Assembly: GCA_045648925.1 (NCBI GenBank) | Contig: JAZROY010000003.1 | Coordinates: forward strand, 57,082-121,081 | Direction of reading: 5' to 3' | Length of the DNA stretch: 64,000 nt | Source of the DNA: Candidatus Enterousia sp. | Lineage (GTDB): Bacteria > Pseudomonadota > Alphaproteobacteria > Rs-D84 | Shown: piece by piece, positions 1 through 64,000 of the stretch | How positions within the stretch are numbered: position 1 is the stretch's first letter | Layout: each line of letters starts with the position of its first letter | Translations under genes and position numbers: made by a program | The notes under the pieces: generated by a model | Seen by the model: only the letters and a program-made list of their open reading frames with translations | What the model was told of the DNA's origin: nothing | The model's database searches: none

Positions 1-240
1 CCGCAATATTTGTGTTGAAAAAAGACCGACAAACATTGAAAACACAGCGATTACTGCTGCATATATACCAACAGCACTTGACGCCATTTCTTCATTAAAA
101 AATAATTTAAAAATTTCAAATAAAACCAGTGAATAAACAGCACTTACCACACTGCTTGCAAAACCAGTAAACAGCCCCAGGTTTGTAAAAGAAAACCCGT
201 TCACATTTTGTCGCATAGAAAGATATTTTTCTCTCCCCAT
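1..240 (-). CDS. Partial CDS (N-terminal 80 aa, runs off window start): hydrophobic membrane protein, possibly transporter N-terminus
   Basis: ATG at 240..238 (minus) preceded by AAGGG SD; open frame to position 1 with no stop; translation MGREKYLSMRQNVNGFSFTNLGLFTGFASSVVSAVYSLVLFEIF... is strongly hydrophobic (TM helices). Not in ORF track because it has no stop inside the window. Confidence 0.4.
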   Translation of the reverse strand, partial: MGREKYLSMRQNVNGFSFTNLGLFTGFASSVVSAVYSLVLFEIFKLFFNEEMASSAVGIYAAVIAVFSMFVGLFSTQILR

Positions 241-281
241 TTTATCCCTTTGTCGTCAATATATCACATATAAATATTTTT

Positions 282-761
282 TTACAATTCAAATCTTGAT
301 GTATTTGCATGTGTCAAAGCAATCGCAATCGCATCGCTTTCGTCCGCTGTTTTTGGATGTGCATCTGGTAATAATATAGATAACATCTTATAAATTTGTT
401 CTTTATCTGCATGTCCAACCCCGGTCAATGCTTTTTTAACTTTATTTGGTTCATATTCAAATACTGGTATATCTTTTACAGCCACCGCAGTAATTGCCGC
501 CGCCCTGGCATGCCCCAACAGTAATGTAGTTTTGCTATTTTTATTTACGAAAATAATTTCTATACTGCATTCCGTTGGCTTAAAAATTTCACACAATTCA
601 TCAACTTTGTTAAAAATAAAAGCCAGCCTTTGTGCAAAATTTATCTTGGTCGGTGGTAAAATAACACCGCTTGCGATATATTTACGCGTTGAGCCTGCAA
701 CATCAATTATTGCCCAACCAGTATGCAAAAGTCCCGGGTCGATTCCCAAAATTCTTTTCAT
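282..761 (-). CDS. ruvC: Crossover junction endodeoxyribonuclease RuvC
   Basis: 159 aa; MKRILGIDPGLLHTGWAIID... RuvC N-terminal catalytic Asp motif, typical length. Confidence 0.9.
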   Translation of the reverse strand: MKRILGIDPGLLHTGWAIIDVAGSTRKYIASGVILPPTKINFAQRLAFIFNKVDELCEIFKPTECSIEIIFVNKNSKTTLLLGHARAAAITAVAVKDIPVFEYEPNKVKKALTGVGHADKEQIYKMLSILLPDAHPKTADESDAIAIALTHANTSRFEL

Positions 762-762
762 T

Positions 763-1098
763 TTATTTCCGTATTGTTATGCGCGACACTGTATCATATC
801 CATAATATTTATTTATTTGATTTTTACAATCTTCAACTTTATACGACAATTCCAGCGCAAACGCAGACGAGATTGGGCGCAACACAATATTAATTTTTTT
901 ATCGCGCGTTTTTTTAACTGCAACAATATTAGCAATATCTGATATATCTTTGCTGACTATATTTTTCCAATTTTTTACCAAATCAGCGTCACTTGCCCTT
1001 ATCCCGAACATTTCAAGCAAGCCGCCCAATGCAGATGCCAATGTCTGGGGTCTTGATTTACGAACATCCCAATTTATTTTTTTATCTTGGTTTGACAT
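763..1098 (-). CDS. DUF721-like small conserved protein
   Basis: 111 aa basic protein between ruvC and mltA; resembles DUF721/DciA-like small proteins; weak assignment. Confidence 0.4.
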   Translation of the reverse strand: MSNQDKKINWDVRKSRPQTLASALGGLLEMFGIRASDADLVKNWKNIVSKDISDIANIVAVKKTRDKKINIVLRPISSAFALELSYKVEDCKNQINKYYGYDTVSRITIRK

Positions 1099-2173
1099 AA
1101 GTATATTCCTTTGGCATTAAAATAAACATCTGACCCTGGGAATGTTGTCCATGCGCCACTTTATACGCTTCATCACCACTACCGAAAAAGATGTCTGCGC
1201 GTATCCAACCTTTTATCGCACCACCTGTATCTTGGGCAATCATCAAACGATTAAACACGCGTCCATCAGACAAATTCGTATTTATGTATACAGGCAATCC
1301 CAATGTATAAATTGAATCGTCCATCGCAATACTGCGTATTTTTGAAAGCGGTGTTCCCAGTTTTCCAATTACACTTTTTTGTTCTGTTTCATAAAAATAC
1401 ACATAACGCGGATTATTGTAAATTACTTCTTTTGCCAATTTTGGATTTTTCTTTAAATGCGTCCATACTGCATCCGCACTATACCCACCTTCGGGTTTAA
1501 TCCCTTTGTCTTGCAATTGTTTACCGATAGATTTGAACGGCATATCATTAACCGCGGCAAAGTTCAATTTGACTAAACTACCATCTTCCAACTTTAACAT
1601 TCCACTACCCTGGATTTGAAGGTTTTGCACATCGACCATATCTGCCCAATAAAGAACGCGCCCTATTTTCTTTGCGACAATATCTTTCTTTGGCACACCC
1701 TTGTATTCTGCACCATTGATTGGCACACCCATAATTGGTTCGTTGCATTTTGCACTTTGTTTTTTGCAACCTGGTATCACAGGCGAATAATATCCAGTAT
1801 AAGTTCCGGTTTTCCCACCATTTTCATTATAAACCTGATACGGCTGGAAATGGGATTCAAACCAAGCACGCACAGTTGCTATATCCGCACTTGCACTTGG
1901 CAACATATTGCATTTTTCCCGCAAAAGTTCCGCATCTGGGACAACAGAACCCTTGTATTGAATCTTTGCTTTGCAAGTATTACGGAATGCCTGCAACGCA
2001 TACCGAACATCGTCATCGCGCCATCCCGGCAGGTTCGAATACGACACAGCCCGCAAATTTGATGGTATTTTTGAATCATCCCCGACATGTGTCGGTGTTG
2101 ATAAATCACACCCTGCCAGCGCAAAAAATCCAATCAAAGCCAGAATTTTCGTAATTTTATATAATTTAAACAT
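1082..2173 (-). CDS. mltA: Membrane-bound lytic murein transglycosylase A (MltA) lipoprotein
   Basis: Start taken at internal ATG 2173 (MFKLYKITKILALIGFFALAGC lipobox); MltA/3D-domain-like sequence; 363 aa. Confidence 0.75.
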   Translation of the reverse strand: MFKLYKITKILALIGFFALAGCDLSTPTHVGDDSKIPSNLRAVSYSNLPGWRDDDVRYALQAFRNTCKAKIQYKGSVVPDAELLREKCNMLPSASADIATVRAWFESHFQPYQVYNENGGKTGTYTGYYSPVIPGCKKQSAKCNEPIMGVPINGAEYKGVPKKDIVAKKIGRVLYWADMVDVQNLQIQGSGMLKLEDGSLVKLNFAAVNDMPFKSIGKQLQDKGIKPEGGYSADAVWTHLKKNPKLAKEVIYNNPRYVYFYETEQKSVIGKLGTPLSKIRSIAMDDSIYTLGLPVYINTNLSDGRVFNRLMIAQDTGGAIKGWIRADIFFGSGDEAYKVAHGQHSQGQMFILMPKEYTYVKPR

Positions 2174-2252
2174 TTTTGTTTCCCCCACTTGTAAAAATGA
2201 TTTCTTAATGCTATATTATCATAAAACCGAGGATAAAAAAAGGAGCAAATAC

Positions 2253-2711
2253 ATGCCAAAGTTTAATATTATTTCACAATTCTTAAAAGACATCTCTTTC
2301 GAAAGCCCAAATGTGCCAGAATTGTTCTTTAAACAAGACAACGGTCAGGCGAAAATTGAAATCAACCTGGACATCAATATCAAGGGTGCAGACAATAACT
2401 TGTTTATGGTTGATTTGATTACCAAGGTTCATTCTAAATTGGAAAAAGACAATAAAACTATATTTATGATTGAATCTACATATACTGGGATGGTTCAATA
2501 CGAAGAAAAAGACGAAGAAACAAAAAGAAAAACATTATTAATTGATGTTCCAACACTTTTGTTCCCATCTGTTCGCGCAATGGTGACAAGATTGACCGCA
2601 GAATCTGGATTTCCTGCATTTGTTATGCAACCTGTTGACTTTGCTGATTTGTATGAACAAAGACAAAAAGCAGCGGCGGCAAAAGAAACACCAAAACCTG
2701 CAAATCAGTAA
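2253..2711 (+). CDS. secB: Protein-export chaperone SecB
   Basis: ATG at 2253 with AGGAG 8 nt upstream; MPKFNIISQFLKDISFESPNVPELF... typical SecB N-terminus, 152 aa; ORF-track 246-aa version is an unrealistic upstream extension. Confidence 0.85.
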   Translation: MPKFNIISQFLKDISFESPNVPELFFKQDNGQAKIEINLDINIKGADNNLFMVDLITKVHSKLEKDNKTIFMIESTYTGMVQYEEKDEETKRKTLLIDVPTLLFPSVRAMVTRLTAESGFPAFVMQPVDFADLYEQRQKAAAAKETPKPANQ

Positions 2712-2839
2712 CAGATTTTCGTTATTGCGCGTGAAGCGCACAATTAAGAAAATCGAGTTCCGCGCCGTAGCAAGTTTCATTATTTTGGAACACATTTCAC
2801 AATTATCGGCGAAGGCGGGAGAGCACATTATTGTTAAAG

Positions 2840-2870
2840 AAAAAAACCGCCAAATCGGCGGTTTTTGTTG
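2840..2870. terminator. Bidirectional intrinsic terminator between secB and yebC
   Basis: Hairpin accgcc-aaatc-ggcggt flanked by A-run upstream and T-run downstream. Confidence 0.6.
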
Positions 2871-2898
2871 AGGATTTATTATTATAATTTATTTTTAT

Positions 2899-3615
2899 TT
2901 ATGCGGCGGCGGTGAATACCTTTTGCACATCATCATTGGCATCCAGCGCATCAACCAATTTTTCGATTTTTGCATATGCTTCATCGTCCAAATCCATTGG
3001 CATATTTGGGACCCAGGTCAATTCTGCATTTTCTGGTTCGCCCAATTTATCGCTTAATGCTTTTTGAACATTCATGAAATTATCTGGTTTGGTTGTGATG
3101 ATAAAGCCCTCTTCGGATGCTTCCAGATTATCCGCATCAACTTCCATAACCAATTCCATCATTTCATCTTCGGTTTTACCAATACTTGCCGGATACATAA
3201 TTTGCCCAACATGAGAAAACATAAACACGACCGATCCTTCTTCACCCATATTTCCACCGTTTTTGGCAAAAATATTGCGAACCTCTGGCACTGTTCTGCG
3301 TGGATTATCGGTTAATGCCTCTACTATAACTGGCACAGCCCCTGGACCATAACCTTCGTAACGCACAGCCACAAAATTATCTGTGTTCGCACCTGATGCC
3401 TTATCAATAGCGCGTTTAATATTATCGTTCGGCATAGAATTTTTACGTGCCTGTAAAATCGCCAAACGCAATCTTGGGTTATTATCTGGATTTTTATCGC
3501 CCAACTTTGCCGCCATAGTTATTTCGCGTGCCAGTTTCGTAAACAAACCGCTGCGCGCTGCATCAACCAATCCTTTTTTGTGTTGGATGTTGTGCCATTT
3601 ACTGTGTCCACTCAT
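2899..3615 (-). CDS. yebC: YebC/PmpR family DNA-binding transcriptional regulator
   Basis: MSGHSKWHNIQHKKG... canonical YebC N-terminus, 238 aa. Confidence 0.9.
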   Translation of the reverse strand: MSGHSKWHNIQHKKGLVDAARSGLFTKLAREITMAAKLGDKNPDNNPRLRLAILQARKNSMPNDNIKRAIDKASGANTDNFVAVRYEGYGPGAVPVIVEALTDNPRRTVPEVRNIFAKNGGNMGEEGSVVFMFSHVGQIMYPASIGKTEDEMMELVMEVDADNLEASEEGFIITTKPDNFMNVQKALSDKLGEPENAELTWVPNMPMDLDDEAYAKIEKLVDALDANDDVQKVFTAAA

Positions 3616-3665
3616 ATTTGACCTTTTTATTAAATTAGATTAGAATTACGACAAAAGGATAACAA

Positions 3666-4238
3666 ATGATTGGAAAATTGCAAGGTGTAATTGATTATAT
3701 CGGTCCAGATTATGTAATTTTAATGGTTTCGGGTGTTGGGTACAAGGTTTATACACCAGAAATCCTTACCTTGAAATCTACGGTCGCACTTTGGATAGAA
3801 ACAATTGTGCGCGAAGATTCCATACGGTTATTTGGTTTTTCAAGTGTCGCCGGTCAAACATTATTCAATCAATTGACCACTGTTTCTGGTGTTGGACCAA
3901 AGGTTGCAATGGCAATTATGGGCACGATAAAGACGGAAACATTGATGTCTGCAATTGCAACTGGGGATGCAAAAACAATCGCAACCGCCCCGGGTGTTGG
4001 CAAAAAAGTCGCTGAAAAAATCATAGTGGAATTAAAGAATAAAATGGGCGGTGGTGCTTTTGATTTTGGCTCTGATATTGCCACTGGCGCATTACCAGAT
4101 TTACTGGCCGCCCTTGAATCTTTGGGTTATCGCAGGCAAGACATTGTTGATATGGCACAAAAATTGGTATCACAAAACCCCGATGCAAATGTATCAAAAC
4201 TTGTTCCAATGGCATTAAAAGAAATAAGCGGTAAATAA
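3666..4238 (+). CDS. ruvA: Holliday junction branch migration protein RuvA
   Basis: MIGKLQGVIDYIGPDYVILMVSGVGYKVYTP...; HhH motifs (GVGPKVAMAI, APGVGKKVAEKI); 190 aa. Confidence 0.9.
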   Translation: MIGKLQGVIDYIGPDYVILMVSGVGYKVYTPEILTLKSTVALWIETIVREDSIRLFGFSSVAGQTLFNQLTTVSGVGPKVAMAIMGTIKTETLMSAIATGDAKTIATAPGVGKKVAEKIIVELKNKMGGGAFDFGSDIATGALPDLLAALESLGYRRQDIVDMAQKLVSQNPDANVSKLVPMALKEISGK

Positions 4239-4239
4239 T

Positions 4240-5574
4240 ATGAATAACGATACAATTTTCGCATTATCGTCTGCACCTGGGAAATCAGGTGTCGCAGTTA
4301 TCCGCATAAGCGGTAACGATTTATTAAAACTTTTCAAACGAATTGTAAACAACCCCGCCCTTGTGGCGGGGCCGAAACTGCCACGGCAGTTTCGGGGGCG
4401 GGTCATACCCCGTCATGCATATTTTACAAATTTAAAAGATAATAATGGCGATTTAATAGACCAATGTATTGCTATTTATTTTAATGCGCCCCATTCTTTT
4501 ACTGGCGAAGATATTATTGAAATACACAGCCACGGCAGCCCTGCGGTAATAAACAAAATCTTTGACTTTTTACGCGGATTCGGCGCAAGGATTGCAGAAC
4601 GCGGTGAATTTTCCCGGCGCGCTTTTTATAACAATAAAATGGATTTAACTGATGTTGACGGTTTAATTGCCCTGCTTGATGCACAAACAGACAAACAAAG
4701 ACAAAACGCACTGCGTTCATTAACTGGGCACGATTCAAAAATCTATAATGATTGGCGCAATGAAATGATTGAAATATCCGCATACAGTGCGGCGATTCTT
4801 GATTACGACGCGGATGATTTACCAAAAAACATTGATAAAAAAATATTAACAAAAACTAAAAAGTTATTGGACGAAATAAAAAGTTCTGTGTCTGGTTTTC
4901 GTGCATCGCGCGCAATTCAAAATGGATTTAATATAGTTTTGGTTGGTAAAACTAATGTCGGAAAATCTTCCATTTTTAATAAACTGATTGGTTCAAATCG
5001 TGCCATAGTGTCTGATATCGCAGGTACCACACGCGATGTAGTTTCAACGCAATTGGATATTGATGGATATCTCGTCAACCTTTCTGATACGGCAGGAATT
5101 CGGCAATCACGCAACAAAATAGAAAAAATCGGTATTGAAAAAACATTCAACGAAATTGAAAACGCAGATTTGATAATTCATGTATATAACGAAGTTCCAA
5201 AAAAAATCATTGATAATGAAATTACCGTTATAAATAAATCTGATTTATTAAAAAGTAAAAACAATAAAAAAGTTATTTATACATCCGTAAAAACTGGTGC
5301 TGGTTTTGATAAATTATTAAAAGCAATAAAACAAAAAATGCATAACATTTTGGGCAATGGCGAATCAAAGATTACCATAAATGAACGCACTTATGAATTA
5401 CTAAATGAAACAATCACTGAATTGGAAAATGCGATAAAAAAATATAATGGCAATTATGATATCTTTGCCGAACATGTCAGACGCGCATCCGATAACATTG
5501 GTAAAATATTGGGGGTAATTACAACCAACGAAATCGCCGACATGACATTTTCTCGTCTTTGTTTGGGAAAGTAA
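4240..5574 (+). CDS. mnmE: tRNA modification GTPase MnmE (TrmE), carrying an in-frame GC-rich palindromic insertion
   Basis: FALSSAPGKSGVAVIRISG N-domain, G-domain motifs (GKTNVGKSS, DTAG, NKSD), C-terminal CLGK; 444 aa. About 18 extra residues (NPALVAGPKLPRQFRGRV) relative to the E. coli MnmE N-domain. Confidence 0.9.
   Translation: MNNDTIFALSSAPGKSGVAVIRISGNDLLKLFKRIVNNPALVAGPKLPRQFRGRVIPRHAYFTNLKDNNGDLIDQCIAIYFNAPHSFTGEDIIEIHSHGSPAVINKIFDFLRGFGARIAERGEFSRRAFYNNKMDLTDVDGLIALLDAQTDKQRQNALRSLTGHDSKIYNDWRNEMIEISAYSAAILDYDADDLPKNIDKKILTKTKKLLDEIKSSVSGFRASRAIQNGFNIVLVGKTNVGKSSIFNKLIGSNRAIVSDIAGTTRDVVSTQLDIDGYLVNLSDTAGIRQSRNKIEKIGIEKTFNEIENADLIIHVYNEVPKKIIDNEITVINKSDLLKSKNNKKVIYTSVKTGAGFDKLLKAIKQKMHNILGNGESKITINERTYELLNETITELENAIKKYNGNYDIFAEHVRRASDNIGKILGVITTNEIADMTFSRLCLGK
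4351..4404. repeat. GC-rich imperfect palindrome inserted in-frame in mnmE (Rickettsia-palindromic-element-like)
   Basis: aaccccgcccttgtggcggggccgaaactgccacggcagtttcgggggcgggtc: inner perfect palindrome ccgaaactgcc/ggcagtttcgg, outer cccgccc/gggcggg; >65% GC in an AT-rich gene; length a multiple of 3, no stop. Confidence 0.6.
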
Positions 5575-5579
5575 TAAAT

Positions 5580-5612
5580 TTGAAAAAAACGGCGCATTTG
5601 CGCCGTTGTTAA
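5580..5612. terminator. Intrinsic terminator (strongest on minus strand, downstream of the acyl-CoA ligase genes; also follows mnmE)
   Basis: acggcgc-attt-gcgccgt hairpin with A7 on one side and T-rich on the other. Confidence 0.55.
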
Positions 5613-5734
5613 TTAGAATAATACCACTTCTATAAATTAAATAGAATTGTTTAGATGCGAAGTTGTCGGCAAGTGCAGTGTACAAATGTTACATAAACGC
5701 GCCGACAACCAGCAGATGAATAATTATATTTAAT

Positions 5735-7315
5735 TTATTCTTTTCTATCTGGATAAAGCCCTTCAATCAAATTCTTGCGAACTTCGTGATGTTTGATTTT
5801 CTGGGTGCTTGTCATCGGCAAATCTTCCGTTGTCATCGCAAAATGTGTCACCCATTTATATGATGCGACTTTCTTGTTTGCTTCTGCCACAGCGGCTGCT
5901 AATTTTTCCATTGTCATATTCGGTTCCACTTGGAACACACCGTATGCAACGGTTTTATCACCAACCTTGTGTTCAAAGACCGCGACATTTTTTACACCAG
6001 GAATTTCCATAAACAATGCTTCCAATTCATCAGGATAAACATTTTTACCAGAATCCAAAACAATCACTTGTTTTTTACGACCGGCAAAATGTAGTTCGCC
6101 ATTTTTATCCATATACATCATATCCCCAGTATTAAAGAAACCTTTTTCATCAAATACTGTCGCATTAACTTCGTCATTATTAAGATAACCGTTAAACACC
6201 TGATGTCCACGAACCCATAAAATTCCAACACCATTTTCATCTTTATCACGAATTTCACATTCATTATTAGATGTTGGCGCACCAACAGAATAAGGCAATC
6301 TTTTACTTGTCGGTTTGGAAATACAGATTGGTCCCACGGTTTCGGTTAAACCATATCCTTGGATAAATGCAAGACCAAGTGATTCATAAAAATTTTCCAC
6401 TTCTGGCTTGGTTGCTGCGCCACCGGCAATCAGTAATCTTACACGACCACCGAATATATCCAACAATGGTTCTTGGACTTTGCGCACAACAAAATCAAGT
6501 CCCATATCTTTTAATGTCTTTTGATTATTCAAAATGAACGAAGCAACGCGCCATTTTTTTTGTTGTTTCATACCATCAATAATCTTGTTACGGAACAATT
6601 CCAAGACACGCGGAACAACAGGGATAACATGCGGTCTGAATTTCTTGAAATCATCCAAAATGTATTTTGGATTAACGACCGGTTGCAAAACCAAACCACC
6701 ACCATAATGAATTGTCCCGAGTATACATACCGCGAATCCAAAGATATGATAAAGTGGTAAAAAACCATACATAATTTCCCCAGAATGATAATAATCAGAC
6801 ATATCTTCCAAAGAATTTGCACACTCTATTAAATTAAAGTGTGTCAATGGGACAACCTTTGGTGTTCCGGTAGACCCTGATGTAAATGACATAGTCGCAA
6901 TATCTGTTGATTCCGATGGATACGCCCTAAGGTCATAATCTATATCCCCATCTTTGCGTGTAATATCATAAAATTTAAACTTATCTGTTTTATAAAAGAA
7001 CGACGGTTCCGCACAAACAAATTTACAACCTGCGATTTCACACATCTTATCATATTCACGTGGTGTTAAATTTGTATCCAGCATCAACACAGTTGCGCCC
7101 AAATACCACACTGCAAAAAGTGTCAATGGAAACTGTGGCAAATTATGTGACAAAACACCAACAACATCTCCATTTTTTATACCCGCTTTGTTCAAAGAAG
7201 ATGCGCGTGCACGCACTTGATTCAAGAATTCAGAATATGTGATATTTTCACGAACCAAGAACAAATTTTCAGGCCATTGATTCACCGCATTTTCTAACTT
7301 TTGATACATATTCAT
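5735..7315 (-). CDS. AMP-dependent synthetase/ligase (long-chain fatty-acid--CoA ligase-like), paralog 1
   Basis: 526 aa; adenylate-forming motifs TSGSTGTPKVVPLTH, QGYGLTETVGP, TGDmmymdknGelhfaGRKKqvIvldsGkNVYPdElE. Confidence 0.8.
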   Translation of the reverse strand: MNMYQKLENAVNQWPENLFLVRENITYSEFLNQVRARASSLNKAGIKNGDVVGVLSHNLPQFPLTLFAVWYLGATVLMLDTNLTPREYDKMCEIAGCKFVCAEPSFFYKTDKFKFYDITRKDGDIDYDLRAYPSESTDIATMSFTSGSTGTPKVVPLTHFNLIECANSLEDMSDYYHSGEIMYGFLPLYHIFGFAVCILGTIHYGGGLVLQPVVNPKYILDDFKKFRPHVIPVVPRVLELFRNKIIDGMKQQKKWRVASFILNNQKTLKDMGLDFVVRKVQEPLLDIFGGRVRLLIAGGAATKPEVENFYESLGLAFIQGYGLTETVGPICISKPTSKRLPYSVGAPTSNNECEIRDKDENGVGILWVRGHQVFNGYLNNDEVNATVFDEKGFFNTGDMMYMDKNGELHFAGRKKQVIVLDSGKNVYPDELEALFMEIPGVKNVAVFEHKVGDKTVAYGVFQVEPNMTMEKLAAAVAEANKKVASYKWVTHFAMTTEDLPMTSTQKIKHHEVRKNLIEGLYPDRKE

Positions 7316-7370
7316 TTTATACCCCTTTTTATTATCCGGTTATGTCCCCATGTTGTGGGGACACAACAGA

Positions 7371-8951
7371 TTATTCGTGTCTATCTGGATATTTACCTTC
7401 TATTAACCATTGACGCACAACATGATGTTTAATCTTTTGTGTACTTGTCACTGGCAAATCATCAGTTGTCATCGCAAAGTGCGTCACCCATTTATATGAC
7501 GCGACTTTTTTATTAGTTGCAGCCACCGCAGCAGCCAATTTTTCCATTGTCATATCTGGCTCAACAGAAAACACACCGTATGCAACTGTCTTGCCATTTA
7601 TTTCATGTTCAAATACAGCCACACTTTTTACACCTGGTATTTCAATGAACAAACCTTCCAGTTCATCAGGATAGACATTTTTACCAGAATCTAAAACGAT
7701 TACTTGTTTTTTACGACCTGCAAAATGTAGTTCGCCATTTTTATCCATAGACACTAAATCGCCAGTGCAAAAGAACCCTTCTTTATCGAATGCTTCTTTG
7801 TTTGCTTCTTCATTATTTAAATAACCATTTAAAACCTGGTTACCGCGAACCCAAAGCATACCAATACCAGATTCATCTTTATTACGAATTTGAATTTCTG
7901 TGTCACCCATCGGCGCCCCAAAAGCATATGGAACACGTTTTTTTAGTGGCTTTGAACAACAGATTGGTCCAACAGTTTCTGTCATACCATAACCTTGAAC
8001 AAAAGCCATTCCCAGTTGCGTATAGAACTTTTCTACTTCTGGTTTTGTAGCCGCACCACCAGCAACCAAAAGACGTGCACGACCACCAAAAACAGAACGA
8101 ATCTGATTTAATACTTTATCAACCAGTTTGCCTAATCCAATCATACGCAAGAACTTTTGGTTATTCATAATGAAAGATACCAGACCCCATTTTTTCTTTT
8201 GCTTGATACCTTCGATAATTTTTTTGCGGAATATTTCCCACAACTTTGGCACCGCAGGTATAACCTGAGGTTTATATTGCGCAAAATCTGCCATAATTGC
8301 ATTAGGATTAATTGTCGATTGTAATAATATTCCCATACCAAAATGAAGTGGTGCCAAGAATCCAACAGCAAAGCCAAACACATGGTAAAGTGGCAAAAAC
8401 GCATAGAACATTTCACCTGGCTTTAACCATTGATTCAGATATTCCAAATTATCAGAACACGAAACCAAATTAAAGTGTGTTAACGGCACAATTTTTGGTG
8501 TTCCTGTTGAACCAGATGTAAATGATAATGTGGCAATATCTTTATCTTTTAATTGATACGGTTTCAAAGATTCATCTTTTTCTTTATCTTTGGTTTGGAT
8601 ATCAAAAAATTTAAATGCTTTGTTATCGTAAAAGAAAGATTTTTCAGCACACACCAATTTACAATTTGTTAAAAGTGTCATATTGTTATATTCCGCAGAT
8701 GTTAAATTTGTGTCCAACAGCAACACAGTCCCGCCCAAATACCAAATTGCAAAAAGTGTTATTGGAAATTCTGGCAAATTATGTGAAAGCAGCCCAACAA
8801 CATCACCAGGTTTTACCCCTGCTTTTTTTAAACTTGTTGCACGCGCTTTTATCAATTCAGGCATTTGTTCAAATGTCACATTTTCACGGACCAAAAATAC
8901 AGTTTTTGGATTTCTTTTTACATTTTTTTCAAGTAATTCATACATATTCAT
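7371..8951 (-). CDS. AMP-dependent synthetase/ligase (long-chain fatty-acid--CoA ligase-like), paralog 2
   Basis: Same motif set as paralog 1; start placed at MNMYELLEK (8951) by alignment with paralog starts MNMYQKLE / MNMYHFLE; ORF-track start 8960 is 3 codons upstream. Confidence 0.8.
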   Translation of the reverse strand: MNMYELLEKNVKRNPKTVFLVRENVTFEQMPELIKARATSLKKAGVKPGDVVGLLSHNLPEFPITLFAIWYLGGTVLLLDTNLTSAEYNNMTLLTNCKLVCAEKSFFYDNKAFKFFDIQTKDKEKDESLKPYQLKDKDIATLSFTSGSTGTPKIVPLTHFNLVSCSDNLEYLNQWLKPGEMFYAFLPLYHVFGFAVGFLAPLHFGMGILLQSTINPNAIMADFAQYKPQVIPAVPKLWEIFRKKIIEGIKQKKKWGLVSFIMNNQKFLRMIGLGKLVDKVLNQIRSVFGGRARLLVAGGAATKPEVEKFYTQLGMAFVQGYGMTETVGPICCSKPLKKRVPYAFGAPMGDTEIQIRNKDESGIGMLWVRGNQVLNGYLNNEEANKEAFDKEGFFCTGDLVSMDKNGELHFAGRKKQVIVLDSGKNVYPDELEGLFIEIPGVKSVAVFEHEINGKTVAYGVFSVEPDMTMEKLAAAVAATNKKVASYKWVTHFAMTTDDLPVTSTQKIKHHVVRQWLIEGKYPDRHE

Positions 8952-8980
8952 TTTTATCACCTTTTCTTAACTTTTAATAA

Positions 8981-10561
8981 TTATTCATGTCTGTTCGTAT
9001 ATTTACCATCTATTAAATTCTGACGAACAATATGATGTTTAACTTTCTGGGTACTGGTCATCGGCAAATCTTCGGTTGTCATCGCAAAGTGTGTAACCCA
9101 TTTATAAGATGCAAGTTTCTTATTAGCACTCGCAACTTCTTTTGCCAGTTTTTCCATTGTCATATTGTCTTCAACAGAAAACACACCATAAGTGACTGTT
9201 TTACCCTTGACCTTGTGTTCGAACACAGCGACATTTTTGACACCTGGAATTTCCATAAACAATGCTTCCAGTTCATCAGGATAAACATTTTTACCAGAAT
9301 CCAAAACAATCACTTGTTTTTTACGACCAGCAAAATGGTATTGATTATTTTTATCCAAATATACCAAATCGCCCGTATTAAACCAGCCATCTTTATCAAA
9401 CAGTTCTTTGTTCGCGACATCATTATTCAAATAACCACGGAATATATTTGGACCACGAACCCATAACGTGCCAATACCTTTGTCATTGACATCCCTGATT
9501 GTACATTCAGAACATCCGATTGGTGTTCCAAACGCAAACGGCACGCGATGTTTCACTGGTCTTGAACAACAAAACGGTCCGACTGTTTCGGTTAAACCAT
9601 AGCCCTGAATAAAAGCCACCCCAAGCGATTCATAGAAACTTTCCACTTCTGGCTTAGTCGCAGCACCACCAGCAATCATTAAACTGACACGACCACCAAA
9701 GATATCAAGTATTGGTTTTTGTACCCGATGCACCAACCAACCCAAACCGATATGTTTCAAAGTTTTTTGGTGTTTCAACACAAATGATACAAACCACCAC
9801 ATGTGTTTTGCTTTGATACCTTCGATAATTTTGTTACGAAAAACCTCCCAAAGACGGGGAACCGCGGGGATACAGTGCGGTTTATAGTTTTTAAAATCAT
9901 CCAAAATATTTTTTGGATTTATTGTCGGCTGTAATAAAATTCCCATATGAAAATGCATAGGTGCCAAAATACCAGCCGCAAAACCAAAGACATGGTAAAG
10001 CGGTAAAAAACCATACATTATTTCATTTTTGTGAATCCATTGCCCCATTTCCGCATAACAATCAGACGATGTCTTTAAATTACCATGCGTTAACGGAACA
10101 ACCTTTGGGTTGCCTGTTGAACCAGATGTAAAAGACATTGTAGCGATATCATCACTTGATGTTTTTGCGGGTTTAATTTTTGTATCTGCTTTGGTATCTT
10201 TGGTTTCTATATCAAAGAATTTAAAATTCTTGGTCTTATAGAAGAAAGATTTTTCTGCACATACAAACTTGCACCCAACTATCTTGGTCATATTATCGTA
10301 TTCAAACGGGGTTAAATTTGTGTCCAACAACAACACAGTCCCGCCCAAATACCAAATTGCGAAAAGAGTCACAGGAAATTCTGGAATATTATGCGCCAAT
10401 AAACCAACAACATCGCCAGGTTTGACACCGGCATTATACAAAGTAGTCGCCCGCGCATGGATTAGTTTCAGAACATCTTTGAATGTGATTTTTTCGCGTA
10501 CCAAATACAAAGCATTTGGCGATTCTTGCGCCACCTGCTCTAAAAAATGATACATGTTCAT
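8981..10561 (-). CDS. AMP-dependent synthetase/ligase (long-chain fatty-acid--CoA ligase-like), paralog 3
   Basis: 526 aa; TSGSTGNPKVVPLTH, QGYGLTETVGP; C-terminal 60 aa nearly identical to paralogs 1 and 2. Confidence 0.8.
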   Translation of the reverse strand: MNMYHFLEQVAQESPNALYLVREKITFKDVLKLIHARATTLYNAGVKPGDVVGLLAHNIPEFPVTLFAIWYLGGTVLLLDTNLTPFEYDNMTKIVGCKFVCAEKSFFYKTKNFKFFDIETKDTKADTKIKPAKTSSDDIATMSFTSGSTGNPKVVPLTHGNLKTSSDCYAEMGQWIHKNEIMYGFLPLYHVFGFAAGILAPMHFHMGILLQPTINPKNILDDFKNYKPHCIPAVPRLWEVFRNKIIEGIKAKHMWWFVSFVLKHQKTLKHIGLGWLVHRVQKPILDIFGGRVSLMIAGGAATKPEVESFYESLGVAFIQGYGLTETVGPFCCSRPVKHRVPFAFGTPIGCSECTIRDVNDKGIGTLWVRGPNIFRGYLNNDVANKELFDKDGWFNTGDLVYLDKNNQYHFAGRKKQVIVLDSGKNVYPDELEALFMEIPGVKNVAVFEHKVKGKTVTYGVFSVEDNMTMEKLAKEVASANKKLASYKWVTHFAMTTEDLPMTSTQKVKHHIVRQNLIDGKYTNRHE

Positions 10562-10631
10562 AACATAAAATCCTTGTTGTTTTTATATTGGACAAGGTAT
10601 ATTATAATATTATAAAAAGAAGATTGCAATT

Positions 10632-11405
10632 ATGAAAATACTAACTCTTAACATAAATTCTATACGCGCCCATATCGAAAGTTTTATGGAAATTTTGCAC
10701 AAAAATGAATACGACACCATTTTAATCCAAGAATTAAAGGTTGAAACCGCCAATTTTCCTTATAATTTATTGGACGAATACGGATATAATATAAAGGTTT
10801 TTGGGCAAAAATCGTGGAACGGGGTCGCTACTTTTTCAAAATTTTCTATTGAAGACACTATTCTTGGCATGCCGTCTTACCCAGATATAAATGCCCGTTT
10901 TTTGGAATGTGTGGTTGACGGTCGGATTCGCGTTATAAATGTGTATATGCCGAACGGTGATTGTATTGAATCGCCAAAGTTCCCTTATAAATTGGATTGG
11001 ATGAATTCATTTACAAAATACATTTCTCAATACCTTGACAGTGAAGAACCTGTTATAATCGGTGGCGATTTTAATGTTGCAATTCGCGACGAAGATGTAT
11101 GGAATCCCAAAAATTATGTTGGCTCTTCAATTTCTGCACCGGCAGCGCGTGAAATTATGCAAAAATGGTTGGATGCTGGTTGGACAGACGCATGGCGAAC
11201 ATTGCACCCAAAGGATACAGGATACACATGGTACGGCTATCGCGGACGCGATACGGTTGGAAACAAACAGGGATTACGCCTTGATTACTTTCTTTGCAAT
11301 AAAACAGCCGTCAAAATGGTTAAAAATTGTGAAATCGATATGCACCCAAGATTGGCATCCAAACCCACCGACCATTGTGGGTTGGTGTTGGAATTAAAAG
11401 GTTAA
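10632..11405 (+). CDS. xth: Exodeoxyribonuclease III
   Basis: MKILTLNINSIRAH...IQELK; EEP-fold motifs, 257 aa. Confidence 0.85.
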   Translation: MKILTLNINSIRAHIESFMEILHKNEYDTILIQELKVETANFPYNLLDEYGYNIKVFGQKSWNGVATFSKFSIEDTILGMPSYPDINARFLECVVDGRIRVINVYMPNGDCIESPKFPYKLDWMNSFTKYISQYLDSEEPVIIGGDFNVAIRDEDVWNPKNYVGSSISAPAAREIMQKWLDAGWTDAWRTLHPKDTGYTWYGYRGRDTVGNKQGLRLDYFLCNKTAVKMVKNCEIDMHPRLASKPTDHCGLVLELKG

Positions 11406-13885
11406 TCCCCAACGCGGGCCAGATCATCGTATTCGTGATATTTTGCGCCAACTGCTTCGCGATATTCGTATTCTGCAACTTTATCAGTGCTGTATTGTCC
11501 AAATAACTCTTTCACCTTTTGCACTGTATTATCAATCATCATTTGCGCTTCGTCGTCCGCGTATTCAATCAAATCTAAATCACCATTTTTTAATTGTAAA
11601 AATTGCAAAACTGGGACAACAGATACATTTTTCATTTTTATTGAAAAGCCACTGTTTTGCATCATATATCCCTCTAATGCGATTTGTGGCATTGTGCCTT
11701 CCATTAATTGTTTTTTTGTTGGCGCCGCCCCCGTCTTTATATCCATAACCACACCGTCCCAGATAATATCTGCACGCGCGCGAACATTGCGTCCCGCGAT
11801 ATTGGTTGAACCCGCAATTTCAATATATTGTGGTTTTTTATCTTTAAATTTATCTTCTACAAAATCAGCGATTTCACAAAATCTTTTATGCCAAAAATAA
11901 AATAAAATTGAATCTGGTGGCAAAACCATTTTTGCCCGTTTATCCATTTCTGCAATCAATTTTGATGCGTCAAAATCTTTTGCGCTTTCAATTACATCAT
12001 GAACCAGATTTCCAAAATTTCGCGCATCTGGCAAAACCCAATAATCGTCTTTTGGTCTAAGGCGTAAAATATGTTTCACATAAAAAGCATATGGATTATG
12101 TATCAATAATTCAATTTCTGTCACATAAACATCACTTTTATCAATTGGTGGTGTTGGCGCAGCATAATCAAGCGGCTTATATTCCACATCATCCCTTTCA
12201 CGCACAGATTGTAAAATATCGTCTGCTGTTTTAATATCACCAATCGCAACGCGTACACGCGACAAAAACCGCGATTCAGTATTTAATGTTCCCCCAGATT
12301 GTTTCGAACGCAACCAATAAACCATTGGTCCACACGAAAGTATCATAAAGTCCAATGCCTGCAACGCAACCTTGCGATTTGGGGACGGTAATCCGATTTT
12401 TTGTGAAATATTTTTTGGTAACCAAGAATTTTCATAACCAATGCTTGGGAACATACCTTCGTTAAGCCCGGTTAAAATTACAACATCCGCGGTCTGCATA
12501 CGCGATTCAATCGTTCCAATAACGCATACACGACAATCTTCGGTTTTTATCGGTCGCACAGAAACACTTTTAATCGCATCCGCAACAAAAGAACGCGCAT
12601 CAAAAACATTTAAAACTATATTATTTGCACATAAAATATCTGATGTTTCTTTTATCGCGTTCCAAATTGGAATATCACTTTCATTTTTCACTTCAAAATT
12701 TGGTTGAAAATTATAATCATTATTTTCATCAACAAATTTCACCAACATATCAAATAAATTATGTTTGCTTTGTGCATATAACTTTTCAAAATCATCTTTG
12801 TTATTTTCAATCCAATCATCAAACAAATTCAATATCGTGCGTCCAACATCTGTCATTGTTCCAGGTGTTCCTGATGAAAAATCAGCATCTATACCAACAC
12901 GCATCATTTCTGATTTTATTCTTTGATTTGCCGCCGCGTCTGGTGTAATTACCAATACGGATTTATTTTGTTTTATTGCGCGTTCCGCGATTTCTGCAAC
13001 ACATTTTGCCTCTTCACTTTCGCGGCCACATTCAATCAATTTGCAATTTTGTAATTTATTATTTATGTGTTGACCGCTGTTTTCAAAAGCGATATTCATA
13101 ATATCAAAGCATTCATTTTTACCTACATTTATTGTTTGAACATCTTGCCAATTCAACCCGACTTTTTGTAAAAATTTATATTCGTTATTATAAGGGTTTG
13201 TATCCAACATAAAATATTCATCCGCCCCAGATATTCTTCCAGATAATATAATTTTTCCGTTTGGTCTTTTTGCGATATTTTCCATCAATGTAGCAGTTGC
13301 CGGAACCGAAGCAGTTGACCCACATACAATCACACAATCATATTCACCCAAATGATTTATCCACGATAAAATACCAGCATTTCTTTTTTGTGTTGTTGTT
13401 AATCTGTCATTTGGTAATTGTTTTAATATATCAAGTATTCGCGCCTTGTTTTGAAAATGAGTGGCATATTTACCATCTATGATTTCAGACCAATTTATAT
13501 CATTTATATCAACACCTTCGTTTTCCAGATAATCTTGCATACGAATAAAATCGTGCGCCAAAGGAAGAGCGGTTGCGATATTTTTTACATTTGCATCCAT
13601 TGATAAAAGTTTTGATAAAACAATAATGCGTTCTGTGTTTGAAACTGTATCTGGATATTCTTCGGTTTCTTCTTCTGCACCATCACCAAGCGGGATTAAG
13701 TTCGGCAATACAACCGCATGCCCTATTTTATCAACAATCATTTTTTCCACGCTTCTGATTGCGCGCCGCGAAGGTAAAAAAATCAAAACCCGCGAAAAAT
13801 CATTTTTGTATTGTTCAATTTCGCCCCATAACGCATCCAGCATTTTACAAGGATTGGAAACATTAAAAATATTTTTATTTAACAC
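11402..13885 (-). CDS. AddB-like double-strand break repair helicase-nuclease subunit (PD-(D/E)XK nuclease superfamily)
   Basis: 827 aa; C-terminal RecB-like nuclease motif GRNVRARADIIWDGVVMDIKTG...QIALEGYM; N-terminal inactive helicase-like region; no addA partner in window. Confidence 0.5.
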   Translation of the reverse strand: MLNKNIFNVSNPCKMLDALWGEIEQYKNDFSRVLIFLPSRRAIRSVEKMIVDKIGHAVVLPNLIPLGDGAEEETEEYPDTVSNTERIIVLSKLLSMDANVKNIATALPLAHDFIRMQDYLENEGVDINDINWSEIIDGKYATHFQNKARILDILKQLPNDRLTTTQKRNAGILSWINHLGEYDCVIVCGSTASVPATATLMENIAKRPNGKIILSGRISGADEYFMLDTNPYNNEYKFLQKVGLNWQDVQTINVGKNECFDIMNIAFENSGQHINNKLQNCKLIECGRESEEAKCVAEIAERAIKQNKSVLVITPDAAANQRIKSEMMRVGIDADFSSGTPGTMTDVGRTILNLFDDWIENNKDDFEKLYAQSKHNLFDMLVKFVDENNDYNFQPNFEVKNESDIPIWNAIKETSDILCANNIVLNVFDARSFVADAIKSVSVRPIKTEDCRVCVIGTIESRMQTADVVILTGLNEGMFPSIGYENSWLPKNISQKIGLPSPNRKVALQALDFMILSCGPMVYWLRSKQSGGTLNTESRFLSRVRVAIGDIKTADDILQSVRERDDVEYKPLDYAAPTPPIDKSDVYVTEIELLIHNPYAFYVKHILRLRPKDDYWVLPDARNFGNLVHDVIESAKDFDASKLIAEMDKRAKMVLPPDSILFYFWHKRFCEIADFVEDKFKDKKPQYIEIAGSTNIAGRNVRARADIIWDGVVMDIKTGAAPTKKQLMEGTMPQIALEGYMMQNSGFSIKMKNVSVVPVLQFLQLKNGDLDLIEYADDEAQMMIDNTVQKVKELFGQYSTDKVAEYEYREAVGAKYHEYDDLARVGD

Positions 13886-14429
13886 CGATAATATCCCTTA
13901 ATTCATCCAGCCCGATTTTCTTTTCAGCAGATGTTTCCAATATTTTTTCAACCATCGCAGGATGATTTTTGTGTTCAATTTTTAATTGTTCTTTTTCACG
14001 AACGCGTTTATCTTTTTTTGTGTAAACAACCTGATAACAAATTCCATTTTCATCGCAAAAATTCATTAAATCTATATCAGAATCTTTGACACCAACCCTT
14101 GAATCTATCAATATAAATAACCGTCTTAGTTGCGAACGATTTAATAAATATTCTTCTAATCTTTCTAGCCAGCGCATTGCTTCTGCCTTGGACACACGCG
14201 CATATCCGTAACCCGGTAAATCAACAATCATTGATTTATCGCGTATATTAAAAAGATTTAAACTTTGTGTTCGCCCCGGTGTATTCGAAGTCCGCGCAAT
14301 CTTTTCATTCACAATCGCATTAATTAACGAAGATTTGCCAACATTACTGCGCCCAACAAAAGCATATTCGGCAAATTGCGTATTTGGCAAAGATTTAACA
14401 TTTTCAAAAGAACCAACAAATTTTATCAT
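13875..14429 (-). CDS. engB: Ribosome biogenesis GTP-binding protein YihA/EngB
   Basis: FVGRSNVGKSSLINA G1 motif, DLPGYGY; 184 aa. Confidence 0.85.
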   Translation of the reverse strand: MIKFVGSFENVKSLPNTQFAEYAFVGRSNVGKSSLINAIVNEKIARTSNTPGRTQSLNLFNIRDKSMIVDLPGYGYARVSKAEAMRWLERLEEYLLNRSQLRRLFILIDSRVGVKDSDIDLMNFCDENGICYQVVYTKKDKRVREKEQLKIEHKNHPAMVEKILETSAEKKIGLDELRDIIGVK

Positions 14430-15214
14430 GATTTTTTCACCAATTTTTTATATGCTTCCTTTTTTGAAATCCCGGCACGCGCTGCAACCAAAGCCGCCGC
14501 AGATTTTGTAGAATTCACAACGACATCATTTACAATTTCACTTATTTCTGCATCACTTATTTTTTTATCTGGTGCAGGCGCAACAACAATAACTATTTCA
14601 CCGCGTGGCGGTTCAATATTTACCAATTCCGCAGGATAACCAATAATAGTTTCTTCGTGAATTTTTGTAATTTCACGCACGATTGCTATTTTGCGTTCTG
14701 GCATAACAGATGCCAAAGTTTTAATTGTGTTCATAACCCGATTCGGACTTTCGTAATAAATTATGGTATGACGAATTTTGTTATCATCACGCACTTTCTT
14801 TTCATCAAAAAAACCACAGAAAGTAAATCTGTCTGTTGGGAAACCAGACAACACCAGCGCTGATATAGCAGCCGTTGGTCCTGGTATAACAAATACATCA
14901 ACCCCCGCGTCCCGCGCAGCGCGCACGATACGAAAACCCGGGTCACTTATTCCCGGCATACCCGCATCAGAAACCGCTGCAATCGCATAACCATTTTGAA
15001 TTTTTTCAATTAAAGAATCAATAACTTCGCGTTCATTATGTTCGTGGCATGACACAGTTTTTGTTTTTATATTAAAATGATGTGCCAATTTTCCAAAAAC
15101 GCGTGTATCTTCTGCCGCGACCAGGTCAACATTTTGTAAAATTTCGATGGCTCTGGGCGACAAATCAGCCAAATTTCCAATTGGTGTTCCAATAATGTAA
15201 AGTCCTGATTGCAT
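14426..15214 (-). CDS. rsmI: 16S rRNA (cytidine1402-2'-O)-methyltransferase RsmI
   Basis: Start at internal ATG 15214 (MQSGLYIIGTPIGNLADLSPRAIEIL... canonical RsmI N-terminus); tetrapyrrole-methylase fold; divergent from lpoA-like gene as in E. coli yraL-yraM. Confidence 0.85.
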   Translation of the reverse strand: MQSGLYIIGTPIGNLADLSPRAIEILQNVDLVAAEDTRVFGKLAHHFNIKTKTVSCHEHNEREVIDSLIEKIQNGYAIAAVSDAGMPGISDPGFRIVRAARDAGVDVFVIPGPTAAISALVLSGFPTDRFTFCGFFDEKKVRDDNKIRHTIIYYESPNRVMNTIKTLASVMPERKIAIVREITKIHEETIIGYPAELVNIEPPRGEIVIVVAPAPDKKISDAEISEIVNDVVVNSTKSAAALVAARAGISKKEAYKKLVKKS

Positions 15215-15267
15215 TTTAAATCCTTTTGCATTAGAATGATAACATACAAGAGGTAGGATTTTCAATA

Positions 15268-16869
15268 ATGATGAATAAATTTTTAATTTGTTTGGGTCTT
15301 TTATTGGCTGGTTGCTCTGGTAATCGTGCTATGAAAACTGCAGAAATTGGAACATCTGCACCGACAGATATCCAATCTAGTTATTTGTATTCGACATCCA
15401 TGTATGGGACAGATAGCGCTGGACCATATGCGAATGTTGCGGTTCTTTTACCGATGACCGGCGATGCGAGGGTTGCTGGCAACGACATAAAAACATCTAT
15501 TGAAACCGCCTTTTTGCGCAAGACAAAGCAAAATATCAAGGTATCATTTTTTGATTTACCAAACAATAAAGCAAACAGATACGATGCGATTCGCAACGCG
15601 CTTGGCACAAACCCAGATGTTATAATCGGACCATTATTCGCCGAAGATGCTGAAAATTTGCGCGATATGAAGTCATCAAACATACCGGTAATATCATTTA
15701 CATCCGATGTCAATGCGTTGGGCGATAATGTAATAACAACAAATTTAATCCCAACACAAAGCATTGAAACAATTGTCCGTCAAATGCAAAAAGATGGCGC
15801 AAGAAATATGCTTGTTCTGGCACCAGACGATAATTCTGGCAAACAAATGGCGGCGGTCGCAGAACGCGTTTCGTCTGCATACAATATGCCAATTAACGGA
15901 TTATTCTATTATCTGCCAAACAATTCATATTCTATCAAAGATGCGGCCCAGCGGGCATCTATGTATAACGCACGCAATGCCGCAAACACCCGCGCAAGAG
16001 AGGTTTTATCAGACATACTTGCCAAAGAATCTTTATCTGCTGCCGACAAACACAATTTGCGCGTTCAGCTGGAGAAAATCTCACGCACGGAAACACTTGG
16101 CCAATTACCATATGATGCAATTTTGTTCCTTGGGAGCGGCGAAGATTCCAAAACACTGGCATCTTTCTTGCGCTATTATGGGGTAAGTAATAAAGATGCA
16201 GGTTTTTACGGGACAACGCTTTGGCACGGTTCTGATATCGCATCTGATTTCACAATGAGTGGCGCAAAGTATGCCACACTGCCAGAAATTTCGGGAAATT
16301 TCGTAAATCTTTATAATATGATGGGTGGCAAAGACCCTGACTATTTGGCTGCTTTTGGGTATGATGCGGCTAATCTTGCTTTGGGGATGTTATATTCTGG
16401 GAAAAATCAATCGGCATATCTTTATGATCCAAATGGATATCTGGGGACAACCGGTGCTTTCCGCCTTCAACCATCTGGCGAATCAGAACGCGCATTGCGT
16501 ATAATGGAATTAAACGGTTCGGGCAGCCCAATTACATTTGCGGATGCACCTACTAATTTCTTAACACCGCTTTATAACATCAGAACAACAAATTTGCGCA
16601 ATGTTTCTGAACGCGAATTGGCAACCCCAGGTATAAACCCTGGTGATTACATCAGCATACCTGATGATTTACGCAGAAAATCTGAATACAAAACCAAGAC
16701 AATCGGCGCAAATGCTGTGTCTGATTATGGGGCAATACAACAAACATATGCCCCGGTTCAAATTTATGAATCAGAAAAAACAGAAACCATATCTAACCCA
16801 GAATATGAAACGGCAAAACCAGAAACAATTTCCCGTTCATATATCGATGTGGTAGAGGTTGAAGAATAA
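15268..16869 (+). CDS. LpoA-like lipoprotein (penicillin-binding protein activator family; periplasmic-binding-protein type I fold)
   Basis: Lipobox LLAGCSG; PBP-I/LivJ-like core (VAVLLPMTGDARVAGND...IIGPLFAED...IPVISFTSD); divergent arrangement with rsmI mirrors E. coli lpoA (yraM). Confidence 0.45.
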   Translation: MMNKFLICLGLLLAGCSGNRAMKTAEIGTSAPTDIQSSYLYSTSMYGTDSAGPYANVAVLLPMTGDARVAGNDIKTSIETAFLRKTKQNIKVSFFDLPNNKANRYDAIRNALGTNPDVIIGPLFAEDAENLRDMKSSNIPVISFTSDVNALGDNVITTNLIPTQSIETIVRQMQKDGARNMLVLAPDDNSGKQMAAVAERVSSAYNMPINGLFYYLPNNSYSIKDAAQRASMYNARNAANTRAREVLSDILAKESLSAADKHNLRVQLEKISRTETLGQLPYDAILFLGSGEDSKTLASFLRYYGVSNKDAGFYGTTLWHGSDIASDFTMSGAKYATLPEISGNFVNLYNMMGGKDPDYLAAFGYDAANLALGMLYSGKNQSAYLYDPNGYLGTTGAFRLQPSGESERALRIMELNGSGSPITFADAPTNFLTPLYNIRTTNLRNVSERELATPGINPGDYISIPDDLRRKSEYKTKTIGANAVSDYGAIQQTYAPVQIYESEKTETISNPEYETAKPETISRSYIDVVEVEE

Positions 16870-16921
16870 ACACTTGCGTTTGTAAAAAAATACGATATAA
16901 TCGTATGGCTTTGAATTTATA

Positions 16922-16996
16922 GCGAGCATAGTTCAAAGGCTAGAATGCAAGCCTTCCAAGCTTGAAATGAGGGTTCGATTCCCTCTGCTCGCACCA
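16922..16996 (+). tRNA. tRNA-Gly (anticodon UCC)
   Basis: Manual fold: acceptor gcgagca/tgctcgc, D arm gttc..gaat, anticodon stem caagc/gcttg with loop cttccaa, T arm gaggg-ttcgatt-ccctc, discriminator A, encoded CCA. Confidence 0.85.
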
Positions 16997-17018
16997 CAGA
17001 TTGTGGTAACTTAGTTCA

Positions 17019-17104
17019 GGGCGCGCGCCGGAGTCGGAGAGCCGGGGCAGACTGTAAATCTGTTGTCTTTGACTGAGGTGGTTCGACTCCACCCGCTCCC
17101 ACCA
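17019..17104 (+). tRNA. tRNA-Tyr (anticodon GUA), class II with long variable arm
   Basis: Anticodon stem gcaga/tctgt with loop ctgtaaa; 13-nt variable arm; T arm ggtgg-ttcgact-ccacc; acceptor gggcgcg/cgctccc with one mismatch; CCA encoded. The 5' boundary is the least certain part. Confidence 0.7.
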
Positions 17105-17109
17105 AAATA

Positions 17110-17140
17110 AAAATCACACCCTTGCGGTGTGTTTTTTATT
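17110..17140 (+). terminator. Intrinsic terminator after tRNA-Gly/tRNA-Tyr
   Basis: cacacc-cttgc-ggtgtg hairpin followed by T6. Confidence 0.7.
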
Positions 17141-17198
17141 TTGTGGTCGTGGTTAAATTTATGTGTTACAATTATTTTGTAATCAAAAAGGATTTGTT

Positions 17199-17450
17199 AT
17201 GTCGCGGATTTGTCAGAGTTGTGCCATGCCTATGGACGATTCACAATTGTTTGGAACAAATAAAGATGGTTCCAGAAATTCTGATTATTGTATGTATTGT
17301 TATAAAAATGGTGAATTTGTCGATAATGTGTCGATGGAAAAATATATTGATATGATGATACCTTTTTCGGCGCAGGCAAATATGACACCGGACCAGATGC
17401 GTAAATATTGTGAAGAAGTTTTTCCAACACTGAAACGATGGAAAAAATAA
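17199..17450 (+). CDS. Putative zinc-ribbon domain protein
   Basis: Start at 17199 (AAGGA 9 nt upstream); MSRICQSCAMPM...DYCMYCYKNGEF matches the 'putative zinc ribbon' CxxC...CxxC family; 83 aa. Confidence 0.55.
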   Translation: MSRICQSCAMPMDDSQLFGTNKDGSRNSDYCMYCYKNGEFVDNVSMEKYIDMMIPFSAQANMTPDQMRKYCEEVFPTLKRWKK

Positions 17451-17465
17451 AAAAACTTCATTGTA

Positions 17466-18113
17466 TCAAAGAATATTATTTTTTAACGCCAATTCAACCA
17501 AAGTTTTACCTTTATACAGAAAATCTGTCGCACCATCTGGCAACCCTTTTACTTCATTGTTTGGATTTATTTTATTACGATAATCTTTAGCTGCTTTTGA
17601 AATCGTATTTGTTGTCCCATCTGGCATAGCCACGATACGAGAATCATTATAAGTTTTTACTGTATATTTAGGATTACCAACAAATGTTAATATTGTACCC
17701 TTTGGCAATCCAAGCTTTTTAAACGTAATTTTTGATCGCTGTTTTCTTACTTTTTGTATTACTTTTTTATCTTTAGATAACATTATATTATCTATTGTGA
17801 TTTCTTCTGCATCACCGCTAAGAGTGTATGTTCGTAGCAGACAAATCGCTTCTTCTACACTTAATTTAAAAAATTCACGATGAGAATTATGGCGAAGCTT
17901 ACCAAGAGCCTTGTGAATCATGGGTTCTATCTTATTATAATTATTAACACAAATTGCGAATTTTGCTTCGAATGGTTGTGGCATGTTTTCGCCATGTGAT
18001 AATTCTTTGCGACGCTTTTCAACATCTTTTGATGTACTGCCTTTTGTAACGCCTATTTTTACCAAGTCCGGAAATAATTCATTCCACATTACATATATAA
18101 TTCCACGTGTCAT
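17466..18113 (-). CDS. T5orf172/GIY-YIG-like domain protein with DUF4357-like C-terminal region
   Basis: Start at internal ATG 18113 (AAAGGA SD); GIIYVMWNELFPDLVKIGVTKG...RRKELS is the T5orf172 (Mug113) GIY-YIG-like signature; a basic C-terminal domain follows. Confidence 0.5.
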   Translation of the reverse strand: MTRGIIYVMWNELFPDLVKIGVTKGSTSKDVEKRRKELSHGENMPQPFEAKFAICVNNYNKIEPMIHKALGKLRHNSHREFFKLSVEEAICLLRTYTLSGDAEEITIDNIMLSKDKKVIQKVRKQRSKITFKKLGLPKGTILTFVGNPKYTVKTYNDSRIVAMPDGTTNTISKAAKDYRNKINPNNEVKGLPDGATDFLYKGKTLVELALKNNIL

Positions 18114-18282
18114 AACAATTCCTTTTTGTATTACACATATTATTTTATCACAATTTAGGTAAACATTCAAATTTCACCCTTAGGTGAAATTGGGCATTTT
18201 TCTTTAAACTCTTTTACCCCAAACATTAAATCGGCAAACCGTTGCTTATTTTCTGCTAAGATAGTGCAAGCAGTCCCATAAC

Positions 18283-18317
18283 AAAAAAACGCACCAAATT
18301 GGTGCGTTTTAATTTTT
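18283..18317. terminator. Bidirectional intrinsic terminator in non-coding gap
   Basis: A7-acgcacc-aaatt-ggtgcgt-TTTAATTTTT. Confidence 0.55.
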
Positions 18318-18526
18318 ACAACACTTAGCAATTAGAATATGCGGCCGAATAAACCACCATCCAAAGCCAATGTTAACAATATCCACCACCAAGAACATTT
18401 AAGAACATTAACTAATTTCAATATGATAAATATCAATGTCAGCATTTTTGACTCCTTTTGTTTGACACAATATGATTATATTCTATTTTATGAATTTTTG
18501 CAATCAACATTTTACAATGCGCGATA

Positions 18527-18567
18527 TAAAAAAAACCGGGTTATCAAATAACCCGGTATTTCTTTTT
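18527..18567. terminator. Bidirectional intrinsic terminator at the 3' end of the 88-aa gene
   Basis: A8-accgggttat-caaa-taacccggt-atttcttttt. Confidence 0.6.
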
Positions 18568-18832
18568 ATTTCACTGGCGGGAAACAATTATCGCCAATTT
18601 CTGGGCAACATACCATCCATCCATCCCCGGCATCGGTATAAGTTTCCCCGGCACAGCAACCGTTTTTATCTGGGCTTTCGCCATTTGGACATGTTGCAAA
18701 AAATCCGTTCCAGTTTGAAATAGTATAATGGGCGGCATAACCAATTATTCCACCAGCAAAAAAAGCAATTACCACCCATAACCATAATCTAGATTTTTTA
18801 TTTGTTGTTTGTTTAGCTACAACTTTTTTCAT
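18566..18832 (-). CDS. Small Cys-rich membrane-anchored protein, hypothetical
   Basis: 88 aa; N-terminal TM (LWLWVVIAFFAGGIIGYAA) followed by a CC..C..CC..C periplasmic tail. Confidence 0.4.
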   Translation of the reverse strand: MKKVVAKQTTNKKSRLWLWVVIAFFAGGIIGYAAHYTISNWNGFFATCPNGESPDKNGCCAGETYTDAGDGWMVCCPEIGDNCFPPVK

Positions 18833-18843
18833 TTTGTTTCCCC

Positions 18844-19551
18844 CTATTCTTCTATGATTTTTTCAAGCTCTATTATAAAATCAATTGCAGGACTGGTCAA
18901 CTTTTTTGCTTTTTCAATCATCCGTTCCGCTTCCTTTTGCATTTGAAGACGTTTATAAGTTTCAACAATTTCAATTGTATCATCAACATCTTCTAAATCA
19001 TCATCATTTAATGCACGCGCGATATCAAGTTCTTGTGCAGCCAAATCTTTATATTTTTTTGAATTTTCTGGACATCCGCGTTCGGACAAATTCGCATAAA
19101 TTTTTGCATTATCAATATGTGCCTCTGCATCTGGATTATCCGCGGGATATAATCTTGCCATTAATAAATTTTCGATTTTTCCACATGTTGTTTCTGGTAA
19201 TTTCTTTTTTTCAACCTTTGGTGTGGGCTGTGTTTTTGGTTGTTCAAACTCACGATTCAAACAATTCATTGAATATAATTCATTTGCAATCTTTAATTGT
19301 TCAAATTGATTCGTATAAATCAAATTGCTTATTCTGTCTGATAACTGTTTACATTGACTTTCCGACATTGTTGAACGATTAACATGGTCGGCACCATTTA
19401 ATATATAACCAAAAATTACCCCGGTCAAAAACAGCGCAACCATACCAATTATGCCGTATACACGATTTTTATTTGATTCTGTATTTTTTATTTCTGTTTT
19501 TGATTCTATATTTTTAACAACTTTCTTTTTCATATCTCTCTCCTTTATCAA
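18844..19551 (-). CDS. Membrane-anchored hypothetical protein
   Basis: 235 aa; single N-terminal TM (IIGMVALFLTGVIFGYIL), acidic C-terminus; directly downstream of lolD in the same orientation. Confidence 0.4.
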   Translation of the reverse strand: MIKERDMKKKVVKNIESKTEIKNTESNKNRVYGIIGMVALFLTGVIFGYILNGADHVNRSTMSESQCKQLSDRISNLIYTNQFEQLKIANELYSMNCLNREFEQPKTQPTPKVEKKKLPETTCGKIENLLMARLYPADNPDAEAHIDNAKIYANLSERGCPENSKKYKDLAAQELDIARALNDDDLEDVDDTIEIVETYKRLQMQKEAERMIEKAKKLTSPAIDFIIELEKIIEE

Positions 19552-20262
19552 CTATTTAACGATACCATTTTTAATTGTAATTATTCTATCTGCTTTTTTT
19601 GCTAGGTTCATATCATGTGTCACAAACAACATAGTCATCTTGTTTTTACGCACAAGATTAAGCAACAAATCAAAAACCATCGCAGCATGTTGCGGATCCA
19701 AACTTCCCGTTGGCTCATCCGCCAATAAAATCTCTGGATTATTTGCAATAGCGCGCGCAATCGCAACGCGTTGTTGTTCACCACCAGACATTTCAGATGG
19801 GAAATGATTGCTACGATGTGCAACATTTGCCGCCTGTAATAACTTCATAGCGCGTGAACACGCAACATCTTCTTTTATTTCGTTTGCCATCATCGGTAAA
19901 ACTACATTTTCAAGTGCAGTAAAATCAGACAACAAATTATGCTTTTGATAAACAAAACCTATTTTTTTTCGGCGCAATAATGTCCGCGTTTCTTCACTGA
20001 TTTTATCGGTTGGTGCACCGTTTATAAAAATATCCCCCCCTGTGGGTTTGTCTAAAAGCCCTACACATTGCAATAATGTGGTTTTACCAGAACCGCTTTG
20101 CCCAACCAATGCGACAATTTCACCACGATACAAATCAAAGCCACCACCATGTAAGACCTTTAATGGTTGACCTGCCTCTATGAAAGTTTTTTTAATATCG
20201 CGCACAGACATCACTATGTCTTTTCTGGATATCTTTGATAAAGAATTTAATATGCTCGCCAT
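19552..20262 (-). CDS. lolD: Lipoprotein-releasing system ATP-binding protein LolD
   Basis: Walker A GQSGSGKTTLL, ABC signature LSGGEQQRVAIARA, Walker B LLADEPTGSLD; the true start may be the internal MSVRDIKKTF. Confidence 0.85.
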   Translation of the reverse strand: MASILNSLSKISRKDIVMSVRDIKKTFIEAGQPLKVLHGGGFDLYRGEIVALVGQSGSGKTTLLQCVGLLDKPTGGDIFINGAPTDKISEETRTLLRRKKIGFVYQKHNLLSDFTALENVVLPMMANEIKEDVACSRAMKLLQAANVAHRSNHFPSEMSGGEQQRVAIARAIANNPEILLADEPTGSLDPQHAAMVFDLLLNLVRKNKMTMLFVTHDMNLAKKADRIITIKNGIVK

Positions 20263-20271
20263 TATTTACAC

Positions 20272-21528
20272 CTATTCATTTCTCAAAACCTCTACCGGGT
20301 CTGTGTTTGCCGCTTTCCATGCAGGATAAAGTGTTGCCAAAAATGCCAATGCTATCGCGATAACCGCTATACCAATTACAGTTGATGGCACGACTTTTGA
20401 TGGCAATTCAGACAAAGAATAAAGTTCTGCCGGGAATAAATCATGCCCTGTTACAAACTGGAAAAACTTTCTTATTGGTTCAATATATATCGCGATTATA
20501 ACACCCAGCAAAGTCCCAAAGGTTGCACCAATAATACCAATTGATGTTCCAGACAAAATAAATATTTTCATCATAGATTTGCGCGACACACCAAAAGTTC
20601 TAAGCACAGCAATATCTTTATTTTTATCTTTGACCAGCATAACCAGCGATGAAATAATATTAAACGCAGCAACAATGACTATTAACATCAATATTAAAAA
20701 CATAACACTGGACTCAACTTGTAATGCGCCAACAAAACCACGATTTAAATCGCGCCAATCACGCACAATAAAACCTTCTGGTAATAATGTAGTTAATGCC
20801 TTTACCACCCGTTCGCTTTCTTCGGCATCTGTTAGGAACAAATCAATATGCGTGACAGAATTTTCAATATTCAAATATTTTTGTGCGGTTTCTAATGGCA
20901 TGAATATATAACCACTATCATATTCATACATACCCATAAAGAACGAAGAAACGACCGGATACGCCATAATACGCGGCATTGTTCCAAATGGTGTTGCCGT
21001 TCCACCATTGGCAGAAATCAATGATACTTTGTCACCAGCGGTCACACGCAAATTGCGTGACAAAGTTGAACCAATAACCAATTCACCATCATTAACTTTG
21101 TCTAAACTTTTACCATATATTCGTGTTCCACTTGCTTTTTTTGATATCAAATCAGGCATCCGAATTCCGCGCACCATCGCACCAGAATTATTCCCGTTGG
21201 CAGACGCCATAATTTGCCCCTCTGCAATTGGGACCATTGATACAACATATTTTTCAACGACTTTGTTTTGGCGCATTTTATCCATTAAAAAGTCATAATC
21301 AGAAATAGTTCCGTTTTGATGATAAACAACAACATGCCCATTCATACCAATAATACGCGAAAGCAGTGTATCGTGGAATCCACCCATCACAGACATCACA
21401 ACAATTAATGTTGCCACACCCAAAGTAATCCCAATCAAAGACACCCACGAAATTACAGAACCAAAACCGCGCTTTTTCGCACGCAAATATCGATAAGCAA
21501 TTTTCTTTTCTAGGCTTGAAAACAACAT
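20272..21528 (-). CDS. Lipoprotein-releasing system permease LolC/LolE family
   Basis: 418 aa; FtsX-like permease with MacB-type periplasmic domain; [42 protein letters not shown] is the LolC/E signature start. Confidence 0.8.
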   Translation of the reverse strand: [418 protein letters not shown]

Positions 21529-21538
21529 ATTTTACCCT

Positions 21539-22873
21539 TTACTGATTCAAAAAATCCCGCAATTCATCGCCAGACAACCGCTTTGTCTTTTGTGTTTGCG
21601 TTGCATCTATGATTGAAATAAGACGCGGCGACATAAACACAACTAATTCAGCAAATGGCGATATCAAAGTTTCTGGTGTTGTCACAAAAGAATGTGTCGG
21701 GATACCAATAATGACATAATTATCACCCACACTGGATGGAATTGTGAACGAAGATAATTCCCCATTACTTGTTGATAGAACTATTTTTGCATCAATTTTT
21801 TTAGAATCACCAAAATCACCATAAGTTCCAGTTGCACCAATAATTAAATCTGTTTCCAATCTGTCTTCTTTGCTACATTGACCGATATCAAACCTGGTCT
21901 GCCAACCATTTGGAACCGCGAAAGTCCCTTGGGAAATCAAGACCATACTGGCCTGGCTTGATATAAATTCTTGCAATGTTTTTGTGTTTATTTCTGGACT
22001 AACGACCAGCGCACGACCAACTACACCTGGGATAGACATATGTATATTATTTTCCCCGAACGCAGGTAACATATTCATCCAAATAATCGGATTATCTGTT
22101 TTTGGATACACACGATAAACATCAACATCCCACGCCAACACATACTTTTTTGATGCAACATCCGCTATAATCTTAGACACTTCGCGTTCTGTTTGATAAT
22201 CGCCTTCAAAAATAACCGTTTTATCAGTCCAATTTATCAACAAATTATGAATACCAACCCCACGCATAGCATCAATCATAGCCATTATCATCGTTTCATT
22301 TTTCGGCATTTTTATCAGCCATTTTCCATTTGACTTTAAATGAATTTCACCGAATTCACCATCATAAGTATAATAAACATGTCCTATTTTAGTTATCAAT
22401 TCCACAGCATCAGACAAAGAACTTGTGGAAATTGAGCCAGATATTTTTTCCAACGCAACCTGGTCTTCAACAATGCTTATATCTGTATCAAGCAACAATT
22501 TTTCCAGTACTTCTTTGACCGGCATCTTTTTAAAATCATAATCCGACACCTTTAAATCAGGCAATTTATCACCGGTATTAAGACGGATAATTTCTATTTT
22601 TTCTTCTGGGATAACAGAAACAATATTTTGATTATCCCAATTTACCAAACATCTTTTTGGTAAATCAAGCGCAAAATGTTGCGCAGTATCTGTGGTCAAA
22701 GCCGCTTTTTTAGGGAAAATCGGAACAGAATTTTCATCAATTACAACATTTTCCACAACATCTATTGTGTCATAAAGGTCTTCTTCGGTATATTGACGCT
22801 TGGCACACCCGGTCAACATAATACCAGCGCACAAACATACAAACACCAGTTTTTTTACTTTATTACATATCAT
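21539..22873 (-). CDS. Outer-membrane lipoprotein, possibly secretin-like (T2SS/type IVb pilus secretin family) - tentative
   Basis: 444 aa; lipobox MLTGC; C-terminal region VIIGIPTHSFVTTPETLISPFAELVVFMSPRLI resembles the secretin C-domain consensus (..IP.LG..F...eLvifitPrii). Type IVb secretins (BfpB, PilN, TcpC) are lipoproteins. Confidence 0.3.
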   Translation of the reverse strand: MICNKVKKLVFVCLCAGIMLTGCAKRQYTEEDLYDTIDVVENVVIDENSVPIFPKKAALTTDTAQHFALDLPKRCLVNWDNQNIVSVIPEEKIEIIRLNTGDKLPDLKVSDYDFKKMPVKEVLEKLLLDTDISIVEDQVALEKISGSISTSSLSDAVELITKIGHVYYTYDGEFGEIHLKSNGKWLIKMPKNETMIMAMIDAMRGVGIHNLLINWTDKTVIFEGDYQTEREVSKIIADVASKKYVLAWDVDVYRVYPKTDNPIIWMNMLPAFGENNIHMSIPGVVGRALVVSPEINTKTLQEFISSQASMVLISQGTFAVPNGWQTRFDIGQCSKEDRLETDLIIGATGTYGDFGDSKKIDAKIVLSTSNGELSSFTIPSSVGDNYVIIGIPTHSFVTTPETLISPFAELVVFMSPRLISIIDATQTQKTKRLSGDELRDFLNQ

Positions 22874-22898
22874 TTTCCGTCCTTTTTTATTCCTTATA

Positions 22899-23222
22899 CT
22901 ATATATTCATAATTTTTTCAAATTCTTCCAAAGTCATTTCATATATAGGTTTTTGATTTGGAGTCACCAAATTTTTAACACTTTCAAATTGTTTTTCGAA
23001 CAAATTCATCACTGATGCGACATCAGGTTCTATTTTTGCCCCCGCTTTTTTTAACCTGTTTCCATATTCTACTATGTATTCCAATACATCTGCAGCAAAA
23101 AATCGACCAACATAATTTTCCAACGCAATTCCACCTTTTTCAACACAAATAGCAGACAAAACCTTTGCCATTTCGTTATAAAAGTTAGCTAATTTGATAT
23201 AATTTTGAACTGATATAGCCAT
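22899..23222 (-). CDS. Hypothetical protein
   Basis: ORF with internal start MAISVQNY at 23222; no recognisable domain. Confidence 0.3.
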   Translation of the reverse strand: MAISVQNYIKLANFYNEMAKVLSAICVEKGGIALENYVGRFFAADVLEYIVEYGNRLKKAGAKIEPDVASVMNLFEKQFESVKNLVTPNQKPIYEMTLEEFEKIMNI

Positions 23223-23295
23223 TATTTTTTCCCATCCTTTTTTTACATTATAAAAACTATTGCCACACAAACGCAATTAAATTATAATATAAAAT

Positions 23296-23676
23296 ATGAA
23301 AATGAAATATTTATTTTTTCTGCTTGGTCTGACAGCGTGTGCTTCTGCCAATCGTGGCTCGATTGATGACGCCACTATTTTGAACTGGGAAAACGATGCT
23401 GTGACAACCGAACAATTCGTTCGCGACCATAAATCATGCCTTGGAATAAAAGAGACCAGTTATACCCCCCGTTCCAGGATTGCGAAACTGTTATCCCCGA
23501 ACCAAAGCGCACAAATGCCAGATTGGGACGGTCTTTGGGTAACATTCCAATCTAATGAATACAAAGATGTTGGTCAACGGGCGCTACTTTCTGTCCCAAG
23601 GAATCGCGCTTCAAAAACTGTCGGATATTATCGTAAGTGTATGTTAAGACGCGGTTATTTGCTACGCGCTCAATAA
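23296..23676 (+). CDS. Hypothetical lipoprotein
   Basis: 126 aa; lipobox LLGLTACAS. Confidence 0.4.
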   Translation: MKMKYLFFLLGLTACASANRGSIDDATILNWENDAVTTEQFVRDHKSCLGIKETSYTPRSRIAKLLSPNQSAQMPDWDGLWVTFQSNEYKDVGQRALLSVPRNRASKTVGYYRKCMLRRGYLLRAQ

Positions 23677-23725
23677 AAAAATTGTATTGTTGGATATTTT
23701 ATAAAAATGTGATATAATAAAAGGC

Positions 23726-24412
23726 ATGAAAAAATCCATCTGGTTTTGGTTATGTTTTGTGCTGTCAATTATATTGGCGATTTATTTTGCTGTCCGCGTT
23801 ATAACCAGTCAAATTGGGCGCGGCCCGATATCAACTGTCCAAGGCATTGAAACCTACGGCACAAATACCAAAGACGAAGAAATAATAAAACTTTCGTTGG
23901 GCATTGGTCCGGGAACCAGTTTGCGCGCCATAGATTTACATCAATTAAATTACCGTGTTTCTAATATCCCCGGGGTAAAAAATTCTGCTGTCCGACTTTT
24001 GCCAAATGGGAAAATTATCGTAAAAATCCAAAAACACAAAGTTATCGCCAGTTGGACAGATGGCGCTTATTATTACCCTCTATCGGCAGACGGAACCAAG
24101 ATAAACACACCATCAGAAGCCCGCAATGATAATGCCATTGTATTCCAGGGCGATTTACCAAATAACTTAAAAGATATAATATCGGATGTGTCTTCTATAT
24201 CAAAATACATTGATTATATAAACATGGTGGAATCCAGGCGCTGGAACATACATACAAAAAATGGGACAACTATATATTTGCCAGAAAAAGACCCTGCGGT
24301 TGCAATAAATAAAATCAAGGTATTAAATCAAACACATAAATTATTATCACGAAAACTTGATATTATTGATATGCGCGACAGTGCAAGAATTCTGGTCAAA
24401 GAAAAAAAATGA
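23726..24412 (+). CDS. ftsQ: Cell division protein FtsQ
   Basis: 228 aa; N-terminal TM then POTRA-like region; immediately upstream of, and ATGA-overlapping, the ftsA-like gene (canonical ftsQ-ftsA order). Confidence 0.65.
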   Translation: MKKSIWFWLCFVLSIILAIYFAVRVITSQIGRGPISTVQGIETYGTNTKDEEIIKLSLGIGPGTSLRAIDLHQLNYRVSNIPGVKNSAVRLLPNGKIIVKIQKHKVIASWTDGAYYYPLSADGTKINTPSEARNDNAIVFQGDLPNNLKDIISDVSSISKYIDYINMVESRRWNIHTKNGTTIYLPEKDPAVAINKIKVLNQTHKLLSRKLDIIDMRDSARILVKEKK

Positions 24413-26193
24413 AACTATCTAATTCATCTTTTTTATGCCTTGATATCGGAACATACGGTGTTCGTGGGTTTGCTCATTGTATACGGGATGCAAAAATTAT
24501 TCAATCTGCTATGCATTTTGTAAAAAGTCCAAACACATTATTTGCTTTGAAAAGCGTGGTGGATGAATTGGAACAACAATTAAACACTCACTTTAATTCT
24601 GCATTTATAACTGGTAATTTTGGTGAAATGGATTTTCAAACATTTACAGACATAATAACATGGCGCGAAGAACACAAAATAACTGATCTGGATTTAAAAC
24701 ATCAAATTGGAAAAATAACAAAACCAGATGGATTTTACGCGATGCATATTATACCTGTATTTTACGGGACAGAACATTTACCAAACATAAACAACACACC
24801 GATTGGACAAATTGATACTGAGTTAAAATCTATATTCAGTGTTATTTCTTATGAAGAAGAACAAACAAGGTATATATCTGATATTTTGCGTCGCGCACAT
24901 ATTCAATCTGGTGGATTTTTTGATTCAACATTTTTGCAAAATGCCATATATAAAAAACAAAAAGAAAAAGTATTATTTTTGGACCTTGGCAATGAATTTA
25001 CAACCGTTTCTATATGGACAGCACGTGGTCCTTTGTATATGAATAAAATCAAATTCGGGCAACAAGATATAACCAAGGCAATATCTGATGAATTACAAAT
25101 CAGCAGAAATGATGCTGACACATTAAAAATATCCATCGCCAGTGCAACACCAAATGAAATGGACAGATTTACACCGGCTGATTCTTCTGAAAAATTTGCG
25201 GCTTTTTCTGTTTCAGATATAAATGATGTATTTATACCAAAATTAACAGAATTATTAAATACTGTTATTGAACAATCAGAAAAATATATAAATCAATATA
25301 AACCTGAAAAAATTATTTTGACTGGTGGTGGAACTTCTATCAATAACATAAATACATTTATTGAACGGGCTTTTAATTTACCTGTGGAAAATTTGGGCGA
25401 CAGTGCGACCATAAATGCTTTATCAGAATACATATGGGCATCACATTTGCCAGAAAGAAATGCTTATATACAAAAACAACAAAAATTACAAAATCTGGTT
25501 TATAAAATTGCAAAACTTTTCAAAAGAAAAAAAAGAAACAAAAAGGCAAAATTTATCCCGATTATGCCAAGCACACTTTGCTTTAATATGAATGATATGT
25601 CAACATATACAATGTTTGCATCGGCTGGTATTTCGGCAATACATGTTGATATAATGGACGGCTTTTATGTCGATAATATTGCAGGCAGTATTGAAGAATT
25701 ATCAAACATACGAACAAAGACCAAATCATATTTGCATGTTCATTTAATGACGGAAAGCCCATCAATCTGGGCGCGCGATGCAATAAATGCTGGTGCAGAT
25801 ACAATCATAATTTCTACAAATACATCTGGGGTTCATGATGCTATACACATTATAAAATCCGCTGGAAAAAGATGTGGCATCGCATTAAACCCAGATTCTA
25901 ATATTGAAATATTAAAACCGATACTTACACAAATTGATGAAATAATGGTGATGGGGGTTGAACCTGGTGCAGCGGGTCAAAAATTTGATGAACGCGCAAT
26001 TCAAAAAATAAAAATATTAAATTTTACACGAAAGAAACATGGGTTAAAATATTTAATCAGTGTTGATGGCGGAATAAATCCAGATACCGCAAAATTATGT
26101 TGGGATGCAGGCGCAGATTTATTGGTAAGCGGTTCTTATCTTGCCAAATCCCCCGATTTCCCATTAGCAGTACAAAGTTTATTGAACCGTTAA
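24409..26193 (+). CDS. FtsA-like actin-family cell-division protein fused in-frame to ribulose-phosphate 3-epimerase (Rpe)
   Basis: Residues 1-385: FtsA signatures (CLDIGTYGVRG phosphate-1, LFLDLGNEFTTV phosphate-2, IILTGGGTSINNI adenosine motif, C-terminal amphipathic basic helix LVYKIAKLFKRKKRNKKAKF). Residues 386-594 (ATG at 25564): full Rpe (HVDIMDG, HLM, MGVEPG, VDGGIN). No stop codon between the two. Confidence 0.7.
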   Translation: MKLSNSSFLCLDIGTYGVRGFAHCIRDAKIIQSAMHFVKSPNTLFALKSVVDELEQQLNTHFNSAFITGNFGEMDFQTFTDIITWREEHKITDLDLKHQIGKITKPDGFYAMHIIPVFYGTEHLPNINNTPIGQIDTELKSIFSVISYEEEQTRYISDILRRAHIQSGGFFDSTFLQNAIYKKQKEKVLFLDLGNEFTTVSIWTARGPLYMNKIKFGQQDITKAISDELQISRNDADTLKISIASATPNEMDRFTPADSSEKFAAFSVSDINDVFIPKLTELLNTVIEQSEKYINQYKPEKIILTGGGTSINNINTFIERAFNLPVENLGDSATINALSEYIWASHLPERNAYIQKQQKLQNLVYKIAKLFKRKKRNKKAKFIPIMPSTLCFNMNDMSTYTMFASAGISAIHVDIMDGFYVDNIAGSIEELSNIRTKTKSYLHVHLMTESPSIWARDAINAGADTIIISTNTSGVHDAIHIIKSAGKRCGIALNPDSNIEILKPILTQIDEIMVMGVEPGAAGQKFDERAIQKIKILNFTRKKHGLKYLISVDGGINPDTAKLCWDAGADLLVSGSYLAKSPDFPLAVQSLLNR

Positions 26194-26577
26194 TTTTCTT
26201 CCCAGTCCATTTTGTGTTATATAAATATGTATTGTATTTTTCGGCAGAATATCTTTTGCAACATCGGGCCATTCAATAAGTGTAATATCATTATCAAGCG
26301 CATATTGCAAACCAATTTCTGTTAATTCAGAAGCATCCCCTATTCTGTACAAATCAAAATGTGAAATCCCGTCATAATTTTGAACAAGTGTAAAAGTTGG
26401 AGATGGAACAACAGTATTTTCACCACGCAAAGTTTTAATTATTGTGCGTGCGATTTCTGATTTCCCCATTCCCAAATCACCATGCAAAGCAACAACCACC
26501 GGCGCATGTAAAGTTTTTGCAAAATCGTGCGCCCATGCACGTGTTTCATCTAAATTATTTAAGATATATTCTTTCAT
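26179..26577 (-). CDS. tsaE: tRNA threonylcarbamoyladenosine biosynthesis protein TsaE
   Basis: LHGDLGMGKSEIAR P-loop variant typical of TsaE/YjeE; 132 aa. Confidence 0.8.
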   Translation of the reverse strand: MKEYILNNLDETRAWAHDFAKTLHAPVVVALHGDLGMGKSEIARTIIKTLRGENTVVPSPTFTLVQNYDGISHFDLYRIGDASELTEIGLQYALDNDITLIEWPDVAKDILPKNTIHIYITQNGLGRKLTVQ

Positions 26578-26579
26578 TT

Positions 26580-28592
26580 TTATTCCACCAATAATAAATC
26601 ATCTTCCAGTTTATGAAGTGTGTCACGCAAAGTGGCCGCTTCTTCAAATTCTAAGTTTTCTGCTGCTTTCTTCATCTTTTTTGTTAAATCCGCAATTTCT
26701 TTGCGCAAAGAATCAGCATCCCAAACACCATTTTTATTATAAACAAATTTTCTTGCTTTGTCAGTTTTTTCTTCTTTTTCTTTAACTTCTTCAAACACAG
26801 ATTTCGAAATTGTTTTCGGAACGATATTATGTTCTTTGTTATATTTTTCTTGCTTTTCACGTCTTCGCGCAGTTTCATCCAGCGCGCTTCGCATAGATTC
26901 AGTGATTGTATCCGCATACAAAATTACCCGGCCATTTGCGTTACGTGCAGCGCGCCCAATTGTTTGAATCAAAGAACGCGTTGAACGCAAAAAACCTTCT
27001 TTGTCTGCATCCATAATCGCAACCAGTTCACATTCTGGAACATCTAAACCTTCGCGCAACAAATTTATCCCGACCAAAACATCATATTTCCCAAGACGCA
27101 AATCACGCAACAAATCTATGCGTTCCAAAGTTTCAATATCAGAATGTAAATATCGTGCGCGCACACCATTTTCAACGAAATAATCTGTTAATTGTTCTGC
27201 CATTTTTTTAGTTAATGTTGTAACAATAACACGACCATTGGTCTTTTTTACTTCATCTAATAAATCATCAACCTGATGTGTTGTTGGACGCACATAACAA
27301 ACCGGGTCAAGCAATCCAGTTGGACGAATAACCTGTTCTGACACAACACCATGCGCCTGATCCAATTCCCATTGTGCGGGTGTTGCAGATACAAATATCG
27401 TTTGTGGGCGCAGATCATCCCACTCTTCAAAAGTTAATGGACGATTATCTACACACGAAGGAAGTCGAAAACCATACTGTGCCAAAGTTTCCTTACGCGC
27501 CCTGTCCCCACGCGACATCGCGCCAATTTGTGGTACCGTCACATGACTTTCATCCAAAAATAAAATTGCATCTTTTGGTAAATATTCAAATAATGTTGGT
27601 GGCGGTTGTCCCGGAAGTCGTCCTGTTAAATATCTCGAATAATTTTCGATACCACGACAAGTCCCTGTTGATTCCATCATTTCTATATCAAAGCCTACGC
27701 GTTCACGCAATCTTTGTTCTTCGACATATTTCATATTTTCGTGAAAATATTTTAATCTTTCATCTAAATCTTTGCGTATATTCCCAATTGCCTGAATCAC
27801 AGACGGCATAGGTGTTGCATAATGCGTATTTGGATATACCGTAATTCTGTCCAGTTTTTGTAATTTACCACCAGTTAAAGTATCAAATTCCCAAATCTCA
27901 TCAATCTCATCCCCAAAGAAAGATATTTTCCACGCTCTGTCTTGTGAATGGGATGGGAATACATCCAAAGTATCACCACGCACACGAAAATCGCCACGCG
28001 CGAATCCAACATCATTTCGCTTATATTGAATATCAACCAAGGCGCGCATAACATCTTTTTCAGATATTTTATCACCTACATTTAATGTTAATTTCATCTC
28101 TGAATACTGCTCTGGCGAACCAATACCATAAATAGAAGATACAGACGAAACAACAATTACATCGCGTTCTTCCAACATTGCACGCGTAGCACTATGGCGC
28201 ATACGGTCAAGTTGCTCGTTAATCGAGGCATCTTTGTCTATGTAAGTATCAGTTGTTGGAACATATGCCTCTGGTTGATAATAATCATAAAAAGACACGA
28301 AATATTCCACATGATTATGCGGAAAGAAAGATTTCATTTCTGTATACAATTGTGCCGCCAATATCTTATTTGGTGCCATAATCATGGTTGGACGCGATAA
28401 TTTTTCAATAACATTGGCCATTGTAAATGTCTTTCCAGAACCCGTTACCCCCAATAAAACCTGGGATTTCTTACCATCATTTACACCTTTGACCAATTCG
28501 GAAATTGCCGTTGGCTGGTCCCCCATCGGTGCATAATCAGATTCCAAAGAAAATACACTTTTTTTGTTTTTCATATTATTTTTTTTATTCAC
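26580..28592 (-). CDS. uvrB: Excinuclease ABC subunit B
   Basis: 670 aa; [15 protein letters not shown], helicase motifs, C-terminal UVR domain ([14 protein letters not shown]). Confidence 0.95.
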
Positions 28593-28615
28593 ATATACTA
28601 ATATAATCTATTATA

Positions 28616-31117
28616 ATGAAAATACAAGGAAAGAGAATCATGGCATCAAAAAATTCATCAAGAAATAAAATCGTATGGTTTTTAGTATTCATTGTATCAA
28701 TATTGGCTTTGGCTGTTATTATAATTCCGCCAATGGTCAATCTTAATTTTCTTAAACCAAAGATAGAAAATATGATTTTATCTAAAACCGGTATTCCTGC
28801 TAAAATTCATGGAAACATTAATTTTACTTTGCTTGGCGGAACAACAATTGTTGCACATAATATAACCGTGCCAAATGGAACTGTGGCATCTTGCAAATTC
28901 ACGATACCATTTCTTGATATATTCAATTTGAAAAACACTAATATGTCCAAAGATATTTCTATTTCTGGGGCTTCGTTATTTATTGAAAAAATTACCCCAT
29001 TTGAAATCAATGACACAATAACTGTTCATAATTCAAATATACAATTTCTTAACAAAGAATATACTATAATTGACGCGAGATTATCTAAAAACGATGTTGA
29101 TGCTATTGTTCGCACAGACCAACATAAATACGAAATAAAATCACGCAACAACAAATTTGTAATAAAAAACAGAAATAATAATCTGAATATGTCTGGCAGA
29201 TTATTTAACAACGGCACAGCCACGGCACATATTGAGATTATTGCCCAAGATATAAATAGTTGGTTTGAATTTGAAACACCGCGTATAACCAGTCATTTCC
29301 CAATCAGTGCAGATTTATTTTGGGATGGTAAATACGGTGTAAAATTCAAAAACATATCCGCAAATGGAATAACCGGATCTGTTGATTTACAAGAAGATGG
29401 TCACAGAATAGTAAATTTAAAATCTGATTCTGCGAATTACGATTTAACTTTCTTTTTACAAACCCCCGATGTTTTACACAACACATCTTTTGATTTAGAT
29501 TTTTATGGCAATATTAAATTTGCAGACAATAATTTCAAACATATAAAAATTGTCACAGTTGGTTCAGAAAACGAAATCAAAGTTGACACAATTATCGCAG
29601 ACGATTTACAAATACACGGCGGAACAGTTGATAAAGATGGTGGACATAATTTACATGTATCTGTTCCTGAATTCGGCGCATTAAGTACATGTCTTTTCAA
29701 CGGTTCGCCTGTTGCATGGACATGTGATAATTTTTCATATGGTGGCATAGTTTCCGGAACATTAAAAGTTGACACAAAACATTTCGAAGCAGATCTTTAT
29801 TCGCCAGAACCATTTAAAAATTTCAATACTGTTATTGGCATGGCAAAATTACTTGGGACTAATGGCTATGTGAAATTTGACACACCTGATATGAAAGGTA
29901 CTATGACTTTGACAGACAATCAACCTTCGGTATCTTATACAAGATTAAACAACAAATCTCTGGATTGGGCAAAAATAGATTTGCCTTTGATTCCAGAATT
30001 TATGCGCAAAGAAAAAGGTGATTTTGTTTGGACAAAAGATTCTATGATGTTCATCCCAGAATCTAAACAATGGCAATTATCCACATCCAAAGATTTCTTT
30101 ATTATTCGCGGGAATAATTTTAAAAAATTATTTTCAAATGTTGATTTACAATCTTTGCGTGATTTATATTATACCATATCTGGCAATTATAAAAATGGAA
30201 ATGTATCAAATTTAATATTTGAAATTGGTCGTCAAAAATTTACTGGTTCTGCAACCAATAAATCGATAACACTGAAAACAGAAGTTTTAGATATTGATTA
30301 TTTACTTGACCCGTATTTTATGGACAATTTTGAAGAAATGTCTTTCTTTGCACAATCACCGATTTTGATTCCTTTTGATTTAACTGCAAATTTTGCAATC
30401 TCGGCAAACAGCATAATTTACAATCACAAAGAATATAATAATTTCATATATTCATTACACGATGATACACAAACTTTTTCTATCAGCGATTCAAAACACG
30501 GGAACATTCTGACAAAAATAAAAAGACACAACACAAAATATGCTGTGAATATCCAATTAAATAAATTTGTTTTTGATAAAAAATTATTACCAACAAATAT
30601 GCCACTTAATCTTTCAGACACAATTATTACCGCAGATATAAAATTAAATACATCTGGGAAAATCGCTCACGATATTATTGATAATTTAAACGGTACATTT
30701 GATATGTCTTTTGATGGCGGTAAATTATATGGATTTGGATTTGATGATTTTTATGCTTCGGCAAAACAACTTACATTATTAAACAGCGAATACTTTTTAT
30801 CAAATGCGTTAAACGAAGGTATAACACAAATCAAGAAAATGCATATAATTGGAACTTATGAAAGTGGCGACATAAAAACATTACGACCATTTGAATTATC
30901 AATGCGCCATGTTGATGCATCTGGTATGCTGGAAATAAAAAATAATGAAATGAATGCTGATATAAATCTTGTTTTGCGTGGAACATCTGCCGAGCCAGAA
31001 TCAATAAATATTATCGTTTTCCCAGATAACAACCGTAATTTTTCATTATCAGAAATTATGACACATTTCGATTCTGAATATATGAAGGCATTTGTAGAAT
31101 CACATGATAAATTTTGA
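28616..31117 (+). CDS. AsmA-family outer-membrane assembly protein (tentative)
   Basis: 833 aa; N-terminal TM anchor then a long beta-rich periplasmic region, an architecture like the AsmA/TamB family. Confidence 0.45.
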   Translation: MKIQGKRIMASKNSSRNKIVWFLVFIVSILALAVIIIPPMVNLNFLKPKIENMILSKTGIPAKIHGNINFTLLGGTTIVAHNITVPNGTVASCKFTIPFLDIFNLKNTNMSKDISISGASLFIEKITPFEINDTITVHNSNIQFLNKEYTIIDARLSKNDVDAIVRTDQHKYEIKSRNNKFVIKNRNNNLNMSGRLFNNGTATAHIEIIAQDINSWFEFETPRITSHFPISADLFWDGKYGVKFKNISANGITGSVDLQEDGHRIVNLKSDSANYDLTFFLQTPDVLHNTSFDLDFYGNIKFADNNFKHIKIVTVGSENEIKVDTIIADDLQIHGGTVDKDGGHNLHVSVPEFGALSTCLFNGSPVAWTCDNFSYGGIVSGTLKVDTKHFEADLYSPEPFKNFNTVIGMAKLLGTNGYVKFDTPDMKGTMTLTDNQPSVSYTRLNNKSLDWAKIDLPLIPEFMRKEKGDFVWTKDSMMFIPESKQWQLSTSKDFFIIRGNNFKKLFSNVDLQSLRDLYYTISGNYKNGNVSNLIFEIGRQKFTGSATNKSITLKTEVLDIDYLLDPYFMDNFEEMSFFAQSPILIPFDLTANFAISANSIIYNHKEYNNFIYSLHDDTQTFSISDSKHGNILTKIKRHNTKYAVNIQLNKFVFDKKLLPTNMPLNLSDTIITADIKLNTSGKIAHDIIDNLNGTFDMSFDGGKLYGFGFDDFYASAKQLTLLNSEYFLSNALNEGITQIKKMHIIGTYESGDIKTLRPFELSMRHVDASGMLEIKNNEMNADINLVLRGTSAEPESINIIVFPDNNRNFSLSEIMTHFDSEYMKAFVESHDKF

Positions 31118-31152
31118 AAAAAATATCCCGCGATTTGCGGGATATTTTTATA
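31116..31152. terminator. Bidirectional intrinsic terminator between asmA-like and aspS (convergent)
   Basis: A-run, atatcccgc-gattt-gcgggatat hairpin, T5. Confidence 0.7.
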
Positions 31153-31164
31153 TACTTTTTCATA

Positions 31165-32934
31165 TTAATTCTTATTACGAATTTTAATATGAACATCGCG
31201 TAATTGTTGTTCGCTGACTTCGTTTGGTGATCCCATCAGCAAATCTTGACCGCGTTGATTTGCAGGGAAAGCAACAGTTTCACGAACACTATCACCATCG
31301 CCCAAAATCTCTGAAACCAATCTGTCGATACCAAAAGCACATCCACCATGTGGTGGCGCGCCATATTTAAATGCAGTATAAAGCGCATTAAAATTCTTTT
31401 CGACTGCTTCAATTGGGTATCCAGCAATATCAAAACATTTTTTCATAACTTCTGGGTTATAATTACGCAATCCACCGCTACAAATTTCAAGGCCATTAAG
31501 CACCATATCAAATTGCGCCGCCTTAATCGTAAACGGATCTTTTGTATCCAATTCTTCCAATGTTGCCAATGGGTAAGAAAATGGATTATGCGTGAATGCA
31601 GGCGCACCACCACGTTCTTCATCTGGTTCAAAGAACGGGAAATTATCCACCCAACAAAAAGCAAAATCACGCGGATTTACCAGACCTAAATCAGTACCAA
31701 GTTTATTACGCAAACGACCTGCCGCTTTAGATGCAATATCAACATTATCACAAATAAAGAACAACGAAGAATTATCCCCAGCAATTTCACGCAATTTTGC
31801 AATACGCGATGCATCTAATTTTTTTGCAACCGGTCCCTTGGCTTCTTCGGCAAAAACGATATAGCCGAGTCCCCCAAGCCCCAATTCTTTTGTTGCATAT
31901 TCGCCCAATTTATCAAACCAAGAACGTGGTTTGTCTGCACTGTTCGGTGCAGGAATAGCACGAACCACAGCCCCATTTTCAATCGCATTTGCAAAGATTC
32001 CAAAATCAGAGCCACGGAAAATTTCCGTCACATCACTAATTAGAATAGGATTACGCAAATCAGGTTTATCACACCCATATTTCAGCATTGCATCATCAAA
32101 AGATATATGTGGAATTTCTGGATAAACATTTGCATCAGGAGCAAAAGCACGAACTAATTCAGGAATAACTTTTTCGCCAACCTCTTGAATTTCTGGCAAA
32201 TCAACAAAAGACATTTCTAAATCAAGTTGATAAAATTCCAACAATCTGTCCGCACGCAAATCTTCATCACGAAAACAAGGCGCGATCTGAAAATATCTAT
32301 CAAACCCAGAAACTTGCAACAATTGTTTAAACATCTGTGGTGCCTGAGGTAATGCATAAAACTTTCCATGATGCAAACGAGAAGGGACCAAGAAACAACG
32401 CGCACCCTCTGGCGAATCAGCAGTTAATAATGGCGTTTGAAATTCTGAAAAACCCAAATCCCACATTTTATCACGCAACCATTTAATCATTTTATTACGC
32501 ATTAAAATATTGTTATGTAATCTTTCGCGCCGCAAATCCAAGAATCGATATTGATAACGCAATTCTTCGCTTGTATCATCATCACCAAATACTTGGAAAG
32601 GCAGAACTTCTGCATTAGTCAACACTTCCCAATTTTGCGATTGAATTTCGATATGACCAGTTGGAATTTTATCGTTTATCGCATCACTACTACGCGCAAC
32701 AACCTTGCCAGTAATTTTAATAACAGATTCTGGACGAATTTTTTCCAAATTTTCATCCCCCCCATCGAATACACACTGTGTTATTCCATAATTATCACGC
32801 AAATCAACGAACAATAACGAACCATGATCGCGTTTACGATGAACCCAACCAGACAAAGTGACCACTTCGCCGACATTTTTTTCATTCAATTCGCCACAAG
32901 TATGTGTACGATATTTAGATTTCAAAGATAACAT
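31165..32934 (-). CDS. aspS: Aspartate--tRNA ligase
   Basis: Start taken at ATG 32934 (MLSLKSKYRTHTCGEL..., AGGG SD) rather than the upstream TTG; class II aaRS motifs and anticodon-binding OB fold; 589 aa. Confidence 0.9.
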   Translation of the reverse strand: MLSLKSKYRTHTCGELNEKNVGEVVTLSGWVHRKRDHGSLLFVDLRDNYGITQCVFDGGDENLEKIRPESVIKITGKVVARSSDAINDKIPTGHIEIQSQNWEVLTNAEVLPFQVFGDDDTSEELRYQYRFLDLRRERLHNNILMRNKMIKWLRDKMWDLGFSEFQTPLLTADSPEGARCFLVPSRLHHGKFYALPQAPQMFKQLLQVSGFDRYFQIAPCFRDEDLRADRLLEFYQLDLEMSFVDLPEIQEVGEKVIPELVRAFAPDANVYPEIPHISFDDAMLKYGCDKPDLRNPILISDVTEIFRGSDFGIFANAIENGAVVRAIPAPNSADKPRSWFDKLGEYATKELGLGGLGYIVFAEEAKGPVAKKLDASRIAKLREIAGDNSSLFFICDNVDIASKAAGRLRNKLGTDLGLVNPRDFAFCWVDNFPFFEPDEERGGAPAFTHNPFSYPLATLEELDTKDPFTIKAAQFDMVLNGLEICSGGLRNYNPEVMKKCFDIAGYPIEAVEKNFNALYTAFKYGAPPHGGCAFGIDRLVSEILGDGDSVRETVAFPANQRGQDLLMGSPNEVSEQQLRDVHIKIRNKN

Positions 32935-33268
32935 TTTACACCCTTTTACTTTTGTCCTGGTGTCAAATAATTGGATTTGGCACCGATTCAAATCTTAAAT
33001 TTTCAGGGGCGCTTAAGATTTTTTTCGCGCGGTGCCACCCTGATTTTTTACTTTTTGTTTTTATTCAGATATTCCGCGGTTGTCAGTCGCATCACTACAT
33101 CTGATAAAAAACGAACAAACGCAAGATAGATAACGCATTTGTTATGTGCCCGACGGGCGACACAAATGTATCAGATATTGCGGATTGTGAAGTTTTTGTA
33201 ATGGGAGTGTATTAAACATACATGACCAGAAACAAAAACGAACAAACGCAAGATAGATAATGCATTTG

Positions 33269-33342
33269 TGGTGCCCTAAACAAGAATCGGACTTGTGACT
33301 CGTCCTTACCAAGGACGTGTTTTACCACTAGACTATTAGGGC
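33269..33342 (-). tRNA. tRNA-Thr (anticodon GGU)
   Basis: Minus-strand fold: acceptor gccctaa/ttagggc, anticodon stem cgtcc/ggacg with loop ttggtaa, T arm acaag-tccgatt-cttgt, CCA encoded; the D stem has one mismatch. Confidence 0.75.
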
Positions 33343-33381
33343 AATCGCTCATTATTGTACCTACACATACGGAAAAATCAA

Positions 33382-34251
33382 CTAAAAATTAGATATCGCG
33401 CATTTAATTTTTTTAGTCAATTTTACACCACCAAATTCATTACAATGATCCGGGCTATCAAAATCAGAATCTTTAAAATCTTTATCTCGTTGGAAATTCA
33501 GCAATTTAACATCTTTATGTTTGTTTAAAAAATCGAATAACTCTCGATAAACAACACTTTCATCTGGTAAACATTTTAAATAGTCAGATCGATATGGAGG
33601 CAATACAACATAAACATTATGTTTTACGCGTTTGGCTTTATTTACAATTTTTTCCAGATATTGTATCTGGTTATTATTACGCATAGTATTCTTAAGATGT
33701 TTTCCGACCAAAACACTTGTAGGTTCATTAAAATGTGTCAAGTTATAAGTCGCCTTGCCCCTAAAACCATCTGGACAAACAGTGCTTTTCTTTTGTTTTT
33801 TTAATATCTCCATACCTTCTTTGTCATCTATTGGTAATTTAGATGCATAAGTTATATTATATAATCCCTTATAGGGGATACATCGAACAAACTCGCGCGT
33901 TTTTTCTAATTGAAGCCCGGCATGAAACACAGACCAAAATAAAATCACATTTTTAAGTTTTTTGCCGTTATGCTTTGCCACATATTCATACAGCTTCCAA
34001 CCTCTATATAAATCTTGTGAAGAATTAGCCAGATTGAAATCAAATTTTGTTGGGATAAAACCATCCCTACCATGAGAAGAGCCAAGCACTAAATTTTTTA
34101 AATCATGACACTTGCCCAGCGCAATAAATTTCATAATATCATAACTGAAATCTGGTAGAGCCACCGGCTTGTAATAAGACCAAATTTTAATCCCACAAAA
34201 ATAGATATTTCTGGTCCCATTAAGCAAGCATATTTTTTTGAAAATCTTCAT
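33382..34251 (-). CDS. Hypothetical protein (accessory gene between two tRNA genes)
   Basis: 289 aa; no confident family; lies between tRNA-Thr and the tRNA-Met repeat array. Confidence 0.4.
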   Translation of the reverse strand: MKIFKKICLLNGTRNIYFCGIKIWSYYKPVALPDFSYDIMKFIALGKCHDLKNLVLGSSHGRDGFIPTKFDFNLANSSQDLYRGWKLYEYVAKHNGKKLKNVILFWSVFHAGLQLEKTREFVRCIPYKGLYNITYASKLPIDDKEGMEILKKQKKSTVCPDGFRGKATYNLTHFNEPTSVLVGKHLKNTMRNNNQIQYLEKIVNKAKRVKHNVYVVLPPYRSDYLKCLPDESVVYRELFDFLNKHKDVKLLNFQRDKDFKDSDFDSPDHCNEFGGVKLTKKIKCAISNF

Positions 34252-34353
34252 AAAACTGCCTTTTTTGCTAAACTATTTTATCAATAAAGGATTCGAAATC
34301 AAACAAAATAAAAACATTGCAAAGTCAAAAAACTCTGATATAATGCGTTTCAC

Positions 34354-34428
34354 TGGCGGCGTAGCTCAGTGGTAGAGCAGAGGAATCATAATCCTTTGGT
34401 CAGGGGTCCGAATCCCTTCGCCGCTACC
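34354..34428 (+). tRNA. tRNA-Met (anticodon CAU), elongator type (could alternatively be tRNA-Ile2 read with lysidine)
   Basis: Acceptor ggcggcg/cgccgct (G1-U72), D arm gctc-agtggta-gagc, anticodon loop atCATaa, T arm, CCA encoded; lacks the initiator hallmarks. Confidence 0.8.
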
Positions 34429-34759
34429 AAAATAACAAACGACCTTTGTGGTCGTTTTTTATTTTGATATCTGGGATTTGGACACCGGCACAGGGGTCCG
34501 ACCCGCAGCAAAAAGGCGGAATAACGCCGGTTTGCCGTCAGGCAAATTTTGCAAGGGAGTGAAGCGCAGCGAAACAATCCCTTCGCCGCTACCAAAATAA
34601 TAAATGACCCTTGTGGTCATTTTTTATTTTGATATCTGGGATTTGGACACCGGCACAGGGGTCCGACCCGTAGCAAAAAGGCGGAATAACGCCGGTTTGC
34701 CGTCAGGCAAATTTTGCAAGGGAGTGAAGCGCAGCGAAACAATCCCTTCGCCGCTACCA
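34429..34759 (+). repeat. Two tandem ~166-bp units (34429-34594, 34595-34759), each = terminator hairpin + GC-richer structured body + exact copy of the last ~20 nt of tRNA-Met
   Basis: The units are >90% identical; each ends ...gcagcgaaacaatcccttcgccgctacca, reproducing the tRNA T-arm/acceptor 3' end. Internal hairpins gggtc-c-gaccc, ggcg-gaataa-cgcc, tttgcc-gtcag-gcaaa. Confidence 0.85.
34436..34462 (+). terminator. Intrinsic terminator immediately after tRNA-Met; a second copy sits inside repeat unit 2
   Basis: acgacc-tttgt-ggtcgt + T6. Confidence 0.6.
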
Positions 34760-34808
34760 CGAATATTTCAATTTGTCTTATTTCTTATTTTGTGATAAAA
34801 TATAGTTC

Positions 34809-35384
34809 ATGAAAAAAATACTATTATTGCTAAGCATTTTTGTTTTACCGTTACCAGTCATGGCTGACCCGTGTATTTTACCGGAAAATAATCCTTTTAT
34901 GGGAACATATCAGCAACAGGTTGCCTTTGGTATTGGTCAAGGTTTTGATACTGGTATTTTATTACCACCACCGGTGCGCCCTGTTCCTTTTTACATCGCA
35001 ACTTTTCAATATTCCCAACCAACGACCTTTTTCCGTGTTCCAGCGCGTCGTTCTTTGAATATATCTGAAACACTTGGTTTTTATCGCAAATACGGCTGGG
35101 AATGGCAAGATTATACGATTCCCATGATTTATTTTACCGAAGATATTGCACTTTTTAGATACGACAGCATTTATGCAGGTCTTGGTGCAGGTGCTGGATT
35201 ACAGGCAAAGCAAAACAAGCGCATTGGTTCTAAATTAATTTTTGAATTTAAATTAACTTTTGGTTATAACTTTAATGAACAGTGGGCAATGGAATTCTTT
35301 ATTCAACATTTTTCCAATGCCAACACCGCGGACGAAAATAATTCTTATGCATTTTATGGTCTTGGGTTTACATATAATTATTAA
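34809..35384 (+). CDS. PagL-like outer-membrane lipid A deacylase / acyloxyacyl hydrolase family beta-barrel (tentative)
   Basis: 191 aa; signal peptide; C-terminal aromatic OMP terminus ...GLGFTYNY; QHFSNAN resembles the PagL H-x-S-N active-site motif. Confidence 0.45.
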   Translation: MKKILLLLSIFVLPLPVMADPCILPENNPFMGTYQQQVAFGIGQGFDTGILLPPPVRPVPFYIATFQYSQPTTFFRVPARRSLNISETLGFYRKYGWEWQDYTIPMIYFTEDIALFRYDSIYAGLGAGAGLQAKQNKRIGSKLIFEFKLTFGYNFNEQWAMEFFIQHFSNANTADENNSYAFYGLGFTYNY

Positions 35385-35387
35385 AAA

Positions 35388-36053
35388 TTACCAATTAATC
35401 GGTATTTCGCCATTAGCAATCAAATATTCATTAGCGCGTGAAAAATGATGATTACCAAAGAAACCACGATATGCAGAAAGTGGTGATGGATGCGCACTTT
35501 TTAAAATTAGATTTTCTTGTTCATTAACAAACTCTGCTTTCTTTTGCGCGAACGATCCCCACAACATATAAACCACATGTTTTCTGGTTTGTGCAACAAT
35601 ACGAATAACAGAATCTGTAAATGTTTCCCAACCCATTCCACCATGGGAAGCAGCAATATGCGCCCGAACAGTCAATGTCGCATTAAGCAATAAAACACCC
35701 TGACGCGCCCAAGATGTTAAATCACCATTTGTGATACTTTTATGTCCAATATCAGATTCTATTTCTTTATAAATATTTATCAGTGACGGTGGAAATTCTG
35801 TCCCGCTTTCCACAGAAAAACAAAGCCCATGTGCTTGATGCGGTTCATGATACGGGTCTTGACCAATAATCACAACTTTGACTTTATCCAGCGGACATAA
35901 ATTGAACGCATTAAAAATATTTTTTGCCTCTGGATAAATTGTTTTTCCAGACAGATATTCGTTTCGCACAAAATCAGTCAATTTTTTAAAATAATCTTTT
36001 TCAAATTCCGCGTTCAATGCATCTTTCCAAGATTGTTCAATTTTTACATCCAT
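35388..36053 (-). CDS. ung: Uracil-DNA glycosylase (family 1)
   Basis: IIGQDPYHEPHQAHGLCFSV water-activating loop, HPSPLS; 221 aa. Confidence 0.9.
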   Translation of the reverse strand: MDVKIEQSWKDALNAEFEKDYFKKLTDFVRNEYLSGKTIYPEAKNIFNAFNLCPLDKVKVVIIGQDPYHEPHQAHGLCFSVESGTEFPPSLINIYKEIESDIGHKSITNGDLTSWARQGVLLLNATLTVRAHIAASHGGMGWETFTDSVIRIVAQTRKHVVYMLWGSFAQKKAEFVNEQENLILKSAHPSPLSAYRGFFGNHHFSRANEYLIANGEIPINW

Positions 36054-36088
36054 TTTTCAATTCCTTTAACATATTTTACTAAATTGAT

Positions 36089-36817
36089 TTATATATGACA
36101 AGAACGCAGTGTAAAACAAGGGAGTGTATTGGACATACATGACTGCGATTTACACAAGTTATTATCCATAGAAATCAATTTATTTTGGCAAGCTTTCCAT
36201 AAAACAACATCAATATAACCAATCGGTAAATTTGTTTCTTGATGTAAATGTTCAAACATATCATCACAACATTTTTTAATATCTGTGTCTAATTTTCCAT
36301 TATCTATTTTTTGCGCTATACGGCTATTTCCGCCGTAAAGAACGCCCAAGCGCTGAATCCAAATATCATATTTAACAACATTTTCACCCAAATTTCGCGC
36401 CAGATGATTTGCAGTTATTTTTCCAATATGTGGTAATTTTTGAAGATATAATAATTTTTCATCCAAAGATTTGCATGAATAAAAACCATCACGAAAATTT
36501 TGTCTGTTGTTCCAAATTTTACAAATTGCATTTATTTTATTTTTATTATTAAAGATTTTTAATAAATCGTCTATTGCTGGGTTTTCTGGCATTTTTTCCA
36601 TAATTATGCTATGAATTTTTTTTGCTGTTTTTTGTGAAAAGCCCCCCGCCAAAATAACATAAATAACAGCAGACGCAAATTCATCTGGTGTTAGTTTTTT
36701 CGGTTGCGCAAGATTTTTCTTTATTTCATCAAATGACTTATCATCACTATCCAAACCCAATTTTCGCAACTGCGATTCCAAATCAAAAAACCAATATGCA
36801 GAAAATATCTTATCCAT
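36089..36817 (-). CDS. HhH-GPD superfamily DNA glycosylase (MagIII/3-methyladenine glycosylase-like), with unusual Cys-rich C-terminal tail
   Basis: 242 aa; helix-hairpin-helix LPHIGKITANHLARNLG followed by a conserved Asp region; the last ~20 codons overlap a short repeat also found at 33203. Confidence 0.4.
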   Translation of the reverse strand: MDKIFSAYWFFDLESQLRKLGLDSDDKSFDEIKKNLAQPKKLTPDEFASAVIYVILAGGFSQKTAKKIHSIIMEKMPENPAIDDLLKIFNNKNKINAICKIWNNRQNFRDGFYSCKSLDEKLLYLQKLPHIGKITANHLARNLGENVVKYDIWIQRLGVLYGGNSRIAQKIDNGKLDTDIKKCCDDMFEHLHQETNLPIGYIDVVLWKACQNKLISMDNNLCKSQSCMSNTLPCFTLRSCHI

Positions 36818-37133
36818 TTCTTTTTTTAAAATTTGTTATCGCGGCATAAAAAACAGAATTATCATTTGATTTATCAGATGAAATCATCTCATTTTTTATT
36901 TTTTCACGTGCCTCATCCAATGCCTTATTTGATTCATCTATGTTTAACTGTTTTTTCAATTCATTATATCGCGCAATTTTTATTGGGTCCCTTGTTGGGT
37001 TATGGTGATTATTCAAAACTTCGTATTCCAGTTTGGAAAATTCTTTCCACAAAGGGTCAGAATCAAGCACTTTTCTGGTGGTTCCATTTTTAAAAACAAC
37101 TTCGCCAGATTCATTTATTTTATAATCAGCCAT
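36810..37133 (-). CDS. Hypothetical protein
   Basis: 107 aa; charged, no recognisable domain. Confidence 0.3.
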   Translation of the reverse strand: MADYKINESGEVVFKNGTTRKVLDSDPLWKEFSKLEYEVLNNHHNPTRDPIKIARYNELKKQLNIDESNKALDEAREKIKNEMISSDKSNDNSVFYAAITNFKKRNG

Positions 37134-37157
37134 AACTCCCCCTTTGGTTTTGGTTAA

Positions 37158-39557
<2,400 letters not shown>

Positions 39558-39651
39558 TTAAAAATCCTTTCTTTTTGCTGTTCAAACCATAGCAATTTAT
39601 GGTATAATTATCAAGAGAAAATAAGAAAAAAACACAAAAAAAGGATATATA

Positions 39652-40221
39652 ATGAAATTCAAATTATTGTATTACGGAGACATACTAACAAACCCGAAAA
39701 AGCGGGCACAACATATTGCCGATATCCGCATGCAATTCCACCCACAATTAAAAAAATTGATGGAATTTAAGCCATGGGACAATCTTGGCAAATTTATGAT
39801 GCCGAACGCTAAAAAAAGCCCAATTATAACCCGTCACATTGGTGGCATAGATTGGAATCCAATTATTACACCAAATTTAAAGATGATTGCAGAATTGGAT
39901 ATTTTGTTAATGCATCCAGAAATTGTTGGTGTTCCGCGTTCAGACATTGATAATCGCGTTAAAACGATTCTTGACGGACTTCGTTGCCCACAGAACGAAC
40001 ACGAAATTGGACAAAATACACCGCGTGACATTGGACCAATTTATACATTATTGGACGATGACCATTTGGTAACCAAGTTAACAGTTAACACCAGCCATTT
40101 ATTATCGCCAAACGCATTTGTTGGACGCGGACATAAATCACCAGATGCAGTATTTATGCTGATTGATGTAAATGTCCGTGTAACCGAAGGGACTTTGGAA
40201 AATTTACCATTTATGGTATAA
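39652..40221 (+). CDS. Hypothetical protein
   Basis: 189 aa; good RBS (AAAGGA); no recognisable family; followed by a strong terminator. Confidence 0.35.
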   Translation: MKFKLLYYGDILTNPKKRAQHIADIRMQFHPQLKKLMEFKPWDNLGKFMMPNAKKSPIITRHIGGIDWNPIITPNLKMIAELDILLMHPEIVGVPRSDIDNRVKTILDGLRCPQNEHEIGQNTPRDIGPIYTLLDDDHLVTKLTVNTSHLLSPNAFVGRGHKSPDAVFMLIDVNVRVTEGTLENLPFMV

Positions 40222-40231
40222 ACAAAAAAAT

Positions 40232-40260
40232 GTAAAAACACCGCAACCGCGGTGTTTTTC
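40232..40260. terminator. Bidirectional intrinsic terminator between convergent genes
   Basis: A5-acaccgc-aacc-gcggtgt-TTTTC. Confidence 0.7.
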
Positions 40261-40277
40261 AATTCTTGTTTATTGTA

Positions 40278-41162
<885 letters not shown>

Positions 41163-41226
41163 ATTTTCTCCTTTCTCTATGCCAGCATTATATCATTTTT
41201 TCAGCATGAAAAAAAGTGTTTTTTGT

Positions 41227-42297
41227 TTACATCAACACAGATGTAATTTGTTCTTGCATTTGGAATGTGCCCATAACGACCCAACCAATTATTATGGATA
41301 CAACAATAATACCAATACTGTTCAAAACACTTGATATACTTTCCATTTTTCGGACAGACTCTTCCATATAATCTGTCGCAATTTGATTTACATTTTTCGC
41401 AAAATCATTCATATCAGAATAAATTATTAAATCGCCGATAATTTCTTGGCTTGGGAAATCTTTACCAGTTGCCGCCAGCGCATTACCTAAATTTTCACCG
41501 TTTGAAATATAGTGTAATGCTTCTTCTAAAATATCAGACAAATAACGATTGGAATAATCTGCCAATAAACGCATCGCATCTGGCACAGACACCCCGGCAG
41601 ATACCATTGCTGATAAAGACATCAACCAACTGACCGACAATTGTAATTTATAAGTATTCCATGGTGGCAATTTATCAAACCATGTTCGCAATTTTCCAGT
41701 CCATACTGGCAACGATGCCCATATTAAAACAACCAATATAACAAAACCCCCGGCCAAAATATGCCAATATTTCCCAGCCATCTCTGATACCCAGACCAAT
41801 GATGCTGCACTGCCACGCCAAACAACTGTTGAACCAGCTGCCTCGGTCAATGGTGGCACCAGATACAACCCAACCATTATTACTATGGCAATTGTCAAAA
41901 CAAATAAAAACAATGGATAAGTAATCGCAGACCACATAGCACGCTTAATACGATTTATTCCGCCAACTATGCGTCCAATATTTTCCAAAGACACCAATAA
42001 ACTTGAAACACTGCCCGAAGTTAATAACAAAGTTTCTTCACGCGGAACCCAATCATAAGTTGCCTGGGCAAAAGTCATACCGCGTTCCAAATTTTGTTGA
42101 ATATCACGCATCGCTATCGCAAAGGGTTCATTTGGTTTCTGACCATTTTGCGATTCTATCATTTCTATTCTGTTCAACGCATCCATCAAAGTGAAATTAT
42201 TTCGCAATAATGACGCCACCTTGCGCGAAATAGCCATGCGCTTTTCAGTATCTGTTTTAAAAATTAATTTTGCATAAAGCAATTCTAACTTATTCAT
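41227..42297 (-). CDS. Type II secretion/type IV pilus platform protein, GspF family (BfpE/TcpE/PilR-R64-like)
   Basis: 356 aa polytopic membrane protein with a GspF-like domain; follows the ATPase gene as in bfpD-bfpE / pilQ-pilR. Confidence 0.6.
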   Translation of the reverse strand: MNKLELLYAKLIFKTDTEKRMAISRKVASLLRNNFTLMDALNRIEMIESQNGQKPNEPFAIAMRDIQQNLERGMTFAQATYDWVPREETLLLTSGSVSSLLVSLENIGRIVGGINRIKRAMWSAITYPLFLFVLTIAIVIMVGLYLVPPLTEAAGSTVVWRGSAASLVWVSEMAGKYWHILAGGFVILVVLIWASLPVWTGKLRTWFDKLPPWNTYKLQLSVSWLMSLSAMVSAGVSVPDAMRLLADYSNRYLSDILEEALHYISNGENLGNALAATGKDFPSQEIIGDLIIYSDMNDFAKNVNQIATDYMEESVRKMESISSVLNSIGIIVVSIIIGWVVMGTFQMQEQITSVLM

Positions 42298-42301
42298 GAT
42301 T

Positions 42302-43927
42302 TTAATACACCCATGGTCTGTCTAACATGCCAACCCAACGTTCCAGTTCATCTACACCGATAATTCCACGCAACATCAATTCTTCTGCAGCTTCTTTTAA
42401 TGTTCGCCCGTTCATTTTTTCCAGCCAATATTTTAATGCGTTTTCCGTTTCACCACTTAATGCCAGATTTAAAAATTCGCTATTTGTCATAATAATTTCA
42501 CCGGCCTTGATACGACCAATAGTCCCAGTTCCATTACAGTATTCACACCCAACACCACGAACATAAACCTGATTTAATCCTAATTCACCAAATGCATCTT
42601 TGACACGATTATACGCAGGGTGTTCACGTTTTTCAGATAATTTTTCACGACAATGTGGGCACAATTTTTTAAACAAACGCATGGAAACAAGACCGCGTAT
42701 CATTGTTTCATCTTTTAATTTAAATGCCTCTACACCCATATCCAGTAAACGCGTCAATGCACCCATTGCAGAATTTGCGTGTAAAGTAGTCCAAACATTA
42801 TGTCCAGAAAGCGCGCCTTTGACCGTTAACTGTGCCGCAGATAATGTTCTTATTTCACCGACCATCAATGTGTCAGGGTCGCTGCGCAATGCCGCCGCCA
42901 ACGCTTCTGTGAATTTTTCTTCGCGTTGTTCTTCGTTAATCGCGTTAACCACAGGAATTTGATGTGCACCGAAAATCTTTTGTTCCGCAGGATCTTCCAC
43001 AGTAATAAGATTTATTTCGTATCTTCTTTCTTTTAACATCAACGCCATATTATGAACCAAAGTCGTAGATTTACCAGATGATGTAGGCCCAGCCACAATT
43101 ACCAACCCTGTTGGCGCAGAACGAAGACGCATCAATAATTTTTGTTCGTATTCATTAAATTCTTGTTCTAATTTAACACCTTCGCTTGGGTTATCATAAA
43201 GAAGACGCATAACAACATATTGCGAACCAAACGCAATAGGATTAAATTGCATTCTTATACCCAAAACACCCGCAGGTAAATATAAATCTTTGGTTCCGCG
43301 CAATGGTGTTCGTCCGTCTTTTTGCGCAGTTTGATATTCGTTTTGCGCATAACTGGAATTAGAAATATCTGCAGATGCAAAAGCCGCCCGAACAAAAGAT
43401 TCGCCCCATTGTGAATTATATTCCAACACCGGTTGCATACTGCCATCAATACGAAAATAAATTGTTGTCTGGTCTGCAACTTCGATATGAACATCAGAAA
43501 CCTTTTGTGCCGCAGCACGAGCAATTATATCGACAAAATCTTTTTGCATTTGGTTGTCGTAATCCACACGCGAACGATTACCAAACCCCAATCTTTCATC
43601 ACTTGTTTTATATATATTTGAAATCAAACCCAAATCAGAATAATAAGGTTCCTTGACCGCAAGATTTTTTTGTTGCAACAAATCAAGAAAAGCCAAAACG
43701 CGACCATCATATTGATGTGTTCGCGATATAACAATTTCACCACCAGAAAAATATGCAATTAAATTCTGGGTATCTTTTGGTAAAGCCAATTCACCAGCAT
43801 ATGCCGTCAACAATCGATTATTATTGGAAAATAAATAATCCAGTATTTCTTTGCTGTTAGCTTTTTCTAAACTAACTGGAACAGACAATTCTTTAACATT
43901 TGCAAAATTATTATCTGTATATTGCAT
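42302..43927 (-). CDS. Type IV pilus/T2SS assembly ATPase, GspE family (BfpD/TcpT/PilQ-R64-like)
   Basis: 541 aa; Walker A VIVAGPTSSGKSTTL, Asp box, His box, C-terminal tetracysteine CPHC...CEYC zinc motif. Confidence 0.8.
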   Translation of the reverse strand: MQYTDNNFANVKELSVPVSLEKANSKEILDYLFSNNNRLLTAYAGELALPKDTQNLIAYFSGGEIVISRTHQYDGRVLAFLDLLQQKNLAVKEPYYSDLGLISNIYKTSDERLGFGNRSRVDYDNQMQKDFVDIIARAAAQKVSDVHIEVADQTTIYFRIDGSMQPVLEYNSQWGESFVRAAFASADISNSSYAQNEYQTAQKDGRTPLRGTKDLYLPAGVLGIRMQFNPIAFGSQYVVMRLLYDNPSEGVKLEQEFNEYEQKLLMRLRSAPTGLVIVAGPTSSGKSTTLVHNMALMLKERRYEINLITVEDPAEQKIFGAHQIPVVNAINEEQREEKFTEALAAALRSDPDTLMVGEIRTLSAAQLTVKGALSGHNVWTTLHANSAMGALTRLLDMGVEAFKLKDETMIRGLVSMRLFKKLCPHCREKLSEKREHPAYNRVKDAFGELGLNQVYVRGVGCEYCNGTGTIGRIKAGEIIMTNSEFLNLALSGETENALKYWLEKMNGRTLKEAAEELMLRGIIGVDELERWVGMLDRPWVY

Positions 43928-43931
43928 ATCT

Positions 43932-44630
43932 TTATTTTCCGATATTTAAACTTTCTTCTATACCATCTTTTTCAAGAATGATGCCATCATTCAAAGATAT
44001 AGATTTTACGATATATCCATCTAAATCTTTACCCACAGCGATGCGTTTATTTTGACCCGTAGATAATTCCTGAATAGTTGCCTGCAATTGGTTATCCATA
44101 CCAACAATATTTATCAATTTATATCTTTTGCTGAAATTACCATCCTCCTTTTTTGGGGTTGTTTTTTTGACAACAACCTCATCAATTTCTTCATCCAAAG
44201 CATATCTTTGTTGCTTTAATTTTTCAGTTTGGATTTCCAATTGAGTTTTCGCAGTTTCCAATTCATGTTGTTGTTGTTCTGCACGTCCAGACAAAGTATC
44301 CAATTCCATTTGTAATTTGATTCTTTCTGCATTTAATCTGTCCAAATCTAAATCAAGTTGTGCGCGTTCTTTTTCCAGTTGTGCGACAACTTTTTCTTGT
44401 TCCAACATTGTAATTTTTTCAAACAAAGAACCGGTCATATCATAATCTTGCAATGCCTGAACAGACATTTCATCCGCCAATTCAGAATCATTTTGCTGAT
44501 TATCATAATCATCATATTCAATAAAATCGTCCATAAAAACTTCTTCGGACCAACCAGAAGAAATATGAAGCCCCAAAGCTATCATACATGCAACAACTAT
44601 AATATTTAATTTTTTAAACATGTTTTCCAC
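43932..44630 (-). CDS. Periplasmic coiled-coil pilus-assembly protein (PilP/BfpU-like, tentative)
   Basis: 232 aa; signal peptide, acidic stretch, long coiled coil, C-terminal beta-domain (KRIAVGKDLDGYIVKSISLNDGIILEKDG). Confidence 0.35.
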   Translation of the reverse strand: MENMFKKLNIIVVACMIALGLHISSGWSEEVFMDDFIEYDDYDNQQNDSELADEMSVQALQDYDMTGSLFEKITMLEQEKVVAQLEKERAQLDLDLDRLNAERIKLQMELDTLSGRAEQQQHELETAKTQLEIQTEKLKQQRYALDEEIDEVVVKKTTPKKEDGNFSKRYKLINIVGMDNQLQATIQELSTGQNKRIAVGKDLDGYIVKSISLNDGIILEKDGIEESLNIGK

Positions 44631-44632
44631 CT

Positions 44633-45883
44633 TTATTTAGAATAAATTACTACTTCGTAATTCCAAACCTTTGTATTTGCACGCCATGTCACAGACGGCA
44701 TATATACACCATCAAATTCATCGAAAGCCCGCATAAATTCCGGCGGTATCAATTTCGAAGAAACCCCTACTTCGGTCACATAGATATTTTCTGTATCTCC
44801 CCCATTTGAAACTCTGTCTATGACGCCTTGGATATTTGCGTTGATATTAGATTGTTGAAAAATAGTTGTCACATCACGCATCAAAGTTGTTTGATCGCGT
44901 TCATCAATCGAAGAATAAGTTTTTAATGCGGGCAACTTTACACGAACAATGATTTCATCATCGGACATTTGTTGCACCATCGCCCCAGGCATTAAATCAC
45001 CACCAATATCATAAAAATCATTTAATGTGCCAAAATCACGCGAAAAATTAGCCGACACATATTCTTCATCACATCTAGCATAGGTTTGATTCCAACCCAT
45101 CACAGGTTGCATTACAAAAGCAATTGCACGATAACACAATTCTGCGCGTTCTTTGACATTTGGTAAATGATTATATGCGTAATCAACACTTTGTTCTGTG
45201 ATGACTGGCATTATTTTTTCAGTCATCTTTTGTGTTTTTTCTTCTATTTGCTTTTTGTATTCTGCGATTTTTTCTGCGTTTATCGTTGGTTTGTTTGCAT
45301 TTTGATTTATCACAGAATTTTTTAATACAACATATCCAAATATCGCGAACAAAATTAAAAACACAATTGTTGGTATCATTGATTTTACAGTGCTTATCTC
45401 ATGTAATTTTACATTTGCACCCTGACCCATTAAATCAGACAACTGTTTTTCTTGGGATTTTGGTATCCCCCAACTTGCAGGTGCGAATAAAGCACCCCAA
45501 TCTGGGATTTCAACCATTTGCATAAATAATTTCCTGGCACTTTGGGCATCAGTAAGCAAAATATCGCGAATAATAACACCATTACGCACAGCGATTAAAT
45601 AATAATTGTTGTTATCTGCCTGGAAAACCCCCAAAAAAGAAACCAAATCTGACAATGCACTGACTATCTCTATTGCGGCACTTGGCATACCAGCATTTGC
45701 GCCTTCGCGCGTATCGGTTAAACCGACCATAGATTTATATCCAACATAAAGTGTATATTTTTTATCGCCATTTTTTGCCAACTGTTTCGCATAATTTTGC
45801 GCAGTATTACCAACCCGCAGGGGCTGCCAAAACAGACCTGTTGCGTATTTTTTATGATTAACGGTTATTACTTGTTTTATCAA
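44633..45883 (-). CDS. Bitopic inner-membrane pilus biogenesis protein (BfpC / R64 PilO-like, tentative)
   Basis: 416 aa; ~170-aa cytoplasmic domain, one TM (IPTIVFLILFAIFGYVVL), ~225-aa periplasmic domain; position and size match bfpC/pilO upstream of the ATPase. Confidence 0.4.
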   Translation of the reverse strand: MIKQVITVNHKKYATGLFWQPLRVGNTAQNYAKQLAKNGDKKYTLYVGYKSMVGLTDTREGANAGMPSAAIEIVSALSDLVSFLGVFQADNNNYYLIAVRNGVIIRDILLTDAQSARKLFMQMVEIPDWGALFAPASWGIPKSQEKQLSDLMGQGANVKLHEISTVKSMIPTIVFLILFAIFGYVVLKNSVINQNANKPTINAEKIAEYKKQIEEKTQKMTEKIMPVITEQSVDYAYNHLPNVKERAELCYRAIAFVMQPVMGWNQTYARCDEEYVSANFSRDFGTLNDFYDIGGDLMPGAMVQQMSDDEIIVRVKLPALKTYSSIDERDQTTLMRDVTTIFQQSNINANIQGVIDRVSNGGDTENIYVTEVGVSSKLIPPEFMRAFDEFDGVYMPSVTWRANTKVWNYEVVIYSK

Positions 45884-45956
45884 TTCTCTCTCGTTATAGA
45901 GACATTATAACACAAATCGATAAAAAAAATAAAGCCGAAATTTATAATAAAAAAGT

Positions 45957-45988
45957 CGTATTTCTACGACTTTTTTCTTACTTTATAC
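45957..45988. terminator. Bidirectional intrinsic terminator upstream of the pilus-like operon
   Basis: A5-agtcgta-tttc-tacgact-T6. Confidence 0.6.
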
Positions 45989-46295
45989 AATCATATACTT
46001 TGACTTTGAACTTATATGTGTGTTCTGGTCCAAATACAGCCCCGATATTATCAATTATATCTTCATTAACAATCAGGTAAGAATCCCCGATTAAATTTTT
46101 GTTTTCCAAGATACTTTTTTCAATATAATCATACGCACCAGATATTTTATATGTTGTCACACTTGAATCCAGATTATACAAAAATTCGCAATTTTTTGGT
46201 TCTTCGGTCAATCTTGTCAGACCATTTCCGCCATCAGTTGTCTTTGCGCAAGCACACAAAGCCAACACAGACATTAAAACAATACTTTTTTTCAT
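45978..46295 (-). CDS. Small hypothetical lipoprotein
   Basis: 105 aa; lipobox VLALCACAK. Confidence 0.4.
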   Translation of the reverse strand: MKKSIVLMSVLALCACAKTTDGGNGLTRLTEEPKNCEFLYNLDSSVTTYKISGAYDYIEKSILENKNLIGDSYLIVNEDIIDNIGAVFGPEHTYKFKVKVYDCIK

Positions 46296-46314
46296 TTTTT
46301 ACTCCTTTTTTTGA

Positions 46315-47244
46315 TTAAACGATTTCATAGTTAGATTTATCACTAAACAATTTTCTTAAAACCAAATTATTCAGTGCATGCGACCCCTTATAAGATTCAA
46401 GATGCCCATAAATAAAACCAGAACTTGTAAACATATCACCAATTGCGTCTATGATTTTATGGCGAACAAATTCATCTTTGTAATATAACTTGTTAAGTGT
46501 TCCATCACCAGCATCATTCAAAGCAATAACATTTTTTTCATTTGCACCATGTGCCATACCATGTGCTTTTAAATAATCCCATTCAGAATATTTTCCAAAA
46601 GTTCTTGACCGTGATACATTTTTCACAAAATTATCAACCGACTTTTTTGTCCCGTCCAACAAACAAGAATAAGATTGTGTTCCAATAATTTTATCATCAT
46701 AAACCAAAGTAGCATCTATCAATAAACCATTTTCATTTGGCGATAATTTAACATAACCATTGCCACGGCGCCAAATTGTGTGATTCAAAATAGTTGTTTT
46801 TATGCATTTCCAAAACGGCATATATTTTGCCAATTCATTTCGTTTTGCGACAACAGTTTTTTTCACGATAATTTTTTTCATCTTATTTTTTTTACCGACT
46901 GCTTTTTCCAACGCGTTAAAAAATTCAAAAGCACTGCCATCCATAATTGGTGTTTCATAATTATCTATTTCGACAATTGCACTGTCAATACCGAGCACGA
47001 AAAAAGTAGCCATCAAATGTTCAACAGTTTGAACATGCGCACCTTTTTTATCACCGATTGTTGTATTGCGCATAAAAGTATCGCCAACATTATCAAATGT
47101 CGCAGGAATTAAATCAGAACCAGCAATATCAATTCTTTTGAAAAAAATCCCCGGCCTTAAAGATGGTTTTATAACCATATTGACTGGCAATCCAGAATGT
47201 ATACCAACACCAGAAACTTTAACTTTTTTTGTTAATGTTGTCAT
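46315..47244 (-). CDS. lpxC: UDP-3-O-acyl-N-acetylglucosamine deacetylase
   Basis: 309 aa; N-terminus ...KVSGVGIHSG, HVQTVEHLMATF zinc site, IMDGSAFEF. Confidence 0.85.
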   Translation of the reverse strand: MTTLTKKVKVSGVGIHSGLPVNMVIKPSLRPGIFFKRIDIAGSDLIPATFDNVGDTFMRNTTIGDKKGAHVQTVEHLMATFFVLGIDSAIVEIDNYETPIMDGSAFEFFNALEKAVGKKNKMKKIIVKKTVVAKRNELAKYMPFWKCIKTTILNHTIWRRGNGYVKLSPNENGLLIDATLVYDDKIIGTQSYSCLLDGTKKSVDNFVKNVSRSRTFGKYSEWDYLKAHGMAHGANEKNVIALNDAGDGTLNKLYYKDEFVRHKIIDAIGDMFTSSGFIYGHLESYKGSHALNNLVLRKLFSDKSNYEIV

Positions 47245-48145
47245 CTACCTTTCCTTTTATCCAATTATAAAAACCTTTTTCGATTTCTATATCCAGCGCA
47301 GAAAATTTTATTTTGTCTTTTGCCCAATCTGGGATACGCACCCAATCTTTTTCTGTGGTTAACAATCGTGCATTTTTCGATTTTGCTTTTTGAATCAACA
47401 AATTGATATCCGCATCACTATATTGATAATGGTCTGGGAAAGATATCTTTTCAACAACATTGCATGGTATGTTATCGAAAAACTTTTTTGGATACCCAAT
47501 CCCGGCAAACGCGATTACATTTACCTTTTTATCATATGGGCAACTTTCACTACTTTTTGCATTAAATATCGGAATATCTGTCGGCAAAGCAAAATTTCGC
47601 GCGACATTTTTTCTTTTTATCAATATAATCGCATCAGCGCGTTTAATCGCAGATTTCCCTTCGCGTAACGGTCCCGCAGGTAACAAAAAACCATTACCAA
47701 ACCCAATTGCTTCATCAAAAACCAGCACAGAAATATCTTTTTTTATAGAAGAATTTTGAAATCCATCATCCATAACAATCGGTGAATTTGATTTTTGTTT
47801 GTTTAATAAAATTAAATTACTTTTTCGATTCCCCACATGCACCAGAATACCATCATTTGACAACATTTTTGCTTCATCACCGACATAATCAGTTTGCTTG
47901 GAATTTTTATATCCCCGCATAACCACAGGAGAATTAAAAAACTTTGCTACTTCGCGCACAATGGGTGTTTTTCCAACCCCACCAGATAAAATATTACCGA
48001 AACAAATTACCGGTCGTCTTGATTTATATTCGCGCATTTTGCGAAAACCAAAGACAGTTTTCGATGCAATAAAATAAAACAAAGACAGTGGCAATAATAA
48101 AATCGCCATAAACCCGCGCTTTAAAAACCATTTTGGTGTTTTCAC
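47219..48145 (-). CDS. lpxK: Tetraacyldisaccharide 4'-kinase
   Basis: 308 aa; P-loop ICFGNILSGGVGKTP; N-terminal membrane anchor. Confidence 0.8.
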   Translation of the reverse strand: MKTPKWFLKRGFMAILLLPLSLFYFIASKTVFGFRKMREYKSRRPVICFGNILSGGVGKTPIVREVAKFFNSPVVMRGYKNSKQTDYVGDEAKMLSNDGILVHVGNRKSNLILLNKQKSNSPIVMDDGFQNSSIKKDISVLVFDEAIGFGNGFLLPAGPLREGKSAIKRADAIILIKRKNVARNFALPTDIPIFNAKSSESCPYDKKVNVIAFAGIGYPKKFFDNIPCNVVEKISFPDHYQYSDADINLLIQKAKSKNARLLTTEKDWVRIPDWAKDKIKFSALDIEIEKGFYNWIKGKVDDNINKKS

Positions 48146-48900
48146 AGTATCACCGCCCTATCTTTAAAATTGTCTGGGGTTAAATCTTGTTCAACCCGGA
48201 ATTTAGTAAATCTTTTATCCAAATCATATGCCTGTTTTACCATAACATCTTCAAGATTTTTACGAATTTTTTCAAAATCTTCGATTTTTGTTTTTCTATC
48301 GATAAATATAGGTTTTCCAACAGTTCCCGCGATAATAGAAAACGGTTTAGTCAACAAATATCTGTCCCATCGATTTTGGAACCACGGTCTGGACGAAGAA
48401 TAACAAACCGGAATTATCGGCGCACCAGTCATTTTCGCGAAATAAAGCGCACCATCATGAAACCGCATAGACGGTCCACACGGGCCATCTGGCGAAAGTG
48501 CCAGACAATTTCCACCGCGTTTAAGTGCCTCTACCCCCTTACGCAGAACAGACACCCCGCCCCCATCAGACGAACCGTATATGGTTTTAAGACCGAATAA
48601 CTTTTCCATTTTTGCGATTGCCCGCCCATCTTTCTTGGCATCAGCAATCGCATACCCGCGCACCCTGTTAAGAGCAATTACCGGCGACAACATCATTGTC
48701 CGTCCATGCCAAAACACGAAAATCGCGGGCTTTCTGGCATATTTTTTCAAAACGGATAAACCCGTAATATCTTTTTTAGATGTGAAATAAACGAACCAGA
48801 TTAAAACATAATAGACAATCGCCATAATCCACTGAACAACCCCCCAACCATATAGAAATCTGAAAAATCGTTTAAATCTTTTTGATATTGATTTTTTCAT
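48142..48900 (-). CDS. DUF374/lysophospholipid-acyltransferase-like protein (commonly lpxK-adjacent in alphaproteobacteria)
   Basis: 252 aa; N-terminal TM, FVFWHGRTMM..SPDGP motif region. Confidence 0.5.
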   Translation of the reverse strand: MKKSISKRFKRFFRFLYGWGVVQWIMAIVYYVLIWFVYFTSKKDITGLSVLKKYARKPAIFVFWHGRTMMLSPVIALNRVRGYAIADAKKDGRAIAKMEKLFGLKTIYGSSDGGGVSVLRKGVEALKRGGNCLALSPDGPCGPSMRFHDGALYFAKMTGAPIIPVCYSSSRPWFQNRWDRYLLTKPFSIIAGTVGKPIFIDRKTKIEDFEKIRKNLEDVMVKQAYDLDKRFTKFRVEQDLTPDNFKDRAVIL

Positions 48901-48920
48901 GTTTTAAAACCTTGATGTAT

Positions 48921-48949
48921 ATCCTAGCAATAAAAAAAATACAATGCAA
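48921..48949 (-). promoter_or_regulatory. Candidate sigma70-type promoter (TTGCAT-17-TAGGAT) for the DUF374 gene/lpx operon
   Basis: Minus strand ttgcat (48949-48944), 17-nt spacer, taggat (48926-48921); the spacer is nearly identical to that of the promoter-like element at 57196-57224. Confidence 0.3.
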
Positions 48950-49011
48950 GTAAGGGTTTATTTGATAAAAAACTATCATATTTGACATTTTTAGAATAAA
49001 GTGCCATTCTC

Positions 49012-49350
49012 ACCCCCAGGTTGGAGTGTGCGAATATATTGAATAAGCACAGCAAACTGTACTTTGTTTAGTGAACTCCAACCACTTTGTTTTTTACAGG
49101 GTGGTATTTTACATATATATTTATAATTACTTTTTTATTTTGACAATTTTGTCAAATGATGTAAAAATACCATTGACGATATGTGTTATATCGTTGGGTT
49201 TATCGACCCATAAGCATAGCAGTTAGAGATGACTGAAAAAATCTCCAACCACAGGTTGGAGTGTGCGAATATAAAGAATAAGCACAACAAACTATGCTTT
49301 GTTCGATAAACTCCAACCACTTTGTTTTTTACAAGGTGGTATTTTGTTTG
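49012..49350. repeat. Two ~100-bp direct repeat copies (49012-49110, 49243-49350) rich in palindromes, separated by an AT-rich spacer carrying the palindrome ttgacaattttgtcaa; candidate cis-regulatory/ncRNA region upstream of an XRE regulator
   Basis: Each copy has ggttggagt ... ~50 nt ... aactccaacc, then the hairpin ccactttg-tttttta-caaggtgg and T-rich tail. Copy 2 adds the perfect 18-bp palindrome ctccaacc-ac-aggttggag. Confidence 0.7.
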
Positions 49351-49366
49351 CTAAAAAAGGTTCAAA

Positions 49367-49699
49367 ATGAAACAAAAAAATATCACGACGCATATAACAA
49401 AAACCATTGCTGAACGAATAAAATTACGAAGAATTATGTTGGGTATGTCGCAATCTGATTTGGGAAAATTGTGCGGGGTTTCTTTTCAACAAATACAAAA
49501 ATACGAAAGCGGGCAAACCAGCATATCTTGCCAACGATTGTTTCAAATCAGCACTGCGCTAGGCACCCCTGTTGATTTTTTCTTTGATACACAAAACAAA
49601 ATGTATGGTTCGGAATCATTAAAATTATTGATTTTATATTGGAAATTACCACAAAATAAGAAAAAACTAATCTTTGAAATGGTAAAAAACATAAAATAA
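49367..49699 (+). CDS. XRE-family helix-turn-helix transcriptional regulator
   Basis: 110 aa; LRRIMLGMSQSDLGKLCGVSFQQIQKYESGQTSIS is a classic HTH_XRE. Confidence 0.75.
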   Translation: MKQKNITTHITKTIAERIKLRRIMLGMSQSDLGKLCGVSFQQIQKYESGQTSISCQRLFQISTALGTPVDFFFDTQNKMYGSESLKLLILYWKLPQNKKKLIFEMVKNIK

Positions 49700-49775
49700 T
49701 TATGAATATACCTAAGATTAAAAGCATTTATTTATTTGACAACCGCATATAAACATGTATAATAAAGCCCGTTAT

Positions 49776-49852
<77 letters not shown>

Positions 49853-50385
49853 GTTAAATGAAAAATACACCCCTGTGGTGTATTTTTTATTTAATGTGTG
49901 TTGTGTTGGGTTTGAACCACCGGGGCAAGGTGGTTCAGTGCAAGGATTAGGCAGACGGCAGTATGCCGGTTTGCGACAGCAAAAATCCGCAGCCAATGAA
50001 GCGAAGCGAAATAAATCCATCTCCCGCAACCAGTTTAAATAAAAAACGTGTCCAAAGCGGCACGTTTTTTATTTAATTTGTTGTGGATTGTTGGTTTGAT
50101 ATCATACAACGCAGTTGTTTGGTTCAAAATTTGTATATAAGAACGAGTTTTTACCCATATTTGGTAAAAACGAAGTTCGAATAACTACAAATTTGCGCGC
50201 AGACACAAAGTGTCGAGCGAATTCCATCTCCCGCAACCAAGATTTAATAAAAAGCACCCCTTGTGGGTGTTTTTTTGTTAAATATGTGTGTTGTGTTGGG
50301 TTTGAACCACCGGGGCAAAGTGGTGCAAAACAAGGATTAGGCAGACGGCAGTATGCCGGTTTGCGACAGCAAAAATCCGCAACTA
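49853..50385 (+). repeat. Array of three tRNA-fMet 3'-end-associated units: A 49853-50042 and B 50043-50239 each end in a copy of the last ~20 nt of tRNA-fMet; C 50240-50385 repeats the body of A (49895-49990 vs 50285-50380, ~93% id) and is cut off at the galE stop
   Basis: Units A and B end ...aaatccatctcccgcaacca and ...aattccatctcccgcaacca; each unit begins with a terminator-like hairpin + T-run. Body hairpin gaaccacc-ggggcaa-ggtggttc. The 3' part (gccggtttgc...tgaagcgNagcgaaaNaaatcc) is shared with the tRNA-Met locus units at 34429-34759. Confidence 0.85.
49860..49888 (+). terminator. Intrinsic terminator after tRNA-fMet
   Basis: tacacc-cctgt-ggtgta + T6. Confidence 0.65.
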
Positions 50386-51387
50386 TTAAACATCCAATTT
50401 ATTTTGATAATTCCAAGAATCACGACACATATCATCCAAAGAATATTCTGCAACCCATCCCAATACGCGTTTCGCTTTTTCTGGATTGGCATAGCACATC
50501 GCGACATCGCCGGGTCGCCGCGCTATAATTTCATACGGGATTTTTATCTTATTTACTTTTTCAAAGGTTTTTATTACATCCAATACAGAATATCCATGCC
50601 CTGTTCCCAGATTAAATATTTCCAAACCACACTTTTTATCAATCGCGAACATTGCGCACACATGCCCACGCGCCAAATCAACCACATGGATATAATCCCT
50701 GACGCCTGTGCCATCAGGTGTATCATAATCATTGCCATATACAAACAATTTTTCACGTTTTCCACACGCAACTTGGGTAATATAAGGCATCAAATTATTT
50801 GGGATACCGTTCGGGTTTTCACCAATCAAACCTGATGGATGTGCGCCAACAGGGTTAAAATAACGCAAAATAACAACATTCATATCTGGGTTTGCTTTTT
50901 GCATATCCACCAAAATTTGTTCTATCATATGTTTGGTCCAACCATATGGATTTGTACATATACCTTTTGGGCATTCTTCGGTAATCGGCACAAATGCAGG
51001 TATTCCATAAACAGTTGCACTGGACGAAAAAATAATATTTTTGCATCCTATTTCATTTAAAACATTTAACAAAGATATTGTCCCAGAAATGTTATTATCG
51101 TAATATTCAACAGGTTTAACCACAGATTCTCCGACAGCCTTTAACCCAGCAAAATGAATACAAGCGTCAATTTTGTACCCAGACAAGAAATTTTTTAATA
51201 CATCTTTATCGCGGATATCGATATTTGAAAATTCTATTTTTTTACCTGTAATTTTTTGAATATTATCCAAAACATTAATTGATGAATTACATAAATTATC
51301 TATACCAACGATATCAAAACCATTATTTTGCAATTCAACAATTGTATGCGAAGCAATAAATCCTGTGGCACCTGTTACTAGAATCAT
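50386..51387 (-). CDS. galE: UDP-glucose 4-epimerase
   Basis: 333 aa; MILVTGATGFIASH Rossmann motif, YxxxK, GalE-like throughout. Confidence 0.85.
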   Translation of the reverse strand: MILVTGATGFIASHTIVELQNNGFDIVGIDNLCNSSINVLDNIQKITGKKIEFSNIDIRDKDVLKNFLSGYKIDACIHFAGLKAVGESVVKPVEYYDNNISGTISLLNVLNEIGCKNIIFSSSATVYGIPAFVPITEECPKGICTNPYGWTKHMIEQILVDMQKANPDMNVVILRYFNPVGAHPSGLIGENPNGIPNNLMPYITQVACGKREKLFVYGNDYDTPDGTGVRDYIHVVDLARGHVCAMFAIDKKCGLEIFNLGTGHGYSVLDVIKTFEKVNKIKIPYEIIARRPGDVAMCYANPEKAKRVLGWVAEYSLDDMCRDSWNYQNKLDV

Positions 51388-51484
51388 TTTTTACCTTTTT
51401 ACTTGTCTTTCATCCTATTTTTGATTCAGCAGTAATTATCCATATCTATATCATACAAATCTATAACTATGTGGCCCAATAAAA

Positions 51485-51763
51485 TCAATCTAATCTGGTA
51501 AATTCTACATAAGTATATTCAGTATCATTTGTCATATCTGGTATTTTTGTTTTATCAAGACCGGACCAATCGACCCACTTTCCGCTTGATTCCAGAGCTT
51601 TTACATTCTGCACCCATTCTAAATCCGAAGGACATTTATAAACAATATGTGTAGATGTTTTTGCTATTCTTTCGCAATCGGTCATTGTGTTTTCTATATT
51701 TTTGCTATCATTATAACATCCGCCCAACACAAGAACAGGTAATATTAACAATAGAAATTTCAT
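51485..51763 (-). CDS. Small hypothetical lipoprotein
   Basis: 92 aa; lipobox VLGGCYN. Confidence 0.4.
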   Translation of the reverse strand: MKFLLLILPVLVLGGCYNDSKNIENTMTDCERIAKTSTHIVYKCPSDLEWVQNVKALESSGKWVDWSGLDKTKIPDMTNDTEYTYVEFTRLD

Positions 51764-51945
51764 AAAAACCCCTTTCGCTTATACTGGTAAGTATACTTTA
51801 AAATTTGTTTTTTCGCAATATGTATTTAACATGGGTCTATTAAATTCCGCATAAATTTTACATTCGATTACAAAAACATTCAAATTGGCATACAGCAAGT
51901 ATACATAATCAAAATCCTAAACCAAGGAATTTGATTATGTATTTT

Positions 51946-54900
51946 TTACAAAGTAGTCAACCAAGATAAATCTGATGAACACAATAATCCAAGTTGTTTA
52001 TCACTTTTATAAATTGCTTCTTTGAATAATATATTTTTTTCTGTTAATTTTGACTTTAACATTGACCAGGTTTCTTGTTCCCCTATACGATTCATATCAT
52101 CCAATAAAATTACAAAAGATTTATCCAGATTATCAACAATATCCAATATTTCTGGTCTGGAATAATGTGCACTACCCAAAGGTCCATCAATCATCACAAG
52201 ATTAAATTTTTTACCTTTGATAACTGATTCAAAACCTTTATAAGTTCTAGATTCATGCTCAGGAACAATATGTACCATTTCAGTATCCAAAATTTTTGTA
52301 TATTTATCAGCTGTGGGAAATTGAAGTTTAAAGAACGACAACCAATCTTGGTTATTTTCACAAATCATCAACTTTGCTTTATATGCATCAGCATATTGAA
52401 TTGTTAATTTAGAACTTTGACCAAGTCCACACTCTAATATAGATTGTGGTTTAATTTCATCTAGTATTCTAAACAAAACATATAAAACAATATACGACAC
52501 TGCCCAGCGACCAGGCGATACAGATTTATCTTTTAACCAAACGCTGTTTAATATAGTATCATGATAAACATTTGCCCAATAAGGTTCCATGTTTAATAAA
52601 GAAAATTTATGTTGAACATTGATAAAAAAATCTTGCATATTTTTCATACTAATTTCATGCTGTTTATTAATACAATCCAATTGTAAATTCAATTGCAAAT
52701 TCAATTCGTTAATATGCTTTTCCAACTTATCTATACTACTACGCGTGCTGTGAGAATACATAACTTGTTTTATATGTCTTCTAAATTTTGCCAAAGGCAA
52801 AGAAACAACATTCATCCATACGGTTGCGAGCAAGTAATACGGGAATAAAACATAACTTTTTACATGATTATCTTTGTACAAAAATGCTAATTTAGATTTA
52901 TCATATCGTTTTAATAAATGTTTCATATCTTTGATATATAACTTTTTATCTGTCTGATCCAGCTTTACAAAATCATTCACCAGAATTCCTAAATACGAAT
53001 TCACATAATTATTGAATGTTTTTTTATTTATTTTACACTGTTTCAAATACCCAAGAAGTATATCTGTTATTTTCAAAAAATCCGCAAAATGGTGATTCCG
53101 AGTTTGTGTTGTAGATTTAGGATGTAATCTACGACAATACAATTTCTCATTTAATATTCCACACGCAGATGCCTTGGTTAACCCTTTGACAAAGAAAACA
53201 TTGTCTTCGAAAAAAAGTTCTTCTGGAAATTGTAAATTATTTTTTTCTATAAAAGAATGTTTATAAATTGTTAAACATGTTGATACAGCCATTAAATGTG
53301 CAAAATCTAAACAATCTTTAAACGAAAAAACTGTCTTGTTCCAATTTTGTGGTAAATAATTAAAATCCCAAAGTTTATTTGGTTCCATAATATCTGTTCC
53401 ATCTTTAAAATTTCTACCACTGAACATCAACATATCTAAATTGTTTTTATTTGCATATGTATATAATTTTTCAATAGCATTTAATTGCAGATAGTCATCA
53501 GAATCTACAAATTGAATATAATGACCTTTGGCTATATTTAAAGCTTGATTTCTTGCAGTTCCTTGTTTTCTATTAACACGATTATCTATTACTTTTATTC
53601 TAGAATCTTTATCAGCATATTTTTTAATGATATTCAATGAATTATCTGTTGAACCATCATTTACACAGATAATTTCAATATTTTTCTCTGTTTGATTAAT
53701 AACAGAATCTAAACATTTTTCTAAATATTTTTCTGTATTATAAACAGGTATTATAACAGAAACTTTTACATCATAGGATTCATTGTTATTTGACTGTAAT
53801 ATTTTATTCTTTTCAATATATTCATTTGGATTATTCATAATCATTTGTAAATCAGACCATTGATTATTGTTGAAATATTTTTTATCAATATCACCATGTT
53901 TTTTGTGTTGTTTAAATTCTTTACCAATGGCTGTTAAATATTCCGGCCAATATTCAACATCCAAACGCGCAATCATATGATAAATATACGCATTAAATTT
54001 ACGCAAAAAATAAACAGGAAGCAATTTAGCCACTTTTTTATGTTTCGCAAATATATTATCAATAAAATGATATTCATTTGGAATTGTCCAAACATTATTC
54101 TTTTTCTTTATAGACTGATTTGGATTATCTTGGCGGTAACAATAAAATACACAGTTCATAAAATATACTTTATCTGCCAAATATGTTGTTTGTGCCCAAA
54201 AACCATTATCTTGATATGCAGCCCCAGGGGTTTCATTATGACGGATTTTATATTTATCCAAAAAGGAATGTTTAAATATTCCCGCTGGATTAATAGCAAA
54301 AATATACAATATTTTTTCATCTTTTTCGGGTGTTAAAACACGGTTATAAAAACTCTCTGGCGCATTAAATACTTTTTTATTTGTATATCTATATTGTTTG
54401 TTTTCACCTGTAAATTCACAATAATCAGCCTTGATAACATCCAAATCTAATTCTTTTGCCTTATTATATAATGTTTCATACATATCAGGTTTAATAAAAT
54501 CATCAGGTTCAACAATACCAATATATTCACCGCACGCTAAATCAATACCACAATTCATTGTTTGACCATAACCTGCATTTGGTTTATCGATATATTTAAC
54601 ACGTTTGTCTTTATCAGCATATTCTTTAATGATATTCAATGAATTATCTGTTGAACCATCATTAACACAAATAATTTCAATATCTTTTAATGTCTGATTA
54701 ACAACGCTGTCCAAACATTCACGTAAATAAGGTTCCGCATTATAAATTGGCAGAACAACTGAAACTTTTGGTGACTCTTTCATAATATCTTTTCGAAACA
54801 TATAAGATTTATCTGGCTCATAAAAATATTTTGTATCATATAAGTGACGATATATATCCAAATCATACACCAGTTTATTTTGTAAATCGTTTAAAAGTTT

Positions 54901-55845
54901 GCTTTTTACCTCTACATCTTTAATTGAATTGTAATTATATAAAGCTCCAGACAAAACACAATTTACAAAAGATTGTTCATAAATATCGTATATTTTCATC
55001 TTCTGTAATTCTTTCTTTACAGACATTGATGCTGTATACCAATCCAAAGGACTTTTATGGTTATTAGACTGTAAACTGCTATTATTTCCAACACGATAAT
55101 GCCCTAAACATTCTTGTATAACAGACATTCTTTTTGCTTTTACCAGTGCCATAAAGACAAAGTATAAATCATTTGTTCTTGATAAAGATTGAAAATACAA
55201 TTTATTAGCTTTAATAAAATTATGATTAAACATTTTATTCCATGGCCAACTACACGAAAAATTAAAAATGTATTTTGAAATATCTTGTGCAGAAAACACG
55301 TCATTATTTGGCATATACTTGTTTGACAGCAACCAATTTTGTGGGGAATATTTTTTTGAACCGGTATCATACGCATCTGTTCTATAAATAACAATATCCA
55401 AATTTTTGTTTGTCGCCAAAGAATATGCATTTTTTAACATATTTAACTCAAAAAAATCATCACTATCTAAAAAAGATAAATACTCACCTTTAGCAACAGC
55501 AAGACCTGCATTACGGGCAACACCAGCATATAAATTTTTTTGCGTAATAACTGTAATTCTATTATCTTTTTTTGCATATTCTTTCAATATTTCCAGAGAA
55601 TTATCAGTTGAACCATCGTCAACACAAATTATTTCAATGTCGTGTAAAGTTTGATTTACTATTGAATCTAAACATTCGCGCAAATATTGTTCAACATTAT
55701 AAACAGGAATAATCACAGAAACCTTTGGGATATAATCAATCTTGTTTTGAATCAAAATAGTAGCATCAGTATCTTTGATACCATCCGCATTTCGCACACT
55801 AATCATGGCATGTTTTTTTGTTTGCTTTGTTTCTGTTTTTTTCAT
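51946..55845 (-). CDS. Multidomain glycan synthase: three tandem GT2 glycosyltransferase modules + coiled-coil segment + C-terminal class-I SAM-methyltransferase-like domain
   Basis: 1299 aa. GT2 signature (VSV[IV]IPVYN.E.YL..CLDS..NQT...IE[IV]ICV[DN]DGSTDNSL.I[LI]KEYA.KD.R[IV]) occurs three times (~aa 43, ~365, ~694), each with a DxD downstream (LDSDD / VEPDD / VDSDD). Coiled coil SSIDKLEKHINELNLQLNLQLDCINKQ. C-terminal ILECGLGQSS...LVMIDGP resembles MTase motif I / post-I. Confidence 0.75.
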   Translation of the reverse strand: MKKTETKQTKKHAMISVRNADGIKDTDATILIQNKIDYIPKVSVIIPVYNVEQYLRECLDSIVNQTLHDIEIICVDDGSTDNSLEILKEYAKKDNRITVITQKNLYAGVARNAGLAVAKGEYLSFLDSDDFFELNMLKNAYSLATNKNLDIVIYRTDAYDTGSKKYSPQNWLLSNKYMPNNDVFSAQDISKYIFNFSCSWPWNKMFNHNFIKANKLYFQSLSRTNDLYFVFMALVKAKRMSVIQECLGHYRVGNNSSLQSNNHKSPLDWYTASMSVKKELQKMKIYDIYEQSFVNCVLSGALYNYNSIKDVEVKSKLLNDLQNKLVYDLDIYRHLYDTKYFYEPDKSYMFRKDIMKESPKVSVVLPIYNAEPYLRECLDSVVNQTLKDIEIICVNDGSTDNSLNIIKEYADKDKRVKYIDKPNAGYGQTMNCGIDLACGEYIGIVEPDDFIKPDMYETLYNKAKELDLDVIKADYCEFTGENKQYRYTNKKVFNAPESFYNRVLTPEKDEKILYIFAINPAGIFKHSFLDKYKIRHNETPGAAYQDNGFWAQTTYLADKVYFMNCVFYCYRQDNPNQSIKKKNNVWTIPNEYHFIDNIFAKHKKVAKLLPVYFLRKFNAYIYHMIARLDVEYWPEYLTAIGKEFKQHKKHGDIDKKYFNNNQWSDLQMIMNNPNEYIEKNKILQSNNNESYDVKVSVIIPVYNTEKYLEKCLDSVINQTEKNIEIICVNDGSTDNSLNIIKKYADKDSRIKVIDNRVNRKQGTARNQALNIAKGHYIQFVDSDDYLQLNAIEKLYTYANKNNLDMLMFSGRNFKDGTDIMEPNKLWDFNYLPQNWNKTVFSFKDCLDFAHLMAVSTCLTIYKHSFIEKNNLQFPEELFFEDNVFFVKGLTKASACGILNEKLYCRRLHPKSTTQTRNHHFADFLKITDILLGYLKQCKINKKTFNNYVNSYLGILVNDFVKLDQTDKKLYIKDMKHLLKRYDKSKLAFLYKDNHVKSYVLFPYYLLATVWMNVVSLPLAKFRRHIKQVMYSHSTRSSIDKLEKHINELNLQLNLQLDCINKQHEISMKNMQDFFINVQHKFSLLNMEPYWANVYHDTILNSVWLKDKSVSPGRWAVSYIVLYVLFRILDEIKPQSILECGLGQSSKLTIQYADAYKAKLMICENNQDWLSFFKLQFPTADKYTKILDTEMVHIVPEHESRTYKGFESVIKGKKFNLVMIDGPLGSAHYSRPEILDIVDNLDKSFVILLDDMNRIGEQETWSMLKSKLTEKNILFKEAIYKSDKQLGLLCSSDLSWLTTL

Positions 55846-55846
55846 T

Positions 55847-57013
55847 TTATTTCCCTATAATTTTATTAAATGTTTCAAACGCACCTTGGATTGTTCGATT
55901 CATATCATAATATCTGTATGCACCCAATCTGCCTAAGAAATATACATTTGATAATTTTTTTGCTTCTTCGAAATATCTATCATAAATTGCTTGGTTTGTT
56001 GGATTTAATATTGGATAAATTCGTTCGTTTTTGCCATTTTCAAAATCTTCTGGATATTCAAAAGTCAATACAGTTTTGTCTGATTTTTCATTTAAAAACC
56101 ATTTGTTTTCTGTAATTCTTGTAAAATCATAATTTTCAGGATAATTTACAACTGCAGCATTTTGAAAATGTGACACATTAAATGTTTCTATTCTTATATC
56201 CAAACTGCGATACGGTAATTTACCAAACTTGTAATCGAAATATTCTTCTATGGCGCCAGTATAAAATAGACGCTTGTATTTTATTGATTTTTTCAGTTTT
56301 TCAAAATTTGTATTCAACATTACACTTATATTTGGGTGTGCCAACATACGTTCAAACATCACAGTATAACCATCACGTGGAATTCCTTGAAACCGTTCTT
56401 GGAAATAACGACTATCGCGACCGATAAATACTGGGACAGAACCCGTAACAGATGGATCTAGTTGTTCTGGACTTAATCCCCATTGTTTAAGGGTATAGTT
56501 TAAAAATACTTTTTTATAAATGTAATCAGCCAAAAAGTTTAAATCTTCATCGTTTGTTTTACGTAATTCCAGAATAGGAACCTTGGTATTAAAACCAAAC
56601 TTTGCAATTAATTTTCCTTCTAATTTATTTGCCAAAGTTTCTGGCAACGCACGATGTAAAGAATCTAGATTAAACGGAATTGGAACTTCTATACCGTCAA
56701 TTATACCAAGAACGCGATGCATAAATGGATTCCAAGTCGTATATTTAGATAAAAAATTCCATACTTCTGTAGAATTAGTTCTGAAAATGTGGGGGCCATA
56801 TTTATGAACATGAATGCCTGTCTCATTGTCAATATAATCAAAACAAGTGCCGCCAATATGGTCTTTCTTGTCAATAATCACAACAGGTTCATTTAATTCC
56901 GTAGCGATTTTGTTTGCCATTACTATTCCAGATAACCCACACCCAACAATAAAATTCGTATTCTCATTTACAGAACTAGTATCTGATATGTATCTTACAT
57001 TTTGCTTTACCAT
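55847..57013 (-). CDS. glf: UDP-galactopyranose mutase
   Basis: 388 aa; FAD motif FIVGCGLSGIVMA, Glf-like throughout, canonical length. Confidence 0.85.
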   Translation of the reverse strand: MVKQNVRYISDTSSVNENTNFIVGCGLSGIVMANKIATELNEPVVIIDKKDHIGGTCFDYIDNETGIHVHKYGPHIFRTNSTEVWNFLSKYTTWNPFMHRVLGIIDGIEVPIPFNLDSLHRALPETLANKLEGKLIAKFGFNTKVPILELRKTNDEDLNFLADYIYKKVFLNYTLKQWGLSPEQLDPSVTGSVPVFIGRDSRYFQERFQGIPRDGYTVMFERMLAHPNISVMLNTNFEKLKKSIKYKRLFYTGAIEEYFDYKFGKLPYRSLDIRIETFNVSHFQNAAVVNYPENYDFTRITENKWFLNEKSDKTVLTFEYPEDFENGKNERIYPILNPTNQAIYDRYFEEAKKLSNVYFLGRLGAYRYYDMNRTIQGAFETFNKIIGK

Positions 57014-57195
57014 AACACAACCCCATCATTTACTATTTTTAATTTGTCTGATTTTATCTTTTAACCTGTGGTATTTATTGTGAACTTTTATTGGATATTT
57101 AAAAAATCTTAAATCACAAATATGTCTTATAAAATGCATGTTTGTTTCCTTTGTCTTATTTTCAGATTTTTTCATGCTTTAAACATTATTATGGG

Positions 57196-57224
57196 AATTT
57201 TAGCAATAAAAAATAAATAATGCA
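57196..57224 (-). promoter_or_regulatory. Candidate sigma70-type promoter (TTGCAT-17-TAAAAT) for the glf / multidomain GT operon
   Basis: Minus strand ttgcat (57224-57219), 17-nt spacer, taaaat (57201-57196), within a 317-bp AT-rich intergenic region upstream of glf. Confidence 0.35.
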
Positions 57225-57330
57225 AGCCGGCCGCAAAAACTATTTAACAATGAAAATTAAAGGTTTATACCGGGTTTATTCATACAATCAGTGTAATAAT
57301 TTGAACATAAAATACATATAAATTTTACAA

Positions 57331-58374
57331 CTATCTCTTATAACTTAAAATTTTTATTCCACAAAAATACACATGTATTCTACCATTTGAACAATATTCT
57401 TTTGCGAATAAGAAATTTCTTTTAATTACAGAATCTGGCGCAAAATGTAATTTATAACTAAGAAATTTTATTCCAAATATATAAAATTTATGGCGTCCAT
57501 TTATAAAAGTATGTTTAAAAACAAAACTTAATATATATCTAACAATACTTGTTTTAATTTGATAACAGTTATTATACTTGTCCCATAAAGCACTGCCAGG
57601 GGCACCCTCAGAATTCCAAGGTTTCTTTTTATTTGTTAAATGTAAAATTACAGGTTTTTTTAATATTTTTTCTATATCTTTTTCTTGATAAAAATCAGAA
57701 ATTTCATTGTCTGGATAATCTAAATTTTGTACCATACAATTATATTTCAAAGAAACATATATAACATTTTCATTAAACACCTGATTCAAAGCATCTTGGT
57801 CCATAAAGTGTTTATATTTATCATGTTTTTTTGCATAAAGTAATTTATCAGTACTATTATTTTCGCGCATTTTTTTTAAATTTAACAACATCATACCAGA
57901 ATTAAAATATTTATCTATCCCCAGTTTTAGATGATGTTTTTCATTAACCATTGCTTTCATATCAGTAACAACCGCAGCATATTTTCCATTTAAATTTGTA
58001 CTATACAAATCATATAAATCACCTAAAATTAACATATCTCCATCTAAATATAAAATTTTATCCAAATCCGGAAACATATTTGGTAAATTAAATTTTAACA
58101 TTGCGGCTTTACTTACATGCTGATGTGTTGTTTGAATATCAGAATAAATATTTTCAGTATTTATTACATATATATTTACATTGTGCTCTTTTAATTTCTT
58201 AAATTTATTTATTATCTTTTCAGCCACATCAACAGCAATAATATAGATATTATACATTGTGTCTTTTTTACAATTTTCAATCAAAGATTCAATAGCCACA
58301 CCCGTAGGAACCGCATAATTTGTATCAGTTATAAAACAAATATTTACTGTTCTTTTCATTTTTTTATTTTTCAT
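57331..58374 (-). CDS. Glycosyltransferase family 8 (LPS alpha-1,2/1,3-glycosyltransferase-like)
   Basis: 347 aa; N-terminal VNICFITDTNYAVPTGVAIESL, DxD (YLDGDMLILGD), HxxGxxKPW (HLTNKKKPW). Confidence 0.65.
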   Translation of the reverse strand: MKNKKMKRTVNICFITDTNYAVPTGVAIESLIENCKKDTMYNIYIIAVDVAEKIINKFKKLKEHNVNIYVINTENIYSDIQTTHQHVSKAAMLKFNLPNMFPDLDKILYLDGDMLILGDLYDLYSTNLNGKYAAVVTDMKAMVNEKHHLKLGIDKYFNSGMMLLNLKKMRENNSTDKLLYAKKHDKYKHFMDQDALNQVFNENVIYVSLKYNCMVQNLDYPDNEISDFYQEKDIEKILKKPVILHLTNKKKPWNSEGAPGSALWDKYNNCYQIKTSIVRYILSFVFKHTFINGRHKFYIFGIKFLSYKLHFAPDSVIKRNFLFAKEYCSNGRIHVYFCGIKILSYKR

Positions 58375-59293
58375 AAGTTTTTATAATATCAGATATTGTT
58401 TGTTGTAATGTATATTTTTGATTCCATCCTAATTCTTTTTTTAATTTAGTGTTATCCCCAATAACCGAAGAAATTTCGTTAGCACGAATACGCGATGAAT
58501 CTATAATTATATTTGGTTTGATATTTAATTCCTTTGCAGTTGTGTTTATTATATCGCGCAATTTAACCCCTTGACCACTGCATACATTATAAACACTGCG
58601 ATTTTGCGCATTTTTAATTATTAAATAATACGCATTAACAACATCACGAACATCTGTAAAATCACGAACCACATCAATATTACCAACCATCATTTTATTT
58701 TCGCTTTTTCCTTTTGATATATTCACCAACTGTTCAATAAAAGATGGTATAACAAAACGAGTATTTTGACGCGGACCAATATGATTAAAAGAACGTGTCA
58801 TTACAATATCCATATTAAAATTATCAACATATAATTTTGACATATATTCTTGTGATAAACGAGCAACTGAATACGGACTTTTTGGATGTAAATTTAAATC
58901 TTCAGTCATTGGGTTATCATATATTCCGTATTCTTCAGACGAACCAACAGATAAAATTCTTGTTTTTAATTTATTATTACGCACAGCATCAGCCAAATTC
59001 AAAAATGCCGACATATTATTCATAAAACAATTTGCTGGTTCTTTCCAACTTTGTGCCACAGAAGACATAGCAGCTAAATGAACAATATAATCAGGTTTCA
59101 AAGACCTTACTATCCTGTTTACCTGTTCATTATCCATCAGATTCAAAGATCTGTATTTAATATTCATGTCACATTTTGGTGTTATATCAATTCCATATAT
59201 TTTTGATTCAGGTTCTTTTTCATTAAGATATTCTACAAAATATCTTCCAACAAAGCCCATAACACCTGTTATTAAATACTTACTCATATACAC
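58364..59293 (-). CDS. rmd: GDP-4-dehydro-6-deoxy-D-mannose reductase (Rmd-like, GDP-D-rhamnose forming)
   Basis: 309 aa SDR; GVMGFVGRY, YSVARLSQEY; block-wise similarity to Pseudomonas Rmd (RSFNHIGPRQ..FVIPSF, GNIDVVRDFTDVRDVVNAY, VYNVCSGQGVKLRDII); adjacent to gmd. Confidence 0.65.
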   Translation of the reverse strand: MYMSKYLITGVMGFVGRYFVEYLNEKEPESKIYGIDITPKCDMNIKYRSLNLMDNEQVNRIVRSLKPDYIVHLAAMSSVAQSWKEPANCFMNNMSAFLNLADAVRNNKLKTRILSVGSSEEYGIYDNPMTEDLNLHPKSPYSVARLSQEYMSKLYVDNFNMDIVMTRSFNHIGPRQNTRFVIPSFIEQLVNISKGKSENKMMVGNIDVVRDFTDVRDVVNAYYLIIKNAQNRSVYNVCSGQGVKLRDIINTTAKELNIKPNIIIDSSRIRANEISSVIGDNTKLKKELGWNQKYTLQQTISDIIKTYEK

Positions 59294-59301
59294 TACCTTT
59301 A

Positions 59302-60351
59302 TTATCTTTGAGGTTGTTTCAGCGTTTTTTCCATTTTTACCAATTTTAAATCTTCAGCAACCATTTCTTGTGCCAAAGTTTTCCAAGTATATGTTGGTTT
59401 CCAGCCCAATTGAGTTCTTGCCTTTGTTGAATCACCTAATAACAAATCAACTTCGGCTGGACGGAAGAATTGTGGGTCCACAGCGACAACAGTTTTACCA
59501 GTTTTTTTATCAACTGCCTTTTCATTAACACCATTGCCAGACCATTCTAAATCAAAACCAGCTTCTTTAAAAGCAACCTTTACAAAATCACGAATAGATG
59601 TAGTAACACCTGTGGCCAAAACATAATCCGATGGTTTTTCTGCTTGTAATATACGCCACATACCTTCGACATAATCTTTGGCATGACCCCAATCGCGTTT
59701 GGAATCCATATTCCCAAGATATAAACAATCTTGAAGACCTTCTTTGATTCTGGCTGCTGCTAATGTAATTTTGCGTGTCACAAAATTATCACCGCGTCTT
59801 GGACTTTCATGATTAAACAAAATACCATTGCACGCAAATATGCCATAAGATTCACGATAATTCACAGTAATCCAATAACCATATAATTTAGCCACACCAT
59901 ACGGAGAACGCGGATAAAACGGTGTTTTTTCAGACTGAATTGGTTCTTGAATTAAACCAAATAACTCAGATGTAGATGCCTGGTAAAATCTTGTTTTTTT
60001 ATCCAACCCATTTGTATGGATTGCCTCTAATAAACGCAAAACACCAATCGCGTCAGATTCTGCAGTAAATTCTGGACAATCCCATGATATTTTAACATGT
60101 GATTGTGCAGCCAAATTATAAACTTCATCTGGTTGTAATTGACGAACTAAATTATTTAAATTTGTAGAATCTGTCATATCACCATAATGCAAATGTATTT
60201 TATCAGATATATGGTCTATTCTTTGTGTATTCGGTACAGAAGCACGACGAACAATACCATGAACTTCATAACCTTTACCCAATAACAATTCTGCCAAATA
60301 TGAACCATCTTGTCCTGTAATACCTGTAATCAAAGCAACTTTTTTTGTCAT
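59302..60351 (-). CDS. gmd: GDP-mannose 4,6-dehydratase
   Basis: 349 aa; [38 protein letters not shown] is the canonical Gmd N-terminus; YGVAKLY catalytic motif. Confidence 0.9.
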
Positions 60352-60368
60352 ATCCTACCTTTTTATTA

Positions 60369-61616
60369 TTAATTTTCCTGATTAATTGTTTTTATGATTA
60401 TATCAACTGTATTTTCCCAAGAAAACAGTCCACTCCTTTTTAAACCTTTCTTTGCCATTTCGTCACGATATTTTTTATCCATATAATATTTTTCATATGC
60501 AGCGATATGTTGTTCATCACTGTCCCAATCTATCATAATTCCAGCATCACCAACAACCTCTGGCAAAGATGAATTATTTGATGTAATTACCGGACATCCA
60601 CACTTCATTGCTTCCAATGGTGGCAAACCAAAACCTTCGTATTGACTGGTATAAACAAAAAATTCTGCACCACTATAAAGTGCAGCCAAATCTTCATCAT
60701 CTATATAACCAGCACGAATAATTTTATCTTTATATTTACCCAAATCTTTTATCTCTTGTTCTAATTTACCAATAAATTCATCCCAATGCGCACCACCAAG
60801 AACAAATACCATATCATCAATTTTATTCTTTTTGATAAATTCTATAAATGTCTTAACAGCACGAATCAAATTTTTACGTGGCTCTAATGTACATAAACTG
60901 AATACATATTTTTTATCTGTTGGTATATTATATTTTTTACAAACTTGTTTTATTTTATTTTTATCTTTTTCTTGATAAAAATTATCACTTGCTGCCAATG
61001 GCATAATAGTTATATCATCTGGATTCATATTTAATAATCTAACAAAATCATTTTTACAAGATTGCGATATAGCAAAATATTTACAGTTTGGTTTAGATTT
61101 AATATATTTTATCAAGTGATAAAACCAATGTTGTTTTGATAAATAATATTCTGGAATTAACAAAGGTATTGTATCATATAAAACAATATATTTATGTGTT
61201 GCTTTCACTTTTTTAGACATATATGTCCATGCGGAAAAAGCAATATCAAAAGTCGGTAATTTAACAAATTTTCCAATAAATCTTACAGGTTTTCTAACGA
61301 GTATATTTAACAGTAATTTTAAAATATTATGTTTTTTATTACGCAATTTTGCATCTAAAACTTGCATTTTTGCCAAAAACATTCCACAACGATTGCCAAA
61401 ATAAATTTTAACATTTTCCCCAAAATTATTTTTTATAAAATTTGCAAATTTTTCATTATACATAGTATCACAATACAAAGATACATCAAATTCATTAGAT
61501 TTAAAAATATGTTTTAATATATTAAATTCTGTAAAAAATATCCCTGTTCTACCACGTTCTGCCATATAACTTTCAGCAATAATAGTCGCATCAAAAAGTA
61601 ATGTTTTATTTTTCAT
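60369..61616 (-). CDS. Glycosyltransferase family 4
   Basis: 415 aa; [20 protein letters not shown]4 (GT-B) signature. Confidence 0.75.
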
Positions 61617-61624
61617 ATCAATAC

Positions 61625-62635
61625 CTATTTTTCAAACTCACTTTTGTTTGGGAATTTTGTTTCAAAAAATTGTCTATTATGTTCATATGTTTCTTTTGTA
61701 GAATAAATACTGTCATTTATACAAACAACTGGCGCTTTACAAGATAAAACATTTGACTTGATTGCATCATTACAGAAAAATACTGAATTTTTTATAGATT
61801 TATAATTAACCAAATTATACAAAAAATCTAAAATAATATTATGTCCAACATGTTTTGAATGAGAAACAATTACATCTGCACGATTTTTTACAACATCGTA
61901 CAAATTAAAAACCAACCGATGAACATCATTTTCATCACGAAAACGATGATATTTTGTATTGTCTATATATTTCGAAAGTATTGGATGTTCACAACACTCT
62001 TTTATTGAAGATTTTATATATGGGTCAATACCATGCGAAGATTTATATTGATATAAATCAATACTAAAAACATCTTCAATAGCATGTGCTGAATTTATCA
62101 ATAATTTTAAATATATACTCTTTTCATCACGAAGATGCTTGCCATTTTTTCGCCGTATACAACGAAACTTTGCGCGTCCATTTTTATTAAAAAAATAATC
62201 TGGTTTAATCGGTTTATTAAAAAACATATCATCATTAGATAATAAAAAATATTCTGATAAATTTGGAATATTTGCAAGACATGCCTCAACTGCACAAGAA
62301 TTAAATATTGGACCAGCGTCCGATGGTAAAATAGATTCTTGGGGAACAATTGTAATTTTTGGATTTTTTGTATCCAACCAAGATGGAATCTGACCCAAAG
62401 CAGTCACAATATAAATATGATTTATCCATGGCGCATTTTGCTCTATTGAACGCAAAGAATATTTTAATTCATCATTATCACGAAAAATTTCATCCCTGAC
62501 ATCATCAACATATTTATTTGTATCTTTTTTACTTTCTTTTAAATATTTATTTTTTTCTGAATTAAACTTGGCATCACGGCTATCCACCCACAAATAAACA
62601 ATATCTATTGGAAAAATACTATTCATTTTAGTCAT
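61625..62635 (-). CDS. Stealth-family protein (capsular polysaccharide hexose-1-phosphoryltransferase family)
   Basis: 336 aa; CR1 IDIVYLWVDSRDAKF, CR2 NDELKYSLRSIEQNAPWINHIYIVT, CR3/CR4-like downstream blocks. Confidence 0.65.
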   Translation of the reverse strand: MTKMNSIFPIDIVYLWVDSRDAKFNSEKNKYLKESKKDTNKYVDDVRDEIFRDNDELKYSLRSIEQNAPWINHIYIVTALGQIPSWLDTKNPKITIVPQESILPSDAGPIFNSCAVEACLANIPNLSEYFLLSNDDMFFNKPIKPDYFFNKNGRAKFRCIRRKNGKHLRDEKSIYLKLLINSAHAIEDVFSIDLYQYKSSHGIDPYIKSSIKECCEHPILSKYIDNTKYHRFRDENDVHRLVFNLYDVVKNRADVIVSHSKHVGHNIILDFLYNLVNYKSIKNSVFFCNDAIKSNVLSCKAPVVCINDSIYSTKETYEHNRQFFETKFPNKSEFEK

Positions 62636-62699
62636 ATTAAACCTATTTGAACCACAGGCTAGGATTTTAGACTATAAAATACGATAAATCAAGTATTTA

Positions 62700-62740
62700 T
62701 AAGAAAAACACCCCTTCCGGGGTGTATTTTTATTTTTAAT
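62700..62740. terminator. Intrinsic terminator separating the tail-fibre-like genes from the glycan operon
   Basis: acacccc-ttcc-ggggtgt hairpin with T/A runs on both sides; sits just downstream (minus sense) of the 118-aa gene stop. Confidence 0.6.
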
Positions 62741-63092
62741 CTGTTAAATAAGGAATTTTTTTCTTTATTTCTTTAATTTTTTCATTTCGTTCAAATATTA
62801 AATTATTAATTTTTTTTATAACTTCCTCTGTTTGTTCTTCATCACGCAAACGGCTGATATGCGCTGTAATTGGGTCAATTTCTGTTAAGTATGCTTGCGC
62901 CCGTTTTTCACTCTGTTCTTCTTGCGTTGGTGCTGGTATATCTGATAACAACAAATATTCACCATTATATGCGCCAAAATCTGATATCGTATGCTCTGTA
63001 TCTTCGACCACTTTATCTTTTATTAAACAGAAAAACTTATTATCTGTATCAGATATTGCTATGATTTTACTATCTTTTATTGCTTTATACAT
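62736..63092 (-). CDS. Small protein resembling phage tail-fibre assembly chaperones (Tfa / Caudo_TAP-like), tentative
   Basis: 118 aa; ...ISDFGAYNGEYLLLSDIPAPTQEE... resembles the Tfa N-terminal segment; lies immediately downstream of a tail-fibre-like gene. Confidence 0.35.
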   Translation of the reverse strand: MYKAIKDSKIIAISDTDNKFFCLIKDKVVEDTEHTISDFGAYNGEYLLLSDIPAPTQEEQSEKRAQAYLTEIDPITAHISRLRDEEQTEEVIKKINNLIFERNEKIKEIKKKIPYLTD

Positions 63093-63104
63093 AACTTTAC
63101 TCCT

Positions 63105-64000
63105 TTATATTGCGCCTTGGGCATATACAAATTTAAAAACAACAGTGCTTCCTGCCAAGTTATATTCTACTTTGAAAGTTTCGCCATTTTTAACTGGGAT
63201 ATAGCCGGCTATATAACCACCAGATGTTGCTGATTTATTAACAACCTGTATATTACTGCCATACAACACAAAATATTGCCCCACAGCAGTAGCATCTTTT
63301 CTAAAATAAACATAACCATCAGCAGGTGCTGTATAACTATTTCCACTTGCACCAAGGGTTAAATCAATATATTTACCACTTGGCATTGATTGATGCACGA
63401 TAAAATTTGTGTCATTATAATCTAGTGAACGAAACGCTTGCTTTGGTATAAATTCTCCTGTTATAGAATTAAAATAACATATTGTTGCACCAACTATTAT
63501 CTGTTCTGCACCTTGAGCTGTCATAGTATTATACAATATATTTTCAGACGGTTTGTACCATGCTTTATAATTTGTTCCAGGGTATGTTTCTTGACTATAT
63601 TCTCTATATAAGAAATAAGATAAACCATTATTAGTTATCGCAACAGTATAACCCAAATTACTTGTAAGATTATTTATTGTTTTTACAGTCGTAATTTCAA
63701 CAACAGTATTATTTAATGTTCCATCGGTATTTCTACCATTAGGTGCTATACCTTTTACACCCGGTAAAACAAACAATGTTGAACCAATATAACCAAAACC
63801 GTTAAAAATTTTATCAATAGATGTAATTTTACCACCTGATACAGTGATAACCGCCAAAGGTAAAGAATATGTGTCTGGTAAAGTTGAATAATTATATGTT
63901 GTTGTTAAAATTGTTGATAATGTTGAACCGTTGTATACGGCAAAATATATGCCATTCGTCGTTTGTGTTGTTGTTAAATCTGATGTTATTAAAACACTTG
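63105..64000 (-). CDS. Partial CDS (C-terminal region; gene continues past window end): beta-rich Ser/Thr/Tyr/Asn/Gly-rich protein resembling phage tail-fibre / receptor-binding proteins
   Basis: The frame of the 250-aa ORF stays open upstream of its TTG (63857) to 64000 (...TTQTTNGIYFAVYNGSTLSTILTTTYNYSTLPDTYSLP-LAVITVSGG...); low-complexity G/S/T/N/Y beta-strand composition; followed by a Tfa-like gene. Confidence 0.4.
   Translation of the reverse strand, partial: SVLITSDLTTTQTTNGIYFAVYNGSTLSTILTTTYNYSTLPDTYSLPLAVITVSGGKITSIDKIFNGFGYIGSTLFVLPGVKGIAPNGRNTDGTLNNTVVEITTVKTINNLTSNLGYTVAITNNGLSYFLYREYSQETYPGTNYKAWYKPSENILYNTMTAQGAEQIIVGATICYFNSITGEFIPKQAFRSLDYNDTNFIVHQSMPSGKYIDLTLGASGNSYTAPADGYVYFRKDATAVGQYFVLYGSNIQVVNKSATSGGYIAGYIPVKNGETFKVEYNLAGSTVVFKFVYAQGAI

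Follow-up and report, generated by a model that had tools for sequence, protein, structure and literature searches.

The mnmE locus and its GC-rich stretch

We analysed a stretch of 64 kb (the window) from a rumen MAG of free-living type that has, among other things, genes for type IV pili and a capsule. The window contains the mnmE gene in a conserved synteny (secB / yebC / ruvA / mnmE / 3x AMP-binding), and orthologous loci were recognised by this gene order. The genes at the site are:

3666-4238, forward strand: ruvA, directly upstream of mnmE
4240-5574, forward strand: mnmE (tRNA modification GTPase), 444 aa, intact, from the open reading frame list; the insert follows codon 37 and takes up residues 38-51

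Homologues of the window protein showed 76-99% identity to it and carried the Pfam domains TrmE_N, MnmE_helical and MMR_HSR1. The window protein itself matched solved MnmE/TrmE structures (1xzp, E 1e-68; 9hip, E 5e-66).

An earlier sequence-only reading had described a GC-rich palindromic stretch at 4351-4404, inserted in frame into mnmE. We found the sequence at these coordinates, with 72% GC, lying without a stop codon inside the mnmE ORF. The 50-mer at 4353-4402 (76% GC) ranked top of all 50-mers in the window, which has 35% GC overall and a 50-mer median of 34% (99.9th percentile, 64%). The extra peptide proposed by that reading is present, though shorter than the 15-18 residues claimed: it amounts to 14 aa against the closest orthologue and to 13-14 aa against the solved T. 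maritima and E. coli MnmE. The insert coincides with a gap in the solved MnmE sequences, in keeping with the suggestion that it is tolerated as a surface loop. In an AlphaFold model of moderate quality (mean pLDDT 66), the insert region lies between helix 28-36 and strand 60-66 with pLDDT below 50, and the loop is predicted to be disordered.

Anatomy and fold of the element

The element consists of two hairpins (SL1 and SL2) and a tail:

4353-4371, forward strand: SL1, which folds from the 5' arm CCCCGCC (4353-4359), the loop CTTGT (4360-4364) and the 3' arm GGCGGGG (4365-4371)
4372-4395, forward strand: SL2, a perfect palindrome of 10-11 bp, CCGAAACTGCC-AC-GGCAGTTTCGG, long for the family described below
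4395-4402, forward strand: G-rich tail, GGGGCGGG, in which GGGGCGG (4395-4401) repeats the SL1 3' arm GGCGGGG in reverse order, as a mirror and not as a complement

The inner palindrome, CCGAAACTGCC/GGCAGTTTCGG at 4372-4382 and 4385-4395, was confirmed to be perfect, with 0 matches in 100 shuffles. The outer pair CCCGCCC/GGGCGGG is also present, but the minimum-energy fold consists of two tandem hairpins and not of the nested palindrome that had been proposed. Fold energy was -43.1 kcal/mol as RNA and -24.7 as DNA (z = -4.3 in both cases), and none of the 200 shuffled controls folded as stably as the element.

The 5' arm of SL1 is pyrimidine-rich and its 3' arm purine-rich. Both arms are identical in the mnmE inserts of two orthologous loci, L008 and L011, and in intergenic copies of subfamily B (see below); the L011 insert also has the tail in common with the window copy. 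The CTTGT loop is found again in Sinorhizobium and Sphingobium copies. The base of the SL2 stem, CGAAAC...GTTTCG, recurs in three unrelated copies, namely the seed wf1_Contig538 of the whalefall-1 RNA family and both copies flanking one DUF559 gene at locus L355. The window element has the architecture of the family, a pyrimidine/purine hairpin followed by a second hairpin and a tail mirroring the SL1 3' arm. Its 5' end reads AAC where the family unit usually has TTC.

A recurrence of the exact core palindrome, proposed as a check of that reading, was not seen: the core was absent from the rest of the 64-kb window, from 2.2 Mb of collected loci and from the remainder of the RUG11635 genome, and its sole occurrence in a collection of species-representative genomes was in mnmE of the rumen MAG RUG11635. 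Since SL2 varies between copies, a scan of the genome collection by the SL2 core is too specific. The window contained no family copy other than the one in mnmE.

Occupied and empty mnmE alleles

To define the insert we used the alignment with two orthologous loci, L001 and L002, which lack it and carry the ancestral loop NKKKFDT at this position:

4353-4410, forward strand: replaced block, 58 nt in place of the 16 nt AAAGAAATTTGATACG of the empty allele (DNA alignment against L001/L002)
4345-4494, no strand assigned: recombination patch, comprising the insert and about 85 nt downstream (listed differences against the insert-free strain)
Empty mnmE site: ATTATAAACAAAAAGAAATTTGATACG

The swap adds a net 42 nt and 14 aa, and protein alignment shows the peptide NPALVAGPKLPRQFRGRVIP instead of KKKFDT. 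L001 and L002 are 98.4-99.1% identical to the window over about 15 kb of flanking DNA and 97.2% over the remaining mnmE, so that the presence/absence polymorphism looked for in the ortholog alignment exists within one species. Among the 120 closest mnmE orthologues, 21 had gained 6 to 17 aa at the same position through inserts that fall into at least five sequence types, and 99 had no insert. Insert state was scattered over the MnmE tree, near-identical backbones differed in state, and identical insert alleles were found on distant backbones.

Occupied and empty alleles were accompanied by co-converted flanks, as in homing. The stretch 4416-4494 holds 17 substitutions that separate the window from the insert-free strain (about 21% divergence); elsewhere the two differ by about 1.4%. 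A second pair, L003 and L014, differs by a 76-nt versus a 49-nt block with 100% identity on either side. The patches therefore measure about 150 nt (window/L001) and 76 nt (L003/L014) within otherwise 98.6-100% identical DNA.

The mnmE junctions are replacements of 15-16 nt and not clean insertions, and for this reason the original integration event cannot be reconstructed. Three subfamilies of mnmE inserts have identical junctions, ATA|TTC ... GGGTT|GAACC; one old insertion followed by ectopic conversion fits these equally well as repeated targeted insertion. The reading frame is kept in all insert variants, although a protein search recovers in-frame alleles only and the rule that all lengths are multiples of three is partly a matter of ascertainment. 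The insert peptides have a P...G-(R/G)-V-x-P frame in common. At L010, mnmE carries a second in-frame family-like insert, in the G domain. The 296-aa yebC of L005 was considered as another in-frame insert and rejected, being explained by an internal tandem duplication.

A dispersed family of structured repeats

We scanned metagenome contigs for the unit of about 40-55 nt (pyrimidine-arm/purine-arm hairpin, second hairpin, purine tail mirroring the 3' arm of the first) and obtained 141 pattern-matching copies, 97 of them distinct, in 113 loci, mostly on rumen-type contigs of 34-50% GC. Some copies were widely separated on the same contigs of 325-347 kb. None of the 141 sampled copies lay in a real gene other than mnmE; all apparent in-ORF copies turned out to lie in the 5' leaders of genes or in stretches across repeat arrays that lack stop codons but are not genes. 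Copies form tandem arrays with 45-50 nt spacing as well as inverted doublets, and at L003 at least 8 more copies of that locus's own mnmE insert type, in both orientations, lie just downstream of mnmE. On its 5' side the unit is preceded by A-rich DNA, with 55-58% A at positions -3 to -1. Duplicated flank k-mers gave no excess over permutations that would indicate a target-site duplication (k=2, 14 vs 11.5; k=3, 14 vs 7.4, maximum 15).

SL2 occurs in many compensatory stem types. The mirror rule holds across subfamilies: a G in the arm is opposite a G in the tail at 93% of positions, and an A in the arm is opposite A or T at 88%. A mirror tail cannot form Watson-Crick pairs with SL1.

Intergenic subfamilies A, B, D and F match the mnmE inserts of L003, L008/L011, L007 and L006/L009, respectively. 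A model built from 13 intergenic copies only, with no mnmE inserts (R1), recovered the inserts of L008 (62.9 bits), L011 (52.3), L007 (28.7) and L003 (21.6) with E-values from 7e-13 to 7e-3. The same-site inserts of related strains are thus significant members of a dispersed intergenic family, which upholds the earlier view of the insert as a selfish repeat. The window copy gave the best R1 match on either strand of the 64 kb; its score of 11.8 bits (E 0.9) is low because its second hairpin is longer. As this score is not significant and the exact palindrome is single-copy in its own neighbourhood, we infer membership of the window copy from the common insertion site, the identical SL1 and tail, and the three copies with the same SL2 base. 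With its long SL2, it probably belongs to a subfamily defined by the base CGAAAC...GTTTCG.

Two scans of viral contigs were set aside. Searching for the CCCCGCC hairpin gave 56 loci with a mirror tail and 85 with a direct tail, which shows that the pattern is non-specific in GC-rich DNA, and it was not used as evidence. The CGAAACT...AGTTTCGGG scan returned mostly noise, with a true unit in 1 of 120 loci (L355). A literature search on the repeat sequence and on RIME descriptions found nothing usable.

Association with DUF559 genes

We found genes for DUF559 proteins (Pfam PF04480; E 1e-26 to 3e-33) flanked by the element on rumen contigs, at L355, and in Sinorhizobium, Sphingobium, Azospirillum, Neisseria, Deinococcus, Methylobacterium and E. 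coli. The Neisseria DUF559 protein is represented by PDB entry 3hrl. A strict detector gave 11 matches in 4.8 kb of DUF559 flanks as compared with 1 in 983 kb of unrelated loci. No DUF559 gene lies beside mnmE or anywhere in the 64-kb window. DUF559 is a very common family and, to our knowledge, one without a known function. Its flanking by elements in several phyla suggests an undescribed selfish system made up of a nuclease and a repeat. With its gene bracketed by inverted copies in many phyla, DUF559 (a Vsr-like PD-(D/E)xK protein) is a candidate mobilising or homing enzyme, though the repeats could also gather round the gene for another reason.

Origin of the insert

Taken together, the results support the overall reading of an in-frame selfish palindromic repeat, tolerated as a surface loop, similar in kind to Rickettsia palindromic elements (RPEs) and belonging to a distinct, shorter family. 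Window 4353-4402 is probably a non-autonomous solo copy, inserted in mnmE, of a structured DNA repeat that is small, GC-rich and widespread. The unit usually runs from a 5' TTC through SL1 (a hairpin of 7-10 bp with a C/T-rich 5' arm, a G/A-rich 3' arm and often a (C)TTG(T) loop) and an SL2 of variable sequence to the purine tail, which is predicted to fold back and form a purine-motif triple helix with SL1 where the nucleic acid is single-stranded. Between the genes of rumen Alphaproteobacteria the family is abundant, in A-rich contexts, as singles, head-to-tail mosaic arrays and inverted doublets. One copy probably entered an A-rich stretch of mnmE (codons N-K-K-K-x) in a surface loop of the N-terminal domain, replacing about 5 codons in frame, with its product translated and tolerated. 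Occupied and empty alleles coexist within species and are swapped by very short homologous-recombination patches centred on the element.

We considered whether the hairpins are instead kept by selection at the RNA level, either as a cis-acting structured RNA of the mnmE transcript or as a whalefall-1-type small RNA embedded in it; pausing of ribosomes, stability of the mRNA or a regulatory switch would be examples of such a role. The very stable fold, the compensatory base changes seen in both hairpins across variants, the match to RF01762 whalefall-1 over its full length (27.5 bits, local E about 1e-5), the SL2 base in common with seed wf1_Contig538 and the reported transcription of S. meliloti REP elements and repeats (PMC2873474) all speak in its favour. 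However, the match falls under the gathering score of 37 and other family copies have none, units are found in either orientation, form arrays and turn up in intergenic regions unrelated to one another, and most orthologous mnmE genes function without the element. The L005 insert has moreover lost two SL2 pairs and the L009 insert has no SL2 at all, and the mirror tail lies outside Watson-Crick pairing with SL1. We therefore regard an RNA function as unlikely. A slightly smaller chance is given to a palindrome made in situ by template switching or quasi-palindrome replication errors at a fragile A-rich site of mnmE, in several lineages independently and with no transfer from existing repeats. 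SL2 is a perfect palindrome unique to its lineage, the insertion site is an A-tract, and there is neither a target-site duplication nor a clean junction; yet four inserts (L003, L008, L011 and L007) have near-identical counterparts between genes elsewhere and score 22-63 bits against the model that excludes them, the SL1, loop and tail of the window copy fit the dispersed family, and its SL2 base is seen in three unrelated contexts.

A lineage-specific protein loop that arose and persists for the sake of MnmE function, its GC richness and palindromy being coincidental, would account for the conserved reading frame and the common peptide frame of the variants. We consider it improbable, because occupied and empty alleles occur at about 98.6% genome identity, peptides diverge widely between types while the DNA hairpins and mirror tail are retained, the loop is predicted to be disordered, and the same DNA units are mostly non-coding. 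That the element is a true RPE or a classical MITE is hardly credible. An in-frame insert in a housekeeping gene of an AT-rich alphaproteobacterium is the RPE signature (reviewed in PMC10969869), and the hallmark that had been invoked applies in kind. It does not extend to identity: RPEs measure about 100-150 bp and this unit about 50 nt, its host is a free-living-type MAG from the rumen, the organisation is REP/BIME-like, and the terminal inverted repeats with target-site duplication that mark a MITE are absent.

Within the preferred reading of an inserted family copy, we propose a broader and more tentative scheme, to which we give less than an even chance. The element might be the non-autonomous form of an undescribed, phylum-spanning selfish DNA, whose autonomous unit would be a DUF559 gene of about 115 aa between inverted structured repeats with a mirrored purine arm, a candidate foldback R*R-Y triple helix. 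If true, this DUF559-repeat system would assign a role to DUF559, account for the mnmE polymorphism by homing-like conversion, lead to the whalefall-1 'sRNA' being re-read as such a repeat, and solve the REP problem in a second way that does without RAYTs.

That palindromic repeats colonise conserved genes in frame is textbook knowledge for Rickettsia only; here it is seen in gut Alphaproteobacteria of free-living type, with a much smaller, REP-like unit. The polymorphism within a species and the mapped recombination patches make gain and loss traceable in population data. The mirror-repeat architecture is conserved and lies beyond a Watson-Crick explanation. DUF559 genes are bracketed by the repeats in Deinococcus and in three proteobacterial classes (Alpha-, Beta- and Gammaproteobacteria), so that the role of DUF559 and the upkeep of RAYT-less REP-like repeats are directly testable.

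Comparison with known systems

RPEs are palindromic repeats found in frame in housekeeping genes, translated as a tolerated extra peptide and polymorphic between relatives (PMC10969869). The window element resembles them (RPE-1 to RPE-10) as an in-frame, stop-free palindromic insert in a conserved gene of an AT-rich alphaproteobacterium whose presence varies among relatives. It differs in length (whole block 58 nt), in its hairpin-hairpin-mirror-tail architecture and in habit: RPEs are often intragenic, with 44 gene insertions in R. conorii, whereas none of the 141 sampled copies of the family here lay in a gene besides mnmE.

The closest described motif is RF01762 whalefall-1, which Weinberg et al. 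(2010, PMC2864571) presented as a gene for a non-coding RNA, and not as a DNA repeat, from no other source than whale-fall metagenomes. Here too a purine tail (AGGGUGAGGAC or AGAGGGAGGAC) comes after two hairpins in tandem, the motif's copies are intergenic and often form inverted pairs about 50 nt apart, and seed wf1_Contig538 and the window have CGAAACU...AGUUUCGGG in common. Whalefall-1 was rejected as the identity of the element on its sub-threshold score; copies from L003 and L177 gave no match and one from L026 gave 19 bits. Rhizobial relatives occupy 763 places on 170 plasmids of Sinorhizobium, Rhizobium and Shinella, all unannotated. Their sequence, TTCTCCCCCCTTGTGGGGGAGATGGCCGGCAGGCCAGAGGGGG, agrees with the window copy in architecture and in the CTTGT loop, and may belong to one of the named classes of rhizobial intergenic repeats (RIMEs, Sm-repeats, and the AB and C palindromes of Sinorhizobium meliloti). 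Intergenic repeats of this sort have been annotated in S. meliloti (PMC2573895); unlike the mnmE insert, they have been reported between genes only.

Among the members of the VSR/DUF559/DUF2726 clade are a homing endonuclease of a group I intron and others that are free-standing and belong to fractured genes (PMC3424549, PMC2677866). The mnmE alleles have a homing-like signature (same site, presence/absence, co-converted flanks), but known homing endonucleases sit inside the element they spread, and mnmE has no adjacent DUF559.

In yeast mitochondria, mobile GC clusters are short GC-rich palindromes in an AT-rich genome that occur as optional in-frame inserts in var1 and spread by gene conversion. 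The window element is alike in its short GC-rich palindromes, its AT-rich genome and its optional in-frame inserts in a protein gene; the yeast clusters differ in being organellar and unrelated in sequence, and we know of no nuclease gene flanked by them.

The organisation of the family resembles that of REP/BIME/REPIN sequences in being a short GC-rich imperfect palindrome with many intergenic copies (in the family as a whole; the 64 kb of the window hold a single copy), mosaic tandem arrays, inverted doublets, no target-site duplication, and one small gene between inverted copies. The GTAG/CGTC tag at the hairpin foot is absent here and the unit has a mirror-repeat tail. REPs are usually species-specific, whereas this family spans several phyla. 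Approximate IS200-like and RAYT-like queries (tblastn) found no Y1 (HUH) transposase or RAYT in the collected loci, and the place of the RAYT between the inverted copies is taken by the DUF559 PD-(D/E)xK nuclease.

Tandem hairpins in the GC-rich mnmE segment

We found the GC-rich segment of mnmE exactly where the sequence-only reading had placed it (4351-4404). It is 72% GC, against 35% for the window, and a 50-mer around it (76% GC) is the GC maximum across all 64 kb. The inner palindrome, CCGAAACTGCC/GGCAGTTTCGG, was confirmed as perfect and was absent from every shuffle. Fold energies of the element region were -43.1 kcal/mol as RNA and -24.7 as DNA (z = -4.3 for each). The nested palindrome originally drawn was not the preferred fold, which consists instead of two tandem hairpins (SL1 and SL2) with a tail:

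4240-5574, mnmE, 444 aa, element in frame, ruvA immediately upstream
4353-4371, SL1, CCCCGCC-cttgt-GGCGGGG, preferred fold
4372-4395, SL2, preferred fold
4395-4402, G-rich tail GGGGCGGG, 3' of SL2

Insertion polymorphism within the species

Among the 120 MnmE proteins closest to that of the window, the majority have 430 aa and read RIIN-KKKFES-RHAYF where the window protein has RIVN-NPALVAGPKLPRQFRGRVIP-RHAYF. Two loci, L001 and L002, are syntenic with the window and 98.4-99.1% identical to it over ~15 kb of flanking DNA (97.2% in the remainder of mnmE), and are therefore of the same species. Both have the short form, with 16 nt in place of 58 nt, so that the window carries a net +42 nt (+14 aa). 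The short form in these loci and in most orthologues bears out the proposed in-frame insertion and its presence/absence polymorphism. Directly 3' of the insert, 17 substitutions are packed into ~80 nt (~21% divergence between the window and L001/L002 versus a 1.4% background); the alleles therefore differ by a ~150-nt mosaic patch (4345-4494) and not by a clean indel.

Mapping onto structures agreed with the suggestion of a surface loop. Solved MnmE/TrmE sequences align with a gap of 13-14 residues at the insert point. In an AlphaFold model pLDDT is <50 for residues 39-51, which lie between a helix (28-36) and a strand (60-66), consistent with the insert being a tolerated surface loop.

Inserts at the same site in other lineages

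Additions of 6 to 17 aa at this site were found in 21 of the 120 orthologues; the protein search recovers in-frame alleles only, which partly accounts for every length being a multiple of three. The insert state was scattered on a tree of MnmE minus the insert region. Near-identical backbones had opposite states (window versus P0006, P0016 versus P0024, P0063 versus P0079), and one insert allele, FSPSGGVRHSRRGVEP, was found on distant backbones. The occupied locus L003 and the empty locus L014 are 100% identical on either side of a sharp-edged block (76 nt versus 49 nt) that holds the element plus 33 nt of diverged DNA upstream of it. The mosaic blocks at mnmE are short gene-conversion patches that move the element between strains.

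All inserts have a common architecture: an SL1 whose 5' arm is rich in C/T and whose 3' arm is rich in G/A (for example CCCCGCC/GGCGGGG, CTCCCCC/GGGGGAG, CCCCTCT/AGAGGGG and CCACCCC/GGGGCGG), a variable SL2, which the L009 insert lacks, and a G-rich tail. The 5' junctions (marked by a slash) were AAC AA/CCCCGCC in the window, ATA/TTC in L003, L007, L008 and L011, and ATAAG/TTC in L006/L009. That of the window is unlike both others, which suggests that integration or rearrangement probably occurred more than once in the A-rich stretch. A second in-frame, GC-rich, family-like insert (…RVVTAGDRGG…) was seen in the mnmE G domain of a single lineage (P0067; L010:1519-1570).

Neighbourhood of mnmE

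The mnmE flanks are a variable spot (L003:11325-13400, L014:8256-14429, L007:8776-10008, L011:11373-11915, L005:4360-5016). What fills them depends on the strain: arrays of repeats, unknown ORFs, a block of type IV pilus/T2SS genes or, between ruvA and mnmE, a subtilase gene. Every strain has, downstream of mnmE, a tandem run of three paralogous AMP-binding (acyl-CoA synthetase-like) genes of 526 aa, ~73% mutually identical in DNA (window 5735-10500 and syntenic loci). A (GT)n microsatellite of ~20 units (L003:13168-13207), adjoining an unknown 240-aa ORF, is a candidate phase-variable tract. At L005:1486-2376, yebC has a 58-codon internal tandem duplication (296 aa versus 238), perhaps a genuine variant, perhaps an artefact of assembling mixed strains.

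Elsewhere in the window, two ~75-nt direct repeats (34469-34544 and 34635-34708; 64-66% GC, 166 nt apart) sit between genes, shortly downstream of a tRNA gene (34355-34426). They gave no Rfam match; degenerate RNA genes or att-like sequences are possible readings. In the final 12 kb (52001-64000) GC falls from ~35-38% to 27-31%, a possible island or region of the surface-polysaccharide type.

A dispersed repeat family

The mnmE inserts belong to a dispersed family of ~40-55-nt units. L003 contains at least eight further copies of its own insert type; they lie on either strand in the first kilobase after mnmE. L014 contains one. A metagenome scan for this type returned 141 copies (97 distinct) in 113 loci, mostly on rumen-type contigs of 34-50% GC, with some same-contig copies hundreds of kilobases apart. 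The same loci also yielded subfamilies B to F, which agree in SL1, SL2 and tail with the inserts that L008/L011, L007 and L006/L009 carry in mnmE. Compensatory SL2 stem types are many and include GCGGC/GCCG, GGCGC/GCGCC, GGCAC/GTGCC, GCCGTC/GACGG, GCCC/GGGC and ACCCCG/CGGGG. Copies occur singly, in head-to-tail arrays (45-50 nt spacing, subfamilies mixed) or as inverted doublets; their 5' flank is A-rich, and no convincing target-site duplication was found around them. None of the 141 metagenome copies hit a real gene, the apparent ORFs over them being stop-free runs through arrays or 5' leaders.

Built solely on 13 intergenic copies of type B/C, a covariance model scored the mnmE inserts of L008, L011, L007 and L003 at 62.9, 52.3, 28.7 and 21.6 bits. 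A GC-rich relative, TTCTCCCCCCTTGTGGGGGAGATGGCCGGCAGGCCAGAGGGGG, which has the CTTGT loop in common with the window copy, was found at 763 unannotated places on 170 plasmids of Sinorhizobium, Rhizobium and Shinella. Annotated intergenic palindromes are known in S. meliloti (PMC2573895).

The window copy is the best match to this model in the whole window, yet its score there is only 11.8 bits (E 0.9), since the model takes the 10-11 bp SL2 for an insertion. No further family copies were found in the 64 kb, and the exact copy is unique in its own neighbourhood. The recurrence expected of the palindrome held for the family, which is dispersed, and failed for the SL2 core, whose only match among representative genomes is in the rumen MAG RUG11635, as a single copy and again in mnmE. 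Given the low score and the lack of a second copy, membership rests on the common site, which significant family members occupy, on an SL1 and tail identical to those of the L011 insert (52 bits), and on the SL2 base CGAAAC...GTTTCG, which recurs in three unrelated units (the Rfam whalefall-1 seed wf1_Contig538 and both copies at L355).

The tail mirrors the SL1 arm

The tail repeats the SL1 3' arm in mirror order (reversed but not complemented), and a non-G base shifts position in step. Arm/tail pairs were GGGGGAG/GAGGGGG, GGGGAAG/GAAGGGG and GGAGGGG/GGGGAGG, as well as GGCGGGG with GGGGCGG or GGGGAGG, and GGGGCGG with GGCGGGG or GGTGGGG. The window pair is:

4365-4371 (SL1 3' arm) versus 4395-4401 (tail)

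Across 127 distinct units, arm G stood opposite tail G at 93% of positions and arm A opposite A or T at 88%. Base pairing does not explain this rule. The G-G and A-A/T facings correspond to the triads found in antiparallel triple helices of the purine motif, suggesting that single-stranded DNA or RNA of the units may fold back into a triplex. In a control scan, plain CCCCGCC hairpins with mirror or direct tails were non-specific in GC-rich DNA; the evidence for the mirror was therefore taken from subfamily covariation, not from counts.

Units flank DUF559 genes

At L355, a 122-aa ORF is flanked by two units in inverted orientation, and its homologues adjoin units, often bracketed by them, in seven rumen loci. 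All are DUF559 proteins (PF04480, E 1e-26 to 3e-33). Genes bracketed by inverted or direct unit copies were:

L256:5495-5950, DUF559 gene
L355:4147-4635, DUF559 gene
L400, L401, L403, L405, L406 (PLSDB loci), DUF559 genes

Bracketed genes span Alpha-, Beta- and Gammaproteobacteria and Deinococcus. Eight DUF559 genes were also chosen from annotated replicons regardless of repeats, and by eye units lay within a few hundred bases of all eight. S. meliloti and Sinorhizobium sp. had doublets on both sides, Sphingobium an inverted pair with the CTTGT loop, N. gonorrhoeae units on both sides and Deinococcus proteolyticus an inverted pair; units were likewise near the genes of Azospirillum, Methylobacterium and E. 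coli. A strict detector found 11 units in 4.8 kb of these flanks (5 of 8 loci) versus 1 in 983 kb of unrelated loci. Of 5426 complete E. coli genomes, 5137 contain the unit near the E. coli gene (L404; ...CCCCTCTGGGGAGAGGGTTAGGGTGAGGGG); it is unannotated, and the median number of places is 4.

Independently, DUF559 proteins have been reported to be 14-fold enriched among targets of predicted programmed inversions, and hence to be flanked by inverted repeats (PMC9881135), and homing endonucleases occur in the Vsr/DUF559 clade (PMC3424549, PMC2677866). Our literature search found no report linking DUF559 to REP-like repeats. No Y1 transposase was found in the compared loci, a weak test with IS200-like and RAYT-like queries.

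Proposed origin of the insert

We propose, as the most likely course, that a REP/BIME-like unit inserted into mnmE at its A-rich N-K-K-K codons, perhaps with a DUF559 nuclease mobilising or homing it in trans, and that it survived because it was in frame and located in a loop. It would now segregate as an optional allele, spread or lost via short recombination patches. Set beside such a unit, the other explanations fit worse: that this is an RNA regulatory element or a whalefall-1 sRNA, with one seed of which the SL2 base is common; that the palindrome formed on the spot by template switching; that the protein loop was selected; or that the element is a true RPE or MITE. From the sequence-only interpretation the in-frame repeat insertion stands, while kinship with RPEs gives way to a REP/BIME-like family and the nested architecture to tandem hairpins with a mirror tail.

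In-frame repeat insertion as such is of a kind already known; what could be new biology lies in the mirror-tail rule and in the association with DUF559. The arrangement of a DUF559 gene bracketed by units is that of RAYT transposase genes with REPs.

Follow-up and report, generated by a model that had tools for sequence, protein, structure and literature searches.

What is a gene for a predicted T5orf172 nuclease doing between a tRNA pair and lolCD in a gut or rumen alphaproteobacterium, and how much of the DNA around it is accessory? We addressed this question for positions 17105-19551 of a 64,000-nt stretch from Candidatus Enterousia sp. (GCA_045648925.1 JAZROY010000003.1:57082-121081; hereafter the window, meaning the whole stretch), where a preliminary description had proposed an accessory islet reaching from the tRNA genes to lolCD. 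The features it listed are present, including the tRNA-Gly/tRNA-Tyr pair directly upstream (both confirmed by ARAGORN), but the islet is shorter than stated and its "non-coding gap" contains a gene. In our judgement, 17105-18286 (1.2 kb) is probably a decayed, recombinase-less remnant of a mobile element inserted at the tRNA-Tyr 3' end, with a T5orf172-RAMA protein, a candidate restriction nuclease, as its cargo. It is thus an accessory islet of an ordinary kind, now mapped more precisely than before (Table 1). The nearest records, RUG11635 and relatives named Candidatus Enterousia, are gut or rumen MAGs and do not support the description of the genome as that of an endosymbiont.

Table 1. Features of the segment and its flanks, in window coordinates.
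Feature	Position	Strand	Basis
tRNA-Gly(UCC), core flank	16922..16996	+	ARAGORN; Rfam 72 bits
tRNA-Tyr(GUA), integration target of the hotspot	17019..17104	+	ARAGORN
att-like core CTCCCACCAAAA, tRNA-Tyr 3' end plus 3 nt	17096..17107	+	
Hairpin terminator after tRNA-Tyr	17115..17131	.	Terminator scan
Zn_ribbon_2 protein, 83 aa	17199..17450	+	PF12674, E 3e-30
T5orf172 (GIY-YIG-type nuclease, residues ~1-100) plus RAMA-like DNA-binding domain (~125-212), 215 aa, PADLOC PDC-S57 family	17466..18113	-	
Promoter-like site TTGAAT-17-TAAAAT with TG, upstream of T5orf172-RAMA	18142..18170	-	Consensus scan only; putative function
Conserved element-end sequence, with hairpin 18170-18191 and motif GATTTAATG..GTTTAAAGAAAAATG	18172..18272	-	Alignment
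TCCCATAACAAAA, degenerate copy of tRNA-Tyr 3' end, putative distal islet boundary	18274..18286	+	Positional homology in alignment
Bidirectional terminator hairpin, ends transcript of 37-aa ORF	18286..18310	.	Terminator scan
37-aa Trp-rich hydrophobic membrane protein (MLTLIFIILKLVNVLKCSWWWILLTLALDGGLFGRIF), chromosomal flank of the hotspot	18332..18445	-	AAGGAG 6 nt upstream of ATG
Promoter-like site TTGCAA-17-TATAAT for 37-aa ORF	18475..18503	-	Scan; sequence kept upstream in four other species
Bidirectional terminator after p88 gene	18535..18557	.	Terminator scan
88-aa membrane-anchored Cys-rich protein (p88), core gene outside islet	18566..18832	-	
235-aa membrane-anchored protein (p235), directly after lolD, core gene	18844..19551	-	

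The outline of the islet emerges from comparison with relatives. The same tRNA-Gly/tRNA-Tyr pair flanks a variable region in the related loci L001, L017, L032, L033 and L034, and the content between p88 and tRNA-Tyr is different in every relative examined. L032, L033 and L034 keep lolCD-p235-p88 on one side and tRNA-Tyr-tRNA-Gly-LppC on the other and differ in between: L032 and L034 carry other cargo at the site and lack T5orf172-RAMA, and in L033 p88 is followed directly by the zinc-ribbon gene, without T5orf172 (an "empty" arrangement). The only components that differ between relatives are T5orf172-RAMA and, in part, the 37-aa ORF. The tRNA-Tyr site would be a strain-variable hotspot between p88, as the last core gene, and the tRNA, with the 37-aa ORF outside the islet.

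On the tRNA side, the islet start at 17105 abuts the tRNA-Tyr 3' end at 17104. The sister strain L001 has a perfect second copy of the 12-nt att repeat (L001 7016-7027), which bounds a further lipoprotein cassette of 1.2 kb not present in the window, and there the hairpin matching 17115-17131 follows this internal att copy instead of the tRNA. On the far side, the element-end sequence aligns with L001 7028-7107 and L017 2124-2230, each of which sits immediately inside a tRNA-Tyr 3'-end repeat, and its motif is met only at tRNA-Tyr cassettes. The degenerate repeat beyond it is weak when taken alone and would not convince but for its positional alignment with the perfect 11-12-nt repeats of L001 and L017. 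The att arrays of these two relatives also suggest that the hairpin at 18286-18310 is probably the displaced original terminator of tRNA-Tyr. No integrase or recombinase gene was found among the ORFs of the islet, and tblastn of the relatives' integrase, serine recombinase and methyltransferase against the 64-kb window gave no match; NCBIfam profiles provided no family for any islet protein.

The preliminary description was right to regard the T5orf172 gene as accessory and mobile, since its homologues lie near six different tRNA genes, several of them in att-bounded, integrase-bearing elements. We compared 14 T5orf172-RAMA loci in GTDB representative genomes, all of them gut or rumen Alphaproteobacteria. 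The same protein occurs at 59-70% identity in 13 other species, and no homologue outside the window species lies beside lolCD. Nearly all loci are 0.2-8 kb from a tRNA-Asn, Gln, Met, Pro, Ser or Tyr gene and on the opposite strand; no tRNA was seen at three, two of which are short contigs. Several homologues reside in 5-7-kb elements with a tyrosine integrase adjoining the tRNA and tRNA 3'-end repeats of at least 24 nt at the edges, such direct repeats enclosing the gene in L010, L020, L021, L026 and L029. Within att-bounded elements of relatives, T5orf172-RAMA occupies the tRNA-distal end, beside surface-protein "moron" genes and variable defence cargo. Other elements combine a serine recombinase and a terminase with variable defence cargo; in these, T5orf172-RAMA is constant, beside the terminase and a lipoprotein gene, and the adjoining slot holds a KAP NTPase (PDC-S20), EcoO109I R-M or ThsB-TIR. 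Elsewhere its neighbours are lipoprotein and integrase modules. A conserved upstream partner was rejected, the upstream ORFs being unrelated lipoproteins or an outer-membrane beta-barrel protein.

The protein itself, convergent to Zn_ribbon_2, is of the T5orf172/GIY-YIG type, as had been proposed, with Pfam matches above cut-off to PF10544 (T5orf172; E 1.4e-13, 51.6 bits against a cut-off of 20) and PF13455 (MUG113; 39.6 bits against 22.3). Its N-terminal half has the GIY-YIG fold, and the AF2 model of the protein has a pLDDT of 86.7. Within GIY-YIG, T5orf172 forms a subfamily whose nuclease activity depends on a glutamate (PMC10448857). Across 43 close and 70 distant relatives, Y7, K19-I20-G21, R34 and E80 either do not vary or are at least 90% conserved; by analogy with that work, Y7, the KIG strand, R34 and E80 would be catalytic. 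Identity is 56-99% over the full length across many species. The window gene is intact, is preceded by an SD and a promoter-like site of its own, and shows two non-synonymous and three synonymous changes against L001. A profile search against the sequences of PDB returned nothing below E 0.7.

For the C-terminal half, described earlier as DUF4357-like, we found no PF14267 match, either with the whole protein (E<=1) or with this half (E<=10), and among 70 relatives DUF4357 was not matched at E<=0.01; the assignment was rejected in favour of a RAMA-like domain. Pfam RAMA (PF18755) gave no match on residues 100-215 of the window protein at E<=10. The half shares its fold with the solved RAMA domains of CcrM and MPND, the closest structural match being the C-terminal RAMA domain of CcrM. 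A homologue, P0147, aligns to residues 4-212, covering both domains (hhalign probability 99%), and its duplicated, near-identical tandem C-domain matches RAMA in two stretches (E 3.7e-9, 36.9 bits, cut-off 35.2); the RAMA profile is matched by 3 of the 70 relatives. Judged by the modelled fold and this intermediate homologue, the C-terminal half is a divergent RAMA domain.

An indication of function comes from a full-length match to PADLOC family PDC-S57 (PDLC05041, E 2.3e-42, 143 bits, residues 2-209 against profile positions 4-203 of 212; a second model, PDLC05043, E 1e-27). PDC-S57 is one of 145 candidate families (bioRxiv 10.1101/2024.01.29.577857), a single-gene candidate defined by "guilt by embedding" in BREX, DISARM and type I R-M loci; a literature search for the name found no paper with the term. 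The window protein resembles the family in size, two-domain build and full-length profile, whereas its gene sits alone in a tRNA islet rather than within BREX, DISARM or type I R-M, with no other defence gene beside it in the window. Fusions of RAMA with nucleases, T5orf172 among them, occur in m6A R-M contexts (PMC4738411), and those of GIY-YIG with RAMA have been put forward as candidate type IV enzymes (PMC11037411). The window protein has the same N-terminal T5orf172 and C-terminal RAMA fold as these predicted adenine-methylation-linked restriction enzymes (PMC4738411; PMC11037411), although its RAMA domain is divergent, the usual NGW motif reading DGA-DF, and has no direct Pfam match. The protein would most likely be a stand-alone DNA endonuclease that restricts incoming phage or other foreign DNA. 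As the defining cargo, this 215-aa protein, retaining the conserved Tyr7, Arg34 and Glu80, would be docked on double-stranded DNA by RAMA, which might also read adenine methylation, and cleavage would fall to the T5orf172 domain. The literature is divided on dsDNA binding and N6-methyladenine discrimination by RAMA (PMC6591016 versus PMC9963953): the RAMA domain of MPND bound dsDNA regardless of 6mA, and methyl-adenine reading was not reproduced (PMC9963953).

The zinc-ribbon protein reported downstream of tRNA-Tyr was also confirmed (PF12674, E 3e-30). Copies 70-71% identical lie at the tRNA-Tyr side in L032 and L033, both without T5orf172, and Zn_ribbon_2 accompanies T5orf172 in just one other species, L013, 2.6 kb apart. 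The suggested co-occurrence is therefore not that of a conserved module: the two genes are shared only by the window species and L013, and a functional pair was rejected because each is found without the other elsewhere. At this locus they have a recent history in common. Compared with L001, dS is 0.022 for T5orf172 and 0.023 for Zn_ribbon_2, against 0.19-0.46 for six core genes, and synonymous differences number 4/181 in islet genes and 350/1397 in core genes (Fisher p 3e-16). With dS in the islet (0.02) about ten-fold below that of the flanking core, T5orf172-RAMA and Zn_ribbon_2 were recently exchanged together between strains. Zn_ribbon_2 may be ancestral chromosome and not element DNA, in which case the low-dS tract may be a plain homologous-recombination tract. 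In the window lineage, the cargo end alone would have survived and been exchanged with the adjacent Zn_ribbon_2.

A short tract of ten-fold lower dS that includes the zinc-ribbon gene also looks like a co-conversion tract, and one could read T5orf172-RAMA as a free-standing, homing-endonuclease-like selfish gene that cuts the empty allele and is copied by repair together with flanking markers, without benefit to the host. We consider this unlikely, even though ICP1-, T5- and other phages have T5orf172 genes as their main putative homing endonucleases, most often close to terminase genes and at the borders of genetic exchange (PMC10448857). The phage genes (ICP1- and T5-related) and their satellite derivatives CapR and Odn (PMC10448857, PMC8263062) belong to the same nuclease domain family, and the likeness extends to terminase proximity in some relatives (one gene downstream of the terminase in L017 and L023-L025) and to a boundary between conserved and variable DNA; the occurrence of our gene in unrelated element backbones with unrelated neighbours would also fit. 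However, the phage homing enzymes, which belong to lytic phages, use repeated Zn-finger modules of the CapR/DUF723 type, whereas here the partner is RAMA and the carriers are integrative elements of Alphaproteobacteria. RAMA contacts DNA without sequence specificity in two solved cases (PMC9963953), and phage matches to the protein cover the N-terminal domain only or reach 26% identity over 80% of its length. Moreover, full-length identity of 56-99% with intact catalytic-type residues is a stronger and longer conservation than a cycling selfish gene predicts, the PDC-S57 family was picked up within BREX, DISARM and type I R-M loci, and we found no pair of empty and filled alleles in which a target site could be recognised, the empty arrangement occurring only in the distant relative L033.

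A constant gene amid varying neighbours, as in the serine-recombinase elements, would suit a role in the element core no less than one in defence. T5orf172-RAMA might thus be a domesticated non-defence component of its elements, for example a DNA-binding regulator or a replication/packaging helper like CapR, with the window copy a functionless leftover. T5orf172 proteins have been domesticated in this way as PLE satellite repressors (bioRxiv 10.1101/2020.11.28.402263; PMC10448857), and our gene occurs in two different element types, staying constant in those with a serine recombinase while the next slot varies. We nevertheless find this rather improbable, given that the catalytic-type residues are kept, that the window copy is intact, with its own SD and promoter-like site and few changes relative to L001, and that the full-length match is to PDC-S57, a family found away from such elements. 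That the window copy outlived the rest of the element argues for a function independent of it.

The preferred reading, a restriction nuclease carried by a decayed element, has a more specific variant, which we regard as speculative and distinctly improbable: the solitary nuclease would take genome-wide adenine methylation of the host as its "self" mark and cut unmethylated incoming DNA. Methylation would be by CcrM, the cell-cycle methyltransferase of Alphaproteobacteria; in the larger elements, the element's ParB-fused N6_N4 methyltransferase, found only in the serine-recombinase elements of relatives, could instead supply the mark. The window has no methyltransferase adjacent to the gene. 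This variant would explain the survival of T5orf172-RAMA as a single orphan gene after decay of the element and, if true, would describe an R-M system in which a housekeeping or element-core enzyme does the modifying.

The two small membrane-anchored proteins placed in the islet by the preliminary description are real: p88 has a hydrophobic N-terminal anchor and a C..CC..CC..C tail, and p235, with an N-terminal anchor, abuts lolD. The latter is more likely 229 aa long, starting at ATG 19533. It has 746 homologues and always follows lolD in the relatives examined; its middle is hypervariable, with 19201-19400 just 70% identical to L001. Copies of p88, 59-82% identical, directly follow the p235 homologue in L032, L033 and L034. 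Even relatives with identity as low as 35% have both genes immediately behind lolCD, so that the islet excludes them and does not extend over 17105-19551. Gene order beside lolCD, kept in unrelated relatives, had been named in advance as the sign of core synteny; it is kept for p235, p88 and Zn_ribbon_2, which stand in this order between lolD and tRNA-Tyr in L032 and L033, but not for T5orf172. Nor does base composition set the islet genes apart: GC and GC3 of T5orf172 (0.324 and 0.213, against 0.367 +/- 0.033 and 0.290 +/- 0.047 for long ORFs) are within 1.3-1.6 sd, and the composition profile has no step. Base composition was rejected as an islet marker, the values not being distinctive. On the strength of this gene order and composition, the whole of 17105-19551 could be taken for conserved core chromosome, a very improbable reading that holds only for p88, p235 and possibly Zn_ribbon_2 and is contradicted for the T5orf172 gene, which is absent at the site in L032, L033 and L034 and lies at other tRNAs in other species, with variable content between p88 and tRNA-Tyr in all relatives examined and dS ten-fold below core.

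The stretch 18171-18565, described as non-coding, holds the 37-aa ORF with its SD, promoter-like site and terminator. ORF, SD and promoter are conserved in four other species (L001, L013, L017 and L034). The ORF differs from that of L001 by synonymous changes only (dS 0.19, core-like) and matches phrog_1374 (E 1e-7); tblastn against a phage collection gave no match. We also considered as a possible gene a 54-aa ORF (18167-18331) whose C-terminal ~30 codons have a coding-like substitution pattern in three copies, the copy in cassette 1 of L001 lacking a start codon. Both bidirectional terminators reported in the gap were recovered at 18286-18310 and 18535-18557, each a hairpin with a T-run on either strand; sites resembling terminators numbered 9 against 2.1 +/- 1.4 in shuffles. 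Promoter-like matches (16 against 14.1 +/- 4.6) were not enriched, and the proposed ttgaca promoter at 18456, although present as TTGACA at 18462, is one of a class found at chance level. An sRNA ending at the 18527-18567 terminator had been suggested from these signals, but a plus-strand transcript starting after TTGACA-16-TATTTT (18462-18489) and ending at the plus-strand hairpin and T-run of 18535-18557 is highly doubtful and was rejected, as the TTGACA corresponds, in reverse complement, to 5' leader sequence of the conserved 37-aa ORF on the minus strand, the hairpin terminates the 88-aa gene, the putative segment 18504-18566 is not conserved (a DUF4160 gene takes its place in L001, and the position of the terminator in L001, L034 and L038), and Rfam gave nothing in the gap at gathering (best C0465, 33.1 bits, threshold 40; ncr1015, 27.8, 60; STnc40, 24.2, 45).

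Decayed tRNA-linked genomic islets, cis-mobilisable remnants of integrative elements, are an established kind. The window islet resembles them in abutting a tRNA 3' end, in its putative far-side repeat, its kept cargo and its lost recombinase, and also in the tandem remnants in L001 and L017 and its strain-variable content. It differs in its tiny size (1.2 kb), its degenerate distal repeat and in that one of its two genes may be ancestral chromosome.

For annotation, the analysis sets the lineage-specific core genes p88 and p235 after lolCD apart from the true accessory segment and adds a conserved 37-aa membrane protein that gene callers would miss or mis-call. More broadly, the candidate family PDC-S57 gains a natural history in poorly known gut and rumen Alphaproteobacteria: small integrative elements directed at six or more tRNA genes carry T5orf172-RAMA as constant cargo at the end away from the tRNA, the slot beside it is filled by one known defence gene or another, and the gene can persist and move between strains after its carrier has decayed. 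This makes it a reasonable candidate both for a restriction enzyme and for a bacterial protein whose RAMA domain reads methyl-adenine.

As the preliminary description had it, both tRNAs are present, and downstream of tRNA-Tyr come the zinc-ribbon ORF beside them, the convergent T5orf172 (Mug113) ORF, two bidirectional terminators and two small membrane-anchored proteins, one of them Cys-tailed (see table). That description was mostly accurate at the level of sequence, but its DUF4357-like half and its "non-coding gap" were wrong. The 88-aa protein (p88) carries C..CC..CC..C as its C-terminal end. The 235-aa ORF (p235) directly continues from lolD, and its true start is probably 19533, because AAGGAG precedes that ATG and the relatives' gene calls are 229 aa long.

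Features of the tRNA-Tyr site and of two other regions, in window coordinates
Feature	Position	Strand	Evidence or remark
tRNA-Gly	16922-16996	+	ARAGORN
tRNA-Tyr	17019-17104	+	ARAGORN
Hairpin terminator	17115-17131		Downstream of tRNA-Tyr
Zn_ribbon_2 ORF, 83 aa	17199-17450	+	Pfam match across whole length, E 3e-30
T5orf172 ORF, 215 aa, convergent	17466-18113	-	Pfam T5orf172 E 1.4e-13, MUG113 E 8e-10, residues 4-90
Conserved end sequence	18172-18272		Window copy
Degenerate tRNA-Tyr repeat copy	18274-18286		TCCCATAACAAAA
Hairpin	18286-18310		T-runs both sides; comes after the 37-aa ORF (18310-18286)
37-aa ORF	18332-18445	-	AAGGAG six bases upstream of ATG
Promoter-like site of 37-aa ORF	18503-18475	-	TTGCAA-17-TATAAT
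Putative sRNA segment	18504-18566		DUF4160 gene in its place in sister strain
Hairpin	18535-18557		T-runs both sides
p88 and p235 ORFs		-	Hydrophobic N-terminal segment in each
tRNA-Met and repeat array	34355-34759		tRNA 34355-34429, then two tandem 165-nt units
tRNA-Met	49776-49852		Precedes polysaccharide cluster
Surface-polysaccharide cluster	50386-64000		GC 0.24-0.31 vs 0.36

Along its full length, the T5orf172 protein matches the PADLOC candidate family PDC-S57 (E 2.3e-42), one of 145 candidates identified from their embedding in BREX, DISARM or type I R-M loci (bioRxiv 10.1101/2024.01.29.577857). Tyr7, Lys19-Ile20-Gly21, Arg34 and Glu80 are conserved across close and distant relatives, and a whole-library profile search returned 1749 cluster representatives at E<=1e-10; among the matches listed, most are 200-220 aa long with both domains covered. 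DUF4357, a reasonable spotting of a small DNA-binding module, was rejected for the C-terminal half, which, scanned alone, left that Pfam family unmatched even at E<=10. The family supported instead is RAMA, through a bridging homologue: the window protein gives no Pfam RAMA match of its own, P0147 aligns to it across both domains (hhalign probability 99%), and the near-identical tandem copy of the C-domain in P0147 matches RAMA (E 3.7e-9). Among public records the closest is a rumen MAG, "uncultured proteobacterium RUG11635", with a 99% identical T5orf172 protein, and the family is otherwise carried by uncultured Alphaproteobacteria of gut or rumen, several under the name Candidatus Enterousia; none of this demonstrates an endosymbiont, as had been supposed.

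Core and accessory genes can be told apart at this site. In three relatives of growing distance, L034, L033 (GCA_045606425.1) and L032, where p235 is 67%, ~61% and 35% identical to the window protein, the order is invariably ftsA-ftsQ-...-lolC-lolD-p235-p88 on one side and tRNA-Tyr-tRNA-Gly-(GH3)-LppC-TP_methylase-EngB on the other. The two membrane proteins, earlier counted as part of the islet, are therefore core genes outside it. With 746 homologues, p235 is an otherwise conserved, lineage-specific envelope protein containing a hypervariable segment: homologue lengths vary between 210 and 300 aa, and positions 19201-19400, in the middle of the gene, share only ~70% identity with the sister strain, compared with 89-100% at the gene's ends and neighbours.

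Between p88 and tRNA-Tyr, each genome holds different content: the 37-aa ORF, T5orf172 and Zn_ribbon_2 in the window; DUF4160, these same three genes and two lipoprotein genes in the sister strain (L001/L009); DUF4160, the 37-aa ORF and an unrelated 215-aa lipoprotein in L034; only Zn_ribbon_2 and a 74-aa ORF in L033; and three unrelated ORFs plus Zn_ribbon_2 in L032. The zinc-ribbon/T5orf172 pair is thus not borne out as a conserved module, since L032 and L033 have Zn_ribbon_2 without T5orf172. One alternative cargo in L032 (7780-8076) encodes a protein of 98 aa that matches the ASCH domain weakly (E 0.0011); this domain, too, is a predicted reader of modified bases. A Candidatus Enterousia MAG (L013, 1835-2560) has Zn_ribbon_2 fused to a ~160-aa C-terminal extension, 241 aa in total, as a divergent pair with a 37-aa ORF homologue. 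Assemblies tend to break at strain-variable sites, and the contigs of three close strains from independent metagenome assemblies (L035, L036, L037) break off inside or right after p88, consistent with strain heterogeneity at a hotspot.

The limits of the islet were set by comparison with two relatives that carry att repeats. In L001, 1.2 kb of additional DNA encoding two lipoproteins separates tRNA-Tyr from Zn_ribbon_2 and is bounded by a perfect 12-nt tRNA-Tyr 3'-end repeat, CTCCCACCAAAA. Locus L017 has three such copies (780, 1015, 2111) besides the tRNA at 15248; its 13-kb element with T5orf172 spans 2111 to the tRNA, with the 37-aa ORF immediately beyond the outermost copy. Directly inside the repeat copies of both is a conserved ~95-bp stretch (motif GATTTAATG..GTTTAAAGAAAAATG), found only at these tRNA-Tyr cassettes. 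The window has a copy of it, followed by the degenerate repeat and then the terminator of the 37-aa ORF. On this basis we place the islet at 17105-18286, holding Zn_ribbon_2 and T5orf172 only; the accessory islet proposed at 17105-19551 is real but about half the claimed size. It has no recombinase gene, and the relatives' recombinases and methyltransferase have no homologues within the 64-kb window.

Several further observations concern tRNA ends. The end sequence shows a coding-like substitution pattern (window 18172-18272, minus strand; L001 5830-5920 and 7028-7107; L017 2124-2260), in a frame (..AENKQxFxDLMxxVKxFKEKW/C..) that crosses the att repeat, though one copy lacks a start codon. 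This sequence could be a recombinase-binding arm, or the 3' part of a gene made whole only across attP once the element has been excised as a circle. All relatives examined have a conserved 200-270-nt element directly after tRNA-Tyr (L001 7985-8252, L032 8690-8958, L033 7795-7996, L034 8525-8725, L017 775-1020), with a terminator hairpin, internal hairpins, a ~25-nt degenerate tRNA-Tyr 3'-end copy at its far side (..TTATTGTGTATCGAGGnCnCACCC..) and no Rfam match. It was not found in the window, where a deletion between the 12-nt repeats seems to have removed both it and the lipoprotein cassette. Elsewhere, two 165-nt units, 97% identical, follow a tRNA-Met, each ending in a perfect 19-nt tRNA-Met 3'-end copy, AATCCCTTCGCCGCTACCA (copies at 34411, 34576 and 34741). 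They match no Rfam family, one unit has a stable fold (-58.5 kcal/mol, z -3.2, partly from its terminator hairpin), and they look like tandem mini-insertions at the tRNA 3' end. The polysaccharide cluster after another tRNA-Met encodes a 1299-aa triple GT2 protein, UDP-galactopyranose mutase, GT8, GT1, a Stealth protein and three GDP-mannose-dehydratase/epimerase-type proteins.

The supposedly non-coding gap, for which an sRNA had been proposed, instead holds the minus-strand 37-aa ORF with its own Shine-Dalgarno sequence, promoter-like site and terminator. ORF, Shine-Dalgarno and promoter sequence are kept in L001, L013, L017 and L034; all four nucleotide differences from L001 are synonymous, and the protein matches phrog_1374 (E 1e-7). 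The plus-strand TTGACA cited for the sRNA lies at 18462, not 18456, and is the reverse complement of the ORF leader. Across this stretch, promoter-like matches are no more frequent than chance predicts (16 vs 14.1 +/- 4.6), no Rfam family reached threshold in the gap, and the putative sRNA segment is replaced by a gene in the sister strain. The gap's coding content is a small protein, and the sRNA is not supported.

Close homologues of T5orf172 (n=47, full-length identity 56-99%) occur in 14 GTDB species representatives, and outside the window species none of the loci adjoins lolCD. Nearly all of these lie 0.2-8 kb from an opposite-strand tRNA gene: tRNA-Asn (L007), tRNA-Gln (L010, L012, L020, L026, L029), tRNA-Met (L014, L021), tRNA-Pro (L015, L018, L019), tRNA-Ser (L016) or tRNA-Tyr (L017). 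No tRNA was seen nearby at L011, L013 and L022, two of which are short contigs. At five loci (L010, L020, L021, L026 and L029), 24 nt or more of the tRNA 3' end recur as a direct repeat beyond the gene, bounding elements of 5.4-6.9 kb. Elements with a tyrosine integrase share one fixed arrangement: the integrase beside the tRNA, then four or five small genes, and at the tRNA-distal end a surface-protein gene followed by T5orf172, both oriented inward; the surface-protein genes are mutually unrelated. The second carrier type (L017, L023-L025) encodes a ParB-fused N6_N4 methyltransferase, DUF5681, terminase large subunit, lipoprotein, T5orf172, a variable slot, DUF2924 and a large serine recombinase, the slot holding a KAP NTPase (PADLOC PDC-S20), an EcoO109I restriction-modification pair or a ThsB-type TIR protein. 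With homologues near six tRNA types, several in repeat-bounded integrase elements, the view of T5orf172 as a mobile-type gene was upheld.

Compared with L001, the window shows a synonymous divergence (dS) of 0.19-0.46 in six core genes (p444, LolC, LolD, LppC, TP_methylase, EngB), 0.19 in the 37-aa ORF and 0.12 in p88, vs 0.022 in T5orf172 and 0.023 in Zn_ribbon_2; synonymous differences affect 4 of 181 islet sites vs 350 of 1397 core sites (Fisher p 3e-16). Nucleotide identity is 99-100% over 17201-18200 vs 90-96% in the flanks. These values indicate that the att-bounded segment was swapped between the two lineages long after their divergence. The route may have been site-specific transfer, homologous recombination with the tRNA and end sequence as arms, or nuclease-promoted conversion. 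Zn_ribbon_2 may be old chromosome carried along: L032 and L033 also have it beside tRNA-Tyr, with a protein identity (70-71%) like that of core genes. A check for compositional deviation found no mark in base composition distinguishing the islet.

What the protein does can be approached from its two domains. T5orf172 is a GIY-YIG subfamily in which a single phage member has demonstrated glutamate-dependent nuclease activity (PMC10448857); the definition of RAMA came from fusions to adenine methylases and nucleases, T5orf172 included (PMC4738411); and GIY-YIG-RAMA fusions have been named candidate methyl-adenine-dependent restriction enzymes (PMC11037411). For these reasons we favour a stand-alone endonuclease that would restrict foreign DNA, its RAMA domain docking the nuclease onto duplex DNA and perhaps reading methylation there, although MPND bound DNA irrespective of 6mA, and both solved RAMA domains touch the backbone only (PMC9963953). 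Gene position supports a putative defence role, given the location at the cargo end of integrative elements, the adjoining slot that swaps known defence genes and the survival of the gene after carrier decay. Two rivals remain. The constancy of the gene within serine-recombinase elements would suit a domesticated element-core protein. A selfish gene resembling a homing endonuclease would account for the terminase proximity, for carriage on unrelated backbones and for a short tract of low dS, but strong long-term conservation and a non-specific DNA-binding domain fit it poorly. Overall, the earlier interpretation is partly supported, and the finding is real and ordinary in kind: the islet is small, decayed and linked to a tRNA gene, and it carries as cargo one member of a known candidate defence family.

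Follow-up and report, generated by a model that had tools for sequence, protein, structure and literature searches.

A continuous ftsA-rpe reading frame

The locus described here lies in a 64,000-nucleotide stretch of DNA, hereafter the window, and raises the question of whether a cell-division protein and a pentose-phosphate enzyme are made as one polypeptide. The initial annotation reported an FtsA-like protein fused in frame to a complete ribulose-phosphate 3-epimerase (Rpe), in a truncated dcw cluster that lacks ftsZ. It also offered the alternative that a lost stop codon has created a read-through, with rpe translated from an internal ATG. The fusion stands as described: the frame is a single unbroken ORF of 594 codons plus TAA, without stop codon or frameshift, and both domains are matched by Pfam. 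The features of the locus are as follows.

23726..24412, + strand: ftsQ, 228 aa (Pfam FtsQ_DivIB_C, 4.7e-10)
24409..26193, + strand: whole FtsA-linker-Rpe ORF (ORF list, Pfam, NCBIfam, full-length homologues, AlphaFold2)
24409..25443, + strand: FtsA-type actin-fold domain, residues 1-345 (Foldseek, phmmer, TIGR01174 at 76 bits)
25444..25524, + strand: long predicted helix, residues 346-372 (DSSP on the AlphaFold2 model, hydrophobic moment)
25480-25527, + strand: predicted amphipathic segment resembling the FtsA membrane-targeting sequence, residues 358-373, QKLQNLVYKIAKLFKR (C-terminal half of the helix)
25525..25554, + strand: disordered polybasic tether RKKRNKKAKF, residues 373-382 (pLDDT, linker charge, dN/dS)
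25555..26190, + strand: Rpe (beta/alpha)8 barrel, residues 383-594 (PF00834, NF004076, match to 2FLI)
25564..25566, + strand: internal ATG, Met386 (unconserved as a start)
26179..26577, - strand: tsaE, convergent (Pfam TsaE, 2.8e-32)

The protein thus has three parts, an FtsA-type actin fold (1-345), a helix with a polybasic tail (346-382) and an Rpe barrel (383-594). An AlphaFold2 model of all 594 residues has a mean pLDDT of 90.5. Its pTM is only 0.62, and the relative orientation of the FtsA and Rpe domains is therefore not fixed by the model.

Distribution and selection

At least 120 protein clusters at 72-100% identity carry the full-length fusion with both Pfam domains; among the matches listed, 118 are of 594 aa and two are of 586 and 601 aa. 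Their sources are ENA, Logan, JGI and NCBI, with contigs of up to 532 kb. Full-length fusions also occur in the genomes of 14 GTDB species, among them Candidatus Enterousia (47-57% identity). At the 50% identity level, about 19 clusters contain fusions of 542-623 aa with 29-77% identity. The carriers belong to Candidatus Enterousia and the order Rs-D84, together with metagenome-assembled genomes (MAGs) labelled Alphaproteobacteria or Rickettsiales bacterium. One carrier locus, L004, comes from MAG 82_22-119, which is classified as Rs-D84/Enterousia and has a 0.89-Mb genome (PMC12306168).

The initial annotation had called for confirmation of the junction and for a search of related genomes, and had named relatives with separate genes as one finding that would overturn the fusion. 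The reverse was observed. Comparison at the DNA level shows an unbroken junction in 16 relatives whose genomes were assembled independently, and every relative examined has the fusion. One apparent split, P0131 (on locus L017), has a 209-aa Rpe-only gene call starting at Met386 beside a 306-aa FtsA call, as would be expected if ftsA and rpe were truly separate genes joined here by an artefact or a very recent loss of a stop codon. Its scaffold, however, contains a gap of Ns with duplicated flanks inside the FtsA part, and the reading frame stays open across its junction. We rejected a sequencing or assembly artefact, since the only split version stems from this gap.

The dN/dS ratio lies at 0.05-0.12 in the FtsA part, 0.07-0.31 in the linker and 0.02-0.13 in the Rpe part, far under 1 across the junction, and by this measure purifying selection acts on each of the three. 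Because relatives down to ~30% identity have the fusion and all of its parts are under such selection, comparison of the sequences indicates that the fusion is ancient and selected within small-genome gut Alphaproteobacteria. With intact fusions in so many clusters, species genomes and independent assemblies, it is scarcely credible that the genes are separate. The FtsA-Rpe fusion is a real gene and not a sequencing error.

We sought a stage in which ftsA and rpe are unfused neighbours and found none; the closest unfused FtsA relatives recovered adjoin ftsZ or unrelated genes, not rpe. Full-text searches of the literature found no description of an FtsA-epimerase fusion and no relevant work on Rs-D84 and FtsZ, and the papers on Enterousia that were consulted mention neither FtsA, FtsZ nor the fusion. 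The initial annotation considered such a protein unprecedented. This holds insofar as no describing paper was found, and the fusion is apparently undescribed in the literature, but hundreds of such sequences are already present in public databases. Public records that give full-length fusions a name use "ribulose-phosphate 3-epimerase", apart from one "hypothetical protein", and for this reason automated reconstructions of Rs-D84 and Enterousia may miss ftsA.

The FtsA-type domain

Several lines of evidence identify the N-terminal domain. Pfam FtsA (PF14450) matches residues 191-327 with 45.5 bits (cutoff 31.8), and NCBIfam ftsA (TIGR01174) matches residues 47-342 with 76.3 bits, under its cutoff of 175.85. 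PRK09472 scores 23 bits, under a cutoff of 409. In Foldseek searches of the PDB, the top 18 matches are all FtsA structures (including 7q6i, 1e4g, 4a2a, 3wt0 and 7q6d), with TM scores of 0.69-0.75 normalised to the target over 349-388 aligned columns. The best phmmer matches in the PDB are likewise FtsA, aligning residues 47-344 of the fusion with 61-373. The HMMER alignment to 7Q6G is unbroken across the 1C region (residues 47-146 against 61-161), and a putative SHS2/1C-type insert lies at approximately residues 70-150.

The phosphate-1, phosphate-2 and adenosine motifs noted earlier could each be located, as LDIGT (D12/G14/T15), LDLGNEFT (D192/G194/T198) and GGG (306-308). D12-G14-T15, D192-G194-T198 and G306-G308 are invariant among Enterousia-level relatives. 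Most of 20 diverse fusion members keep the nucleotide motifs, which are degenerate in P0136, P0142, P0144 and P0146; the phosphate-1 Asp is gone in three of these lineages (P0142, P0144 and P0146).

Identity to solved FtsA structures is only 17-19%, and we considered whether the domain is another protein with the ASKHA fold, for example a pilus protein resembling PilM, or a sugar kinase that partners Rpe. The sub-threshold score against the FtsA equivalog profile and weak Pfam matches to PilM_2 and MreB_Mbl are compatible with this idea, as is a T2SS/T4P-like gene set 15-20 kb off in the window, and a kinase-epimerase fusion would be metabolically sensible. However, FGGY, ROK and hexokinase families gave no match at E <= 0.01 among Pfam and NCBIfam profiles, and FtsA accounts for all of the best matches in both sequence and structure. 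The gene overlaps ftsQ across the lineages examined, and an FtsA-like amphipathic helix directly follows the domain. Moreover, P0132, a less derived family member located after ftsI-ftsQ, matches Pfam SHS2_FTSA as well as FtsA. Among unfused relatives of the domain, the nearest ones recovered are genuine FtsA proteins (27-28% identity), one of which sits in a classical ftsW-murG-murC-murB-ddl-ftsQ-ftsA-ftsZ cluster. We judge a non-FtsA identity to be very unlikely; HMM matches, fold and synteny led us to reject a sugar kinase or PilM. The best reading is that the N-terminal part is a divergent orthologue of the divisome anchor FtsA.

The linker

The initial annotation placed an FtsA-type amphipathic helix before Rpe. 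DSSP on the AlphaFold2 model assigns a helix to residues 347-372, and the segment KIAKLFKRKKRNKKAKF has the peak hydrophobic moment of the whole protein. In a 14-residue window the maximum is 0.77, at residues 360-373; the E. coli FtsA membrane-targeting helix has a moment of 0.62. The helix predicted earlier is therefore present, but it is internal rather than C-terminal. In five of nine relatives compared, the linker helix also ranks first in hydrophobic moment.

The polybasic tether behind the helix leads directly into the first strand (beta-1) of the Rpe barrel, and residues 372-379 have pLDDT < 50. The net charge of the linker is +12 here and ranges from +6 to +12 across most family members. 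Linkers of the distant members P0137, P0140 and P0141 have 17-20 residues and no amphipathic helix, so linker-based membrane tethering would not be family-wide.

The epimerase domain

The C-terminal part matches Pfam Ribul_P_3_epim (PF00834) over residues 387-578 with 152.5 bits (cutoff 21.1) and the NCBIfam subfamily model rpe (NF004076) with 186.3 bits (cutoff 165); the equivalog TIGR01163 scores 163.1 bits, under its cutoff of 212.6. Against 2FLI, phmmer gives an E-value of 1.3e-36 and Foldseek a TM score of 0.92 (rmsd 1.5 A, 211 columns). In the AlphaFold2 model, the barrel begins at residue 385 and its pLDDT is mostly >85. The claim of a complete Rpe with HVDIMDG and VDGGIN motifs is borne out by these family matches and by the motifs themselves, at residues 412-418 and 552-557. 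In the alignment with 2FLI, H412, D414, D417, H445, M447, D553-G-G, PGAAGQ and GS fall on conserved motif positions, and we take the aligned His and Asp positions to be metal ligands and catalytic residues.

Of 20 diverse fusion members, 18 keep these key residues, and each is invariant in all Enterousia-level relatives. The Rpe part is predicted to be an active epimerase. The two exceptions among the 20 are P0136 (H412Y, D414T and D553C) and P0139 (H412N, H445N and a deleted PGxxGQ loop). As these two have lost Rpe residues, and P0142, P0144 and P0146 have lost the phosphate-1 Asp, the statement that both activities are retained does not extend to the whole family.

The exceptions also bear on the idea that the barrel serves the divisome mainly in a structural or regulatory capacity, by oligomerising FtsA at the membrane or sensing pentose phosphates, instead of or in addition to working as a housekeeping enzyme, and so hard-wires carbon status to division. 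Although metal ligands, the catalytic Asp and phosphate loops have been lost in P0136 and P0139, both proteins stay full length, and the former, at 589 aa, recurs on many long contigs with unchanged synteny. The architecture is better conserved than either active site. In addition, solved Rpe entries are multi-chain (12 chains in 2FLI and 6 in 1TQJ), and metabolic enzymes such as UgtP, OpgH, KidO and GdhZ are known to regulate FtsZ. On the other hand, the catalytic residues are kept in 18 of the 20 members, the Rpe part has the lowest dN/dS, as an active enzyme should, and P0136 and P0139 may represent fast-evolving genomes with a decaying Rpe domain. A mainly structural or regulatory role is, in our view, unlikely.

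One product or two

The internal ATG that was proposed as a start for rpe is codon 386 of the fusion ORF. The junction motif could be located in 16 sequences. This codon is ATG in 13 of them, but it is TTA (Leu) in three species (L010, L012 and L016). The initial annotation had also pointed to a possible internal ribosome-binding site. An AAAGG lies 17 nucleotides upstream of the ATG, compared with a spacing of 6-10 nucleotides in real genes of the window, and is not conserved across relatives. No promoter-like site was found around the junction. On these three grounds we rejected an internal start or ribosome-binding site as a conserved feature, and the age of the fusion, the TTA codons and the distant, unconserved AAAGG speak against the proposed combination of recent stop loss and internal initiation.

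One ORF could nevertheless give two proteins, with free Rpe, free FtsA that ends in its membrane helix, or both arising by internal initiation, proteolysis of the tether or slippage on A-runs. Most junctions do retain the ATG, and residues 372-379, which are predicted to be disordered and are very basic, would make a plausible protease site. Transcriptional slippage on poly(A) is known from reduced AT-rich genomes, and linker A-runs of 6-8 occur in all close relatives; here, an A8 run lies at ~25523-25530, and both shifted frames meet a stop 17-19 codons on. Yet the positions of the runs vary among relatives, and the runs themselves are explained by the AAA and AAG codons of lysine in a genome of 35% G+C. 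The TTA codons and the lack of a Shine-Dalgarno-like motif at proper spacing weigh against internal initiation. Finally, a stop codon would be expected to have returned between the FtsA and Rpe parts at least once in so old a family, and none was seen. We regard two separate products as rather improbable.

Genomic context

The ATG of the fusion gene overlaps the TGA stop of ftsQ by 4 nucleotides (ATGA, 24409-24412), which suggests translational coupling. ftsQ is directly 5' of the fusion gene in all six loci with gene tables (L001, L002, L018, L020, L021 and L022), which cover five divergent lineages. At the other end, tsaE overlaps the final 15 nucleotides of the fusion ORF and occupies the place where ftsZ normally follows ftsA; it also adjoins the fusion in L001 and L020.

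The reported absence of ftsZ from the locus was reproduced. None was detected in the 64-kb window, either by tblastn with E. coli FtsZ or by a scan for the tubulin signature GGGTG[ST]G. Searches by tblastn of 23 related loci (305 kb in total) also found none, nor did a search of a 10-kb extension past the left end of the window, reached through L026 and L027. Pfam annotation of the window turned up neither mur genes nor ddl or ftsW, and the dcw remnant there therefore consists of ftsQ-ftsA only, in agreement with its description as truncated. The same window contains a T2SS/T4P-like gene set, whose distance from the fusion gene is given above.

Proposed function

We think it probable that the gene encodes one bifunctional FtsA-Rpe protein, tethered to the membrane, whose linker is the former FtsA membrane-targeting helix and whose barrel serves as the Rpe of the cell. 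The fusion would have a single origin, in an ancestor of order Rs-D84 (Candidatus Enterousia and relatives), which comprises gut Alphaproteobacteria with reduced genomes. rpe may have come into the usual place of ftsZ after ftsA, followed by loss of the ftsA stop codon and the spacer, and selection would have maintained the fusion since. The product would be translated in coupling with ftsQ through the ATGA overlap.

In such a protein, the FtsA domain would bind nucleotide, and the amphipathic, polybasic linker would seat it on the inner face of the membrane, which in turn would place the Rpe barrel at most ~12 residues from the membrane surface. Membrane-held Rpe could interconvert Ru5P and Xu5P for a retained, incomplete non-oxidative pentose-phosphate pathway. 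Known Rpe enzymes are dimers or hexamers, and the fused barrel therefore probably also cross-links FtsA protomers.

A bolder proposal, which we put forward as doubtful, is that the fusion hard-wires carbon metabolism to cytokinesis. Membrane-held Rpe, lying beside the amphipathic helix of FtsA, might multimerise FtsA, or alter its polymerisation or its binding to FtsZ or the divisome, according to pentose-phosphate occupancy. It may thereby replace lost regulators in partner-dependent organisms with genomes of <1 Mb, where the divisome would rely on an ftsZ encoded elsewhere or, conceivably, have none. If this were so, a structural role would account for the retention of the fusion architecture in lineages without Rpe catalytic residues.

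The Z-ring is anchored to the membrane by FtsA, a conserved protein that is generally taken to end with its C-terminal helix. In an order-level gut lineage, a 23-kDa metabolic enzyme has long been located just behind that helix. If both halves of the fusion work, then FtsA can accommodate a membrane anchor inside the chain as well as a large C-terminal cargo that is probably oligomeric, and a pentose-phosphate enzyme operates at the membrane or division site. The fusion is also a clean synapomorphy-like marker for the uncultured Rs-D84 clade.

Comparison with known systems

The fusion shares with canonical FtsA proteins (E. coli, Vibrio maritimus and Thermotoga maritima; 7Q6D, 7Q6F, 1E4G and 4A2A) the actin/ASKHA fold, the predicted SHS2/1C insert, the three nucleotide motifs, a location directly after ftsQ and an amphipathic helix after the core, whose hydrophobic moment resembles that of the FtsA membrane-targeting sequence. 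Unlike these proteins, it has a core of ~345 rather than ~385 residues, diverges in sequence to below the TIGR01174 cutoff, and carries its helix internally, with a polybasic stretch and then an enzyme domain of 212 residues behind it. Also, no ftsZ follows the gene, and mur, ddl and ftsW do not adjoin it.

Rpe enzymes of Streptococcus pyogenes (2FLI), potato chloroplast (1RPX) and Synechocystis (1TQJ) have the same (beta/alpha)8 barrel with 33% identity, and their HxD...D, HLM, PGxxGQ, DGG and GS motifs align with those of the fused barrel. The latter differs in lacking an N-terminus of its own, as strand beta-1 starts 2-3 residues past the basic tether.

Reduced genomes often lose intergenic regions and stop codons, so that neighbouring genes merge. 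Rosetta stone fusions usually unite members of one pathway or complex, whereas no functional link between FtsA and Rpe is known, and the fusion described here is kept in relatives to ~30% identity rather than being sporadic. It resembles Rosetta stone fusions in occurring in reduced genomes, those of Rs-D84 being < 1 Mb (PMC12306168).

The closest functional parallels may be UgtP of B. subtilis, OpgH of E. coli, and KidO and GdhZ of Caulobacter, metabolic enzymes that moonlight as division regulators. As in the fusion, an enzyme of central metabolism is physically tied to the early divisome. However, these enzymes act on FtsZ by non-covalent, regulated binding, whereas the enzyme of the fusion is covalently attached to FtsA. 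If the enzyme domain modulates FtsA, the fusion would be a covalent counterpart to the metabolic control of division that these four proteins exert.

The FtsA-Rpe open reading frame

A single open reading frame (ORF) of 594 codons (24409..26193, + strand) makes up the fusion gene, both in the raw sequence and in the list of six-frame ORFs. Its ATG overlaps the TGA (ATGA, 24409-24412) of an upstream 228-amino-acid ORF that encodes FtsQ (Pfam FtsQ_DivIB_C). The 594-residue product matches these families:

Residues 191-327: FtsA, Pfam PF14450, 45.5 bits
Residues 387-578: Ribul_P_3_epim, Pfam PF00834, 152.5 bits
Residues 47-342: ftsA, NCBIfam TIGR01174, 76 bits, well below the equivalog cutoff of 175.85
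Ribulose-phosphate 3-epimerase, NCBIfam NF004076, 186 bits, above the cutoff of 165

Every motif quoted in the initial annotation is present in the product, and the ATG at 25564 that it singled out is codon 386. Because the ORF, family matches, motifs and codon position all agree, its coordinates and description of an FtsA-Rpe ORF are correct. The 3' end overlaps the convergent tsaE gene by 15 nucleotides (26179-26193), and no terminator-like structure was found between the two genes; such overlap is usual in this tightly packed, reduced genome.

Predicted structure

Modelled with AlphaFold2 from 20 diverse members of the family (mean pLDDT 90.5, pTM 0.62), the protein has the following parts:

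To about residue 345: alpha/beta domain
Residues 347-372: long helix
Residues 372-379: low-confidence stretch
From residue 385: beta/alpha barrel

The top 18 Foldseek matches in the PDB are FtsA structures (V. maritimus, X. poinarii, E. coli, T. maritima and S. aureus), with 349-388 aligned columns and TM-scores of 0.69-0.75 normalised to the target. FtsA is also the best phmmer match among PDB sequences, with an alignment that spans the SHS2/1C region; PilM matches far more weakly. In a less derived lineage (cluster P0132), the fusion follows ftsI-ftsQ and its N-terminal domain matches Pfam SHS2_FTSA. Another identity for this domain, whose TIGR01174 score is below cutoff, is highly improbable. 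After FtsA, Foldseek returns Rpe structures, including that of Streptococcus pyogenes (2FLI; TM-score 0.92, rmsd 1.5 Å), and alignment to 2FLI places all of the HxDxxD, HLM, PGxxGQ, DGG and GS motifs.

Residues 360-373 have a hydrophobic moment of 0.77, the highest 14-residue value in the protein; the value for what we take to be the membrane-targeting helix of E. coli FtsA is 0.62. The linker as a whole has a net charge of +12, and about 12 residues separate the amphipathic helix from barrel strand beta-1. Thus, the FtsA targeting helix appears to have been kept and turned into a linker.

Distribution of the fusion

Searched against 5.8 billion protein clusters, the fusion protein gave 786 matches. 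The best 120 of them (72-100% identity) each span the full fusion and contain both Pfam domains. Among these 120, 118 are 594 amino acids long and the others 586 and 601, and the sources of the 120 are ENA, Logan, JGI and NCBI assemblies, with contigs as long as 532 kb. When one genome per GTDB species was scanned, the full-length fusion was found in 14 species, with 78-94% identity in rumen, yak and horse MAGs and 47-57% in Candidatus Enterousia MAGs. In an exhaustive HMMER scan of cluster representatives at 50% identity (1.84 billion), ~19 clusters of 542-623 amino acids span both domains, with 29-77% identity; below these, matches fall to ordinary Rpe proteins (~215 amino acids, ~130 bits). 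The taxon label of some distant members is "Rickettsiales bacterium" or "Alphaproteobacteria bacterium"; named records read "ribulose-phosphate 3-epimerase", apart from one "hypothetical protein".

The sole Rpe-only gene call, cluster P0131, is misleading because a scaffold gap split the fusion gene. It comes from locus L017 (ENA ERZ28653428 scaffold_84937), where an N gap with duplicated flanks inside the FtsA part (~2590-2980) creates false "FtsA" (306 amino acids) and "Rpe" (209 amino acids) calls, and its junction continues in frame. The fusion is full length down to 29% identity in many assemblies, which argues against a sequencing error and against a recent origin through the lost stop codon raised initially. 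An artefact joining separate ftsA and rpe genes is countered by the independent assemblies and the P0131 junction, and its probability is negligible.

One related locus lies on contig JBKSMS010000010 of MAG 82_22-119, which is assigned to Alphaproteobacteria, order Rs-D84, genus Enterousia, with a 0.89-Mb genome (PMC12306168). The bacteria of this group live in farm-animal guts and are described as fermenters that may depend on partners; their glycolysis is incomplete, and their non-oxidative pentose-phosphate pathway is without transaldolase (PMC12306168). The Enterousia and Rs-D84 papers do not mention an FtsA-Rpe fusion, and full-text literature searches found no description of one.

One product or two

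The initial annotation raised, as an alternative, that rpe is translated from its own start at 25564. The junction motif could be placed in 16 sequences: codon 386 is ATG in 13 of them and TTA (Leu), which is not a start codon, in the other three (L010, L012 and L016). The candidate ribosome-binding site, AAAGG, ends 17 nucleotides upstream of this ATG, falls within Lys/Ala codons and shows no conservation, whereas AAGG-type motifs end 3-12 nucleotides before the start, mostly 6-10, in 18 of 48 window genes. Promoter-like matches across this region are no more numerous than chance predicts, and the junction itself has none. These observations do not support a conserved rpe with its own start. 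Linker proteolysis, or slippage on A-runs in the linker, may be another route to separate products, but we consider it quite unlikely that the one ORF yields them. The lysine-rich linker contains such runs at 25519-25535 (A8 in the window, A6-A8 in relatives), and both shifted frames, as read from the sequence, meet a stop 17-19 codons on. Therefore, transcriptional slippage could in principle give an FtsA-only isoform, which would end just past the amphipathic helix.

Selection and variation

Nei-Gojobori estimates of dN/dS between the window and close relatives, in which dS is ~0.4-1.8 and some pairs are therefore near saturation, are:

Codons 1-345: FtsA part, 0.05-0.12
Codons 346-382: linker, 0.07-0.31
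Codons 383-594: Rpe part, 0.02-0.13

These estimates indicate purifying selection on all three parts, junction included. Every key Rpe residue is kept in 18 of 20 diverse members. The other two clusters retain a full-length fusion ORF despite losing metal-ligand and catalytic residues: P0136 (H412Y, D414T and D553C) and P0139 (H412N, H445N and a loop deletion). P0136 (589 amino acids; L020/L021, 10001-11770) occurs on many long contigs with the gene order of the window and also lacks the FtsA nucleotide-binding motifs; it may therefore be a scaffold protein with both parts "dead". In three clusters (P0142, P0144 and P0146) the FtsA domain has lost its phosphate-1 Asp and the Rpe residues are kept, and three others (P0137, P0140 and P0141) have basic linkers of just 17-20 residues without the amphipathic helix. 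Judged from these losses, the fusion architecture is better conserved than either active site, so the barrel may have a structural role. A mainly structural or regulatory role is unlikely, and would be compatible with the main reading of one fused protein.

Other genes in the window

Three tandem AMP-binding (acyl-CoA synthetase-like) paralogues of 526, 529 and 526 amino acids (5735-10561, - strand) vary in copy number among close relatives (three in locus L026, one in L027), and the distant L022 lineage has two near the fusion. A polysaccharide cluster (50386-62635) includes a 1299-amino-acid protein with three family-2 glycosyltransferase domains (51946-55845, - strand), UDP-galactopyranose mutase, GDP-mannose 4,6-dehydratase-like genes, GT8, GT4 and a Stealth-family protein. 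A T2SS/type IV pilus-like set (T2SSF, T2SSE ATPase, PilO-like) with ORFs lacking Pfam matches is at 40278-45883 (- strand) in this ~0.9-Mb genome; type IV pili were reported for the UBA9783 lineage only (PMC12306168).

Gene context and interpretation

The ftsQ gene is directly 5' of the fusion in every lineage examined, and tsaE and uvrB are convergent downstream in the window. Between lolC/lolD and ftsQ are three ORFs without Pfam matches:

21539-22873 (-): 444-amino-acid lipoprotein-like ORF
Between lolC/lolD and ftsQ (-): ORF of 108-125 amino acids
23296-23676 (+): 126-amino-acid lipoprotein-like ORF

This block (21539-23676) is also present in L001, L018 and L020, and the order lolD-lolC-(444 amino acids)-(~107 amino acids)-(126-amino-acid lipoprotein)-ftsQ-fusion holds in lineages with just 30-33% identity, which suggests a conserved module, perhaps envelope- or division-related. 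The dcw cluster is truncated, as first described, and the 64-kb window has no mur, ddl, ftsW or ftsZ gene. We also found no ftsZ in 23 related loci (305 kb in total) or in the 10 kb past the left window end (Pfam gene tables of L026 and L027).

The evidence best supports one genuine polypeptide, predicted to consist of an orthologue of FtsA, an active Rpe and, between them, an internal membrane tether that is both amphipathic and polybasic. The fusion would have arisen a single time, when the two genes came to lie side by side and the stop was lost in an ancestor with a shrinking genome, and would have persisted ever since. In reduced genomes, gene fusions can be nearly selectively neutral. 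Its internal helix may bind the membrane, the fused Rpe probably has epimerase activity, and Rpe-type oligomerisation could cross-link FtsA. A real and ancient fusion of this kind is unexpected to a division specialist. The novelty is the combination, as the FtsA and Rpe domains each belong to well-known families; the fusion is an FtsA with a conserved C-terminal enzyme domain. Unlike the fusion gene, P0293, an unfused FtsA relative that is among the closest (27% identity), resides in a classical ftsW-murG-murC-murB-ddl-ftsQ-ftsA-ftsZ cluster.

Follow-up and report, generated by a model that had tools for sequence, protein, structure and literature searches.

The two 165-bp repeat units that directly follow a tRNA-Met gene in the window, a 64,000-nt stretch of a Candidatus Enterousia sp. 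genome, on balance probably belong to a family of gene-less, non-autonomous insertion cassettes of approximately 160–210 bp, which accumulate one after another, all in the same orientation, behind the 3′ ends of tRNA genes of gut Alphaproteobacteria from the Candidatus Enterousia / Rs-D84 group. The cassettes appear to form a previously undescribed family and resemble small mobile DNA of a new kind, with the best reading being that of a so far undescribed variant of tRNA-targeting integrative elements; literature searches for earlier descriptions of such units found none. An earlier note on the same DNA had proposed small integrase-less tRNA-targeting elements that leave serial copies of the tRNA 3′ end, and this idea fits both the strain variation and the additional tRNA targets described below.

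The array is headed by a tRNA-Met(CAU) gene on the forward strand (34355–34429), which was detected by ARAGORN, scores 66.4 bits with the Rfam tRNA model and is called as Met, with the Met and Ile2 identities both possible. A promoter scan places a promoter-like site of this tRNA, TTGCAA-16-TATAAT, at 34317–34344. The ORF upstream of the array encodes 289 amino acids without a Pfam match; it was considered as an intI analogue and rejected, as it lacks such a match and is absent at other tRNA arrays. Two type A units follow the tRNA in the same orientation, unit 1 at 34430–34594 and unit 2 at 34595–34759. Tandem Repeats Finder detects 2.1 copies of a 165-bp period with 97% matches over 34411–34759, and in the alignment the units differ at five positions over 165 bp, two of which constitute a compensatory pair in the terminator stem (C/T at 34440 and G/A at 34454). 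With these five mismatches and the exact 19-nt ends, the earlier description of two tandem, more than 90% identical units carrying copies of the tRNA 3′ end is borne out, save that the unit length is 165 and not 166 bp. The repeat AATCCCTTCGCCGCTACCA occurs three times in the 64 kb (34411, 34576 and 34741) and not once in shuffled sequence, and a 38-nt body motif has two sites in the whole window, both in the tRNA-Met units. The units are thus bounded by direct repeats of the tRNA 3′ end, and the tRNA itself is intact. The two ORFs that overlap the units, at 34386–34595 on the minus and 34604–34795 on the plus strand, are mechanical and have no Pfam match, in agreement with their having been called spurious, but rather than lying entirely inside the units they extend into the tRNA or the downstream spacer.

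Each unit consists of five parts in a fixed order: a palindromic bidirectional terminator, a reverse-complement copy of the cognate T-arm, the 5′ half of the T-arm up to A58, a scaffold of about 75 nt, and an exact copy of tRNA positions 58/59–76. First, the terminator of unit 1, identified by inverted-repeat and terminator scans and assigned to neither strand, occupies 34437–34465 as a stem-loop (34437–34457) with a T-run, and forms the centre of a longer imperfect palindrome in which the 3′ part of the tRNA pairs with the inverted T-arm copy. This reverse-complement copy, CTGGGATTTGGACACC (34471–34486, plus strand), comes next and is 86% complementary to the T-arm at 34403–34416. It is followed on the same strand by AGGGGTCCGA (34492–34501), which comprises the T-stem 5′ strand and the T-loop up to A58 and is identical to tRNA positions 49–58. 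The scaffold (34502–34575, plus strand), delineated by covariation and by a match to covariance model R1 (34495–34576, 87.9 bits), contains the elements P0, P1, P2 (34515–34528) and P3 (34531–34546), a conserved CAAGGGAGTGAAGCGNAGCGAAAC tail and a GCGCAGC mini-hairpin (34564–34570). Finally, the last 19 nt of the tRNA (positions 58–76) are copied exactly at 34576–34594, again on the plus strand. The corresponding parts of unit 2 (R1 match 34660–34741, 86.1 bits) are the terminator at 34602–34622, the inverted T-arm at 34636–34651, the T-arm 5′ half at 34657–34666, the scaffold at 34667–34740 and the 3′ copy at 34741–34759. The tRNA-derived segments of a unit are limited to positions 49–58 and 58/59–76, separated by the scaffold, the body of which occupies exactly the T-loop slot. 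The earlier note had missed three features: the T-arm 5′ half together with the inverted arm, the placement of the body in the T-loop, and the tRNA-fMet array.

The scaffold folds into a three-way junction with strong covariation and an invariant GCGNAGC mini-hairpin in which only N is free, a motif known as "mini-hairpin DNA" from single-strand DNA priming sites (PMC13037366). In the scaffold alignment, 93.9% of cells are paired, compared with 78% in shuffles and 25–48% with slid partners, and double-sided changes are observed in 94 cells versus 32 in shuffles. The hairpins of the type B scaffold change both strands jointly (GATTTTGG/CCAAAATC, GATTACAC/GTGTAATC and GATTTGAT/ATCAAATC). The scaffold of about 75 nt that recurs behind different tRNA kinds has a mean column identity of 74%. 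The previously proposed hairpin ggcg-gaataa-cgcc corresponds to P2 and gains support from covariation, as does tttgcc-gtcag-gcaaa, which corresponds to P3, although its loop is GTCA and the pairing runs tttgcc-gtca-ggcaaa. The hairpin gggtc-c-gaccc, on the other hand, is not the best parse, as GGGGTCCGA pairs with the upstream inverted T-arm copy at 34471–34486, and the next CCC pairs with the GGG at 34556–34558 to form P0. Such covariation argues for selection on structure and not for neutral decay. Decayed islands are an insufficient explanation for several conserved, covarying scaffold types of constant size that recur at different tRNAs with matched arms. The organization also departs from that of MITEs: a unit begins with AAATAA... 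and finishes with ...CTACCA, termini that are not inverted relative to each other, since the inverted repeats lie internally, and in place of a short target duplication the duplicated stretch consists of 18–20 nt of a specific tRNA.

Strong covariation in P0–P3, together with a fold z-score of −3.2 for one unit, would also be expected if the units were structured non-coding RNA genes linked to tRNAs, expressed by read-through from the strong tRNA promoter and composed of a three-way junction and a 3′ tail resembling that of a tRNA (T-stem 3′ strand, acceptor 3′ strand and CCA). Such an RNA would undergo processing, or would serve as a mimic of tRNA ends, a decoy or a guide, and the arrays would grow by duplication. 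Every body stops exactly at CCA and then a terminator follows, the 18–19-nt tail begins in the T-loop and lies guide-like 3′ of the scaffold, and the U-G pair in P0 (10 sequences) and the tandem G-A pairs in P1 tip the balance slightly towards the tRNA-sense strand and would also be accounted for by a transcript. However, the promoter scan finds no sigma-70-type promoter inside the units, and bidirectional terminators are located on both sides of each body, one of them between the tRNA and every body; in both tRNA-Met units the hairpins at 34437–34457 and 34602–34622 score as intrinsic terminators on both strands. The two strands are equal in folding energy (−44.0 versus −43.3 kcal/mol, p = 0.45), so the strand is useless for telling RNA from DNA. 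In Rfam 15 the Met-array units have no match at E ≤ 10 and six other loci have none at E ≤ 1, with only the tRNAs matching, and ARAGORN detects no tRNA in the units, where the acceptor 5′ strand, D arm and anticodon arm are not present. The missing acceptor 5′ strand excludes a tRNA-like or tmRNA-like fold, and the polymorphism in presence, absence and type among near-identical strains, along with the cargo-bearing versions, fits selfish DNA better. The reading as tRNA-co-transcribed structured RNA, raised as an alternative in the earlier note, is therefore unlikely, even if the structure itself is real. Several more specific candidates were also rejected: a hammerhead or other known ribozyme (core misfit, no Rfam match), a guide RNA of TnpB/IS110 type (no protein accompanies it, and its own intact target would be cut), and a minus-strand primer-binding site of retroviral type (the context offers no reverse transcriptase).

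A second array of the same cassette family (49853–50385) follows the initiator tRNA-fMet gene (49776–49852, plus strand), and all three of its cassettes lie on the plus strand. The first, of 180 bp (49853–50032), has a scaffold of the same family as the Met units (R1 match 49930–50013, 88.1 bits), but its arms match tRNA-fMet (TGAACCACC-7 nt-GGTGGTTCA) and its 3′ terminus equals 20 nt of the tRNA-fMet 3′ end. The second, of 207 bp (50033–50239), has a different, F-type scaffold and terminates in 17 nt of the tRNA-fMet 3′ end, and the third (50240–50385; R1 match 50320–50392, 46.2 bits) is truncated inside the scaffold, adjoins an epimerase gene on the minus strand (50386–51387) and is present in all strains examined. 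The terminator stems at this locus are 18–19 bp long. Two of the four tRNA loci in the window thereby carry arrays of the family, and tRNA-Thr has an uncharacterised repeat.

Scans with the scaffold pattern gave 24 real loci among species-representative genomes and a further 22 or so among metagenomes. Every host is an AT-rich alphaproteobacterium from gut or rumen that belongs to the Candidatus Enterousia / Rs-D84 group. Copies at non-tRNA sites, which would have contradicted the earlier note, were not found in these scans. Eleven viral-contig matches to a first, looser scaffold pattern fall in GC-rich coding sequence with no tRNA and are attributed to chance, and GC-rich false positives of the genome and metagenome scans were set aside (L021, L023, L027, L028, L040, L049, L059, L062, L066, L067, L071, L072, L074, L075, L077 and L078). 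Five of these false positives are a repeat of Rhodocyclaceae in which the GAAGCGNAGCGGAA motif is also present and which reaches only 21–32 bits with the covariance model. Phage and plasmid collections yielded no match to the two Met units. The scaffold lies behind tRNA-Met, fMet, His, Ser(UGA), Ser(GGA) and Arg and is also found beside Pro-like 3′ segments, and separate 3′-end copies occur 180–260 bp behind Glu and Pro tRNA genes; in total, the cassettes stack behind at least seven tRNA kinds, and probably eight or nine.

The match between cassette and tRNA extends across the family. A tRNA 3′ part starts right after 48 of the 49 distinct scaffold copies, the exception (L056) being cut directly after the scaffold. 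For 37 copies the locus includes an upstream tRNA on the same strand; of these, 25 carry exact 19–20-nt 3′ copies, two carry shorter ones, and ten have no match of at least 8 nt to the nearest tRNA; the latter are mostly 3′ copies shortened by downstream deletion, plus one exact copy next to a truncated tRNA call (L047) and one for which the nearest tRNA is non-cognate (L045). Left-arm complementarity has a mean score of 9.9 for the cognate and 7.1 for non-cognate tRNAs (p = 1e-9), where the sequences are related and the tests not independent. The 3′ copies are exact, yet the internal T-arm 5′ halves are mismatched in about 8 of 32 units, which suggests that the 3′ copy derives from the target. 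At least four scaffold types occupy the same slot and are met at several tRNAs, with type B found at Met, fMet and both Ser genes.

The arrays differ among strains. At the tRNA-Met locus, beside an identical PagL protein, they read A-A (as in the window), A-B-C, A-D, a single A, or contain a larger insert, and strains with identical flanking proteins have one to three units of differing types, so that copy number, which the earlier note had proposed to compare, is not fixed; an empty tRNA-Met site was not found among the loci retrieved. At the fMet locus, with an identical epimerase, the tRNA-proximal cassettes differ and include segments with one or two cargo genes, whereas the distal truncated cassette is fixed, as is expected for addition at the tRNA. 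Presence/absence polymorphism is thus seen at both conserved loci, although at the Met locus variation extends to the cassette beside the fixed flank, contrary to what would be expected from simple proximal addition. Unit L005_0 is a chimera of a body with a non-Met T-arm half (GCCGGTTCGAA, closest to His-type units) and a Met 3′ copy. Terminator and body types reassort freely, so that the edges of the moving unit are not defined, and exchange among the repeats, by homologous recombination or gene conversion, clearly contributes. A 19-bp identity is sufficient for slippage or unequal crossing-over too, and the second type A copy at tRNA-Met could equally have originated by unequal crossing-over between the 19-nt repeats.

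These local events could be taken further, to a scenario in which ancient integration left an att-flanked remnant at each tRNA, nothing is mobile now, and later change arises by unequal crossing-over, slippage, template-switch palindrome extension and gene conversion. The 19-nt direct repeats and long palindromes suit such events, as do the reassortment just described, the microhomology deletions at L007 (at CGCCG) and L047, and the inverted arm being part of a palindrome centred on the terminator; bodies within one genome are near-identical while their terminators differ (in the window and at L024), which suggests conversion. Relics of this kind are nevertheless an improbable explanation, as the same approximately 75-nt scaffold stands behind at least seven tRNA kinds with its arms matched each time, and this requires movement between loci with retargeting. 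Moreover, the several scaffold types share one slot at several tRNAs and replace each other at one locus between identical neighbours, and the covariation implies structural selection.

No recombinase is encoded in any unit, and no integrase is located at the array heads. Of 171 clusters of flanking ORFs, 149 were scanned and 22 long ones set aside; Pfam matches of the neighbour and cargo ORFs include RhuM, C5 methylase and pentapeptide repeats, besides unknowns. Two Phage_integrase matches occur among the 149 clusters, and the flanks contain one serine recombinase, which belongs to an ordinary larger island; a likely tyrosine integrase read from the ORF listing is also in an ordinary larger island and is probably one of the two Phage_integrase matches. 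No recombinase family is enriched among the 149 clusters, as judged from the best 25 of 138 Pfam families. Two integrase-bearing islands (L037 and L030) have plain partial-tRNA attR sites without a scaffold and therefore leave the scaffold unaccounted for.

The subterminal hairpins of the units are one hallmark of IS200/IS605-type miniature elements (PATE) or REP, and the cassettes might accordingly be miniature derivatives of single-strand transposons (HUH/Y1, IS200-IS605- or REP/RAYT-like) that insert on the 3′ side of a particular target and leave it unduplicated; the 18–20 tRNA-like nt at the end and the inverted arm would then be element-borne "guide" and "cleavage-site" partners, IS608-like but longer. 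The perfect palindrome at the left end also serves as a terminator, as in IS200, scaffold types B and F terminate in a hairpin and about 6 nt, the insertion point invariably follows ...CCA, the sequence with which the element itself finishes, GTAG/GCAG with the palindrome resembles REP heads, and GCGNAGC is a single-strand DNA motif. Such an origin is nonetheless very unlikely: the approximately 480 kb of flanks contain no Y1 transposase or TnpB near any unit among the best 25 of 138 Pfam families, known members recognise targets of 4–5 and not about 20 nt, and the chimeric unit L005_0 together with the exact 3′ copies and imperfect arms suggests that the 3′ copy comes from the target and not from the element.

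The preferred reading, insertion of trans-mobilised cassettes, would proceed as follows. A free cassette would comprise, in order, tRNA positions 58/59–76, the terminator palindrome, the inverted T-arm copy, the T-arm 5′ half and the structured scaffold, and would insert by conservative site-specific recombination within the 18–20 bp of identity between A58 of the T-loop and CCA. The tRNA would thereby gain a new identical 3′ end and a terminator, while its old 3′ end would be displaced to the far side of the cassette, and repeated insertion would result in arrays. The putative recombinase would act in trans, a tyrosine recombinase being the default guess. The attachment site would probably be read in a folded form, single-stranded or cruciform, in which the inverted arm would pair with both the 3′ copy and the 5′ half of the T-arm into a duplex image of the T-arm region, the scaffold protruding as a branch at the T-loop; exchangeable tRNA-matching arms on a conserved scaffold would determine which target is chosen. 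Folding as single-stranded DNA is suggested by the inverted repeats, the covariation, which RNA folding would produce as well, and one DNA-type motif. It is even conceivable, albeit doubtful, that the cassettes belong to a novel integration system guided by structure, in which tRNA genes play the part that attI plays in integrons, with a folded ssDNA scaffold recognised by one trans recombinase and two swappable arms (the inverted T-arm copy, and the T-arm 5′ half with the 3′ end) that rebuild the duplex image and programme the target. If true, one small machine could serve many tRNA loci in a genome of less than 1 Mb, with one- or two-gene cargo.

The cassettes share several features with P4-type integrase islands and the tycheposons of Prochlorococcus (bioRxiv 10.1101/2020.12.28.424599), where insertion at the tRNA 3′ end likewise restores the tRNA, partial tRNA copies separate successive elements, strain heterogeneity is greatest beside the tRNA, as seen here at the fMet locus, and cargo genes are of defence or accessory type. 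In contrast, the cassettes are only 160–210 bp long, have no integrase, and combine a conserved covarying scaffold, re-armed for many tRNAs, with a T-arm copy in inverted orientation and a further segment derived from the tRNA, whereas integrase islands at these same loci have plain attR sites. CIMEs, the cis-mobilisable, att-flanked ICE remnants without recombination genes such as those of Streptococcus thermophilus ICESt1/3, are similarly non-autonomous, with att-type direct-repeat flanks and tandem accretion at an integrase-element site, but they are kilobase deletion derivatives of one parent ICE, whereas the cassettes fall into several miniature types, each uniform, whose structure is under selection and for which no parent can be identified. 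Structure-defined recombination sites are known from the attC of integron gene cassettes and from the folded single-strand attP of CTX-phi and IMEX. As in integron arrays, the cassettes are promoter-less, some empty and some with one or two genes; their putative recombination site, as in attC, is an imperfect palindrome conserved in structure rather than sequence, and their inverted target-like copies could, as in the folded attP, rebuild a duplex site when folded, although the use of ssDNA is only inferred here. Unlike in integrons, no intI or attI lies beside the array, the head of which is a tRNA gene, the boundaries read ...CTACCA followed by AAATAA, without R/L boxes or a GTTRRRY core, and the scaffold is a side branch and not the apex. 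Rickettsia palindromic elements and REP/BIME, dispersed structured repeats found in proteins or intergenic regions, are comparable as structured elements of about 100–150 bp without a cis enzyme that occur in defined contexts in small alphaproteobacterial genomes; however, they neither duplicate nor match a tRNA end, and they form no tRNA-anchored arrays.

The genomes of Candidatus Enterousia / Rs-D84 are 0.75–1 Mb in size and about 90% coding (PMC12306168), and despite this compactness six or more tRNA kinds across the lineage trail arrays of non-coding cassettes. For annotation, the family accounts for the spurious ORFs found behind tRNAs in these metagenome-assembled genomes and for the assembly breaks that repeats induce there, and it offers a testable case, outside integrons, of an attachment site defined by structure and not by sequence. 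If mobile, the cassettes would be a compact, enzyme-less vehicle of gene gain with a cargo of one or two genes, such as methylases, RhuM-type proteins and unknowns, and a natural example of one scaffold retargeted by the exchange of short matching arms, a modularity that would be of interest for programmable insertion.

The tRNA-Met gene of the window (CAU anticodon, 34355-34429; predicted by ARAGORN and scoring 66.4 bits with the Rfam tRNA model) is preceded by a promoter-like site, TTGCAA-16-TATAAT, and followed right after its CCA by two 165-bp units at 34430-34594 and 34595-34759. According to Tandem Repeats Finder, the repeat has a period of 165, with 2.1 copies and 97% matches. Five positions distinguish the two units, and at two of them, 34440 and 34454, compensatory substitutions turn a C-G pair of the first hairpin into T-A. 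Within the 64 kb there are exactly three instances of the 19-mer AATCCCTTCGCCGCTACCA, at the end of tRNA-Met and at the end of each unit, where chance would predict none. An earlier note had described tandem units that regenerate the tRNA-Met 3′ end, and this is confirmed, with the unit measuring 165 rather than 166 bp, the copy 19 nt, and one of the three hairpins parsed differently. The two mechanical ORFs overlapping the units have no Pfam match. Just upstream of the tRNA lies a divergent ORF of 289 aa (33382-34251, minus strand) that is conserved in related loci and, even with the cutoff relaxed to E≤0.1, matches no Pfam family.

All units are composed of the same five parts. First, immediately 3′ of the CCA, there is a palindrome with terminator scores on either strand, its stems measuring 8 bp at the Met locus and 18-19 bp at the fMet locus. 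Next comes an inverted copy of the T-arm of the particular tRNA: CTGGGATTTGGACACC against the T-arm GGGGTCCGAATCCC for Met, TGAACCACC as the perfect complement of GGTGGTTCA for fMet, and, at two related loci carrying tRNA-His, CAGATTCGAACTGGC with 15/15 matches in L020 and an arm extending into the acceptor strand in L038. These left arms fit their own tRNA more closely than they fit other tRNAs, with mean scores of 9.9 versus 7.1 (p=1e-9, although the sequences are related and the tests hence not independent). In addition, the inverted arm makes up the outer portion of a longer imperfect palindrome (I3, I5) that is centred on the terminator loop and takes in the preceding 3′ part of the tRNA. 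A loop of 6-7 nt then leads to a direct copy of the 5′ strand of the T-stem and the T-loop up to A58, followed by a structured scaffold of about 75 nt and, finally, tRNA positions 58/59 to 76. Given this order, the scaffold sits exactly in the T-loop slot of the 3′ third of a tRNA.

The same cassette family forms a second array in the window, headed by the initiator tRNA-fMet (49776-49852) and reaching to 50385, with a 180-bp unit that has the scaffold of the Met units, a 207-bp unit with a scaffold of another type, and a truncated unit abutting the epimerase gene. Both complete units close with the last 17-20 nt of tRNA-fMet. A covariance model of the scaffold (R1), built from 32 units, matches the window in four places only: the two Met units, the 180-bp fMet unit and the truncated one. 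The minus strand has a 36-nt direct repeat at 33107-33269, downstream of tRNA-Thr (33269-33342), its copies 127 nt apart and the first abutting the tRNA 3′ end. A small hairpin with a right arm similar to the end of the tRNA (GGGCAC) precedes the second copy, and the repeat may be another, differently built tRNA-linked unit. Both tRNA-Met (34403-34416) and tRNA-Thr (33284-33297) have a T-loop TCCGA(A/T)T with C at position 55, otherwise nearly universally U (pseudouridine 55); C55 is also present in related metagenome-assembled genomes.

A scaffold-derived pattern scanned against 185,579 species-representative genomes gave 30 loci, of which 24 are real, and about 22 further loci were found in metagenome contigs. 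The hosts of the 24 are all AT-rich metagenome-assembled genomes from gut or rumen, classified as Candidatus Enterousia or uncultured Alphaproteobacteria/proteobacterium; genomes of the host lineage, order Rs-D84, measure 0.75-1.0 Mb (PMC12306168). The tRNAs preceding the scaffold are Met, fMet, His(GUG), Ser(UGA), Ser(GGA) and Arg(ACG), Pro-like 3′ segments adjoin others, and tRNA-Glu and tRNA-Pro genes have 3′-end copies 180-260 bp downstream. The earlier note had asked whether the copies abut tRNA 3′ ends. In about 477 kb, R1 finds 49 distinct scaffold copies, and 48 of them run on into the start of a tRNA 3′ part, the sole exception, in L056, being cut right after the scaffold. A same-strand tRNA lies upstream of 37 copies; its 3′ end is repeated exactly over 19-20 nt in 25 of these and over a shorter length in two. 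The remaining ten show no match of at least 8 nt to the nearest upstream tRNA, mostly owing to shortening of the 3′ copy by a downstream deletion, but in L047 an exact copy was missed through a truncated ARAGORN call and in L045 the nearest tRNA is non-cognate. Phage and plasmid collections contain no match to the units, and no Rfam family matches any scaffold type. A GC-rich repeat containing GCGAAGCGGAACAATGAAGCGTAGCGGAA, seen at L021, L028, L040 (Rhodocyclaceae UBA1310), L067 and L075 with at least three copies in one genome, has the GAAGCGNAGCGGAA motif in common with the cassettes and reaches 21-32 bits when searched with their model. This is probably a REP-like repeat with no relation to the family.

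The arrays differ between strains, a comparison that the earlier note had proposed. Among eight contigs whose PagL-like protein is identical to that at 34809-35384, the Met array, A-A in the window, reads A-B-C in L001, L002 and L004, A-D in L003, a chimeric A unit followed by D in L005, and a single A in L006, while L007 and L008 have the right end of a larger insert and then B and an A tail that meet at a microhomology deletion. Ten contigs with an epimerase identical to that at 50386-51387 all retain the distal truncated unit, and next to tRNA-fMet they carry f and F units (the window), F with a 1.7-kb two-gene segment, a B-type unit or a methylase segment. A variable proximal part beside a fixed distal unit, as at this locus, is what the addition of new material next to the tRNA would produce, a pattern described for tRNA islands (bioRxiv 10.1101/2020.12.28.424599). 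Cargo cassettes with the same left and right ends occur at other loci, e.g. with a 168-aa ORF in L022 and L042. The second A copy in the window may be a separate insertion or the product of unequal crossover between the 19-nt repeats; the two units carry two old terminator alleles that also occur together in L024, and this tips the balance slightly towards separate histories. Terminator variants and body types reassort, so homologous exchange between units is also frequent. Such reassortment, together with the deletions, could be accounted for by a pure relic subject to repeat dynamics, a reading that we consider improbable since it leaves the retargeting of a scaffold to many tRNAs unexplained. 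The 3′ copies are exact, whereas the internal T-arm 5′ halves mismatch the local tRNA in about 8/32 units, and in one unit a Met 3′ copy is combined with a T-arm half of non-Met (His-like) sequence. The 3′ copy therefore behaves as if derived from the target, and the other parts as if carried by the element. In L047 (2535-2730), a tRNA-fMet without CCA and terminator is followed directly by a cassette's inverted arm, with the sole complete 3′ end at the far side of that cassette. This looks like a deletion and may have left the tRNA dependent on the cassette copy.

The fold proposed from a 32-sequence alignment has a short closing helix P0, a P1 helix enclosing P2 and P3 in a three-way junction, and a 2-bp mini-hairpin. 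Pairing holds in 93.9% of cells, against 78.1% after shuffling and 25-48% with the 3′ partners slid, and 94 cells are changed on both sides, against 32 in shuffled alignments; this covariation implies that the scaffold is selected for its structure. Single P1 positions show GC, CG, AU and UA, the last P2 pair is split evenly between AU and GC (16 sequences each), P3 switches from UA to CG in 11, and one subtype has tandem G-A/A-G in place of two P1 pairs. The 3′ tail, TGAAGCGNAGCGRAA, is almost invariant and includes the invariant motif GCGNAGC (34564-34570, 34729-34735 and 50000-50006), in which N is A, C or T depending on the family member. The motif is that of the exceptionally stable 'mini-hairpin DNA' present at priming sites on single-strand DNA (PMC13037366). 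The T-loop slot is also taken by at least three other scaffold types (B, D and F). Type B is found at Met, fMet and both Ser genes, its first hairpin changing on both strands together (GATTTTGG/CCAAAATC, GATTACAC/GTGTAATC, GATTTGAT/ATCAAATC), and concatenated F+D and F+B types are present in L024 and L033. A structured RNA produced by read-through would explain the covariation and the weak sense-strand signals; it would leave unexplained where the terminators lie, why there is no promoter and why the strains differ, and we regard it as quite unlikely. Neither strand is favoured by folding energy.

The units contain no gene and no promoter-like site. No recombinase was found in cis, no recombinase or transposase family is enriched among the 149 flanking ORF clusters scanned, and Phage_integrase matches only 2 of these 149 (171 flanking clusters in all), neither named in the scan. 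At the tRNA-fMet of L037, a RhuM gene accompanies a likely tyrosine integrase (1662-2840), assigned from catalytic-motif residues read in the ORF listing, in an island bounded by a plain 37-nt partial tRNA, and in L025 a large serine recombinase ORF (native 4387-5955; oriented 2043-3614) lies antisense over the 3′ half of tRNA-Arg. Both recombinases belong to ordinary kilobase islands at the same tRNA sites. The readable attR sites (L037, L030) are plain partial tRNAs devoid of scaffold, and such islands therefore fail to explain it. GNAT acetyltransferases are the commonest Pfam family in the flanking and cargo ORF clusters of L020-L091 (5/149), where NERD nucleases, methyltransferases and RhuM also occur as typical accessory or defence cargo. 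Descent from an IS200/IS605- or REP-like single-strand transposon, with which the units have hairpins and a terminator-like left end in common, is possible but unlikely; no HUH gene was seen among the top 25 of 138 Pfam families listed for the scanned flanking clusters, and the 3′ copy behaves as target-derived.

The best-supported reading is that the units are a family of non-autonomous cassettes inserting at tRNA 3′ ends. Recombination inside the 18-20 bp of identity from T-loop to CCA would insert a cassette that renews the tRNA end, provides a terminator and displaces the old end downstream; the enzyme acting in trans and the exact crossover point are what we infer. The same logic of insertion is known for tRNA-targeting integrative elements and their enzyme-less derivatives (CIMEs), from which the cassettes differ in their uniform miniature size, the several conserved covarying scaffolds in the T-loop slot, the inverted T-arm copy, and the re-arming of one scaffold for at least seven tRNAs. 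Folded single-stranded DNA is the working form of integron attC sites and of the CTX-phi attP. The covariation, the inverted arm, a mini-hairpin of DNA type and the lack of a promoter point to a cassette site that likewise works as folded single-stranded or cruciform DNA, in which the inverted arm would pair with the two direct tRNA segments and presumably rebuild the tRNA gene in duplex form, the scaffold branching off to the side. That the cassettes represent a new structure-guided cassette system is a less likely but realistic possibility; the finding itself is real and more general than the earlier note could see, and the units are probably tRNA-targeted integrative DNA.
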